A stretch of DNA of 56,476 nucleotides, filler included, from Perkinsus olseni (taxonomy: Eukaryota): the NCBI GenBank assembly GCA_013115125.1. It is 2 parts of 2 records of this genome, joined end to end, with 100 filler letters (N's around TTAATTAATTAA, not from the genome) between each part and the next. Parts side by side here need not be neighbours in the genome. Positions count along the whole stretch, not along the records: positions 1 to 28,206 come from JABANN010000453.1; 1 more part is not named here. One strand, given 5' to 3'. Shown one piece after another: positions 1 to 56,476 of the stretch (position 1 is the first letter of the stretch; the number at the start of each line of letters is the position of its first letter). A program made the translations under genes and the position numbers. Below the pieces are notes generated by a model. The model was not told the DNA's origin and did not search any database. It saw only the letters and a list, made by a program, of their open reading frames with translations.

Positions 1-174
1 CTCGCGGGTCCTTCCCCGCTCGGGCCGCTACATTTGTGAGGTACCCCGCATAGAGCGAGGCCTCCGTCCACCTGGGCGTGCGCTTTTTGTCTGTTAAGAT
101 TCGCTCACACACACTTTTTCGACTCTCACGGCGCAGTTCCTCTTCCATCCGAGTTGACGGTGTAAGTTTTTTTC

Positions 175-2449
175 ATGGCTGCACTTTCTTCTTTCATATT
201 CGTCGCCAGCTTCGTCGTCCCGAGCGAAGGGCTGGATACCATCGAGGGGAAGCATAAGATTATGGGCGTCAATCCCAAGCTTCACAAGTGATGCTTCCTG
301 CCTCCGTCACCGCCGGAAGACTGTTCTTTCTCTCAGCTACTACGAGCCCGTCGCCCCGCCTCAGTACGGTGGCCATCAGTTCTTCCAGTGCGACCCTCTG
401 GCTCGCAGCGGCACGGAGCTCGTCCCGTACGAAAGCCTCAACGATGATTTCTGCGACTGTAAGGCTCTTCACTTCCTGGACGCTGTATTTTCCAAGTGCT
501 ATTGTTTTCTTGCGGCCCGACTGTTAAAGTGGCCCTCAGCTTAGTTGTCAGTTCAACTCTGCAGGTAGTAATGGTGCTGACGAGCCTGGCACAGCAGCCT
601 GTTCGCACTTCCCTGGAGCAGCGTAGGTCACTCGACCCTGCATCAGTTCTGGTCTAACGCGTATTCTCGGCAGATTCTACTGCGAGAACAAGGGCTCCGT
701 CCCGAAGTTGGTCTGGGCCTCTCACGTCGGCGACGGTGTATGTGACTGTTGTGATGGCTCTGACGAGTGGCAGCTGGGCGGGTGCGAGAACTTCTGTGCG
801 GCGGAGGGCTCGAAGATACGTCAACAGCGCGAGGTCGGCCTTCTGGGTACAGCGGAAAAGTTAGCCTCTAGCCCTTCTGGATCTGTATTCGAGCGGTTAT
901 TCGAGCTTCATCAGTAGGGCCACGAGGATTGAGCGAGTATATTCAGGCTGATCTTGAGAGGATCGAAGCGGGGTTGAGGCAAAAGGAAGAAGAGCGTTCT
1001 CATACAGATGAGAAACTCGCCCAGTGGAAAGCGGAGTTGGAGGAGCTCAAGGCTAAGCTTCCTGTAGGTCGCTTAGTCTTCGGCCTCTCCGCACAGAAGA
1101 CGCTGCCCCGTTCTGCTGCTCTCGTCTGGTATTGTTGCTTCAGCATATCATTCCCATTGCACTGGTTACTAATCAGGAACTCGAAGCTGCTAGCAACGCC
1201 GCGCAAGTGCAACTCGGACAGCTCGAACATGAGGAGCATAAAAAACGGGAAGCTGAAGCCGCGGAGAAGTCGGGAGAGAATGCCGAGGAAAGCGACGTCC
1301 TTAGTGGAGAGACGAAGGTCAGTTTTCATCGTTTCTGAAGACCCGTGAAATTTTCGACTTTATTTTGTGTATTACCAATGCGCTTTCTTTTAACGTGTTT
1401 TCTGTTGGTACTGAAGAGTCGGCATGTCAGGAAGCAGACGATGAGAGTGAGTATGCTCAGTGGATGGAGCATGAGGAGGAGAAGGATACCGACGAGGAGC
1501 CGAAGGAAAAGACTCCACTTCAAATCGCTCGTGAAAAGTATCCTTTGTTGGGTTCGAACCTGCGCCGGAAGTTGCTTCGCCTCAGGGCTAATACACTTCG
1601 CGACGAGGCCGACGATATCAAAAAGCAGGTGGAACAGCATGAGAAGAACTTGCAAACCGACTTTGGCCCGGACTACGCGTATTACGATAGCATTGTTGCC
1701 CGGGACATCATCCGTTGTGTTGTCAGGTACTTCAGCCTCGCCAATGAGTGCGTCGAGGCCTTGTTCGAGCACTACAACTATAAGATATGCTTCTTTGGGA
1801 AGGTGACTCAGAAGGTAGGAGTCCCGGCTGTCAGCTGGAGGAGTCCTCGTCACGCCAGGAAGAAGGCAGGGCGTTCTCGGAGATGCGCCTGGGGGAGTTT
1901 TCTAGCTACTACACCGACCCGGCCAAGCAGGATTCACCTACTGACTATTCAATACACGTGTAGGTCCGAGGCTTCTGTGTAGTGTGCAGTCGCGATGGTC
2001 CTGTTATCATCGGAATTTGCTGCTCTCTTTCCAAGGTTCACTAACGGTGACTGGTGCCCTGGGGGCCCTGCGCGGGAAACTAAGGTCAAGATGCGGTGCG
2101 GCGCGACACTGCAGCTGATATCTGTGAAGGAACCGTCTCGTTGCAAGTGAGTTTTGGAAGTGCGGTAGAGGCCTGTTTCGAGAAGCCGCCCTGAGCTGGC
2201 TGAGCATTGCATTTCTTCTGCAGCGGCAGCCGCTCTCCAGGTACGAAGCTGAAGTAACTCACCCTGGATCATGTTCAGCCGCGGACGTAGAGGCCCTGAG
2301 AAAGAGTATTGATGAACACGAAACTCTCTCTCAAGAGCAGTACCTCCGCCCGGATCAATACGTGAGAATGCGCTCATCGACTAAGCAGTCGGAAGTGGCG
2401 GTCCAATGTGGAGTCCCCTCAGATCACGCATGCATCGGAGGAACTGTAG
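175..2449 (+). CDS. PRKCSH: Glucosidase II beta subunit (PRKCSH-like), multi-exon
   Basis: Spliced reading gives a signal peptide (MAALSSFIFVASFVV), then NDDFCDC-NGADEPGTAAC, FYCENKG and VGDGVCDCCDGSDE, a coiled coil, and an MRH domain (YNYKICFFGKVTQ; NGDWCPGGPARETKVKMRCG). It ends in an ER-retention-like SEEL* at 2449. Confidence 0.92.
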
Positions 2450-2836
2450 GAGATGCATGTCCGCCGTTGTTGCTTCTCTAGCTATGTAGTGTGGTTTTTG
2501 GAGCTTTTCAAAATCGTGAGGAGAGGTTATTGAGTTACCAGTCGTCTTGCTAAAGCCACTTGAGAACTCGAAACGTGCAGAGAAAGGATGTTATGAAATA
2601 TTAATGAATGACTACCTAGTGACCGCCCCGAAGGAGTTCCGTAGACTTGACAAGCATTTCGACAAAGAGCGGCCTACAAATGAAATAAGATGATATGAGG
2701 GAATGCGATGACGAGGATATCCCAAGCGAGAGTGATGCTGAGTCAGCATTGTAATGGGACTAGCGAGACCTACAGGGGCCTTCGCAATATTAAGCTTATG
2801 CTTCCACGGGTGTTGGGATGACGTCAAGGTAGATGA

Positions 2837-3625
2837 TCAAGCTAACCTGTCCAAGTAAGACCTCTTTTTCGCAATCTTGGTGTAGATCCCACCGTCGTAG
2901 AAACTTGAGGTTTCGACGTCTGTATCGCCCATCTTGAAGCAGAGCCCACATATCTCACTCGCCCCCGCAAGGAAGGCGAGGCGACCTCCTCCGAAGTCGA
3001 TATCGTAGGGCTTTCCGGGCCTCTCCTGGGACACCTTGTACGGGCCAAAGACAGCTGTCTTGTCACCACTTCTCCCATTAGTGCAACTGATTTCCAGTGA
3101 CCCTGCTCGAGTGACGTAGAAAAGGAAGTGGGATCCGCTGCACTCTCCCAAGCCGCGTAGGCCGCTGCGGTAAGTGCCCTCCCTGAGAGGCAGGGCATAT
3201 CGAGTGAGGTTCACCCTCTCTCACTGGAACTGGATCGTACCAGAGTCACGATCCGGGGAGTTGAAGCTGAATTCTTCAAGATCGCCCTCAGCGAAATCAA
3301 GGGAGGGGCAGGCAGTCCTCGAGCCATTGTAGAGCACATCGATCGAGTCTATGTCGATTACAAAGTTGATGAAGTCTGGCGGCACCTTACTGATACAAGG
3401 GAAGCGAAAAGGGCCGGCCTCGAAGCTCTGTTGGCACTCTATGCCGTACATCATGTTCCCATTCTCCGTGAGATTGTAAGTCAACTGCAACCCAGAATCG
3501 ACATCTTCATACAAGAATGAGCCAGGGTTGGGGTTGTAGCCGTAGAAAGGGAACGTTCTGTCCTTGGGGTCTACTTGGGCGTTGCAGAAGGCTAAAACCG
3601 TAGCCGTGAGGAGAGTCGCCAGCAT
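2837..3625 (-). pseudogene. Lineage-specific secreted protein, paralog 1, interrupted by an in-frame TGA at 3223-3221
   Basis: ORFs 3221-3625 and 2837-3214 are in the same frame (TIQFQ*ERVNLTRY). They align across the stop with paralog 5374-6207 (TVQLEGNAIELTRY). Signal peptide MLATLLTATVLAFCNA. No introns. Confidence 0.7.
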
Positions 3626-5359
3626 GATCTAGTCTGCGTATGCGGTTGCTGAGCAGCCAAGTTGCGCATGCGTTGAATCAACGCCGTTGATGCCCCGCTT
3701 GCACGCGAACACCTCCGAGGGGAAGCTGTCCCTGCGGACTCTCGCTGAGTCGGGACTCACCGGGAACCCGGCACTCGGCTGGGCTCATGGAGTTGAATAG
3801 GTCAGGCTTCCGGTAACGGCCCTACCTTCGCGTCCCATGTTCGGCCAATAAGCTATCGCCAATGAACCGCTCGACTTCGTATGCCCCCCAACAATCTGCG
3901 TCACTCAGCGATTGCGAGCAAAGCGTCATCGGAGTGAATTGTCAGAGCAATTGTTCCGCTGACCCTAGCCTCGCGAGATGACCTTGCTGCCGTGAGAGCA
4001 AGCCGCAGCGAAGCCGGGCCCGGAGGAGAAGGTCTCGACTAGGTTCCATGTTAGAGCTACCAGCAGAGCCGTCAGGGGCCGGCGCCCCTCTGTGTATGCG
4101 TACACATCCAGTTGATCGATCTTTGCGAGTTGGCTACTCTCCACGTTCCCCTTTTTCCCATATCGGGCTTATATCCACCAATCGGTTTGGTCAAACGCTA
4201 AGTGTTCCTACTGTCGTCAGTGCCTCTGTGCCTCCCGCGAAATTCTGAATTGCCGAAGCCGTGTCGCGGAGCCTCTTATATACAGTAGATCGACATAGAT
4301 CGACACGGCGGCTATGGCACAGAGCCCAAGATCGCTTCCTCGTTCTGAACCGCGGCCCTCCCTGCGCAGTGGTGTATGAAGCCTAACTCTCGGATCGACG
4401 ACGTCGCGATGGTTTCGGCGTATGTGAGTTTAAAGTCCAACCTCGACAGTACGGCCTAGTAAGACTAGCACCGATGTACCATCTGAGGGGGATTAGTTCA
4501 GCCTATTAAATAGACTCTGTTCATCAAGCAGAAGAATGTTGCTCTCATAGCGAGGTCATCGTCACTGACGATTCGTCAGCCGGCCACGTCCTCTCCTCCC
4601 GGCGTAATCCGCTTCCACAGCTGCGGGGGCCGTGCGCGACCACGAGACACTAGCGCTTCCCGTAGTGTGTCGACCACCACAAGCATCATCTCTTAAAAAG
4701 ACAAAGAGACTCGAAAAGTCCATACCCTAGCTTAGACTCCCTCTTACCGAAGGCAGACATCCTCATTGGCAGAGGCTCGTGAGTTTAATGCCATCCCCTC
4801 GTATTAGGCATCTTGGTATCAGTGTTCTTATTCCCTGCATGATCTACTGTAGCCTTCTGAGCCTTGAGCATGGGAAGTGGCAACTTCCCACTGCTGGTAC
4901 GAGGCTGAGGAGTTACAGGCCTCTGTTCCCTCGCTCCCTCCTCCTTTTGGTCACATTGTGTTCCAAGAACTAGAATAGGTGCGCAGCTGATGCTGTTATG
5001 GCTCTATAGTATAGTCCGAAGAGGTCTATAGCATCTAAACGAGCGTTCTCTCTCTCTTGGAACAGAGGTCATTGCCACCACCCACTCGGAACTATAAACA
5101 CGCAGATGTGATGAAATAGAGACCAATGAATTCCCAATGGCTTTTCCATTGGGTATCAGAAGGCTAATGCTGTCTGAGACACGAAGGTCGAAAACGAAGG
5201 ATGAGTATAATAAGGATTCGAAGTGACCGAATTTCTAAGAGCAAAGAATGCTGATGAAAGCTTTGACCTTATATCAGACACTGCCAGTGTCACACTGAAG
5301 TTACAAAAGATACGCTTATATTCAAGGTTAGCAGTTGAGTTATTGACAGGGCGTGGCCG

Positions 5360-6207
5360 TCAGTTGGCCCTTTCTAAGAACCGCCTTCGATTCGCAATGT
5401 CGATATGTATGACCTCGTTGTAGATTCTACAATGTAGAAGCCTAGTGTTTCCATATCCTTGTCGTCAATCTCGTAGCACAGCCCGCACATCTCCTCCACC
5501 GCATGAAGGAAGGAGGGTCGAGTTTCACCAAAGTCGATCTTGTACGGTTTCCCGGGCTCTTCCTGTAGCAAGGGGAAAGGGCCAAGACCCATCGTGATGT
5601 CGACAGACCTTCCATTGGAGCACATGATATCCAACGAACCTCCTTGAGCGACGTGAAACTCAAAGAAAGCCTCGGAGCACTCGTCAAAGAGTGTCGGCGG
5701 GCGGGTTCTGAAAGTGCCCTCCGTGAGCGGCGAGTCATACCGAGTGAGCTCTATCGCGTTTCCTTCTAGTTGGACCGTAGCAGAGTCGGGTGAACTGGGC
5801 GTGAACTTGTCGAGGTCACCCTCAACGAAGTTCAGGGAGGGACAGACAGCTCTCGAGCGACTGAAGAGACGCTCGATGCCCGAGTGGAAGGACGGAGGCG
5901 TGTCAGGGTTAGGTGCATCCATGAAGCGGTAGTCGAGATCAAGGAACCAGCTTTCCACTGGCGTCCTGCCGCAGTTGCAAGGAAAGGCGAAGGGACCATC
6001 CTTGAAGCTGTCAACGCAACTGATGCCGTAGCTGACTTTTCCATGCTCTGTTATGTTGTAGGTCAAGCGCAGATCAGAGTCAGGGTCCTCGTAAACGAAC
6101 GAGCCAGGGAAAGGGTACCAGCCATATATACTGATGTCCCTTTCCTCAGGGTCCACCTGACCCACGCAGAATGCTACAGCCGTAGCGGTGATGAGAGTCG
6201 TCAGCAT
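5360..6207 (-). CDS. Lineage-specific secreted protein, paralog 2 (probable frameshift near the C-terminus)
   Basis: The 277-aa ORF has a signal peptide (MLTTLITATAVAFCVG) and is collinear with paralog 1 (QVDP, GSF.YED.DS.L.LTYN, GPF.FPC, CPSL.F.EGDL, CGLC). The paralog-like tail lies in another frame ending at 5360. Confidence 0.75.
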
Positions 6208-7555
6208 GGGTCGAGAAGGGTAACCAAGTGAGCAGACAAGTCGAAGTCCTCAATGCCAGGCCTGCACGCGGATCGTGACGCGAGCACATTCTTGGAGGAG
6301 CTGTCTCCTGGAGAATCTCACGAGTGAAAAGCAACCAAGCACCCTGTGAGTGGCAGGCGTCCTCGGGGTTGGACAGAAAATGCTTCCACGGCTGACTTCA
6401 TGGTATGTACTCTACTCCTGACCGAGAGGAGTACCATGTCGCGTTTTGTGCACAACAGATGAGTTACCCATTAAGTTCCTCTTGGACGCGTTCTGTCCCT
6501 TTGAGAATCCGTGTCGTCCTAGCCGGGGTGGTTAGTGTCCCCACGGCTGATCACAAAACAGAAGAGAGGGGCTGCCAGTTTCACTCATATCCATAGGGCT
6601 AGACTACTGTAGTGTATCAAGGTTTCTTCAATCCATTATTTGAACTCTTCCGATTACATCTGCTACACAGACCCACTGTGTCAGAGGCGCGACTGGCGGG
6701 AACGCATGTGCGGAGGAACGCATTCGCCACCGACAAGCTGTCACCAATGTGGGAGAGTTACCTCGCCTGCTTACTGTAGACACTCGAGTTAGCTGGGTCA
6801 GGGGCCCACTCGTGAGCACCCGTGAGGAGCCAACGCCGTGATATTTCCCAGGGGCCTTCCGGATGGTCCGGGGCGGATTGCACATCTTCGTGATCCGGGG
6901 GCTAAGCATAGTCGAAGGTTACATGATTCGTGTAACGTGGAGCTCACGAATGACGGTGCTTGCCCTAGGACGCATGAAGATGAACTTCTAATGCGGATCT
7001 GTATCCTTACATTAATTTCTGGAGGCAGCGATCGAGAAGTTCCCACAAGGCTTCCAAGTCACAAATCACCTTCAGCAACTGGGTAGCCGTCGGGCCTTAC
7101 TAAGGGCTCCTTAGTGAGGTGTGCGCATCATATTGAATTGCGTGAGGTGTGGTAAGGAAAGTGCTTCCGGAGGGAGTCATCTCACCGTCGAGGCGTTTGG
7201 ATCCCTATCTGCAGATTTGAGGAGCAAGATTAAAGTTCATATTGCGACAGAGACTCAGTGCGGCCCCAGGTGATAACGATGCATGTGAGAGGTAACGAGA
7301 AGTAAGGAGGGCGGGATGTGCTAGAGAGCCTTCGGTAGAAAATACTCAGACGAGGCAGGAAGACACTGGGAAGGATTGACCGCGTCCGATGTGAGGACAG
7401 ATTTGATTGCGACTGCTTCATACATCGCGATTATCGCACATGATTCGGCGTTACGAAACGGCCGCAACGACGGTCCTCTCCGGCTAGTAACGGCTCATGT
7501 TGAAACGCAACAGTCGATGAATCGACTTGCTTCCATTCAGTTGCTTAGTGTACAG

Positions 7556-10500
7556 TTAAGTGTCACAGGGACCCGACCGATGGATTGTCATCACACAGAA
7601 GGGACCCGCGTATAAATCAATTTTATCAACTTTAGACGTAAATGGTACTTCTTGCGCTTGGCGGCTTTGATTCTCAGCATCCTGGCCGATCCAGCTCGGT
7701 AAATGCGAGAGATCTACAAGCTCTGGCTCCGCGGCAAACCGGAGGACAGGAAGGCTCCGCCGTCGATTTTGAGGGCGACGAGACTCCATCTTGCGAAGTG
7801 CATTGGAGTCCATGGAGAAGTTCGGCGTCCACCCAAGACCAACTGTCACTCCACTCGACGGTTTCTTAGTAGCCTTCGGAGCCGCTGCGACGGTCTGAGA
7901 GTTCGAGAAGGCACATCGACGAAGTCCGGTGAGAAAGATGAAGCCTACTTCGGGAAGAGATCCGGGGGCTTCCTCCTTTGGTTCAACGCGCGACAGAGCC
8001 GCCTCCTTCTTAGCCGCCTTGGTCGATTTCCTGCTTCCCGTTTTCTTCGTCGGAGCAGGTTTATCATCCGCAACCGAAGCTGCTTTCTCCGACCCCACCG
8101 GTCGCCGAGCTTTCTCCGACTCGTGGTGCTTCCGCGACGAGCCCTAATACAGGAATATCATGAAAAACAGCGAGACACTCGCAGAAGAGCACGAGGACTC
8201 ACCTTCCGAGTGGGCTCCTCTAGCTGGGGGAGTTCCGGCATCACCCGGCTGGCCTCGTAATCCTTTCGGAGCCGATCTTGTTCCTTCGAGTCTGGAGAGC
8301 TCTCGAACGCCGCCATGAGAGCCTCGTAGTTCGTATCCCTGCTCGGCCAGTAACAATACGAGGCGAATGGCAAGCCTCACCATGCAGCCTGGTAGGACTT
8401 CTGAACGTCAACGCCCATGCCGTAAGCGTCCGAACCGATTCTGATAGAGGCATTGAGCATAACGGCAGGAGTCGGGTGCTCACTTGTTGTAGAGTAAACA
8501 GTTGTGGAAGATCTGGTCCATGTCTTTCTTGAACTCTTCTGGATTGGGGTAAAAAGGGATTCGTTTCCTAACGACGCCAAGGTCCATCGGCTCTTTAATA
8601 ATGCTATAATAATCCTTCACGACAGCTTCCTCGAGACCGTATCTGCCATCACAAGATTCACCCGTCGGTCCCAGAGATTCGCCGCTGGAGGGATATTGCT
8701 GGCTGCGCCCAAAAGTGAGCGGACCCGAAAAATATGGGCAATCTCTTACTTGAAAAGAGCCTTGTCAAAGATGTAGCATATCTTAGTTCCGGACACGGGA
8801 TCCTTCGTGTTACGAGCAACGCTAACGATCCGGTTGAGATACCTAATGCAGGAGGAGTGATACGACCGCATAGGGAGCTGCCGGCCGCCGCGCTTTACCA
8901 TCGCCATTCGTGTTCTTCTCCGGAAACCGAGCCCCCTGCTGGTCCTTCGCCTGGTGTTTCCGGTGTCGACGGACGAGCGGCGGTTGCATGACGCGAGATC
9001 TTGGATACTCCCTGACCGGGTTGATGCCGTTGAGTAGGCCGCAGAGTCTCGCGCAACAATAGCGGAATCAACGCTCGGACGGTGAGCCGAAGAATGAACG
9101 AGGCTCACCTTAGGCTTATGGGAAGTACGGGACTTATTCGCCTTTTTCGCAGAAGGGGGTGACGCGAAAGCATCCACGATGGACTTCTTCTTTTGTTCTG
9201 CGGCTCTTCCTGTGGCGGTGGTCGAGGAGACCTCGCCTTTGGCTCCGGCCGTAGCTCCACCCGTTTCAGCCTTAACAGCAGTGCCAGCTGCCTCAAATGG
9301 TGTGACAACAGTGGCAGCATCCTCATCGGTCGCAGTAGCTGAGGAAAAGCGAAAACGAATACGGGTGCGATCGGTACCAAGAAGCTGCTTCAGTGAGGCA
9401 AATCTTGTTTTCCACAAGCGTTTATCGCCACTAGCCCCCAGGAGGGAGTTCTCACCTTTGATGCGCTCACCGAACAGGTCTTCCTCGGGACTCTCGCCGC
9501 TTTCTACGGCTACCAGCTTCGGAGACTCAGCTCCTTTGCCCTTGACGTCCATATCACCACCAGCATCAGCTCTACTCGGGGAGGATACAGAGATATCTGC
9601 AGAGCAGGTGATGGCGGGCAACTGTACTATCGATAGAACAACTTCTTACTCTGCGCTCGCTTGGAAGGGATGGGTAGCGTTAAAGCCGGGGGTGGCGGCA
9701 CGGGTGGAGTTGCTGACAGAACAGCGCTCACCCGTGGCACATGCGGTCTGGAAGGCAGCGGTGTTTGGTCGCGATACCCACGCTGAGTCTCGGCGGCGGG
9801 TGGTTTCTCCTTTGCAGATGAGCCCGTCTTGGTCACGATGGTCTCGGTCGAGGGGCTTGGTGGAGATGAGAGATTCTCAGAAGAAGATGGCGACTGAAGC
9901 GGGATCCACATGCGAGCGCTCCTCATACAGAAACCCCTGAAGGCTCCCGAGGGATCTCACCGGTAGTGAGGCGAGCTCAGAAGGCGAGGCGGAACAGAGC
10001 TCCGAGGGTGAAGGAGAGTCCCCTGATTCCAGACGTCGTTTCTTCGTAGAGCGCTTATGGTGATGATGGTGGTGATGATGATGCCGGTGTTTCTTCTTTG
10101 CCTTCCTATCTCCTTTAGAGCCTGCCACCAGTCTCAGTACCGAGGGGGATCCAATTCGGCATCAACTTACTCTGTTTTTCGTCCTCCGAAGGAGAGGGGC
10201 TCCTCAGACTGCTAGCAGCAGGGGATGCCTCCGAGCTAGAGGGAGAAGGCGAGGCGGAGCGGTTGGGCCGGGAAGATGCGGGCTCCCGCTTCTTTCTTTT
10301 CTTGCCATGTGCCGGCTTCTCAGACTTCCCCATCGCCGCGTGAAAGCTGGAGGCGATACTCTGCATCTTCTTCTCCGCTTCCGAGTTCTTATCGAATACG
10401 AGGGAAGATATAGGGGCGAGGTCATCGCCGGAGCTGCTGGCACTGGGGCTCGGACTAGTACTACTCCCTAGAGGGGACGATACCTTCTGCTCGCCTGATA

Positions 10501-13500
10501 ATGCGGCAGGCTCAGGTTGGTTCGCCTCAGCCTCCCTCTTCTCTCCGACGGCCGAGCTGGACGGAGAACTCGGGCTAGCCGGAGATGCTTCAGCAGCCCC
10601 TTCAGAAGCCGTAGGCGAGGCTGCTGCTTTTTTCGTGCCTTTCTTGCCCTTAGCTCGAGTCTTCCCTCGACGTGCTTCATTCTTCCCCCTAACGGTGCCC
10701 TTCTTCCCGACTCGTTTGGCCTTGCCCACGACGGGGACGTCCTCACTCTTCTTCTCTTCAACAAGCTTCTCCTTCTTTGTCATATCCGCCAACCCTTCGC
10801 CGGCCTTCCCCTTCTCATCATCAGCAACAGCCTTGCCCCATCCAACCGTCCTCTCATCCTTCCCGTCTTGTTGTGCCTGCTGATTCCTTCCCGCTTCTAC
10901 CAACCTATCAACTACCAATCCTCTCTTCTCCTCAGAGCTACTGTTCTTCCGCTCTTCCTTCATCAACAGCCTTGCTACAACTTTCTCTCGCACTTCATCC
11001 ACAGTATCAGCACTCTCTTTCCCTACCCGTCCTTCATTATCACTATCCGTCTTCCCCTTCGTCTTACTCCCTCCCTTCTTCTCTCTATCCTTCCCTTTAT
11101 GTTTATGCTTCTCCCCCGTCCTCTTTCCCTTCTTGCCTTTCTTCCTCCTTCCTTCACTTCCCTTGACGGTACCGGACTCACTAGAACTGGGTGAGACCTT
11201 CGCACTAGGCGACGGCTCATCGACAGCTTTACTCTCCTGTAGGGCATCTTGCCCATCTTGCACTCTTGCTCGTTTCCTCAACGCCTCCCCATCGTCATTG
11301 GCTGGCGAAGCAGCATCAGCTTCGTCGGTAACTTGCTCATCTTGCTCTCTTGGACGTTTCCTCAACGTCCCTTCCTCAGCGTTAGTCCACCAGCCCTTCG
11401 TTACCTCAAATTTAGGAGGCTCGGGATCGAACCTGGGCAACTTCCACTCCCCCGGCTTCGAAGCCGTGCCCTCATCCAACTCAGCTGCATAACTGGCCTC
11501 GATCTGCTCTCGCATTAAGTCGTAGCTTTCTCTATATATTTTCCTCAGCTGAGATCCCGCGATATAGACATCGTCACCTGGCTTGTTGAAAGCAAAGCAG
11601 TTGTCGAACATGAGCTCGAGGTCCTCTACGAAGTCCTTCGGGCTCGGATACCGATCCAGATTATGCGCGATAGAATCCAAATCGACCGGCCGTTGTATTG
11701 TTTGGTAGTAAGCTTTGCGGTTTTCAATAGGAATGTCCGTGTACTTGTGTACCGGCTTCAAAAATGACCAACCCTGGGGAATGTCCTGCAGCTGCTTGAC
11801 CACTGCGCCTAGCAATTGCCGCCAATGCTTCCGGATGATGGGACGGTTGCCGCTCGCTGTTCGCTCCTTCCGTGACGGATCGGACGCCCTAGGTGATGCA
11901 CCGTTACTGGCACGCCTCCCGTGTTCGGGTGGCGGAGGCGGTCGTGATATACGCGGGAAGAACTCTAGGGTCTCCTTCTGGAAGTCCTTCGGAGGGGAGG
12001 ATACTCTCCACAACTGCGGTGGAGCGCCGTGATGACGTCTTCTCGCCGGCACCACTTCGCCCTGAAATCACACGCCTTCATCTCTACCCATGGCTATTAG
12101 AAGCCACGACGAGCCGGATGTTGCCACAAAGAGCATCATCGTCTTCACCATCAGCTCGATTTGCGCATATGCCTCAGCGCACACAATCGCATCATCCCGC
12201 ATTAATAGTGTCTGTGTCGAATCTGTTCAAATCGATAGAGACTTCGTTAGCGAAGTCAGGAGCTAGTAAAGAAATATTCCTGGAGTACGAGCGTTGAAAC
12301 AAGTCCGCTCCATCAACGACAACGTAGTCGTGTCCACGCCGCGAAAAATAGCCCCTCTGAAATCGACAGATTGATCAACGATTCTACCCCTTATGGATAG
12401 CACGGAACCAGAAGGAGCTCAAAGGAATCTTAGCTCGAAGAGACGATAGGGCATCTTCTCCGACCTCAAGCGGGTAGATAGGAAGACGATAATGCCGCCA
12501 TTAGCACCCAGAGGACGTATCTTACAGTTTCAAGATCAAGCACGGGCGACTCGTGTCTCCACTCCTCCCACAAATCGAGCAGCGGCTCATATCCGAGAGC
12601 CAACGCGGCGTTATAGGACTCCATAACACTGAGGAGGAAAATGACATTTTCTAGCGGAGCGATGCACAAAAGACCTACTCCTTCTCGCTGTACGCCCACT
12701 GCTTGAGATAATGCCGCTCTATCGCTCGGGCCATCTCCGTTATCGGCTTCTCGCCATTAAACTCTTCGCAGTTGGAGAATATCAACATCATGTCGTTGTG
12801 GAAGTCTATCGGACGCGGAAAGAGCTCGAGATTCTCCTGATGGAAACACGAAAATTCAACGGTACACGGTGAAGGTTCGGCATCCCACAGTCCTTTCACC
12901 CAGATCACAATGGTGAGAGGACACGTTAAGGAGGACGACAATTCCAAAGCACTCAGAGTAGACGAATCAAAAACAACCTCATGATGCCAGTGACATGGCA
13001 GATAACGAGTCGTTAATTCTCTTCAACACTGTTGAGAACGCATCACACCCGCTCAATGGACATGAGCGAATCGAACGAATGTCGGGTGTCCACACGATAG
13101 TAGCACGTTTCATACTGTAGACAGGAGTCGATGCACTCTCGCTGTATCTTTCAACTATAATTGTTGACTCACCTCAACAGTTCGTAAATCCATCGGCCGT
13201 TTGATCGTCTTTTGGTACTTCACTTTCTCCTCCATCGAGACCGCTGGATGCTCCACCACCGGCGACTCCAACACGTAAGCATCGCTATGGTTCCTGGGAC
13301 ACGAAGGAACAGGGCGCTTACAGATGGACAGGAACCATACCCTGCGACATATCTAATGTTCATGCTGGGATATCTCATAATACTCAGTTATTCTATCGCC
13401 ACGCGGAACTTCGATCAATCAATCTTATTACATATATTTATTACAGATATTTTGTGATACGCCAGCGTCAACTTTAGATACGCAGACGGGTAACGCTGCT

Positions 13501-15013
13501 ATAGCATTCCATCGGTCCTCACCCCTTCCAAAAATTTTGCCAATTTTGTACTACCAACACTTCATTCGATCGCCTTCCTTACTTAACCGCACGATAGATG
13601 ACCCTAATCGTCCGATGCCAGTTCGCCGTCAGCCGCGTGACTTCAGTGATATCAGCAGGTTTCGCAGCCACTGGTGTAGTGTCGCTAGGGAAGAGTGTCG
13701 GAAAAGCACTGCTTGAAGAGGAGGAGGAAGAGGCAGCCCCGCTCGTCACCGGTCCTGAACATAGCCGTACCCCGTCGAAGTGGTGTAGTGAGCTCAGCAG
13801 TGGTAAAAACACGTGACCGCAATATTCGTGATAATGGAATAATACATGAATAATAAAACATACCAAATTTTCCGACGTTCTCCTACACTTTTCATTCGCC
13901 TTCCCACCCTTGCGCAAATACTTATAGCTCAAGCAGGAATTATGAATACGTTTGAAGTTGTCTCAAAGTTCGCTCGCCCTACACAATCGTCTGAAACGGG
14001 CAATTTACCCCCGCTTTCAGGGCACGCCTCGGGACTCTGAGATCGTGAATTGACGGGAGATTCTGTACAGCTCGTTAGTCTTGAACAACCCATGAAAATT
14101 CTCGGCCATCCGTCATAGCATTCCTCATTGGCATACTGATCACACCTCAGACGAGCATGCGTAAGGGCGATCAACCCCGATAATCCAAAATCGAGCACCC
14201 CCCGTCTTTTACTACCGCCCTCGGAAGCTTTCCGTCCCCCCTTGTTCCCCCCAGCAGCAGTCTTCTTCGCACTGCGAGTAGCCTGTGTCCGGCCACCTGT
14301 TGAGGATACCGGAACTCCTCTCCAACACCTAGCACTCAGCCCTACCGCGTTTGGAGGAGCGACGAGACTGGGGCGAGGACACAGTCGAGGACGGTGCACG
14401 CCTCCGCGTCCCACTCCGAGCAGTCCTCTCACTCGGTGCCTTCTCAGAATCTATCCGACAAGTGGGTCCCTCCCGTTTAACACGCCATATGACAGTGAAT
14501 CACTTGTGACTCGTATTGTGGTCTAGCATGACAGATATGTAGGATTCCCTGTGTACTCGAAAAAACTGTTACTGCCTAGCCAACCTTCCACCGACGCATT
14601 CCCTGAAGCTGTCGAGTCGCACCTCTATTGATCCGCTCCTTCGCCGTCCTCCATGCCGCTTCGAATAACTTCTTCAACCTCTTCCCTTCCGTATGGGCAT
14701 ACTCTCCGGGCGTGTTGAATAGGAAACAGTTGGAAAACATGAGATTCATATCCTCCTCGAAGCGGCGAGACGAATAGAGCGGGTCATTCTCCAGCCTCTC
14801 TCCCACCGTCCGCAAGTCCATCGGGCGGCTGATTGCCTGAGCCGTGAAAACCTTCGCTGTGCGGAATATCTTCCTTTCCCTATCTACCAATCGATACCGT
14901 CGTTTCACTTCATCAGGCAGCTCACACTCCACCACTGGTTTTACAAAGAAGTATCCTCGATCGGCCTTCTCGACTCTTGCTCGGACCTTCTTGCATTCAT
15001 CTCGCCATGTCAT
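7556..15013 (-). CDS. Multi-bromodomain protein locus (four bromodomains; one gene or two adjacent genes)
   Basis: BD1 at about 14630-15013 (FVKPV..ISRPMDLRTV..MFSNCFLFN). BD2 at about 12690-13640, split by long introns (LESPV..IKRPMDLRTVE/..IFSNCEEFN). BD3 at about 11500-11830 (FLKPV..IQRPVDL..MFDNCFAFN). BD4 at about 8380-8870, in frames the ORF track misses (DYYSIIKEPMDLGVV..IFHNCLLYN). Lys/Ser-rich linkers and a poly-His tract lie between them. Confidence 0.82.
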
Positions 15014-15669
15014 GAGATGGACAACGAAAGGGGGGTGGAAGGCACTGAACTGACAGCCCCACCACTGACAAGTCAGGGAGGATGGGCAGGGACGGCCCGA
15101 TCGGCGTTCCATACATTCCTTAGCCAACGCGAAGCCTCCTTTATTAAGTGACATGAACACAACAAGGCGGCAAGTACCCCTCCACTCCTTAAAACATGCT
15201 ATCACATGCCATGTTCAAAATATCACCATCACCACCACAACGATCAGTCCCCGACTAGTCGCCGCCGAGGACTGTGACAAACGGCAGGAAATTTTTTGAG
15301 GATTCTATAGAGTATAGCAGCAGTAACAGCGACAGCCGCAATAGTAACAGGTAAACGCCCAAGGGGGACTCAATCAATCACCGAAAGGCAGCAGCTTCCT
15401 CAATTGTACAACATTGCGTAAGCGTCAAAAACAACCTCGAGACGAAGGCAGAGGCAGTGAGAGGCACTCCGTCGAAGAATGGGCGGCGGTGGCAGAGAGG
15501 ATGCAGTCCACTTTGTCGTACTTATAAATATACACTCTTACAGCGGTGAGCAATGGTTCATCAAATTCTGCTTTTCTTTTTTCCTTTTACATTGTTTTTT
15601 TTGTTTTTTTCTGAAATTCTCATCAAACATGTACTGGTAATGTAACACAGGCCATGGGACTGCGGCCTA

Positions 15670-18341
15670 CTACCACCCGCAGCTCAGATTGCCCCTGACC
15701 GCGCTAGGCATCGGCAGCCCGGCAGTAACAGTATTGATATTGCTGGTACTACAATCCTCAGTCGATATCGACAAGTCACTTTCCATGTCCTCATCAACAC
15801 CCGTTAATGGTCCAAAGTCCAAGCCCGGATAGCTCGGCGGGAGTTGCCCATGCTCGGGCATCGCCTTCCTTAAGCGCCTAAACTCCTTCGTCCAGCGGTA
15901 CCCCACCTCCTCTAAGTAGTTTTTGAACTCTTCAAACGTTTCCACAACAACATCCTTCTCGACCATTCTCCCCGCGGCTTTCCTTAAAAAGCTATCTTTC
16001 TCACCATAGAACATTTCCAACACTTCAGTGTCAGTTTTCTCTCTCCGCAATTTCCCCGATTCATCAACCTCCTTCGCATCTGTAATAAACGGCGAGTTAA
16101 GCATTTGCGCCGGAGTAATTCTATCCTCAGGCGCCCACGTGAAACAAGCAGCCACAGCCTCGGACCAGTTCCGTTCCACCCTGCTCTTCTCCTTACTCGT
16201 CCCTTCCACATTCTTGGCTTGCAGCACAGCCGCCACTCCTGTCGGTCTGGTCATCATGTGCGATGCCTCCACCGTCAGTTCATCGCCACCATTCGCCTCC
16301 GGCCCAGTAGTAACAATATTTATCCTGCTCTGAGGGCCTTCTCCTGGAAACCGCAACCTGTAGGCCTGCACTCTCCTCTGCATAGCGTGATGGGGTACGC
16401 CAGGATGGACCGCGGCTTCCTCTAGCCCAACCCACCTCTGTACATAGCACCATTGCTCCAGGAAATCGCGACCCGGCATCTCATAATTCAGGAGCATTTG
16501 CCAGGGAGAAGGCGTGCTACTAATACTATAATACATCAGCGGCAAAGGCCACTCTTGCCCTCTAATGAAGCTAGCTTGTCCACCCTCAATGTGCCGGACG
16601 GAGCTTATGAACTTCCCGTCAGCGCCATAATAAGCCGTCTCCACTATCACCAGCTTCTCATAAAAATCTAGTATCCTCTCCCCCCTCCCTCTGATGACAG
16701 CGTCATTGAGGATCTCAAAGGGTATTGGCCCTAGCATGCTTGTAATGACATTGAGCTGGTGTAGTTCGTCTACGCTCTGGAACAGCGGCTGCCTCGTGGC
16801 CATCTCCACGAACATACACCCGATGGACCACATATCGATCGCACAGCCGTACGGGTGTAATCCCAAAATCGCTTCAGGCGACCGGTTGTAGCGACTCTGG
16901 ACGTGCTTGTGTATCGGATCTCGCTCAAACATAGCACAACTAAGGTCCGCTAATTTCGCTTCCACTTTCCATATTGGCTCACCGTCCGGAGCTGACCTTA
17001 TCAGGACGTTATCCAACTTCACATCACAGTGGACGATGCCCAGTAGTCTCATGAGGACCATCTGCTGCATCACCTGCTCCCCAATATGTGCTACCACCTC
17101 CAAAGAAAGGCCCGGCCGATGATCGCCCCAGACGCTCCGACCACCTCGCGCACTTCCTCCATCACAGGTTTGCCGGATCATACTGACACGAAAGAAGGGT
17201 ATGATAAAGCGCTCGCCCTGATGATCGATTCGTAGACCTACTCTAGAAGTGTCATGTCGATGAACTCGGCGACGATGCACGGGCGGCACTTGAAGACGAA
17301 GCTATCAAAATACTCGAGGAAGGGGGTTTCAAATTCCGGCATGTCTTCGCTCGGGAGTGGTAGTATAGCAGTTTCTTGCTCTGATGATGAGAAGGATGAA
17401 TCACCGGTCTCAGGCAGGCACACTCACTCTCTCGCTCAAAGACGGGCTTGGCTATGTTGAAGGCTCTGCTGAGGACTTCAAGCGCACGGGCTTCGAACAC
17501 AGCATGCTTCAAGTGCCTGCATGATGGTGATGGGTCATCAGGATCGCTCACTACCACCACTACCTGCCATTATTCTTGAGAACCTTCATTGCCACCTTCC
17601 TAGGTGCATAGCCTCGATAAATCGAGCTCATCGAGCAGAGGTAGACCTGGGAAGGGGAGAAGATGGTCTTCCAGGATTCGTCCTAGTGTCGTCCAGTGTC
17701 TAGCACTAGTTGCAGTACGTTGCCAAACGATCCTTCCCCGAGCTTATCCAAGACATGATACTCCACGCTCCTGTTACACGGAGATGGTATGAAGCTACCA
17801 ATGGCAAAGTCAGAGTCGCAGTCCATCTCGTGCTCAGGTCTCGGTGGTGATACTCTAGCCAAGAGCCTGAGGGAAGCATATTCAACATACACCCTGAGGC
17901 ATGCAGGACCTACATCGCTCCGTTGGCGCAGAACATACTGGTGCTGCCTCGGCCCGGCTCGGGTTCACGATGGACGACCAGCTGAGGCGGCCGTGCTTCA
18001 CCCTGTGGTTTTTTCTTCTCCTTCTCCGGTTTCTCCGCCGCCGCTGCCGCCGCTGCTGCCGCCGCTGCCGCTTTTTTCTTCTTTTTCTCGTACTCCGCCG
18101 CGTACTTAGCGAACAGCGCCTCGACACGTTTGCTCTCCTTGATCTCCCACTCAGATTTCTCGACCTTAGGGGTTGGAGGAGGCTCAGGTTTCGGCAGGTA
18201 GGGCAGCATCGGGAAGTCAAAAAGGCGGCAGCCGTCGGCGGAGCGAAGCATAGGGAACATCTCATCCACGAAGCAAGGACGCTCAGCAGCAGCAGCAGCA
18301 GCAGCCACTGGTGGATCGCCAACAGAGGCCGTGGGGGTCAT
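15670..18341 (-). CDS. Atypical DYRK-like (CMGC) protein kinase
   Basis: Spliced motifs: LGEGSFGN/VY, KVAMKVLKN, AVFEARALEVL, HCDVKLDNVLI, KLADLS, HVQSRYNRSPEAILG, IDMWSIGC, PEDRIT. Confidence 0.85.
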
Positions 18342-18361
18342 GCCAGATGATATGTACCGAA

Positions 18362-20291
18362 TTAACAAATCCTGACGATTTGAGGAAAAGTTGGTATGCA
18401 CGCTCACCATCCGCCAACACGAGCCCTTCCCGACAGTAAGGAACCTTGTCAGAAACATGCTACCGTCTCGGCGGCAACCGAAGGGCATCATCGGCCTGCA
18501 GCCCCGCCATGCCAACAGCCAGACGTATCAAATTTTGATTGCTAAAGCGTCGCATATCCACCGCCGCCCCTCCTCCCCAGCCAAGGGCGAAGCTGTCGAG
18601 AACATCAGCCGCGTCCACTGGCGAGGAGTGCGACGCAAAGTACCTTCGGAGCACCTCATGAAGCACGAACCAGCAGGCCTGGGCTTACACAACCTTAATC
18701 ATGTCAGCAGGGTCTCCGACCATCTCCTCGTAGCGATCAGCGAGCACCTTAGCTCGGTCTAGGGTTGCCGACCAGAGCAGGGTGTTGGCTGGAGGCGGGC
18801 ACACTGGGAAGGAAAGCTAACCACAGAGACCCCGAGGAAGGGGGACCTACGGCCTATTGCGTTGAGGGCTCGAGCGATGGTGCCGATGCACGAAGAGCTC
18901 AACCGGGCTATCCTCATCAGGAGCCGTTGGCTGTCCTCCCAAGCATGGTGGCAGGCAGCCAAAGATACCATACCATTGGCAGCTAAAACCTGTATGCCGA
19001 CCTGCGCACAGCAAAGATTGCTACAAGATACGGCTCACCGAACAACCCCAGAGGCCATTCGCCAGGCCCACGTCGACCCCTCGATGGAGTGCCAGATGAG
19101 CCCGAGAGGTGAGGGCCTCCGCAAGATCTCGGGCCCGGGGACCAGTCCAAGGCAGGAGGTTAGCCAGAGACCAGAGCATGGTCGAGAGGTGCTGTGGGGA
19201 GGCACTGTCGATAACTGACCGAGGGCAAAGGGCTTGGGAGGGTGGGAATGACATGAACCGCGCGACCATTTCCGCTCGAAATAACCAAAGCGCTCGCCCA
19301 GAGGGGAAGCAGTCCTGGCGACCCCGAGGCAAATCCACGTACAGTTCAGGGCGTATCAAGCCGCTGCTCTCCTCGCCAGGCTGAGGCCCTCCCCCTTACT
19401 TTCCAGTGCCCTCTGGCACAACCTCTCCGCGACCGGCCCTCGCCAGCTCACATCGTAGGCCGGCAGCGTCTCTGTGGGGATCCTGGCCAGTGACCAGAGG
19501 GTGTTAGACAAATTCTGGGTCGAGAAATGATCAAGGACTCCAGCCTGCTCATCAGCGATCAACTGATAGAAAAACCGGAAAATCGAGAGCTGAAGGGCGG
19601 TCCACCATACCTCCGCAATGAACCGTTCGAACTGAAGTGAGGGTCCGCTCCATAGCTGCCGCCTGGCCGTAGCCCAAAGCAGCAGACCGAGGTTGTGCGG
19701 GGGTATCCTGAGGTTACCCATGGCTTCCACACACACCAAAGCAGCGCCCTACTTGAGGAGGTCCTCTCGCAGCGTCTCAGAGTCGATGGTCCGCAGTCGG
19801 GCTAGCGCTAGGCTGATCGCCGCAGTAGATGCCTTCGTATCACAAGCCACCAGGGTATAAGATAGGTTAACCAAGTCGAAAACGTTAAAGGTGCTCTAAA
19901 GATACCAAAAGATACCCTCCCTCGGTCGCACACCCTGGCCATACCAAATCTAGCACGCCGCTGGCGACCACTGCCGGAATCTCTCTTTCCCACCAGCCCC
20001 CCAGGGCCCGATCATCAACCTTCTGAGCGCACCACAGCATCGTCGTTATGTTCCGAGGAGTCAGCTCGGCCTCCTTGAACCTGATAACCCATGGGCAGCG
20101 CCAAAGAGTTGCCACTGTTACCAATCCCAACCCTGGGCTGCGACCAGTCCCTTGAACTCAGCGAGGACCTCGATGGCATCTTCTTGGGAGGTCCGCTCCT
20201 TTGGTAGTTTATTAAGCCCATAGTGGACGAGGCCGATCATCTTACCGGGGCATCCACCATGCCGCTCGGCAAGCCTTGCTAGTGCGACCAT
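18362..20291 (-). CDS. Helical-repeat (OPR/HPR/FASTK-like) putative organellar RNA-binding protein
   Basis: Repeated motifs across exons: PRNITTMLWCAQK, PHNLGLLLWATAR, TQNLSNTLWSLARI, PQHLSTMLWSLANL, LANGLWGCS, NQNLIRLAVGMA. Confidence 0.7.
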
Positions 20292-20640
20292 TCGAACGAT
20301 CAAAGCATGCGTTCTGACTAAAATCGCCAAAGATTGTTACTTCGCTCCGCTAAGAAAATGACACTCGTGATTCGCTTCGCTCCGCCTTTCATCGCCCTGC
20401 ACCTGCCGTGACAGCGGCCTTCCAACCCGCGTCGTCTAGTAAGGGTACTATAGGCACACAGCCTCTCCCCCGCCATCTCCCTCCGGTGGACTCTTCGGCC
20501 GGCATCGGAATGAAGAGAGAATGAGCTCTCGTTCGCCACGAAATTGGACGTATCTTTCCATCTAGGTTGAAATCGATCAAATATCCCGATAGGTCGACCT
20601 CGGTGGTATCTTCCCCTCCAGATGCCTGTTGTGCCCCCTT

Positions 20641-22403
20641 ATGGCAAGTGATATACTATTGGACGTGGGAGGGACGTTGGAGTATCTGTACACCCTCCTG
20701 GGCCCCCGATGGATGCTCCTCGGAGCGGCCCTCATCCTCTGGGCTCTGCATTACCTCATGCTGCTACATCAACGACCCTACGTCTATTTCTCGGGGACGA
20801 GGTCGACTCGAATCTTGGTAGTATCTAAGCTCCACTCTGGCTTGATACGGAATAGGTCGACTCGATGATCCTAGTGTTCGGGATTCAGGAGTTGTGCCCC
20901 GCCGCCACTACCTCTTTCTCCCCTGCCCTTTGGTGTCTGGGTAGCGGTACTTTGCAGACTCTGGCTGGCACTTGGTAGCATATGAACCCCCTCCTCACCC
21001 GACTACGCCGCCCTCTCAGGCCCCTCGGCAATGTTGATGAGCATACCCCACCCGCTCCTCCCCTGCCCGGGGCCTGCCAATACTCGCGTGAATTCATACA
21101 GGTACCAGGCCCTCCTTATCACCTCCGCCCTCCCCACTCGACCCTTAGGTCTCAACAGGCCGCACAGTGTCGCTTGACTGGTTACCAATCGACGACCGAG
21201 GGACCCCTCCAGGGAGCGGTCTCCGGCCCCAGGACTGCTTCGCCCTTCTCATCATCCTCAACGACGGTGTAGGTGGGGCCCTTGTTAATGGCTGCATAAT
21301 AGAGACCATACAGTACGCTAAGGTAAGAGCAGGAGACCATGGCGGCCGCCGCCTTGCATAACCCTCTCTCTTCAGTCCCTGGGCTTTGCCTGTGTTGTAG
21401 TCAACCTGCCCGGTGCAGGAGGGACGGTGGCGCCCCTACCAGCGAAGGGAGGGGGCGGCAGCCTCACCCCCTGTGCGAGTGTGCTGCGGCCGTCGTTCCG
21501 AAAGGAGATTGCTGAGGCGATGGACGCCATAGACAGACGGCTTAGGAATTGGGAGCAGCTGCTGCAACAGGTAGGCCGGAATGACCATTCTACACTCAGT
21601 CGCTCCGGTTCTGTCAGACAACACCTCGCCAGAGGTCCCCAGACGACCGGTCATCACCCGCGGGGTCCACGCCCCGACCGGCCTTTCCGCAGCCCTCAGG
21701 CCCTGTCTCGCTCCCTAAGGGCCTCATCGCCTTCTCTGCGGGCGGCTTGCATGCTCTGGACTACCTGGCCCACTACACTCCTCGGTCCTCCTCTTCGAAC
21801 GACCAACTGGCCGGCACCCCCGAGCCCAGCCCCGACGAGCACACCTCCGCCTCCTCCCCCGCAGTGGGTGGCATCGGAGCCTGTGCCTTCGGTCATGTCC
21901 CCTTGAAGCCTGAGAAGTGGGCCGCTGACTCGAGTAGCGCTAAGAGCGACTTTCTGGCCCGGTGCAAGGTCCTACTGCGGCAGTGCTGCGCGGCAGGGGA
22001 CTCGGATGTCGACCAATGCCAGGCGGCGCTGAAGGCTGAGACTCTCCTCGAGTTCGAGACAGCTTTGCTGCCACTGACGGGCCCGCCTGTTGCCGCCTTC
22101 AAGCCCTACGACAGCGTCTCCACGCTGACCATCCCGACCTGTTTGTACTTCTCACGAGATGACCCTACCATGGACTTCGACTCTGACGTGGACCTACTCC
22201 AGCTGGCAGCCAAGGGAAAGGACCACCTGGTCACGGCAGTAACTGAGACTGGTGGTCACTGTGGGGGCTTCTCCACTGGCTCCCTCTTCCGGTCGAGGAA
22301 GCCCAGCAGCAGCAGACGGGATCACCCTGACACAGGTATCCGGTACTCTGTTATGTTCATGGTGGACTTCATAGCTGCCAGCTTGCGGCCTGTGCTGCTG
22401 TAA
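20641..22403 (+). CDS. Alpha/beta hydrolase, YheT/ABHD1-3 family
   Basis: N-terminal membrane anchor, then GTLQTL, YSREFI, TVSLDWL, CVVVNLPG, the nucleophile motif AFSAGG, FSRDDP and TETGGHCG. Confidence 0.78.
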
Positions 22404-22536
22404 GATTCATCTAAATTCAACTGGACATTTGCAATATTTGTTTCCCATGTACCCCATTGGCCTTGCGTCCGCTGCGGCTGTGGGTTCTCAGTAGCCTCTC
22501 CTTCAGTAGTAGTTGTTGTCCTCCACTCTCGCCGCC

Positions 22537-22838
22537 ATGCTGCTTCGTTTCTACCTCGACAATGACGGCAAGCGTGTGTACACCTTGAAGCAGTCCGTGC
22601 CCGCTAATGACGGTAAGGCCTGCCCCCACCTGTCTGAGTGGATCTCTTCTTGTAGGTTCGGATAGCGAGCAGCCCACCTTCAGTGCCCACCCTGCCCGAT
22701 TCAGCCCCGATGACAAGTAGTCGGAGTGTAGTCCTTCGGGGTGGCCAGCGTTATTCGTTCAGGTACTCGGCCGAGCGTGTGACCGTCAAGAAGCGTTTCG
22801 GCGTCCTGTTGACGCAACAGCCTAAGCCGGAGCTCTAA
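22537..22838 (+). CDS. NOP10: H/ACA snoRNP subunit Nop10 (3 exons)
   Basis: Spliced product [57 protein letters not shown], with two GT-AG introns. Not present in the ORF track. Confidence 0.96.
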
Positions 22839-23124
22839 GCGCTACTACTACTACTAGCCACATCATAACGTACCAGTATCTTACCATCACCCGTGATCAT
22901 TGCGTTGGAAGTTAGTAGTGGAGGGAGAGTGAGGATAGAAGAACAAAGTTGGGTGTTATATATCGTGACCATCCGTATCGGTATTCAACCTAGTTCGAAA
23001 GTAGTTAACCATCCAGAGTTGGGCCCATGGTAAGAGAGGTGCCGCATCAGCCAGAAACAGATAGAATCACTCACAATGTCACTCGAAAGAGGAGCGGACG
23101 CGTAGAATTCAATGCTCAGTTTCA

Positions 23125-24105
23125 ATGACTGATAATCCACTTGATAGCAAGGAGTATGTACTGGACGCTCTCGATGGGTTCGCGTTCGAAGATGGGCCGC
23201 CGGGCCGTGAAGGTAAGGTCGCTTTAGGTGGTCGTGCAACCTCATAGTCCCCATTTCAGATGTTCCACCGACGAGGACTCCTACGAGGAAATTTATTAAG
23301 AGAGCAAAAGAAAAATCGGCAAGTCCCGGAAAGAGGCCCCGATCGGCTACCAAAGGGAGGACACCGAAGAGAGAGGCCCTGCAGCGGCATCGAGGTGGGC
23401 TGGGGATCTGTGAGGGCGTCACCAGTCCTTTGCACTCACCCTTCGTTCAGGATTCCCACCAAGCGTAGGCGAGTGTCCCCGAGTGTTGATACTGGGCTCA
23501 GCACCCTGTGAGATGTCCCTCGAGAAGGGGCAGTTCTACGGCAACCCTCGGAACCACTTCTGGGCGGTTATGGCCTACGCAATGGAGGACCCTCAATTTC
23601 CCATGCTCGACTTCGAGACGCGCTGCTCAGTCCTCCGGTCAAGGGAGATTGCCCTGTGGAACATCTGTGACGTCTTCACCCGCTATAAGAGCTCCGACGC
23701 CACTCTGCACTGTGAAGGTAGCGCCCCTCCCCCTTCGTGACCACACACAGTCGTGGTCCTCCTGTGCGTCAGAGTACACCGACATCGCTGGGCTAGTGGT
23801 GCAGCATCCCTCCATTCGCTACATTCTATGCAACGGCACCGCCTCCTTTGAGTGCATGCAAAAGTACGACCTGCCAGGCCGGCTGCAGGTAGTGGTCGAT
23901 ATGTTGATATCTCATGAGGGATTGGTCGGAACCCGCCGAATCATTGCCGGATGCCCCTCAGGGCTGCGGTGTTGATGTTCCGGTGATATCTAAGTTGCCG
24001 TCAACCAGCCCAGCTAACGCCATGGCCGACCCTGTTGAGACCAAGGGGAAGGTGTGGAAGGAAAAGCTACAGGAGGCATTAGGAAGCCCTCATGGGCGAG
24101 AATGA
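23125..24105 (+). CDS. UDG-superfamily DNA glycosylase, family-6 (hypoxanthine-DNA glycosylase)-like, copy 1
   Basis: GFPP..PRVLILGSAPCEMSLEKGQFYGNPRNHFW, IALWNIC..SSDATL, ILCNG, KLPSTSPANA..W. Five exons. Confidence 0.85.
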
Positions 24106-24396
24106 GGTTGATACCCTGAGCTCGATTATAGTGTATTACAGCGTTCTGTGTTTCATTTATTAACCATTGCCTTCTACGTCTCAACCGTACACTGTCACAA
24201 TACTGTGCCTTCTGTGTTACAGTAGACAGTCTTCGGGAGGGATGAGGGATGGTGCAGCATGGCTAGGGTGTTTGCGGATGAGAGAGGGGCCACCGGGCAT
24301 TTCTGATCCCGGATGGCCCGTGCTCCCCTCAGCAGTGCCGCGAGCGACTGATGATAGTGTATTAGCTACGTTCGTTAGCCGGCGTAATTTTTAACC

Positions 24397-25722
24397 ATGA
24401 TTAGTGCACCAGGCTCGGGCGGGATCGACCTGACCAAGGAGACGGCACTCCTAGCGAGCCTACAGGCCTACGCTTTTAATCAAGAGCATGACGTGGTTGC
24501 GGGTGAGTACAATAGCCGCTGTACTGGCCCCGCAGTATCTGCCGCCTGCAGATGCCTCTTCTACACCTACTCGATCTAGAAGAAGCACGATATCGTCAAC
24601 TAGCAGTAGCAGTGGTCGTAGCAGGAGACCGACGTCCGTACGTAACGGCATCAGCAAGGGACTCCTCTTCGAGAGGCGTCGAGGTGAGCACGTCCCTCGG
24701 CTGTCTTGCGGTGTGCCTCGCCGCAGCACTACGCTCTGCAGGCCTTCCACCAATCCTCGGCCCGGACCCTCGCGTCCTCATCCTAGGCTCAGCACCTAGT
24801 CAGATATCTCTGATGAGGGGAGAGTACTACGCCAATCCTCACAATCACTTCTGGGGCGTCCTCGGCTACGCAATGGATGACCCTGAGTTCCCCTTGCTGG
24901 ACTACCAATCTCGTTGTGATGTTTTGAAAGCGAGAGGCATCGCTGTGTGGGACATCTGTGAGGAGTTCACTCGCCATAGAAGTGCTGATGCCACTCTGCA
25001 GTGTGAAGGTGAGATGATAGTCGAATGAATTCACCTCCGACGGCCACGCTTGTGCACTCTCTGGTCGAAGGGAATGTGGTGATGGAACAGAACATGATAG
25101 AGCAGGTAGAGTGACGAGTAGTCGAGAGAATTGGAGTTAATGACCGGGCAACCCTAGTATGATGAAACTAAGGAACCCACGCTTCCCACAGTGCATCCGC
25201 GACTGCACTCGAGTTTGAGATGAATGCCGCCGCGCCCACGGGTTTGATAGTCCGGAAAACCTGAACTCTCGCTGATTGGTCTTTTTATCAGAATACAGTG
25301 ACATTGCGAAGCTGCTGGTGGATAACCCGGCAGTAAAGCGGATACTGTGCAACGGTTCGGCCTCCTTCAATAATGTCCGAAAATACAAACTTGAAGAAAA
25401 GATGAAAGTAGGGACACACGGCGCAGGGCACTCACATCGATTCTGAGGCGGTCACCTTTATGTAGAACTATGAGTTCACCGGGTTGACAGGTGACGGTAA
25501 CAAGGTAGCGGTTCCTTGTCTTTTTACATTCGTTCGTTGTTCTGCCAGTAGCGGCGCCACTGAGGGGTTTCTATTCAGGCACTCGCCCCTTCGGGAGCTG
25601 TGGAGGTGCCAGAGATAGTGAGGCTACCGTCCACGAGCCCTGCGCATGCTGTGGCGAACGCTGTGGAAACCAAGGGGGAAGCCTGGAAGCAACAGCTGCG
25701 GGAGCTCATTCGCGCCGACTGA
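24397..25722 (+). CDS. UDG-superfamily DNA glycosylase, family-6-like, copy 2
   Basis: GLPPILGPDPRVLILGSAPSQISLMRGEYYANPHNHFW, IAVWDIC..SADATL, ILCNG, RLPSTSPAHA..W. Intron positions match copy 1. Confidence 0.85.
25156..25267 (+). ncRNA. Candidate intronic box C/D snoRNA
   Basis: ATGATGA (25159-25165) and CTGA (25261-25264), flanked by an AGT/ACT 3-bp stem, inside an unusually long intron. No rRNA target recognised. Confidence 0.2.
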
Positions 25723-25897
25723 ATTGCCAGGACGTACTCGAGGACGTGTATCATGTGTCTTATCATCACTTTATTTCATTTCAATTCATTTAAAGTTTCT
25801 CGCCCGCATGTGTTTGTTCGTAACAGTTGGATAACGCCCAGTCTCGATAACGCGAGGGCAAGCACATATGTGAAGCAACCACATCACACAAGCAAGT

Positions 25898-28105
25898 TTA
25901 CAAATCTGCCTTGTCATAAATCAACGTCACTGCTCTCCCGTGTGGGGAGCTTTCTCCAGTCATCACCAGACCACCTGAGAGAGGAGATCCACCGAACACC
26001 TTCACTCGCCCCTCAGCGCGATCGTCACTCACCCGACCATCCGCCGGCATCGCCTTGGACAACACCTCAGGCACATCACGAGACAACAGCACCATTGCCA
26101 GAGCAGCCCGGCCCGACGACGAGACCGCGGAGGTGATGATTTCATGATGCCCTGGGAGGAGTCGATGCTCTCTGGGGCGGAGGCTGTGGACGCTGGACTA
26201 GACGGCATGTCTAATTGAACCTACAGAAGGTAACCGAGGCGGGTCCGAGACGCTACATCGAAGAAGACGGTTACCTTATCGAAGGAGGGGTCCTCTTCGG
26301 CGCTGAGCTCGTCCCAAGTCGGTATGCTCACGCTTGACCCTTCTCCCTCAACTGTCGCTGGCCGTGCATGCGTGTTGGCAGTACCACTCCCCCACATCTT
26401 CACGACACTCAATGCCTCCATTCTGACCAGCGATCTGACTCTAGCATCTTCGTGTTCGAAATGATCGCCGATCTCTCTACAGAGCTTCAATATAGTGTCA
26501 AGCCAGGGCAAGTAAGAATCAGTGTTCGCCAAGTGAAGGAGTACAGCACATACACCAACAACGCCTCGCCAACTGTCCTGAGCGTTCAGGAAAGGTTCAG
26601 TGAGCAGTTTCGCGGCGTAGCTCTGCAGCCTAGGATCGACTATCCGCTGGAGGCTCTCGGCAGTCCGGACGGTGACGCTACCGGGAATCGGAGTTGTAGT
26701 GGGATTGGTGATGGCGGAGATTTCGGTGGCTATTCCAAGCTCCTCAGGAGAGAGAAATAGTCGATCCACGAAGCTAGTCATGGTGAAAACTGATAGTCAA
26801 ACGGTGAAACACTGGAGAGACTAGTGAACCAATCACAGCACCACAAGATGCCTCGAGAACGCCGGCTGGCCCTACTCAGGGGCGTAGACCGAGTATTCCG
26901 CGGCGCTGAGAGACGGTGGTGGGTTTGGGCAGAGGCGACCGAGTTGAACCGACTCGGTTGGCGCTCCTTCCAATAGAGCAGTCCGAATAAGAGGAGCCGC
27001 GACCTAGAGCTTCCATTTCGCCGACAACGCAATGAGGGGAAAGCATAGAAATGCTCGAGTGGCTGGTGACACGAGACTCTGCATGTTAGAGCTGAATGCA
27101 TCAGGCAGTCTGTGTGGAGGGAAAAGGCACTTCCTGGCATGCATGTACAAACTGTCAGCCGCTAGCTTCATCTCAGTGAAGGGTCGCATGATCGCATCGT
27201 CCGCTCGCTTGTCAAGGCCTTCCAGTGTCTTGTCCGATCTCAGTTCTGTCCAAAGCTGAATACGAAGGAGCGACTCGGAGCACCGCCGATCTTCCTCATC
27301 CGACCTCCTCAACATGGTCCCGCAGGTGGCGTATGCTCTGTAGCTCAGTCGGTCGAACGTGTCCATGGACATCATCAAACCTTGCTGGATGAGCGCTGAC
27401 AGCCTCGAGATCGAGCCGTGGAAGAAGGCCAGCATCGAAGGGAATTATGTGGAAGTCGTGGCTTAGTCTGAACACGCACTTGGCGATTCTCCAAACACTG
27501 AAGAAAATGAGATCAACCCACACCGTCTCGATCTCCTCCGCCCTCTCCATGGCTTGCCTCAAGCGTAGCATATCAAGATTGAGGTGCCAAGGGACACACC
27601 TGGACGAGGTGACGCCCCTGCGAGACGAAGCAAAACATTGCTCACTTTCCCGGCTCCGGGACTTGATGGAGCGGTTCGACATGAGCCCCACTAGCCCTTG
27701 TCGCCTCTGCGGTTGCCTTGGTCATTCGCTGCATCTCCTTGATCATCGCGGCAGCATTAGTGGCATGCACCGTGTGGGGGTCGGGATCTGAAGGGAGAGG
27801 CTCTCTATATTCGTACCGCACCAAAGCTCGCAATAATTCGAACATGTGACTTCCCCGCTGACCCAACGGGAAGAAGGAGGATCGCCCTCACTCTGAGCCT
27901 GCCACGGTCCATCCTGACCGTACAATTTATCGCCATCCTTAGCGTAGAAGGGCCAGGGACCACCAAAGCCGATCTGGACCGTCGGCATACTAGCAGGACC
28001 CTCTGATGAGACGACCGGCGTGTACGGCTTCAAGTGCACTTGACCTCGGGAGTCTATCCCCGTCGCGTTGTGAACAGCCTTCAGTACATGATTGAGCAAA
28101 GCCAT
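25898..28105 (-). CDS. Hypothetical multi-exon, largely alpha-helical protein
   Basis: A chain of same-strand ORFs (27743-28105, 27642-27866, 27296-27691, 27004-27435, 26221-26781) can be linked by short GT-AG introns. No family recognised. Confidence 0.55.
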
Positions 28106-28206
28106 GCTTGCGAAGCTACTTATACAGTGCTCTAAATAATCTTAGAATATTTCCAAAAAGAGCGATATCTCGGTAACAATCACGAATCAGAAGCTGGTAC
28201 TTGGAT

Positions 28207-28306
28207 NNNNNNNNNNNNNNNNNNNNNNNNNNNNNNNNNNNNNNNNNNNNTTAATTAATTAANNNNNNNNNNNNNNNNNNNNNNNNNNNNNNNNNNNNNN
28301 NNNNNN
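28207..28306. other. Artificial contig linker (44 N + TTAATTAATTAA + 44 N)
   Basis: Exactly 100 nt and symmetric. The central palindromic 12-mer places TAA stops in all six frames. Confidence 0.97.
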
Positions 28307-28307
28307 G

Positions 28308-28378
<71 letters not shown>

Positions 28379-28393
28379 ATTATTATTATTATT
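28307..28393. repeat. (GTT)n then (ATT)n microsatellite at the contig start
   Basis: Read directly. It lies in an intron of the truncated METTL16 gene and probably caused the assembly break. Confidence 0.95.
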
Positions 28394-28400
28394 GTGATAG

Positions 28401-28791
28401 GATGTTGAAGGAGTCTGAAGCTCATCCTCATTTATGTGTTTGGTTTACGAGTGTTTGTGCTAGAAGGGCAACTCTGAAGAAACTAGAGAAGCTAATGAAG
28501 AGGAGTATTAACGGTGGATTCTCCCATGATGCCTACGAATGCTGTTGTTGTTGTGTAGATCCATCCATACTAGAAGTGAAGACAATTACTCTTTATCAAG
28601 GGAGGCAGACAAGATGGGTTATATGTTGGACGTTCCTTAATGAGATGCAGCGGGCAGTCCGACTTACACCAAACTTACAACAACCATGTAAAACAACAGC
28701 TACTACCGAGGAAGGGACCGACGGGGAAGAAGTACAACAACAACAATTGGAATCTTCATTATCATCATCATCACCATTCTATACGTTTTAA
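28401..28791 (+). CDS. METTL16: METTL16/RlmF-family RNA m6A methyltransferase, 3' exons only
   Basis: VWFTSVCARRATL and LYQGRQTRWVICWTF match the family's WFTSM.GK and QG.T.RW..AWSF motifs. The 5' part is cut by the gap. Confidence 0.78.
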
Positions 28792-29439
28792 CCTTGTATG
28801 TGTGGTATGACACTGTTTATCGTGTTGTTACTTTGTATTGGACAAACTACATGAGATATTCCCAAAGCTGCATCGGGTTCGAGTGAGAGGGAGGACAATA
28901 CGGCACATAGCTTCCACAGCGGTCCCAAGTTGCCATGTCACTCACAACTCAACGGTTCAAGGATAGATCCGAAACTTCTGTTAGTGGTCGACACCTCACG
29001 ATAAACGTGACCCCTTCAAGTGACAAACAGAAATTGAGAAGCAAGTGAAGTAAGAAATATCTCGAAAATCGCGATCGAAGCAGGCGGCGGGTCAATGAGG
29101 GTAAAAGCCGAAGCCTTTAAAGGGGCCGGAGGCACATACTCGCGAGATACTCGTATCAGTACACAATACTGAAGGACATCGTACAGAGAGCCGTCATGAG
29201 TACCATGAGGATGAAATGGTGGTTATCGTCGATTGATGCCCATGAAGCATCGACAATGGCGATGGCGAAAACTTGTTGTTCGATGAGCTGTCACGTAGCT
29301 GCCTGTGAAAGGTGAAGACAGAATCGGCTCAGCAGCATAACGATGCACCAATGTGACACATCGCGTCACCAATACACATGCCTGTACAGCACGACTATTA
29401 CTTATTCTTCAACAATAACGATACAAATTTGGTGGTCTA

Positions 29440-31305
29440 TTATCGAGTAGGAGCACATCCCCGATTGTCAAAAGGTGGCATAAATGTATTGTCCAATAGA
29501 TAGGTCATAGCGTTAGTAGTGATGATGAATAAGGTCACCTGAATCATAAAGAGAACAATACTATTATTGTGCACTTGGTAATAATAACAGCCGAGGTGCA
29601 ATGATTATTATGATTATTACAGTGGTATCGATAAGGATAACTACCGGTTCCTTCTCCCTCTCATTATACGTACTGTGTACCTTGTACATTATAAGAAGGT
29701 AGGTTAAACCCGCCAATAGACCCGTTATGAATATGAGAATGTATCTAATAGAGTATACTGATGCCTTGGGTTATGCCGATTATTATCATTATTACTGTAG
29801 GTAGAGTGGAAGGAAATGGGCACGACTGTTTACCATCCATATTGTCCATTGACATAATGACATTACCACTGTGTATGGGTAGGCATTGAGAAGTATACCA
29901 TATCTAAAACGTGATAATAATGGTAAACTAGTAGTACCCAGCAGATGACCAAATGAATACACCAACCCAATGACCTGCCATAACACCATCACATAAGATG
30001 ACAATGACGCTGTTACTACTACCTCAAAACTGTGACATATACTCCAAGTACTCCCACCATTATTCATCATATCATTCGCCTCCTGTAGTGTTAGGTTGTT
30101 TGAATCTCTTACTAATTTACCAACTATCATTATTTGCATGAAGTACCTACTATGACAATACACAATAATAATGCTGCAATAGATAACATGACTCACGTTG
30201 AGCCCAGCAGGAGACATAATGGCCAAACTTTACGTTGAAGGAAAGTACTCAGGTACCTCTTAATGATACTCAAGATGCCTTCGGGGGACTCTCCTTCATA
30301 AAAATGGTACGCATTAGAAGAATCTCCCTCTGTTGTTTTTATGGTTGGTAGAGGTTTGAGTAGATTCCATAAAATGATGTATAATGTAGCAGGTAATAGG
30401 AGTACATAATATATATGTTGTGATGTTATACCAATGGTAGAATGGAGAATGATATACCTATAAGGATGACAATGTTGTTACGGTAAGCAGCCGCAGCAGC
30501 ATTAGCAGTCGAAGGGAAGTACGTACTTACAGGAAGTAAGCATAGATAGCAGATATACCAGATCCAGAGGTAATAGCTCCCGTTAGTGTTGGATTGAATC
30601 TACGCATGTACGTCAATAATACCTGATCATCTGATTATCATACTAATGCTGATAATGATGAACAACAACAACAACAACAACAATAAGAAGAAGAAGAAGA
30701 AGAAGAAGGAAGGAATCGACTCTGTATTACCACAGCCCCGAAACTACCAGATGAACCAGTAAATAGCAGACCAATGAGAAGTAGCCAGAATGTTGGTGCC
30801 GATCCGACTAACACCAACCCAAGTATCATGAATATAGAATTAGCCCACCTGTCATAATGATACTTGCGCTACGGTTGTAGTGGTATTACAATCTATATTC
30901 AAATTTGACATTATGTGCTTCCAAGAATATAGAGCCTATGTTGAAGAATAATGTTAGTCCAATATTAGCCCAACCGATCAATCCAAACATATGCTCGGCG
31001 TTAAATGCTTCTGATAGATCTTTAGACGATGCTGCCGATATACCCCACATTGAGAATGTGAATATGGAACATAACAGAAAGATACAATAATTCCGCCAAT
31101 AGTACGTACGACACCTGATCATCACCATCATCATCATCATCATCACAACAATAGCATGACTGGTGATTGCACTGTAGTGAGAGTAGGACTACTGAGAGCG
31201 CTGTTCCTGTTCTTCTTCTTCTTCTTCTTCTTGTTGTTGTTTGTCTAGAGAGATCTCATCACTAGTAGTTGTGGTAGTATCATCACTGGGGAACGAAGGT
31301 ACCAT
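29440..31305 (-). CDS. CLN3/battenin (Btn1)-like MFS-fold membrane transporter
   Basis: Many transmembrane exons: ISAASSKDL, LLTYMRRFNPTLTGAITSGSGISA (compare WSSGTG.AG), FITGLLAGLTY (compare EGLLGG.AY). Confidence 0.62.
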
Positions 31306-31478
31306 GTTCGATTGATATGACAATAAAGATGATGATAAAAATCTGATCGTGTGAACCCGCTGTTATATGTTAACTGTTACTACTAGTAGTCGTTGGATGT
31401 AATAGAAACGTTGATGTTAGTTACAACAATAGCAATGGAACTAATGATGGTGTTCAGTGTTGTGATCATTAGTCATCA

Positions 31479-32277
31479 TCATACAGGTGGTGTTGGTGGT
31501 AGTAGACGTTGTCGTGTTATTGGCTGCTCTCCTGGACATAATCTTAGACCGTAACTGAAGAGTGAGTAGTGATAACGAGAACGATGATGCAAGTAACTAT
31601 TAGCTTGGACGCTAGCCGTGATGGTAGTATTACTCGTATCTTGGATCATCTCCTGCTAACGTTGACGTCCAGTCTGGTATTAGTTGCTTTATTAATGAAT
31701 AACATTTAAGAACAAGGTAAGTTTGTAAGAATAGACCACATAATAGTAGTAGTACATTATCCAGTACCCAATAAGTATACCTAGATCCCCTCAATTGGGA
31801 CCAATTATACGATGCTGCAGTAGAATTGTGATAGAATGATAATACATCAAATATGATACTCAAGGGTCCCCATATACATGCTAGCATCAACCAACTACCA
31901 CTCGACTGGCAACCCCCTCTACGGAACAGCATTATTATAACTGCCGTAAGGATATCATTCCAGCCTAGGAATGCTATATCATCAATGATGTTACTATTAA
32001 TCATACAGAGGGAGTATCTTATTACACCGGATATTAGTAATACTGATGTACCCTGTACAAATAGTAAGGCTTCCCTAGTTGATGTCATTGTTTCTGATAT
32101 ACGACGTGGCGGTATATTTATACGTGGTAGAGGTAGAGTACAGCAATAGGTGATAAATGTAGTAAATATCTTGCTAACTCTGCTGCTGCTACTGCCACTA
32201 CTAGTGTTTGTAGATGTTACTTCTCTTGATGGGAAGGTAGACGACGGCATCGATTGACGGATAAACTTGACTATCAT
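31479..32277 (-). CDS. Hypothetical multi-pass membrane protein
   Basis: The 225-aa ORF has about four hydrophobic segments and a short terminal exon after a GT-AG intron. Confidence 0.6.
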
Positions 32278-32434
32278 AAAAGGGGATACGATGGTCGCAT
32301 GGAACACAAGACGCAGCAGTGATAGTTACATCAAGGCATGACAATGACATATTATGAATACATTACTTCGTACCATGATCATCATTATTACGAGTATACT
32401 GATGATGGCAGTAGTAGTAGGAGTATGAATGGTA

Positions 32435-33741
32435 TTAATGGTAGGAGATAATCCTAGGGTTCCTATTTATCTGTAATGTATTGTTATCGTATAATCCCTC
32501 TTGTTGTGATGCATGACCATTGACCATCATAATATTATGTGGCATTCTTGACGGCTGCTGCTGCTGCTGCTGTTGTTGTTGGTGTATAACATACCCATTA
32601 TCCCCCGCATCCTGGCACCCTACAATCTGCGGCCCAACTGTACTGCCCATCCATACTCCTGCTGCTGCTGCTGCCGGTGCTGTGGGTGATGTATTAGTGT
32701 ATGGTACACCCAATACCACTCCTTCACCTAAAATACTGTATCTGATAACAACAACGACACTAATACTGCTGCTGCTGCTGTAGGCATGTGTAGTAGTACA
32801 ATTTATAACCATAATAGAAGGAAGCTCCGTTGAATATGATGGTTATTATAGGTATTATGATGAGGATGGGCAGAGATGATGCACCAGTAATACTATCAAT
32901 ATCATCACCTACAACACATCATCATCATCATTATACCACAACATCAACAACTGTACTACATGTTATTGACATATTCTCATCTGAGACGGCATACTCTTCT
33001 TCATCTGCGGTATAGGGATCAATCTAATGATCATAGTAATAACAATAATCATTATTATTATTACTAGTGGTGGTGGTACGACTAGTAGCATGAGTTTCTC
33101 TATTACCTTTATATAGGTATCACCTGCATCACACTCATCATGCCAATCATTAAAAACCGTAGATAATACTATCAATCCGCTAAGGCCTATAATTGCGAAT
33201 ATCTGAAGAGGCTGATGAGAGAGGTAAACCACCATACTACTGTTACTGTTACTTACCACACTGCATAGGTTGCATCCACAGAAACAACACATAAGGTTAC
33301 GATTACTGAGTAGGAATAGAAGAAGGAGTGGTATGAGTAGTATGTCTATTGCTACTACTCATATTACCTCTGTTTAGCACCTAACCATCCACATGCTGGT
33401 ACCAATAAACCGAGTGCTACTGATAAGAGTATATATATAGTAGTAGTAGCAGCATCACCACTGGTGGTACGGATACCACTTCTCAGCTGAATCACAAGGT
33501 AACGATAGTATATAGTGATAATACTGACACCATATTACTGAGTTGCTTATAGCGAATAATGCACCAACAGTTGATAAAACAAGGACCTTCCGTACCAATG
33601 CAGCATGTCCTGGTAATAATCAATAATCATACCATCTCTCTCCCATTTCGTCAAGTACATACCTCTATTCTGCATTTCTATTCCGTATACTGCCACCACA
33701 CCCTCCTGTTGTTGTTGGTGGGGTGGGGATGAGGGTATCAT
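32435..33741 (-). CDS. Four-TM membrane protein with CG..GAK / NLMCCFCGCNLC motif, copy B
   Basis: Exons: VAVYGI, LVRKVLVLSTVGA, ALGLLVPACGWLGAKQ, NRNLMCCFCGCNLC, FNDWHDEC, RYSILGEGVV. Confidence 0.65.
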
Positions 33742-33898
33742 ACAAAACAATATTCAATACATGTAGTATGCTGTTAATGCGCAACATTAACAGTAATAGT
33801 CGTGTGAACATCATCTCTACATCATCATGTGGAGTTGCATCACCATCATCATCACCATTCAGATAGTATTACCAACACTTACCGGTGGTATAACCTAA

Positions 33899-34211
33899 TC
33901 ATAGCATCAACCAGCACCATTGATCATACCCTACTACTACCACCATTACATGATGTCTATCTGTAATTGGCAATGTTGGTGGTGGTGGGTGGCAAGGTAG
34001 TGCTATAACAACACCCTTACTGAGCTTATCGTATCTACATAGTAATAACGAGGTTGAGCATTCATGCCATTAGTATTACAACTGGTAACCGTAATGAAAA
34101 CTCATACCATCAAACAAGAGCACTAATAGACCTAGTACTATCCCAATTGCCAAGACTGATGATGCATTGAATGAGGAGAGATCTGCACCTATACACAGGA
34201 TACAGTAGCAG

Positions 34212-34267
<56 letters not shown>

Positions 34268-34402
34268 TTATCGTAATTACATGATATCACAGCATCCGTA
34301 TCAGATGCAGCATGGGGTATACGGTTGATGCTGCCCTCTGTAGTAACAACCTATAACGATAATGCAAGTAGAAGTGTTAGGAAATTGAGTACCAATACAA
34401 CA

Positions 34403-34434
<32 letters not shown>

Positions 34435-35021
34435 CACACGATATCTAACTTGTCCTGCTCTGCATTCATCATTCCAATTATTAAATATCATAATGATGGT
34501 TATTAATGTGGCTAACCCAATGATCGATAGTATCTGATACCATCTCATACTGAACACTGCTTATTATTAATCATATCATTATTACCATTGCACATAAGTT
34601 GCAGCCACAAAAGCAGCACATTAGGTTACGATCACTGAAAACGGGAGTCAGTGATGGTAGTAGTATTGCCTGAGTAGTGATACTTCCATTACTTGTTTTT
34701 AGCACCGTACCATCCACATAGTGGTATTAACAGTCCTAATGCAAGAGATATGATAAATTGTGAAAGTGATGGTATGAGACCAGCATCGCTACGAGCCAAC
34801 ACTACAACCTAACAATGACGATGATAGCCTCCTACTCCACGGCAGTAGTAGCAGTAGTTATTACAGCATTGAGGAGTATGATGAATGCACCAATGATAGA
34901 TAATGTTACCACTTTCCTTACCAATCTACCCAACCCTACAACACGAAGGTTCATACATCAATGAAATAGTAGTAGTACTATCACCTTCATCATAGATATT
35001 CAATCCATATACAACAAGCAT
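33899..35021 (-). CDS. Four-TM membrane protein with CCFCGCN motif, copy A
   Basis: Exons: LVVYGL, LVRKVVTLSIIGA, ALGLLIPLCGWYGAKN, DRNLMCCFCGCNLC, FNNWNDEC, RYDKLSKGVV. Collinear with copy B. Confidence 0.65.
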
Positions 35022-35229
35022 GATGGTAGTAGGAGAGATGAAGTAATGATGGAAGAATAACAACAACGGGTGTGTCGACTGTGGATCGACACAGGAATCT
35101 ACTACTACTACGCGCCGTCTCCCGGTAGTAATAACAACAACAAAACAACAATGATTCATCATGCGTACTGACAGCATATGATGAGTAGTAGCATTACTCT
35201 TTTGAGTAGTGCTTAGACGACGACGACGA

Positions 35230-35273
35230 CATGGTAATACCCCTTCATGATGATTAGCTAACTACTCCCTTAC

Positions 35274-35310
<37 letters not shown>

Positions 35311-37370
35311 CCTTGGCTCAAGTTGAAATCAAATGCATAATCATACCTGAGTCTATCCACCTCAAGAGTAGTGGAGATGATGGTATGATAATTATCATAT
35401 TATTACCCTATAGCCTCCTCGTCCTCCTCTATCTCATCCTCACTACCATCCCTTCCCGATGTTGTGGTGTTACTAATAACAACATACACATAATACTACT
35501 ACTACTCTAAGACTCCCTTTAACATTACCTTGTGTTGTCGGACACAACAGTAGTGCTATTAGAAGTAGATGTTATCGGTGTAGGGGGCGTGACGGGGGGC
35601 GGGGTCTTATCTATCACCACCGATTGCTGCTGCTGCTGCTGCTGCTGCTGGCGGTGGTGATGGTGGTCAGTGACGGTCCTCCTCCGACTACCACGTAGTA
35701 GCCTAGATCTCCTCTCTTCTATGATACCATCGATAAGCCCCCTCATATCATCACGTATATCATTCAAGGTACTGCGATGATCATGATCATGATGACGATG
35801 ATGATACTCATCATCATAGTCATCACCACAATCGAATGATGATGATGATGATGATGATGCTTGTTGTTGTTGTTGGGGGCAGGGAGGAGGGCATGGGTCC
35901 TTGTTGATATATGCTGATGTATATTCCACATCATCATCACCACCATCACAAGGCCTCCCACTACTACTACTAAGACTATAATCACCACCACCAACCTCGT
36001 CTTCCTCGTCAATATCATCATCATAGATTATTATATTATTAAACTTTGGTTCGGATGGGTGCCTACCATAAATTACGATAATCACATCGTTGAGTTTGAT
36101 GAGTATTACGTTATAGCCACAGCAGGTAGTTGTGCAGTAGTTCCCGTCCCTGATGGACGGGCCATAAGTGAGGGGGTTGGGGCAGAGGTTGGGGCAGCGG
36201 CACCCCCTGAGGGTACGGGAGGGGTGAGGAGCACTGTAGGGGATACTGTAGGGTATGTTGTTGGTGAGGTTGGTTGGGTATTGGGCAGAGGGGCAGCATC
36301 AGCGGAGGGTGAATGGGGGCGCACAGCAGTAGAAGGCATGGCAGGAGGTGCAGGGTTGTTGTTGTTGTTGTCTCCTGGCGGGGGATATGGTGTAATCCCT
36401 GCCTGTGGTGGTGGTTGTTGTTGTACATACCTGGGCAGAATGATGGTATATTGGAATGATGATGATAATGGAGGCTACTACCAAGGTGGTGGCATTGGCA
36501 TTATGATGATGTTATGATTCTCAGTCTGCTGCTGCTGCTTGAGAGGTGGGGATGGTGTTGTAGTTGTACTTGTAGTAGCGGCAGTGGGTACAGGGGGCGC
36601 ACGAGTATTGTAACAAGAAGGGAAGAAGAGTTCTGAGACAACGATGTAGAGTACCACTATCGATGAGAGTACGATAAGGTTACCAAGTATTGTATTATAA
36701 GCCCTATCGAAGGTTATACCATCCCACCTCGAGTAGGTACCTACAAGTATCTTCATGTTCTAGTGTTAGGTAGGCAACAACAATGTTTGTAGTGCTCATG
36801 CTCATGCTGCTGCCCGAGACCTTATTACAATCATCATAATCGAGTATACTGTTCGTAAAGACAACCCCCTCCTCCTGCTGCTGCTGCTGCTGCTGCTGCT
36901 GTTGGGTGTAGCATGGAGTGTGGTAGGGTAATGGACCCCAGATTGACCATGGCATCCTGCCACTACTACTACTCCGTACATGGCCAGCTGTAGCATCACC
37001 ATCATAGTAGTAGTAATCATCATTGTTATACCACATATCATCACTGAGAAGGGAGTGAGTTATAATAATAGCCCTCTACCATCACACGCCCACTACTACC
37101 CCTCATTACCTCATTGTCATGCTCGTCAAGGATGGATCTGCTACCTGCTGTACTGCTGTTAGATCACATGCTGCACAGTGAGGTATAGGGTAGTAATGGT
37201 GGTGATAATACGGTATGAGGTAGTGTCTGATGAGGGTGATGCGTGAGTAGTAGTAGTAGTGATGGTAGTACTGTAGGAGTAATTGTCCAGCATTATCTGG
37301 ATCACATGTTACCCTTCTTATACATGTATCATCATATGCAGTGTGCAGGGATGCTGCCTCCCTACCACTG

Positions 37371-37424
<54 letters not shown>

Positions 37425-37486
37425 CGACCTTCTACTACTAGTAATAGTAGTAGAGGTACTAGTAGTGTAGGTAGATAGACTTTCAT
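35230..37486 (-). CDS. Hypothetical type-I membrane/secreted protein, low complexity
   Basis: Signal peptide [20 protein letters not shown], poly-Ser, Cys-containing exons, a TM segment (LIVLSSIVVLYIVVS) and a Pro/Thr-rich tail. The 3' end is approximate. Confidence 0.5.
37370..37422. repeat. (CTA/TAG)n microsatellite encoding poly-Ser
   Basis: Read directly. Confidence 0.9.
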
Positions 37487-37715
37487 TCTACTGATGGGAG
37501 TAGTGGTGACGATAGTGTTGTTGTTGTTGTTGTTATTGATGTGGTAGTGGAGGCCGCCGGGGCAGCATGGTAAAGATACGATTATAAGAAACGGTACTGT
37601 AGTAGTAGTAAGAATCCAGCACTACTAGTGAGGATAACAACACAACAACAACAAGTGTAGACGTTGATGTTGGCTCCTACTACCACCACCAGCAGCAGCA
37701 GTGGTAGATACGACC

Positions 37716-38344
37716 TATTGTGATGTAGTAGTGGCCGAGAGTTGCCTTAATATTTGTGCCACTAATACACCATTAGTGTCAGGGTGGGTAGACTGGATGA
37801 ATTTGTAGTAATACTTACTTGAGTTGAAGTATCTGATAATAATACCATACCATACACTACTCCTACTACTACTACTACCATATCATTATTACTTATTATC
37901 AACACCCTGCTTCAGGAACTTACTCCTTATCTCAGCCTCATCCATAACCCCCTCACAGGACCATTGTAGTCCGGGTACTTTCCTGATATGCATCATACCA
38001 GTAAGCAGGTGTGATACGAAGGGGGGAAGACCTACTTAGCGTTCTGCAGGTCCTCTGCTGACAGCTCTGATGTCGATACTTTGCCTAAAGACAACAACAA
38101 CGCTGGTAGTCGTGGTCGGCGTGGTTGGGGAGGAAAATACTCCATCATGATGATCATGATTACCTTCATGTAATAACCTATTAAGCTTAGCCTTCCTCTT
38201 CTTTCCTATTACTACCACTCCTCCTTCAGTTGTTGTCTTGGATACCCTGCCACTAGGCTTATCCACTACGGACCTCACCCTACTGGGGTATCTTCTCAGT
38301 GGTGCTATACCAAACATTGATGATTTGCATCTATGCTTCGCCAT
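37716..38344 (-). CDS. Small basic hypothetical protein
   Basis: ORF MAKHRCKSSMFGIAPLRRYP.. plus plausible downstream exons (MHIRKVPGLQWSCEG..). Confidence 0.35.
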
Positions 38345-38487
38345 CTAATAGCAAGGGACAACAACAACTAAGGGGGTACGGCTCTACCGACAATAACAAC
38401 AACAACAACACTACAGGGATGAATGATGAAACGGATAGAAATGATGATGATGATCAATAGGGATGGGCCTCGTTGTTGTTGTTATGA

Positions 38488-41185
38488 CTAAGCCATCAAT
38501 GCCTTGACTACCTCATTAACCTGTAGTTTCCGAAGTTGCGTGTATCTGTCGAGTAATGATCATGATGGTAGTAGCATCACTGTTGCTGCTGCTGTTGCTG
38601 TTGCTAGTGTTATTACTTTTGCCCAGTACCAACAAATACTATCGGTTGTCCAGTTATGTATACCATACTTAATGCAGCACCAACCTTATCATCAACAGTA
38701 TCATATTTAGTTAATAAGATACCATCAACACCTCTAGGATTACCGGGACCTGCAGTAGTAGCAGTCACCACAACCATCACTACCACCGCCTGCCGACATT
38801 ACTGAGTGAATAGTCCATCAATGCTCTGTTGAACTTGGTAAGTTGATCAATAGCATCATACCCAACCAATGCCTCCCCTACGAAGAGTATTAGATCGGGA
38901 TTGTTGACTGCTACTAGCCTGGCCAAGGACTAAACATAAGCATCATCACGATGATGATGTTGTTGTATTATCGTTGTTGTGAGCACCTTCATCAAAGGTT
39001 CATTATCCTGCATCCTACCAGCAGTATCGATGAGTACAACATCATAGGCATTCTGCTTAGCGTAGTACAAGCCCTGCTTAGCGATATCAGCGGCGTCCTT
39101 ACCGTACCCTCTCTCGAATAGATCAACATTCAAACATCTAATAATGCCAACAACAACATCAACAACAATAGTAGTAGTAGGAGCAATAAAAGGCCTATAT
39201 TAATAATAGGCACTACCTAGCATGGGTCTTCAACTGTTCTACTGCACCAGCACGGAAGGTATCACATGCGCAGATCAATACTCGTAGGCCTCCCTTCTTT
39301 CGAAGATAGTATGCTACCTTAACAGGGAGGTCCTGGGGGGGAGGGCTGGGGCTAAGGATTACCTTTGACAGATTAGTACTCTTACCAACACCATTCACTC
39401 CTAAGAATACTATACTATACCTACAGTGGTGATGATACCACTCCAATAGTAATGTATCCGTGATGACTGGTAGTACACTTGTCCATTAGCCTTTGCCTGC
39501 ATAGCAGCCCTCAATACATCAACTGACTTCTTAGGTGTGAGTATACGTGATATTGACTGCGTTAATGCCTCCTTAACGGTAGTATGTATGGACTTGAATT
39601 GCCCAGTACGAGTACCAACCTACAACTACTACCACTACTACTACTACTACTAGTAGTAGTAGGAGGGGGAGGAGAGACTACTACCAAGGAGTTGGCAACA
39701 CCATCAGCTATGGCGTTGGCTACATCCATAGCAACATTCTTAGACATCAACTGCTCACGGAATGTTGCTAATACTGGTTGTAGATCATCATCAGTGAGGA
39801 CCTGATTATGATAATAATAACACCATCAACAACAACAATACCATCTATCCACAGTACTACTATTTACCAGTACCTGATTTCCTGTTATGTTCTTCAGTTG
39901 ACGAGTTAGTGTAGCAAATATACCATTAGACGTGGCCTTCTCCTCCAGATCTAATGATGATGATCATCATAACTACTACTATGACCACGAGTATACTGGT
40001 AATGGTACCATCCTTAGCCATATCATCAGTAGTGGTGATATCATCAACACTATCCTCATCCTCATCCTCTGATGGTAGATAAGTCCTCCTAGCTGCCTTC
40101 CACTGTTCATCATCTTCGTCCTCATCCGTACTGGTTACACCCTTCTTGGACATATCCAATGCTTTCATAGTCTCACTAGTGACTTTACCAGTATCCCATA
40201 CCCTACCACTCTTCTTACTACCTACAACTACCCTCATCAGGAGTACCACACAATGAACACTACTACCCTTCTTCTTTTTATCTTGGCCATCTCCTCCTTC
40301 TCCTCCCTCCTCTTCACTAGACACCTTACCTAAACCATCCCTACTACCATCATCCATACACCGTCCTCCCATCACTACCCTTATTAGACGCTGATCGTGG
40401 TCCAGCCTTCATTCTCATTCTCAGCTTCCTCCTAGCCTCCTCCATTATTGCCTCTTTACTGCCTGGCTTATCCTCGTCCTCATCATCATCCTCATCGTCA
40501 TTACTCTCCTCTACCATATGACCACGCTGCTGCTGTTGTTGTGGTATCGTATTATTCCTTTCCTTCTTTCTCATGGCCTTCACCTCCCTATCAGCCTTGA
40601 CCAATATCTTATCAACCCGTACCTATCACTACTACCCTATCATCATCACTATCATAACCCCCTCTACCTTGAATGCCTCCTTATCCTTCAATGGTTGTAA
40701 GTCCTTCATACTCTCTATACTGGTGCCAATAACCGATAAAAACTCCTGCATCATCACCATACGAGTACAGTGTACAATGGCAGCATAACAATATGGTTAC
40801 CTTAGTCAACATATCTAGTAGATAATTGAGGTACAGCTGTTTAAGTACCCCCTCGTAAGCCACTACCAGTACTGAGCATCATAACATCATCGGTAATACT
40901 ACTAGTACTAATATCACCAATATTACTTAGCCCTATACTATTGATACTCCTCCATTTCATACTATACCTTTCCATCTTGTCCTCATAAATACAATCCCCA
41001 CCTGCCCTATCCTCAATAAGGACTTCCTTAACCTAACAGTACCACCATAATACTGCTACCAATACCATAACTTTCCTTACCAATTTATCAACATGGTTAT
41101 TGAGAGTATCCTCCTGTACACCAGCATAAGTAGCACTCCATAATACTATGCCACCTTTAGTAAAAATAGATATTCCATCAATCAT
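38488..41185 (-). CDS. SRPRA: Signal recognition particle receptor alpha subunit
   Basis: N-terminal longin [16 protein letters not shown], then [59 protein letters not shown] and FVGTGQ. Confidence 0.96.
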
Positions 41186-41328
41186 GGCGATAGTAGAAGA
41201 AGATCAGCGCAGTCGTGTTGGTAGTAAAAATATTTACTCTTGCACACTCGAGCAATCTTGCATTTCCTCAACACTCTCGCATGAGACCTACCAAGGTGAT
41301 GTTGTCCAGTCTCGTCCAATGTTGAATA

Positions 41329-43633
41329 ATGGTATCTTCTTCGTCATCATCGTCTACTAATAAGAGGAAGTTACCTCCATGTGGGTTCGAGGTGGAATGC
41401 ACTAAGAAGGGCGCAGCACCGATGAAGATAGAAAAGAGGAATAAAGGGAAGAAGGTAGAAAGAAGGAATACAGTAGAATAAGATGAAGTTGATAGTAATG
41501 TAGGTAACGGTTATTACTAATGTTAATGGTGATAATAGAAAACTAGTAACGCATTTAAAAACGATATTGGGAGTAGGGGGTACCACACAAGGCAATACTA
41601 CTGTTGAAATACAGGTAGGGATGATGGTCTGTAGGAGTTGCGGAAGTTTTGGTATGATTATTAGGGGGATCATGTTGACCAAGTATTAGTAGAATTAAAG
41701 CGATTACATGCAATAAAGGGTTTGAAGACGACAGATGATAGTGACATGAGTAGTGGTGGTGATAAGAGGAATAAGAAGAATAAGGAAGGTGAGAATAACA
41801 CGCATTACCCGTACGGTCAACATCATCATCGTCATTACAGAGGTTACGATAATACCCAATCGGACGGGGTATGAGGACTTCTTAAAGGAGACCTCGGTAG
41901 GAGGCAAGAGTCGAAAGATGGAAGATTACAACTACGATGCTGTAATAGCGATGCTCATCATGCTGCTGCTGCTGCTGCTGCTGTTATGTACCCGATCTAC
42001 AGATACCGATGCCCGAATCATGTAAGAGATTACATGGTGATGATTATATATACTGTACACGTAAAAATAATAATACCACAACTTCTTCTACACGTAGCTG
42101 CTGTCATCATCAGGGGACTGCCATGATGTTGATTTATCCGATGTATTTGATGGTTATGACGATTTTTATACTGATAGTAGTGATCGCCATCATGATGGTA
42201 ATATGGAAAATACCCACCCCCATGCATACGCTGCTCATCTTCCAGATAGTAGTGGTGAAGATGGTGTAACCACTCCCAGTAGTAAGATGACTGATAATGA
42301 GTTGGATAAGGCCTACCATAACCTAGGCATGGCTGCCGAGACTGGGCCTGCTATTTTCGATTTTGATGAGGAGAAAGCCAAGAGACGTAATGCATGATGG
42401 TGGTCGTAGTGGGGTTATTACTATCATGGTGTTGCAGAGGAGAAGTTGATGGAACAACAAGAGGAGTTACGGAAGAATAACCTGATAGCGAGGGAGGCTA
42501 GGTTAGCCGAGATTGAGGTAATAACATCACCGGAGGGTGGTGAACATGATGATGGTTGGTAGGAGGAGGATAGACAACATAAAGAGAGGATGAGATGGGA
42601 ACAGAAGGAGAGGGAGAAGAGAATATTAGTAAGAATTAGAAAGAGGAGGATACTACTACTACTAGCAGCAGCAGGAGTATGGCTGTGGGGTAGGCACGGT
42701 ATGAACTAGAACAGAAGAGGAAGGCCCAATGGAGGCATACTATTGAGAAATCAGCAGGGGCGAAGGAGCTAGCAGCGAGACAAGTGCATTTTAGGTGGGG
42801 GGGGTGGGGGGGGGGATTAGGGAGGGGTCCTTGGTGTTCGACATCCACGTCGTAGATGGAGACGTCAATTCGACTTCGACCCCAGTAAAGTACAGACCGT
42901 TGAATCTGGAAGGAAGGGAAGGTAACAACAACAACACCCTACCCCTGCCACCATTAACAACGTACATGATTACTACAGGGTGATGGTGGTATTGGACAAG
43001 AATGGTAATGATCCAACCCGTAATGGTACAGGAGATGAGCTAACACCAGAGAGTCTCGAGGCTTTGTAAGCATACCACTACCACCACCGACTGCCACTAC
43101 CATCGCCACTCCTTGTTGTTAGGTATGAGTTTGTATCAATGTTTGAAGGTGTGGAGACAGTTACTGAGTTGAGTAATGCAGTTGTAGCAACATTCCATAC
43201 CCCACAGGAGGCCCAGGATTGTATACAAGTAGCACAGGATAACGCTGATATACAGGTCTCAAGGGCAGCAACAGCAGCTGTCACTAAAGGCCTTAATGTT
43301 AGAAAGGTGATAATAATGGGAAGACGATTATGCCAGTAGTAGTAGTGGTGTATAGGTGAATCCAGTAAAGGCAGCAGAGAAGTATGGTAAAATGGTAAAG
43401 AGAAACGAGAAGGCTAAGAGGACTGCATATGAAGAACAGATATTCTATCAATTATGTGAAGATAATAGTAATACAAGTATGGTAGTTGGGGGAGGAGTGG
43501 TACTCATTGTTCAGGAGCATTACTGGATGACCTGGGGCTGAGTAGTGATTCCAAATTATTATCATCGACCTTCTATTCCTTCCTCGATGCCATGGATGAC
43601 ACCAACCCCGACGCCATGAGTTTATCATCGTAA
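41329..43633 (+). CDS. SUI1/eIF1 (YciH/mL49-like) domain protein with coiled coil and C-terminal RRM-like domain
   Basis: Spliced: GFEVECTKKGAAPMKIEKRNKGKK/VTVITNVNGDNRKLVTHLKTILGVGGTTQGNTTVEIQ/GDHVDQVLVELK. Later exons are E/R/K-rich, followed by VMVVL..ESLEALYEFVSMFEGVETV..AVVATFHTPQEAQDCI. Confidence 0.7.
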
Positions 43634-43661
43634 TAATAATACTCACAACGACCGTCGTATT

Positions 43662-43692
<31 letters not shown>

Positions 43693-43704
43693 CCAACCAC
43701 AGGT

Positions 43705-44420
43705 ATGAGGGTATATACAAGGAAGCTATACAAACAGCATCATATGATACTATCAACAATAACAACAAGAACAGTAATAATAATGATACGTCCTTGTCCA
43801 GCATCGTTGTTAACAACAGGTGGCAGCAGTAGTAGCAGCAGCGCCCCTCCCCCCTCACCAACCCCACCTTCATCATCGCTTTACCACCGTAGTATCCAAG
43901 CTGGATCCTCCTCCTCCTCCTCATCTAAGAAGAGAGCACCTAGACATAATACTAGTGGTAAGTATTGACACTACTAAGCCGTAGTAGTAGTAGTACTATC
44001 ATCATCCCTGCTAGGTAGCAAGCCCCCAAAATCAGGAGGTGTGGACTTTAGTGGTTATCAAATGATGGTACCAGCAGGCATGAAGGATGAGCTAGTCTAT
44101 GATGGTAGTAATGATACCTATCCCTTCAGGATGATTGTGATGGTAACACTGTATGATCTTTTCCTCCATCATCATCATTCAGGGTTATGGAATAACGCCA
44201 AGTATTGGAGTAAATTCGGTGAGATGTTAGATCTAGGCCTGACACTCGAAGATAGTCATCAGATGGCTAAGGAATATGTAGTATTATCCATGATGATGTA
44301 CGAGTAGGGAAAGGAATGGTTAAATGTTAGATAAACGAACTGAACAATCCGAGACGGCATCGTAATCCACCAGAAGAGTTGGAACAACAACAACCCCAGC
44401 GACAACAACAAGAAGAAGCG

Positions 44421-44462
<42 letters not shown>

Positions 44463-44620
44463 ACAGCAGCAGAGGTGATGTCGTCCATCCTGTAGAATTG
44501 CTCCTTATTACTACCGTTCAGGTTGGTGAGTGTCCAGTATGTGGCAAGGGTGGTATACCTATGTCGGATCTTCAACGTCATGTTAATCAGTGTCTTGAAG
44601 GCAGCAGCTGATAACTACTG
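43705..44620 (+). CDS. Hypothetical protein
   Basis: Exon-like ORFs (DFSGYQMMVPAGMKDELVYDG; LWNNAKYWSKFGEMLDLG) separated by GT-AG introns. Ends approximate. Confidence 0.4.
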
Positions 44621-44915
44621 CGTCCTGCTGCCCTCAGTATGAAGGCAGCAGCATTGACAGTACTATGTATGAGTGTATCATCACCATATAGTAGCATTAT
44701 GTTACTCTTCACCATCATAGTCATCATAAACCTTGGTAGTATTCTCCTTATCATTTCTACCTTCTACCACAATTCCCCCGATTGTCGTTGTTGATGATGC
44801 TTGATAATTATCCTCCTCATAGTTTCTGATAATGCTCATGTACTCTTGTTGTCAATACCATCACTACCATACCCGCCGTCGCCGCCGCTACCCCTCTTAA
44901 CACAATAACATAAGG

Positions 44916-45665
44916 ATGCCACCACCACCACCACCATCTTGGATAATATCAAAACAGAAGATGGATAAGTTAAGTATTGGTAAGAACTCTGATCTGTCAC
45001 TTATACTAAACAGAAGGACTAAGAATAAACTGGACATGCTTGCTGATGTAACAACAACAACATCTGGCGACGTTCTATCAGCACCTTTTACTAGGTATTG
45101 ATAGATGCTTGGATGGAAGACCCAGCCGCTAAAGACAACGATACCTATCATATCACCTTGCCGCCCACGGACAACTCTAGTCATCGCACTACTACCACAC
45201 CATCGTCATATCACAGCTATGATGATATAACAGAGGATGCTATCAATGATAAAAGGGAATTTATCAAGTCTGCTTGCATCACCTATGGCGTGTAATGAAG
45301 ACCAACCCCATCTTACCATCCTCAGCATCATCATCATTGTTAGATATGATATTGGTATGTTGTTATCAATGAGTAACACTCTATGGACGGGCATGGGCAT
45401 CAAAGGTAGTAGATGAGTAGTAGGGGTTGGTAGTAGTAGTGCTGATTACTGCAGGACGGTTGGCAATAGCCAAGAGGTCTGCACTACGATATATGCAACA
45501 TAAAGCATCATCGATGGATAGGGCCGAGTTATGGTCAGCGATGGCGACACGGCAGAGGTGAGGCGGGGAGAGGCGGTACTGAAGTAGTCATGCTAACAGG
45601 CCGATAGACAAGATGAGGAGTATTAATATACCTGTAGAGATGGATTGCAGATTATCCATATGATG
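44916..45665 (+). CDS. Hypothetical protein
   Basis: Exon chain MPPPPPPSWIISKQ / LIDAWMED..FIKSACITYG / YDIGMLL / LAIAKRSALRYM..ELWSAM. Confidence 0.4.
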
Positions 45666-45811
45666 ATAGTCTATCATGTTCACCATCATGTTCACCTCTA
45701 CCCGTCATCATCATTATCATCATCCCAGGCATCATCATTTATCAATGTGCTATGATATAGACAGCAGTAGTTGTGTTAGTGAGTCGTAACGACATCATTA
45801 TCATCATCATC

Positions 45812-47494
45812 ATGCTACTACCCACCAGAAGATCAGCTGTTGAATGTCCTATGTCTGACGATAGTACACACACCTCCTCCTCCTCCTTTCGCATACCATC
45901 ATGCAGCATACTAACCCTATTATCGTCTCTACTGCTCTTGATACTCGTCACCTGTATTACTGTATCTTTGACAAGTGTTATGATGACAATACAAGTAATG
46001 ACAGTGATGGGTATAATGGTAGTGCCCCCTTACTCAACTAAGATACCTACTACTGCTCCCGATTGGCTGCATTACCCGGGGTCATATGACGGGGAGAAGG
46101 GGGAGGATTATGAACTACAAGAGCTACGGGCACGGGTTAGGGTATTGGAAGAGGAAATCAGCCGACACCAGTCAGGGGGGTAAATGATGATGGTGACGTG
46201 TAGGGTGATACGGTAATGATGTTAGGCAAGCATCATCACTAGGAGGAGGAGGGGGACTGTCCTTGCCTTCCATCGGCAAAGTAACAGAGACTAGACAAGT
46301 CCAGTTCATACCACCATTAATAAATCATTATCATCATCATACTGTTGATACCGCAACTAGAGATAATGATAGTAGTGCCGCTGATCCCTTATGTAAGGGA
46401 ATAACACTACGGATAGCATCAATAATACCACCAAGAGCCGTATTGTATGATGAGGTAGGGGGCAGCAGGGGTGGGCGTATATAATGATAGTATCTTAGGA
46501 TGGTACACCATCACACCAGAAGATACCACCTATCATATGGCAGACATATAAGACATCACGCATGCCGGACAGGATGGCACAGAATGCATTTAATTGGGCT
46601 GGGATGAATCCAGAGTACCAGGACCACCTCTTCCACGCTGAGCATGGGTCAACCTCAGATACGCTTATCGCTTTTTTGATGACAACCTCGCTAGAGAGTA
46701 TCTCGTGTCATCTGATGCTCTGCCAGTATCAACATCAGATATCAAGAATGCACTAGACCAGCTACCGAGGATGTTCCAGAATGGAGCTGGCGTTGCTATG
46801 GCTGATATATGGCGTCTTGCGGTGAGTATGCGGTGAGGCTAAGCCTCACCAGCCTGTAGGTACTGTATGAGTATGGTGGGGTGTATGCTGATGTGGACTC
46901 GATAATAGTGAACCCCCTGAGACGATGGGTAGATCCCCATGCCACTGTCGTTACTAGTATCGAAGCTGGAAGATTCATCGCACAGTATGTGATGATGTTC
47001 CGTCCGAAGCACCCTGTCACTAAGGTACCCAAGATCACGGTATGCCGAGGTACTGTTGCTGATTCAGGAGGCCCTCCGATCTGCTGTGAGGAATATCATC
47101 AACAGAACACCATCTTCCTTGGCCAAGTTCCCTGATACTCTCGAAGCTTATACAGGGCCAGCTGTTGTTAAAGGGGCATTCGATACGGTGATACAGCAGC
47201 AGCAGGGTTCGTGTATCATCCCTTGTTAGTGGCTGTCGGCTCACAATCAGCAACTAGTGGCAAGTGATAAGCCGATCGTGATCGGAGAGGATGTTGTACA
47301 CTCTACCATGACTCCTGAGCCATGCTCATCATCATCATTGGTAGATACGGGTATTCGAGGATGTTGGATTCTCTGGTAACGTAAAATTCAAGGATGGTAA
47401 GTATCATGCTGATCTGAAGAAATGCAATCAAGGACATTGGCTGTATGGATGGTATAGAAACAGTGCTGATAAACAAAAGAAAAGGAAGAAGTAA
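45812..47494 (+). CDS. Glycosyltransferase family 32 (OCH1/SUR1-like, DxD motif), type II membrane
   Basis: TM anchor and stem, then KIPPIIWQTYK, MNPE/YAYRFFDD, AMADIWRLA/VLYEYGGVYADVD, PKHP and YTGP. Confidence 0.85.
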
Positions 47495-48013
47495 AATGAA
47501 GAGAAGAATGCTAAAGGCTGACAACATGCTGTCAATACTCATGAGTATGTTGAGTTTGTCCATACGAGTATCGCTAGTGGTGGAGTGACCATGATCGTCA
47601 ACAGCAATAGAAGCCCTCGCCAACTTAGGACCCTCCCTGAGTTTCAACCCGTCTATCAGTCTTGTGGCAGACGATCACCTCCGATTACCTATTGCCTGAT
47701 GGATCTCGGATTATCGGTAAAAGACACTTTTCATTCTCGTAGGCTCGGGGTGATATTGTTGTGTGAGCCAGAAGATAAATCGATGACTATGAACGCAAGA
47801 ACGACGTGTAGATCGGCAGTAGGGTCAATAAAATGAGTGCAAGGACAGTAGTTATGGTCCCATGCTAAGAAACGTATCAACTTTATCAATGTGCTGCTCA
47901 GCTATCTGATGATAAGCATTAGACTCTCTGTCTTCGTCGTCGTCGTCGCCTGCTGCTGCTACCGATCCTCCCTCATACAGCAGTCATCCTCTGATGATGC
48001 TGCTGCTCCCGTC

Positions 48014-48188
48014 TTATTGAGCAGCAGCTCCCCTTTGGCGTCCCAGTTGTTGAGCATTCTGTATCCGTGCTACTGCCTGTGCCACTACACCCCGATTATT
48101 CCTCTTGTTGTTGTTGGCGCCGCCGCCGGCGGCCTTCCCTTTCCCTCCTCCCCTACGGTTAGCTGCTGGCTGCTGCTGCTGCTGCTGC

Positions 48189-48261
<73 letters not shown>

Positions 48262-50187
48262 GATTGGTCTTGGGTCGTAGATCAGCCTTGTCGCAGCAGT
48301 CCTCGAAAGGGCCTGTTGTTGAAGAGCGACAGTAAAAGTATAATGAAGATAAGGCGCTGCTGCTGCTGCTGCTACTACCCCTTGGAAAGTGGGAATAGTG
48401 TTGTTCTCTTGCTAACTTCTCTCCACATATATAACAGAAGTTAATCTTATTACGGCACTGCGGACTAGAGCAGGTCATGAAGTTACAACCATGCTCCTTG
48501 GACACGATCACTCCACACACTGGGCATCTACAACAACAACAACAGCGGCGGTGGCGAGGGGCAGGAGGGGCAGGAGGAGTACTTCCGCCAACCCTTATCC
48601 TTAGCCAAGGCATCTGTTGTCTCTTCCTCCTTCTGTCCAGCTGCTACTCTTTCACATGATTTACCAATATGCCCTCCCAAGTGGTAGCACCTACCCAATG
48701 CCCTTACCATGACTTACACTTGGGACACACAGCGTCTACTACTTGGGACAGAATACTTTACCACAACCAGGGCATTGACATGATGGATCCATCTCATCCT
48801 TGTTGTCAACTAAGAAGGCGTAGTCACAACCAGCATGGGGGCACTCGATAAAATGGCCGTCCTGATGAGGAGGAGGAGGACCATGGTGGGAGTAGAGGAC
48901 AAGAAGGATGGGAGGACTTTAGTATTTCCTGTTTTATAGACATGCTTAAATCTGAATTCTAAGAACTTCTGCCATATAGCCGAACCATCATCATCGCCTT
49001 CTGCTTCTGCTGCTGCTGCCGAATCAACTATTATGTATCTAAGTATAGGGTTGATTGACGGCGGAGCGATGCAGTAGGGAGGGAGGCTAGCAACTACTCT
49101 GCTTGGGAAATTCCAATGGTAACCGTACACTTGGGCATTGGACATGTAAATTCATCATCCCGGACCTGAGGGGAATGGTGCCCTCTCTGGGATTCGAACC
49201 CGAGACCTCACCTGACCATCCATTATCCTACTCTTGATGTAGTCCCTTGCACATGGTATACACATAAAATGATCACACGCTAAACGCATACCATCCTCGA
49301 CGGGCAGGTCCTTCTCCAGACAGAGTGGACAGTCCCGAGACGGCAGAGGACGGCTGCTGCTGCTGCTGCCAGCCTGCACGGCATGATGGTATTGATGATC
49401 CAGGGGACGAGGGCGTATGCTGACTTCATTGTCCTCCCGAGCAGCTCTCTCCTCCTCTTCTATTGTGAAGGTAGCCAAAGCAAGCTCTTCCTTCAAGCGA
49501 GCAGCAGCCTCTACCCCTGTCCTCCCAACTCCATCATCATCCTCATCCAAGTCAATAACATCATCATCGATACCGGTAGTAGCCTACTAGCCAGCGTCCC
49601 CTCCCACTGCTGCTGTTGCTGCCATCATTACCTCTGGGTTCATACCATCTATGCACATAATAAGGTACCTCCGCCATATGGCGGTCGCATCAGGCTGACC
49701 AGCCTGCTGCTGCTGCTGTTGTTGTTGACGTTGGTCCCTTCCTCCTCCTGACGGCGACGAGGAGGAGGCTGCCTCGTTTTCCCGCTTGTTGTTGTTATTG
49801 TCGGTGTGCAGCTGTAATATAACATATCTAGGAGTAGTGTGGTGTGTATTGGAGGTGGTGAAGCGCTATTACTTAATTTGATCCAACGTCATTGCTTGGC
49901 TACACCCAGGGCATGTTATACTCACGACGGAGGTCTGATGATTATGATACCGAGACAAGTTGAGGGCCATCAATATCACCTTAACACAACACGATCCCGG
50001 TGCTGCTGCTGTTGTTGTTGTTGTTGTAGTGTTGTTGTTGGCGTTGAGTATGGTTGATAGTACATAACGGTGGATGCATGGATTACAGGTGAAGTGGCCA
50101 CAATCAAGAGTAACCCCTTGATCAATTGGTATGCCATAGAGGCTGCCCCCTCCACCACAGCATACACAATACTGACGACCACCAGTC

Positions 50188-50225
<38 letters not shown>

Positions 50226-50498
50226 GCATACAACAGCCACACTGTCCTGGGAGGATGTCTCTCCGACCACTTCAACTACACCACTACTCTCCACAGAGCC
50301 ACCATCATACCGTGCCTGCACTAATGACGACGACGGGTTCGCTGATGAGGTCTGCATTACCTTCTTGGCTGCTGTCGACTGTTGTTCCCCTCGGGCGGCA
50401 CTGGCCTCCACCTGGCTGACTGTTGCCTCTCCGCCTCCCCTCCTCTTCCTACCATGGTTTGGTGATTTCATCGATAGTAAGTGCATGAACGACATCAT
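48014..50498 (-). CDS. RBR (RING-IBR-RING) E3 ubiquitin ligase with an additional N-terminal RING and a poly-Q tail
   Basis: Extra RING: CVCC..DCGHFTCNPC..CPGC. RING1: CPLC..ACDHFMCIPC. IBR fragments: CPKC, HIGKSC. RING2: CPVCGVIVSKEHGCNFMTC..C..FCYICG. Confidence 0.82.
48168..48262. repeat. (CAA/CAG)n coding poly-glutamine tract
   Basis: Long GCT/GTT run on the + strand, translated as poly-Q in ORF 48014-48613. Confidence 0.9.
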
Positions 50499-50579
50499 TG
50501 ACAATCATAACACAACACCACCGATGACGATGAACTGAAACACTCCAACAGAAACCAATGTTACTGGCATGCTGATGAC

Positions 50580-52187
50580 TCAGGTTCGATCCCTGCTAGA
50601 TACATCTCCGTTGCATCTCAATTTTACCTCTACTATATCCACCAAATATGGTGTAACCTGGCATTCTACCGCCCATCGGCGTCCACGATCCAACCTTCGA
50701 AGTGTCTGTCCAACATCCTCCTGGAATGTAGAACTGCGTGCCTCCGTGTCACCGGCGGTAAGGTCTACGGATGATGAGGGCACTTTGATGATGACATTTG
50801 AGTCAAATAGGTTGAGGTCTAGGATACACTTGACATGATCGAGGGTTAGACCACCTTCCTGCTCCTGCTGCTGCTGCTGCTGCAAAGCCTCTCCTCCCAT
50901 CGATTCTAGTACCGCTATCAGTTGCAGCTTGGACGCATTGGATAATAAGGGCGTTCTATTGGTGGTGGTAGGGGAGGGTAGTAGAGCAGTGATGATATGT
51001 AGTAGTACATTGTATGAGGAGGATGGTACGAGCATAGAGCGGTCCCCACCACTGAGGAGTAGGGCATAGGCCAGTATACAGCATTGACTTATCGACTGTA
51101 TAGAGGAAAGGACATCGTCATCAATGATACGATGATATACATAATGAATACCAGTACGATACTCTAATTTAGCATATCCAACAAGAGCTGTTACCAACCC
51201 TATCGGGGGTATCCTCCGTATCATAGACAGTTGTTGGTGGCTCCAGTCCAGGAATGGTTGATGGTAGTAGTTAACTCTAGCCATCGAGGCGATACCCATG
51301 ACTATAGCCTGCTCACTAAGGCCCCAATCAGGTGCCTTATTACAGTACATGGACACGACACTGGTCTGGAGGCAGTCCAGTCTAGAGAAGCCATCCAGCA
51401 ACATGACATAACCCTGATGGGATACATCACCATCCTGAACTACTTCATCAGCCCTCCTCGATAGACCACTTATCATTTCACCATCCTTACCAGCATTTGG
51501 TACACTCCTAGCAAGACCATGAACAACACATGCCAGCTGCCACCCTGATAGCTCAGTAGTCCTCATCCTCACTTGGCTGAGTAGCTGAGGTACAGCACAC
51601 CCAGGGACTTCCCTCTGTAGCCTAGCTGTTGCATTAAGGAGAGCTGATAACCCTCGGGCTGTGTATGATACATGACCGTTCGATAACGCATCAAAGGCAG
51701 CTGAGAATATTATATGGGAATCCCGATCCATCTTAGCCAGAGCATTGAGTAAAAGGGCATAGTCTTGCTCTGATAGTATAACCACCTGTGATGACGCTAA
51801 CTGCCCAACTCTCCTCTCAATAACCTCTAGTAGACCATCATCAGGTTGGGCCTTTACTGTACTAAGGGCCGCCAGGCATAGGGACAGGCTCTTCCCAGTA
51901 GTCATGGTAGGTGCCATACTCCTGAGTAGAGTACGTAGTTCAGGATGCAGTAGTATGGACCTAGCATGAGGGCTCTTGCCTAGGGTGTGGATTATAGTGG
52001 TGATGTCACGCTCAGTGAGGGTATGGGAAGAGGAGGAGAGGGTTTGGAGGAATAGAGGAGGCTGGAAGTTGGGGCCCTTAGTGGAAGTAAGATATACCAT
52101 CGCTGGATGGGTAACAGGTGGCGAGGTAGATGCAACAGCAGCAGCTTCCTTGAGGAGGGGCTGAGTTGTCTTGTAGAGGTGATGCAT
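50580..52187 (-). CDS. Intronless helical-repeat protein with a short RAP-like C-terminus
   Basis: Repeats of about 35-40 aa (SEQDYALLLNALAK, TARGLSALLNATAR, SGWQLACVVHGLAR, SHQGYVMLLDGFSR, PIGLVTALVGYAK). The tail SSTFQEDVGQTL..VECQVTPYLVDI resembles the start of a RAP domain. Confidence 0.72.
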   Translation of the reverse strand: MHHLYKTTQPLLKEAAAVASTSPPVTHPAMVYLTSTKGPNFQPPLFLQTLSSSSHTLTERDITTIIHTLGKSPHARSILLHPELRTLLRSMAPTMTTGKSLSLCLAALSTVKAQPDDGLLEVIERRVGQLASSQVVILSEQDYALLLNALAKMDRDSHIIFSAAFDALSNGHVSYTARGLSALLNATARLQREVPGCAVPQLLSQVRMRTTELSGWQLACVVHGLARSVPNAGKDGEMISGLSRRADEVVQDGDVSHQGYVMLLDGFSRLDCLQTSVVSMYCNKAPDWGLSEQAIVMGIASMARVNYYHQPFLDWSHQQLSMIRRIPPIGLVTALVGYAKLEYRTGIHYVYHRIIDDDVLSSIQSISQCCILAYALLLSGGDRSMLVPSSSYNVLLHIITALLPSPTTTNRTPLLSNASKLQLIAVLESMGGEALQQQQQQEQEGGLTLDHVKCILDLNLFDSNVIIKVPSSSVDLTAGDTEARSSTFQEDVGQTLRRLDRGRRWAVECQVTPYLVDIVEVKLRCNGDVSSRDRT

Positions 52188-52274
52188 GATGAACTACTGC
52201 ATGATGACTACTATGTGACGACACTGTATCATCATCAACAACTACAAATGATACAGAAACATTCGTGCTGATAA

Positions 52275-53471
52275 TCATAGTATAGCAGCCTTGGTCATAG
52301 CCTCTCTACAATCATCAGCGGACAGGGTGTTCTGAGCCCCCAGACAACGACAGTTCTCAGCCGCTAGGAAAGTGGCAAACTCCAAGTCTGCTTGTGTTGG
52401 TACGAACGAATTATTATTACCCTAAAGTAGTGATTCCATCACACTGTGTCTTGCGTGGTTGGAGTTAAGACCCTACCTCCTTGGTAGACAGCATCCTTCT
52501 CTTGCACATACAGTACACCAACCCTGCTTGGAAGGCATCCCCAGCGCCGGTGGTGTCAACAACATCATCAACCTGTCGATCAACATCATCATAGTCACCA
52601 CCACCACCCCTACTACTACCATTACTACCTGATGTGATGGTATACATCTCCTGCTGCTGCTGTCCTTGGTCCCCTCTTCCTTCTGCTGTTTGAGTATCAA
52701 CTCAGCACCATCCCCACCCATGGTTACAACTATCCACTCTAGATGAGGGCATGCATCAAAGATACTCCGAACATGAGTAAAGAGAGTAGTGTGTACATCA
52801 TGAAGGGTATGATGACCACTAACTATAATACCAGTACATAGCTGTAGCAGTTGCCTCAGTCTGGCCCTGTCACTACGTTCAACATCCATCACTACTGGTA
52901 CCCCTCTAGTAACAGCAGCCTCTGTAGCATACACTTCGGCAACATGAGGGAATCTACCGTCCAGGTATAGACAGGATACCTGGGTTGTCGACCAGAAGTG
53001 GTGATAGGTGATGATAGGTATCTCATCAGGCATCATCTGTTCGCTCATCCTACTGTGTACAATAGTCCTACTATCTTCACTCGATATTATGTAAGATAAC
53101 CCTAGATGCCCCTCCTTCTTAACAACTACCATACCATGCCTGAACATGCCTAGTGTATCCAGTTCATCATAGACACCATGCTGGTTACCTAGTATCTTAG
53201 TAACCAGTTCAACCTCCGCGCCCAACTTATGTAGAGCTACAGCAACATTACATGCATTACCACCTAGACTCTCTCTATACCCAGTAGACACAACTTTACT
53301 ATCCTCCAACGGGTAGGTGGGCACCTCTACTGTTATGTCACGACATACCAACCCTACACATAGTATAAGGGGCTCCCATCGTGGAGGACAGGAAGGAGAT
53401 GTCATATTGATAGAAGGAGGCAGGTGGTAGACTTGCCCACCTTTCAACATCTTGCAATTCCTCAACGTCAT
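52275..53471 (-). CDS. PfkB/ribokinase-family sugar kinase (ketohexokinase-like)
   Basis: ILCVGLVCRD..YPLEDSK..GGNACNVAVALHKLG, YLDGR, VVTMGGDG. After an intron: VVDTTGAGDAF. Confidence 0.9.
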
Positions 53472-53527
53472 GATGAGTCGGGTCGATGATCTCCTGTGAA
53501 CATGTAGTACGACTCTGTTGTTGTAGT

Positions 53528-54589
53528 ATGAAGTTCTCATGGTCCGAGCCTGCCCCATCCCCACCACATGATGATGAGGCAGTAGTATCAGAGAGGAGGG
53601 GGTCTGCTGCTGCTGCTACTGCCGCCGCCGACGACCCTAGGCCAGTGAAGGTGTTAGATGCACCACCAAGGCATAGACCATCACCAAGGACCCCTAGAAG
53701 GAAGAAGGTTGGGGCAGCAGCAGCAGCACAGACTAGTAGACCATGGCACCAGCAGTCTACTACCACTCCAAGCCTGCATCATAGGAGTAGGGGAGGGCGT
53801 ACACCCACAGGGAGCGCATTGATATATCGGAAGGATGTTAAGTCGGAGACAGCAGCATTGATGCATAGATTGGTGTCGGAGAAGCAAGAGAGGCAGCAGC
53901 AGCAGCAGTCATCAGGCAACAGCAGGGGTAGTACAATAGTACCGCAGGTTAGGGATGATGGGGTACGTAGTCTGGTAGCGGCAGCAGCGGGCCGTAGTAA
54001 GGAGATAGAGAGGAGACAACGTCTGAGGATGGCTGCTGTACTCAATGATACTCATCATCATACTACAACCACTACTACTAGAACACTATCACCACCACCT
54101 CACAGTGGACTGGTATTCTCTAAACCTTCAATCAAGGACCCTGCATCATCATCATCATCGAGAGTGAGATCAGAGTCCATTCAAAGTGCTCGGTCGTCCT
54201 CCCCTAAGAAGATGGAAGGGGTGCACCTACCCCAAGCCCAGCTTCCGCCAGCTACCTCTGCTGTGGGCGCCTTCAGTTGGAGTGCACCAGCGCCAGCTTC
54301 CCTACCACTATCTGATGATGATGATACTGACTCATCGTCGTCGATGTCTAACTCGCTGGGTAGACATAGATTCCATAATAAACGGAAGGTCCGTCGAAAA
54401 GGTGGTGATGAGGGGTCCAATGGTAGTTGGTCTCTCCCTTCTAGTGATGCTAGTAATAGCTCTGATGATGATTATGATAGTCAAAGGAGAGGGTCTGCCG
54501 CCAAGAGGAGGACGAAGGTAGTATACAGCTACACTCACATGCTATTATCATGTATACTCTTACAGAGCTCATCCTCTGTATTATCCAAT

Positions 54590-54623
<34 letters not shown>

Positions 54624-55972
54624 GTGTTGTGGATGGTTACAGCAGCTTCCTCAGGGTCTACAAGGCCAAGAAGGTAGTGGTGGTAGTAGAGTAGGGGTAA
54701 CAGGGGGAGTACTAGTGTAGGCACTGCCATCATCAAGTGTGGATAATACAGTTATGAAGAGGGTCTGGAAGAGGCTCAGTGACAGTGATAAGGACATCTG
54801 GAGGAAGGAGGAGATACGACAGGTAGTAAGACGACTGAGCTCAGTAGCCCACTAAACTTGGTCGTAATCAGTTATCGGTGAAGAGGTTGAAGAGCGACAT
54901 AAGGAGCGAGATACTAACACCAAGTAACTTCACGTCATGGTGTAGTGAGATGAGGGCCTTGAGAGATCCTCATCTCGGTCCTAATAAGATAGTTGATGTA
55001 ACACTGTTGATGGCTATGCTGCAACGCCTGGCCAGGCATCCCCACCTAGATGGTCGGAGTATTTTTAAAGATCGTTTGAAGAAGGATATACTACCTATGC
55101 TACAGCCACACGGAGGGTGGGGGCCTGATCTTAATAAGGCTACTACTACTGGATGGTTACTACCTATTGCCAAGTCGATAAAGAACTCTCTGAGAAAGTT
55201 GATTATAGCAGCTGAGGAGCTTCCATCAGGGAGGAAGAAAAAGGAGGATGAGGAGGAGGGATACCTGTCTAGTGTAAAGGAAGTTAAAGCGCTGTTGGGG
55301 ATTGATACCAGTGGCAGTCGGTCACCAAAGAGGAGGAGGAAGGAGGAGGCCACATCAGCAGCTACACCGACTACTACCACTCCAACCGCAACATCAGTTA
55401 GTATCGAGGACCAGCGTAGTAAAGTTAGGGCAGTGTTGCAGAGTAAAGCATTAGCAGATGAGGAGGTCGGGGCGGCTACCGAGGCTGCAAAGGCTCTAGA
55501 GGAGGCCTTATGGCGAGAATATGGTGACTACCACGATAACGATGACGATCATGACCAACAGCAACAATCACGTCAAGTAGAGTTGAAGGAATATTACTCC
55601 AGAGTTAGAACTCTTACCTTTAATTTAAGACAGAATGGTAGATTGAGGTCACGTCTATTGGAAGGAGGATATGAGTATGGTGCGGTACTGGCAGTGATGA
55701 GTGTCGAGGAGATGGCCACAGATGAGCAACAAGCATCGAGGAGGGATGTGGTGGAGAGGGGCTTGAAGGCTGTAGTACGACAAGAGAAGGAAAGTCTAGT
55801 TGAAGATAGACAGAAGATAATGGACCTGCATCAGAGGAACGATTCCCCTGCAGATGATGCTGAACGGCAACATGAAGAGAATCCCAATAACACCAACAAC
55901 ACCAACAAGAAGGCAACAGTCAACATGGCTAGTGATGATAATGATTATAGAGTTGGGGAAGAAGTGGTATGA
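53528..55972 (+). CDS. Protein with HMG-box-like segment and TFIIS central (M) domain
   Basis: SFLRVYKAKK/..VMKRVWKRLSDSDKDIW is HMG-like. The C-terminal RSKVRAVL..AKALEEAL..YYSRVRTLTFNLRQNGRLRSRLLEG..LAVMSVEEMATDE matches the TFIIS_M pattern. Confidence 0.7.
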
Positions 55973-56476
55973 ACATGATGGTATTGATCTAGCACGAGTG
56001 TGCACTATCGTAGTACTATTATTATCATCATTCTCGAACGTAGTAGTAGCAGTAGTACTACCGGTGATATTATCGTTAAGAGATTCCTAACGTTTTCTAC
56101 TTTCCCGGAATACATTGCGTTAAACAGTGATCCTCATCATCATCACTTTCCCAACAGCAACTTGAGTATGATGCCAAGCGATGTCCATGCTCGAGTTGTC
56201 GATGAGATGACCATCACCACAAGGGATCCACCCTTCACGGACGATTACCGAATACAAGTCCTCTATAGGTAGGCTGATGCTGCTGCTGCGACTCCCCAAG
56301 AGCGGCTGCACTGTTCTTCTTCTTGATGATGATCAGGGATGATGATATACTGATAGTAGAGAAGCCGTATGATTTGAGGGTTGATGGTGACTACACGTAC
56401 ACTCTACACCATTTCCCGTGCAAGTTTGACACGTGAGCAGACAAGAATGACATTGTTGAATCCAAGAATGACAATG

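Follow-up and report, generated by a model that had tools for sequence, protein, structure and literature searches.

Two tandem genes of Perkinsus olseni, a shellfish parasite, are best explained as nuclear genes for monofunctional glycosylases of uracil-DNA glycosylase (UDG) family 6, the family of hypoxanthine-DNA glycosylase (HDG). In this reading, to which we give a probability of about 0.62, the genes are members of a eukaryote-type branch within the family and arose by tandem duplication of a four-intron gene; one copy (g2) would excise hypoxanthine and the other (g1) would be altered. The genes were analysed in a stretch of 56,476 nucleotides, which is called the window throughout.

Gene structure and expression

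The initial annotation described the genes as intact tandem paralogues with introns at shared positions. The gene models listed below bear this out, with one stop each and all eight introns spliced. Each intron begins with GT and ends with AG, and the joint of each was found in contigs of both runs X4 and X2.

23125-25722, plus strand: tandem pair g1 and g2, head-to-tail, Perkinsus olseni, JABANN010000453.1
23125-24105, plus strand: g1, family-6 UDG paralogue by profile score, 249 amino acids, 750 nt, five exons, single terminal stop
23125-23212, 23260-23394, 23451-23717, 23773-23888 and 23962-24105, plus strand: exons of the g1 model
23213-23259, plus strand: g1 intron 1, 47 nt, phase 1
23395-23450, plus strand: g1 intron 2, 56 nt, phase 1
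23718-23772, plus strand: g1 intron 3, 55 nt, phase 1
23889-23961, plus strand: g1 intron 4, 73 nt, phase 0
24377-24378, plus strand: probable AG acceptor for the spliced leader of g2, 19 nt ahead of the ATG, from a single X4 contig
24397-25722, plus strand: g2, family-6 UDG paralogue by profile score, 254 amino acids, 765 nt, five exons, single terminal stop
24397-24502, 24552-24683, 24742-25008, 25292-25407 and 25579-25722, plus strand: exons of the g2 model
24503-24551, plus strand: g2 intron 1, 49 nt, phase 1
24684-24741, plus strand: g2 intron 2, 58 nt, phase 1
25009-25291, plus strand: g2 intron 3, 283 nt, phase 1
25408-25578, plus strand: g2 intron 4, 171 nt, phase 0

The joints were read with zero differing letters in the contigs of X4, which is RNA on record, and of X2, which is RNA by guess. 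Each run gave two distinct contigs, one for each gene, and the spliced contigs span 23107-24198 (g1) and 24377-25795 (g2). Both genes are expressed, transcribed separately and cis-spliced. Two raw-read RNA runs, X21 and X23, gave 0 reads on the stretch, which counts as no test. One X4 contig carries 9 loose letters ahead of position 24377, and with the genomic AG added these reproduce the final 11 nt of the PmaSL1 spliced leader printed in PMC3101222. Judged from these 9 letters in one contig, the g2 transcript probably carries the Perkinsus spliced leader.

The two proteins are identical at 118 of 240 aligned residues (49%). Introns 2, 3 and 4 occupy the same alignment columns in g1 and g2, splitting a Gly codon (75/80), splitting a Glu codon (164/169) and following codon 202/207, respectively. 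Intron 1 splits an Asp codon in both genes within a stretch that is poorly alignable, and the phases (1, 1, 1, 0) agree throughout. Since the introns are shared, they are older than the duplication.

The g1 model is identical to GenBank KAF4655570.1 (P0233, Perkinsus olseni) at 249 of 249 residues. It matches P0121, the P. olseni representative of its 90% cluster, at 234 of 249 residues, and g2 matches the P. olseni protein P0002 at 243 of 254. P0121 and P0002 are used below as stand-ins for g1 and g2. The same tandem pair is annotated with adjacent locus tags on a 41.2-kb contig of P. olseni. In P. chesapeaki, record P0001 is a fused model in which a g1-like half (WN/PANA) is followed by a g2-like half (WD/PAHA). 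The pair is flanked by genes of an ordinary eukaryotic kind, two of them bromodomain ORFs and the others for a protein kinase, PfkB and TFIIS. An Rfam scan of the window gave no match, and a tandem-repeat search of its low-GC part gave only four trinucleotide runs.

Assignment to UDG family 6

The initial annotation placed the pair in family 6, apart from UNG and TDG, and suggested a search against UDG subfamily profiles. The results of this search, made with the P. olseni stand-ins, are in agreement with that placement for several reasons. First, NCBIfam TIGR04274 (UDG family 6, DNA-deoxyinosine glycosylase, equivalog), which has a curated cut-off of 80 bits, scored P0002 at 119.4 bits and P0121 at 107.6 bits, both above the cut-off. 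The third exons of the window alone scored 78 bits (g1) and 90 bits (g2) on this profile, and by these scores a chance resemblance to family 6 is excluded. Secondly, the stand-ins missed the MUG/TDG profiles. TIGR00584 (mug) gave 32.7 bits for P0002 and 27 bits for P0121, far below its cut-off of 402.6, and NF007570 (MUG/TDG, family 2) gave at most 22 bits against a cut-off of 144. Motif 1 of both copies is also without the catalytic Asn of family 2. With 27-33 bits on TIGR00584 and no G-I-N-P-G motif 1, the genes are thus not nested within vertically inherited TDG/MUG, the placement named beforehand as contrary to a family-6 reading. Third, the family 1 (UNG) motifs GQDPY and HPSPLS (PMC5449639) are absent from the translations of g1 and g2, and a sequence search of the PDB up to E = 1 returned no UNG chain among its matches.

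Lastly, the top solved relative is PDB 2l3f, a putative UDG of M. acetivorans and a solved relative of family 6, with E values of 5e-16 by sequence and 7e-39 by profile. The structural comparison concerns the AF2 model of P0002, the stand-in for g2, alone. This model has a mean pLDDT of 82, with 90-98 across the domain (residues 80-230). Foldseek placed 2l3f first (E 2e-12, TM 0.84 on target), the MUG of D. radiodurans second and TDG next. As judged from profile scores and motifs, both genes are family-6 UDGs, set apart from UNG and TDG/MUG.

The prototype of the family is reportedly the HDG of Methanosarcina barkeri described by Lee, Dominy and Cao in 2011. HDG excises hypoxanthine from DNA and is without uracil-DNA glycosylase activity (PMC8307549, PMC5387724). 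The Perkinsus proteins resemble it in passing the family cut-off, in their best structural fit to 2l3f and in the presence of motif 1 (G-S-A-P-S/C), the Tyr-Tyr...Asn-x-Phe-Trp block, the Ser-x-Asp and Asn-Gly pairs and motif 2. Unlike it, they are encoded by genes with four introns and probably a spliced leader, they carry some 75 extra N-terminal residues, which include an aromatic motif and basic stretches, and the segment after motif 2 is longer by one residue. Three conserved columns are changed in both copies, and g1 has Asn for the Asp of the Trp-Asp pair.

The D. radiodurans MUG (MUG2 class, 2c2p/2c2q) is the second-best solved relative by sequence as well as by fold, with 28.7 bits from a single sequence and 44 bits from a profile. 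It shares a motif 1 of the G-T-A-P-S type and the Asp at both the Trp-Asp and Ser-x-Asp columns, but it is a uracil glycosylase of another family and is without the N-terminal extension. Human TDG and E. coli MUG (family 2) have the UDG fold in common with the Perkinsus proteins and match them weakly in sequence (E 7e-5 to 5e-3). Long non-catalytic tails are likewise found in TDG, but the Perkinsus proteins are without the G-I-N-P-G type motif 1 of these enzymes and its catalytic Asn.

Conserved residues of the active site

All motifs named in the initial annotation were found in the translations of g1 and g2. The following positions, given for g1 with the g2 counterparts in brackets, are the ones discussed.

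23657-23662, plus strand: g1 Trp144-Asn145, where the family has Trp-Asp (g2 Trp149-Asp150 at 24948-24953)
23690-23698, plus strand: g1 Ser155-x-Asp157 with the probable catalytic Asp (g2 Ser160-x-Asp162 at 24981-24989)
23995-24021, plus strand: g1 motif 2, LPSTSPANA in the translated gene (g2 LPSTSPAHA at 25624-25650)

The Trp-Asp pair of the family, which closes the second strand, is present in g2 and is Trp-Asn in g1. The second column of this pair is Asp in 381 of 381 other homologues, in 80 of 80 genome loci, in 80 of 80 metagenome loci and in 143 of the 147 top representatives of the profile search. Candidates for the set of 381 were picked by words common with Asp-bearing queries, so that count is skewed to Asp; the two 80-locus sets, which are dominated by prokaryotes, and the 147 representatives are free of this bias. 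The four Asn cases among the 147 are all eukaryote-type. P0354, the sister of Perkinsus g1, also has Asn, and so does the lineage of P0317 and P0388, which has Val in a second domain. In both P. olseni and P. chesapeaki the g1 orthologue retains the Asn. Judged from these alignments, the change from WD to WN in g1 is real and striking.

In a profile alignment, the g1 Asn falls in a column where TDG has a positively scoring residue, which we take to be Asn191. From this alignment and the TDG residue, rather than from a DNA complex of family 6, the Asp of the Trp-Asp pair may be expected to contact the base. The change to Asn in g1 would accordingly bear on substrate or rate.

The Ser-x-Asp column is Asp in 378 of 380 homologues and is kept in both g1 and g2. 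It aligns with the residue that differs between chains 2c2p and 2c2q (an inactive mutant) of the D. radiodurans MUG, in which Asp93 is named as the catalytic residue (PMC5128194) and falls in this column. Asp157 of g1 and Asp162 of g2 are thus probably the catalytic residues.

Motif 1 is GSAPC in g1 and GSAPS in g2. Both are of the G-[ST]-x-P-[GS] type, without the Asp or Asn that serves catalysis in families 1 and 2, and the family columns are G (381/381), S (337/381) and P (381/381). Both copies retain the Asn (381 of 381 homologues), the Phe and the Trp of the Tyr-Tyr-x-x-Pro-x-Asn-x-Phe-Trp block. At the position of the leading Tyr of this block, conserved in 379 of 381 homologues, g1 carries Phe. 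Conservation of the motif 2 residues L, P, S, S, P and A is at least 94% in each case.

The initial annotation held that the copies differ at likely active-site positions. This stands, and strongly, for WN against WD. The difference between PANA and PAHA, however, lies in a naturally variable column (H 205, N 109 and Y 42 of 379) and is therefore weak evidence for split specificity. Both copies are changed at three conserved columns, from Gly (93%) to Arg or Lys, from Ile (97%) to Leu and from Asn (95%) to Ser or Thr. Because of these changes even g2 may act unlike the archaeal enzyme.

N-terminal extension and C-terminal signature

The core UDG alpha/beta domain of the Perkinsus proteins, about 170 residues, is preceded by an N-terminal extension of some 75 residues, which is disordered and basic and contains a short aromatic motif.

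23170-23187, plus strand: g1 N-terminal motif LDGFAF in the translated gene (g2 LQAYAF at 24460-24477)

A motif of the form [LIMF][DESQ]x[FY]x[FY], defined post hoc after inspection of these sequences, was found in 10 of 19 eukaryote-type proteins with an extension of at least 25 amino acids, and shuffling predicts 0.09. Many members of the wider eukaryote-type set have an N-terminal extension with basic stretches. The segment after motif 2 is one residue longer within the signature A-[HN]-A-[MV]-x-[DN]-[AP]-V, which occurs in 21 of the 147 top representatives. Set beside the PCNA-box consensus, the N-terminal motif of Perkinsus, L-[DQ]-x-[FY]-A-F, does not fit.

In the nuclear UNG2 of animals the N-terminus is disordered and holds a short aromatic motif for docking, after which comes a basic stretch of the import type. 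As an analogy, the Perkinsus proteins resemble it in architecture only, as a UDG-fold domain behind a disordered N-terminus with an aromatic motif, and unlike it they are not of family 1. The motif and basic stretch of the Perkinsus extension probably function in nuclear import and in docking with a partner.

Phylogeny and distribution

Word-based searches with Perkinsus queries (two) returned Perkinsus as the sole named eukaryote, followed by sequences from bacteria, archaea or metagenomes with about 40-50% identity. The neighbours in the Protein Atlas were clusters of 100% Bacteria. A search with P0124 gave 80 matches from 8000 scored candidates; none was a close relative, and none came from another named eukaryote. 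A metagenome scan gave at least 599 stretches, from which 80 loci were kept, all of them relatives with identities of 33-46%; none of these 80 lies on a contig of P0332 or P0320. The prokaryotic range of the family is vast, with at least 576 species matched. The profile search, which was exhaustive, returned 5218 representatives with E up to 1e-3. Long relatives rank above the bacterial ones, and three of them that were looked up are from named eukaryotes.

The suggested phylogeny was run as an unrooted tree, with supports given as bootstrap/SH-aLRT. The Perkinsus sequences form one clade (95/98). With Plasmodiophora brassicae (protein XXQ32115.1), Nonionella stella and unnamed long proteins that bear the signature, they form a larger clade at 97/95. 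The base of the full 30-row eukaryote-type set is weakly supported (49/89). The eukaryotic origin of this mostly unnamed set is suggested by the N-terminal extensions and the three named species. The sister of the eukaryote-type clade is mixed and weakly supported (Methanoregula, a Christensenellaceae bin, a Planctomycetota bin and unnamed proteins), so no bacterial donor group emerged. A copy from Anaeramoeba is placed separately and groups with a Bacteroidota sequence at 85/86.

The g1 sequences of P. olseni and P. chesapeaki pair with a support of 100/100, and the stem that leads to them measures 0.58, against 0.04 for the g2 pair. The g1 orthologues are close to each other, with a path length of 0.24. 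As judged from the sequences, the duplication is older than the split between the two species.

These results bear on two proposals of the initial annotation. One was an old lateral acquisition, followed by intron gain and duplication. Every close named relative found outside the eukaryote-type clade is bacterial or archaeal, which fits an origin by transfer, and introns that predate the duplication also fit. However, an event confined to Perkinsus does not accord with the 97/95 clade; since Perkinsus groups there with Plasmodiophora and Nonionella, any acquisition would be older and wider than Perkinsus. The other was that the genes are of a prokaryote type. The family is not new to eukaryotes, as members were found in Plasmodiophora and Nonionella and a 2014 review gives family 6 as occurring in all domains (PMC3950489).

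Alternative explanations

Vertical inheritance from an early eukaryote or an early SAR ancestor, with loss in most lineages and without any transfer specific to protists, is a doubtful alternative that still deserves some weight. It would account for an alveolate and two rhizarians in one clade, for the extensions and basic stretches of many eukaryote-type members and for the four introns common to both Perkinsus copies. However, the tree is unrooted, its support is weak where the whole eukaryote-type set begins, the clade holds no more than three named lineages of eukaryotes, and the family is vast in prokaryotes. The grouping of the Anaeramoeba copy with Bacteroidota indicates that transfer into eukaryotes does happen in family 6. 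Spread from one eukaryote to another is indistinguishable from vertical descent with these data.

It is rather unlikely that g1 is a catalytically weak or dead paralogue, a pseudo-enzyme with a lesion-binding or regulatory role. An Asp found in all the prokaryote-type sequences examined is gone, Phe replaces a Tyr found in 99% of homologues, and the stem is long (0.58 against 0.04 for g2). However, Asp157, probably the catalytic residue, is still present in g1, as are the invariant Asn109, Trp112 and motif 2, and g1 is expressed and correctly spliced. The short path between the orthologues and their common Asn also speak against a pseudo-enzyme, and Asn at the aligned column is, by the alignment, the normal state in TDG.

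A recent lateral transfer from a bacterium or archaeon into Perkinsus alone, followed by intron gain and duplication, is improbable and is disfavoured. The word-based searches, with prokaryotic and metagenomic sequences next after Perkinsus, and the bacterial neighbour clusters would suggest it. The profile search, however, ranks long relatives, three of them from named eukaryotes, over the bacterial ones, and Perkinsus groups with Plasmodiophora and Nonionella. The N-terminal motif and the C-terminal signature are likewise spread beyond Perkinsus, and a bacterial donor group did not emerge.

Activity of the pair on modified bases, 5-hydroxymethyluracil (5hmU) among them, with a tie to DNA modification of the dinoflagellate type, was a speculation of the initial annotation and is very improbable. 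TDG removes 5hmU (titles of PDB 4fnc and 4xeg), and g1 has Asn at the column where TDG aligns a similar residue. Nothing else links the genes to 5hmU: no search returned a named dinoflagellate homologue, although most clade members are unnamed, the named relatives are a plasmodiophorid and a foraminiferan, the literature searched holds no paper linking Perkinsus with these enzymes, and no data on 5hmU in Perkinsus DNA were found. Bacterial contamination or an assembly artefact, for which nothing speaks except the mainly prokaryotic range of the family, is refuted by the eight spliceosomal introns removed in the RNA contigs, the spliced-leader remnant on the g2 transcript, the eukaryotic flanking genes and the 41.2-kb P. 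olseni contig and fused P. chesapeaki model that carry the same pair.

Proposed function and significance

In the preferred reading, the tandem duplication of a four-intron gene preceded the divergence of P. olseni and P. chesapeaki, and the product of each copy would be a monofunctional DNA glycosylase of family 6, of a eukaryote-type branch that includes rhizarian protists. The g2 enzyme, with every invariant family residue, would most likely flip out and excise hypoxanthine, the deaminated form of adenine, and thereby start base excision repair. The g1 copy would have evolved faster after the duplication, with the constant Asp of the Trp-Asp pair replaced by Asn. Since this Asn stands at a TDG-like column, g1 would most likely differ in base preference or rate and not be redundant.

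A broader reading is possible and is held tentatively. The perkinsid, plasmodiophorid and foraminiferan sequences, with those of many unnamed lineages, may form an unrecognised eukaryote-type subfamily of family 6. Many of its members would have an N-terminal docking motif, an import signal and the distinctive segment after motif 2. The Asp of the Trp-Asp pair would have changed to Asn at least twice, in the lineage of g1 and P0354 and in that of P0317 and P0388, and the Asn forms would be neofunctionalised, with a base-contact residue like that of thymine and uracil glycosylases. If this is true, Perkinsus keeps a hypoxanthine enzyme (g2) together with an enzyme for a different lesion (g1).

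The gain is modest, as the family is known, its presence in eukaryotes is already in print, no new mechanism is implied and the Perkinsus proteins are already in GenBank and UniProt under automatic names. No eukaryotic family-6 enzyme was found characterised in the literature searched, and the branch of the family that comprises protists is little noticed. Hypoxanthine in DNA leads to A-to-G mutations, and eukaryotes are usually said to remove it by alkyladenine glycosylase or endonuclease V. Some protists would thus express a third route, otherwise typical of bacteria and archaea, with eukaryotic additions. The Perkinsus pair would also be a natural experiment on one active-site residue, the Asp of the family against the Asn of thymine and uracil enzymes.

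Gene models and locus

Two family-6 uracil-DNA glycosylase (UDG) genes, g1 and g2, form a head-to-tail pair on the + strand of the window at 23125-25722. Their exons and the N-terminal motifs read from the sequence are as follows.

23125-23212, 23260-23394, 23451-23717, 23773-23888, 23962-24105, + strand: g1 exons (750 nt, 249 codons)
23170-23187, + strand: g1 N-terminal motif LDGFAF
24397-24502, 24552-24683, 24742-25008, 25292-25407, 25579-25722, + strand: g2 exons (765 nt, 254 codons)
24460-24477, + strand: g2 N-terminal motif LQAYAF

Each model has one stop, which is terminal, and every motif named in the initial annotation is present. All eight introns have GT..AG ends, with phases 1,1,1,0 in both genes. 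The alignment columns of introns 2, 3 and 4 coincide between the copies, and an Asp codon is interrupted by intron 1 in each, although the surrounding low-complexity stretch aligns poorly. The g1 model is identical to the P. olseni protein P0233 (GenBank KAF4655570.1; 249 of 249 residues), g2 matches the P. olseni protein P0002 at 243 of 254 residues, and in one P. olseni assembly, on a contig of 41.2 kb, the locus tags of the two genes are adjacent. The proteins are already in the databases under automatic names (“hypothetical” in GenBank, “Uracil-DNA glycosylase-like domain-containing protein” in UniRef, where two fragments are named “DNA-deoxyinosine glycosylase”).

The proposed duplication is borne out. 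The tandem paralogues are 49% identical (118 of 240 aligned residues), and the pair is also found in P. chesapeaki. There, both copies are fused in one model, P0001 (435 aa), whose first half is g1-like and second half g2-like; thus, the tandem pair predates the split of the two species. P0122 (Logan record, 150 aa) is g2-like (75% identical to g2 over 113 columns) and reads uninterrupted through the intron 3 position. It appears to be a gene call made in prokaryote style on the genomic DNA of a further Perkinsus-like organism, which from this reading would have an intron at the same place as intron 3 of g2.

A Pfam scan of 16 long ORFs elsewhere in the window placed five above the gathering score (two bromodomain ORFs, a protein kinase, a PfkB kinase and TFIIS), and the surroundings are an ordinary nuclear region. 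The bromodomain ORFs, at 10115-12067 and 14576-15214 on the - strand (about 2.5 kb apart, 47 bits each), may form a second tandem pair, or both may be exons of a single gene with several bromodomains. The G+C content of the window is 0.52-0.60 over 1-28 kb, 0.39-0.46 over 28-46 kb and about 0.49 beyond. The low-GC part (28000-46000) holds few long ORFs and, as repeats, four trinucleotide runs only, with no Pfam match above the gathering score and no Rfam match.

Transcription and splicing

Among 24 public sequencing runs listed, 20 contain the stretch or part of it, ten of these contain at least half of the sampled words, and two of the 20 are registered as RNA. Four of the 24 were compared in detail. 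Contigs from runs X4 (on record as RNA) and X2 (as RNA, a guess only) show zero letter differences from the window and skip exactly the eight predicted introns, which confirms that the genes are intron-bearing. This splicing evidence is uninformative on transcript ends or levels, and the raw-read RNA runs X21 and X23 gave 0 reads, which does not count as a test of expression.

Separate contigs cover g1 (23107-24198) and g2 (24377-25795). One X4 contig has nine loose letters ahead of 24377 (region 24368-24400), and these plus the genomic AG are identical to the final 11 nt of PmaSL1, a Perkinsus spliced leader whose sequence is printed in PMC3101222. This one contig suggests that the g2 mRNA is trans-spliced 19 nt upstream of its ATG. 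No loose end of this kind was reported in the contigs for g1, whose contig begins at 23107. A six-codon upstream ORF (23112-23132, ATG at 23112) lies in another frame inside the transcribed g1 contig and overlaps the start codon at 23125. In P0316, from another P. olseni haplotype, the g1 start is annotated further upstream.

Family assignment

The NCBIfam model for DNA-deoxyinosine glycosylase, TIGR04274 (cut-off 80 bits), scored exon 3 alone at 78 bits in g1 and 90 bits in g2. Of the full-length P. olseni proteins, P0121 (g1 type) reached 107.6 bits and P0002 (g2 type) 119.4 bits, which upholds the assignment to family 6. The MUG/TDG model TIGR00584 gave 27 and 32.7 bits, respectively, far below its cut-off of 402.6, and Pfam found the superfamily domain PF03167 only. 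The best relative of solved structure was 2l3f (a putative UDG of M. acetivorans), followed by MUG of D. radiodurans and human TDG. For P0002, an AlphaFold model from a 36-sequence alignment had a mean pLDDT of 82 (90-98 in the domain), and Foldseek with this model returned 2l3f at the top (TM 0.84 on the target). Because of these family scores and structural matches, the genes are not considered to be nested in eukaryotic TDG/MUG.

Distribution and origin

The initial annotation took the family as prokaryote-type, but it is not new to eukaryotes. The founding family-6 paper is said to place the family in all domains. A review likewise describes these enzymes as “found in all domains” (PMC3950489). 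Word-based searches with Perkinsus queries returned no named eukaryote besides Perkinsus. An exhaustive search of 1.84 billion representatives with a profile of alignment A3 gave 5218 matches at E up to 1e-3, and right below Perkinsus were long proteins whose match extended into an N-terminal extension. Twenty of these were looked up for organism. Four came from named eukaryotes, namely Plasmodiophora brassicae (P0324), Nonionella stella (P0423, EukProt), Anaeramoeba flamelloides (P0346) and the P. olseni model P0316; the remainder were one bacterial protein (P0318, Fibrobacter) and 15 without an organism name. A C-terminal signature after motif 2 (LPSTSPA[N/H]A) occurs in 21 of 147 top representatives and is absent from the bacterial ones. 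TIGR04274 matched all 24 members of alignment A4. P0346 (494 aa) and P0318 (a Fibrobacter cluster, 346 aa) each have two family-6 domains and fall outside the Perkinsus clade; in P0346 the domains are nearly identical, with a Lys/Glu-rich linker between them.

In a quick tree of 128 rows the seven Perkinsus rows group together (SH-aLRT 99) at the end of a long stem, with the metagenomic protein P0124 as sister. A 147-row tree, with new proteins added and 21 near-duplicate prokaryotic rows removed, has a 32-row clade (SH-aLRT 97) of Perkinsus (7), Plasmodiophora, Nonionella and 23 unnamed rows, of which 19 bear the C-terminal signature. For a careful tree of 87 rows and 183 columns, two nearly identical rows of P. 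olseni and more of the prokaryotic rows were omitted.

Groups in the careful tree (bootstrap/SH-aLRT)
Perkinsus: 95/98
g1 pair, stem 0.58: 100/100
g2 pair, stem 0.04: 99/45
Perkinsus + P0354: 96/83
15-row clade of Perkinsus, Plasmodiophora, Nonionella and unnamed rows: 97/95
Full 30-row eukaryote-type set as one clade: 49/89

Both Anaeramoeba domains are placed apart from the eukaryote-type clade, with a sequence of Alistipes (Bacteroidota; 85/86), which suggests a separate transfer into that protist. Thus, family 6 probably entered eukaryotes more than once. No donor lineage can be named from these trees, all of which are unrooted. The proposed old lateral acquisition followed by intron gain and duplication was too narrow on origin, given the clade shared with Plasmodiophora and Nonionella; its introns and duplication stand.

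Likely active-site columns

The copies were said to differ at likely active-site positions, WN versus WD and PANA versus PAHA. The second difference says little about split specificity, since homologues vary naturally in the column after motif 2 (H 205, N 109 and Y 42 of 379, and similar in three other sets). The Trp-Asp difference holds. Asp was present in 381 of 381 non-Perkinsus homologues, a set biased because it was gathered with Asp-bearing queries, and in all of 80 genome loci and all of 80 metagenome loci, which are free of this bias because they were selected by a pattern elsewhere in the protein. Among the top representatives 143 of 147 have Asp and four, all eukaryote-type, have Asn: P0316 (the Perkinsus g1 model), P0317, P0354 and P0388. 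The g1 Asn is conserved in P. olseni and P. chesapeaki. In a profile alignment to TDG the column carries a positively scoring TDG residue, which we take to be the base-contacting Asn191. P0317 (JGI record, 543 aa) has tandem family-6 domains with Asn in the first and Val in the second, neither with the family Asp, and P0388 is its single-domain relative.

A second conserved Asp, that of Ser-x-Asp, is present in both g1 and g2. It aligns with the sole position at which the inactive mutant of D. radiodurans MUG departs from the parent enzyme, and Asp93, the catalytic residue of that enzyme, falls there (PMC5128194). Both Perkinsus copies differ from the family at three conserved columns.

N-terminal extension

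Many members of the eukaryote-type clade are extended at the N-terminus by tens to hundreds of residues, which include basic stretches. Of the 19 members whose extension is at least 25 aa, 10 carry the motif [LIMF][DESQ]x[FY]x[FY], where shuffling expects 0.09, a count that overstates significance because the motif was defined post hoc from the same sequences. Two further members have the form [LIM]xxFF. The AlphaFold model of P0002 places the motif within a helix at moderate confidence. Nuclear UNG2 carries a docking motif and an import signal. By analogy, the N-terminal motif would be a putative docking motif followed by an import signal.

Functional implications

The g2 protein most likely functions as a hypoxanthine-DNA glycosylase, which would excise hypoxanthine and so initiate base excision repair. 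The g1 gene is a conserved, expressed and faster-evolved paralogue with a changed base-pocket residue, for which an altered substrate or rate appears more likely than redundancy; it may instead be a dead enzyme. The suggested role on 5-hydroxymethyluracil is unsupported, and no named dinoflagellate relative appeared among the homologues found. The literature searched included no paper linking Perkinsus with these enzymes. What remains of interest is the eukaryote-type subfamily, together with its N-terminal motif and the recurrent change from Asp to Asn.
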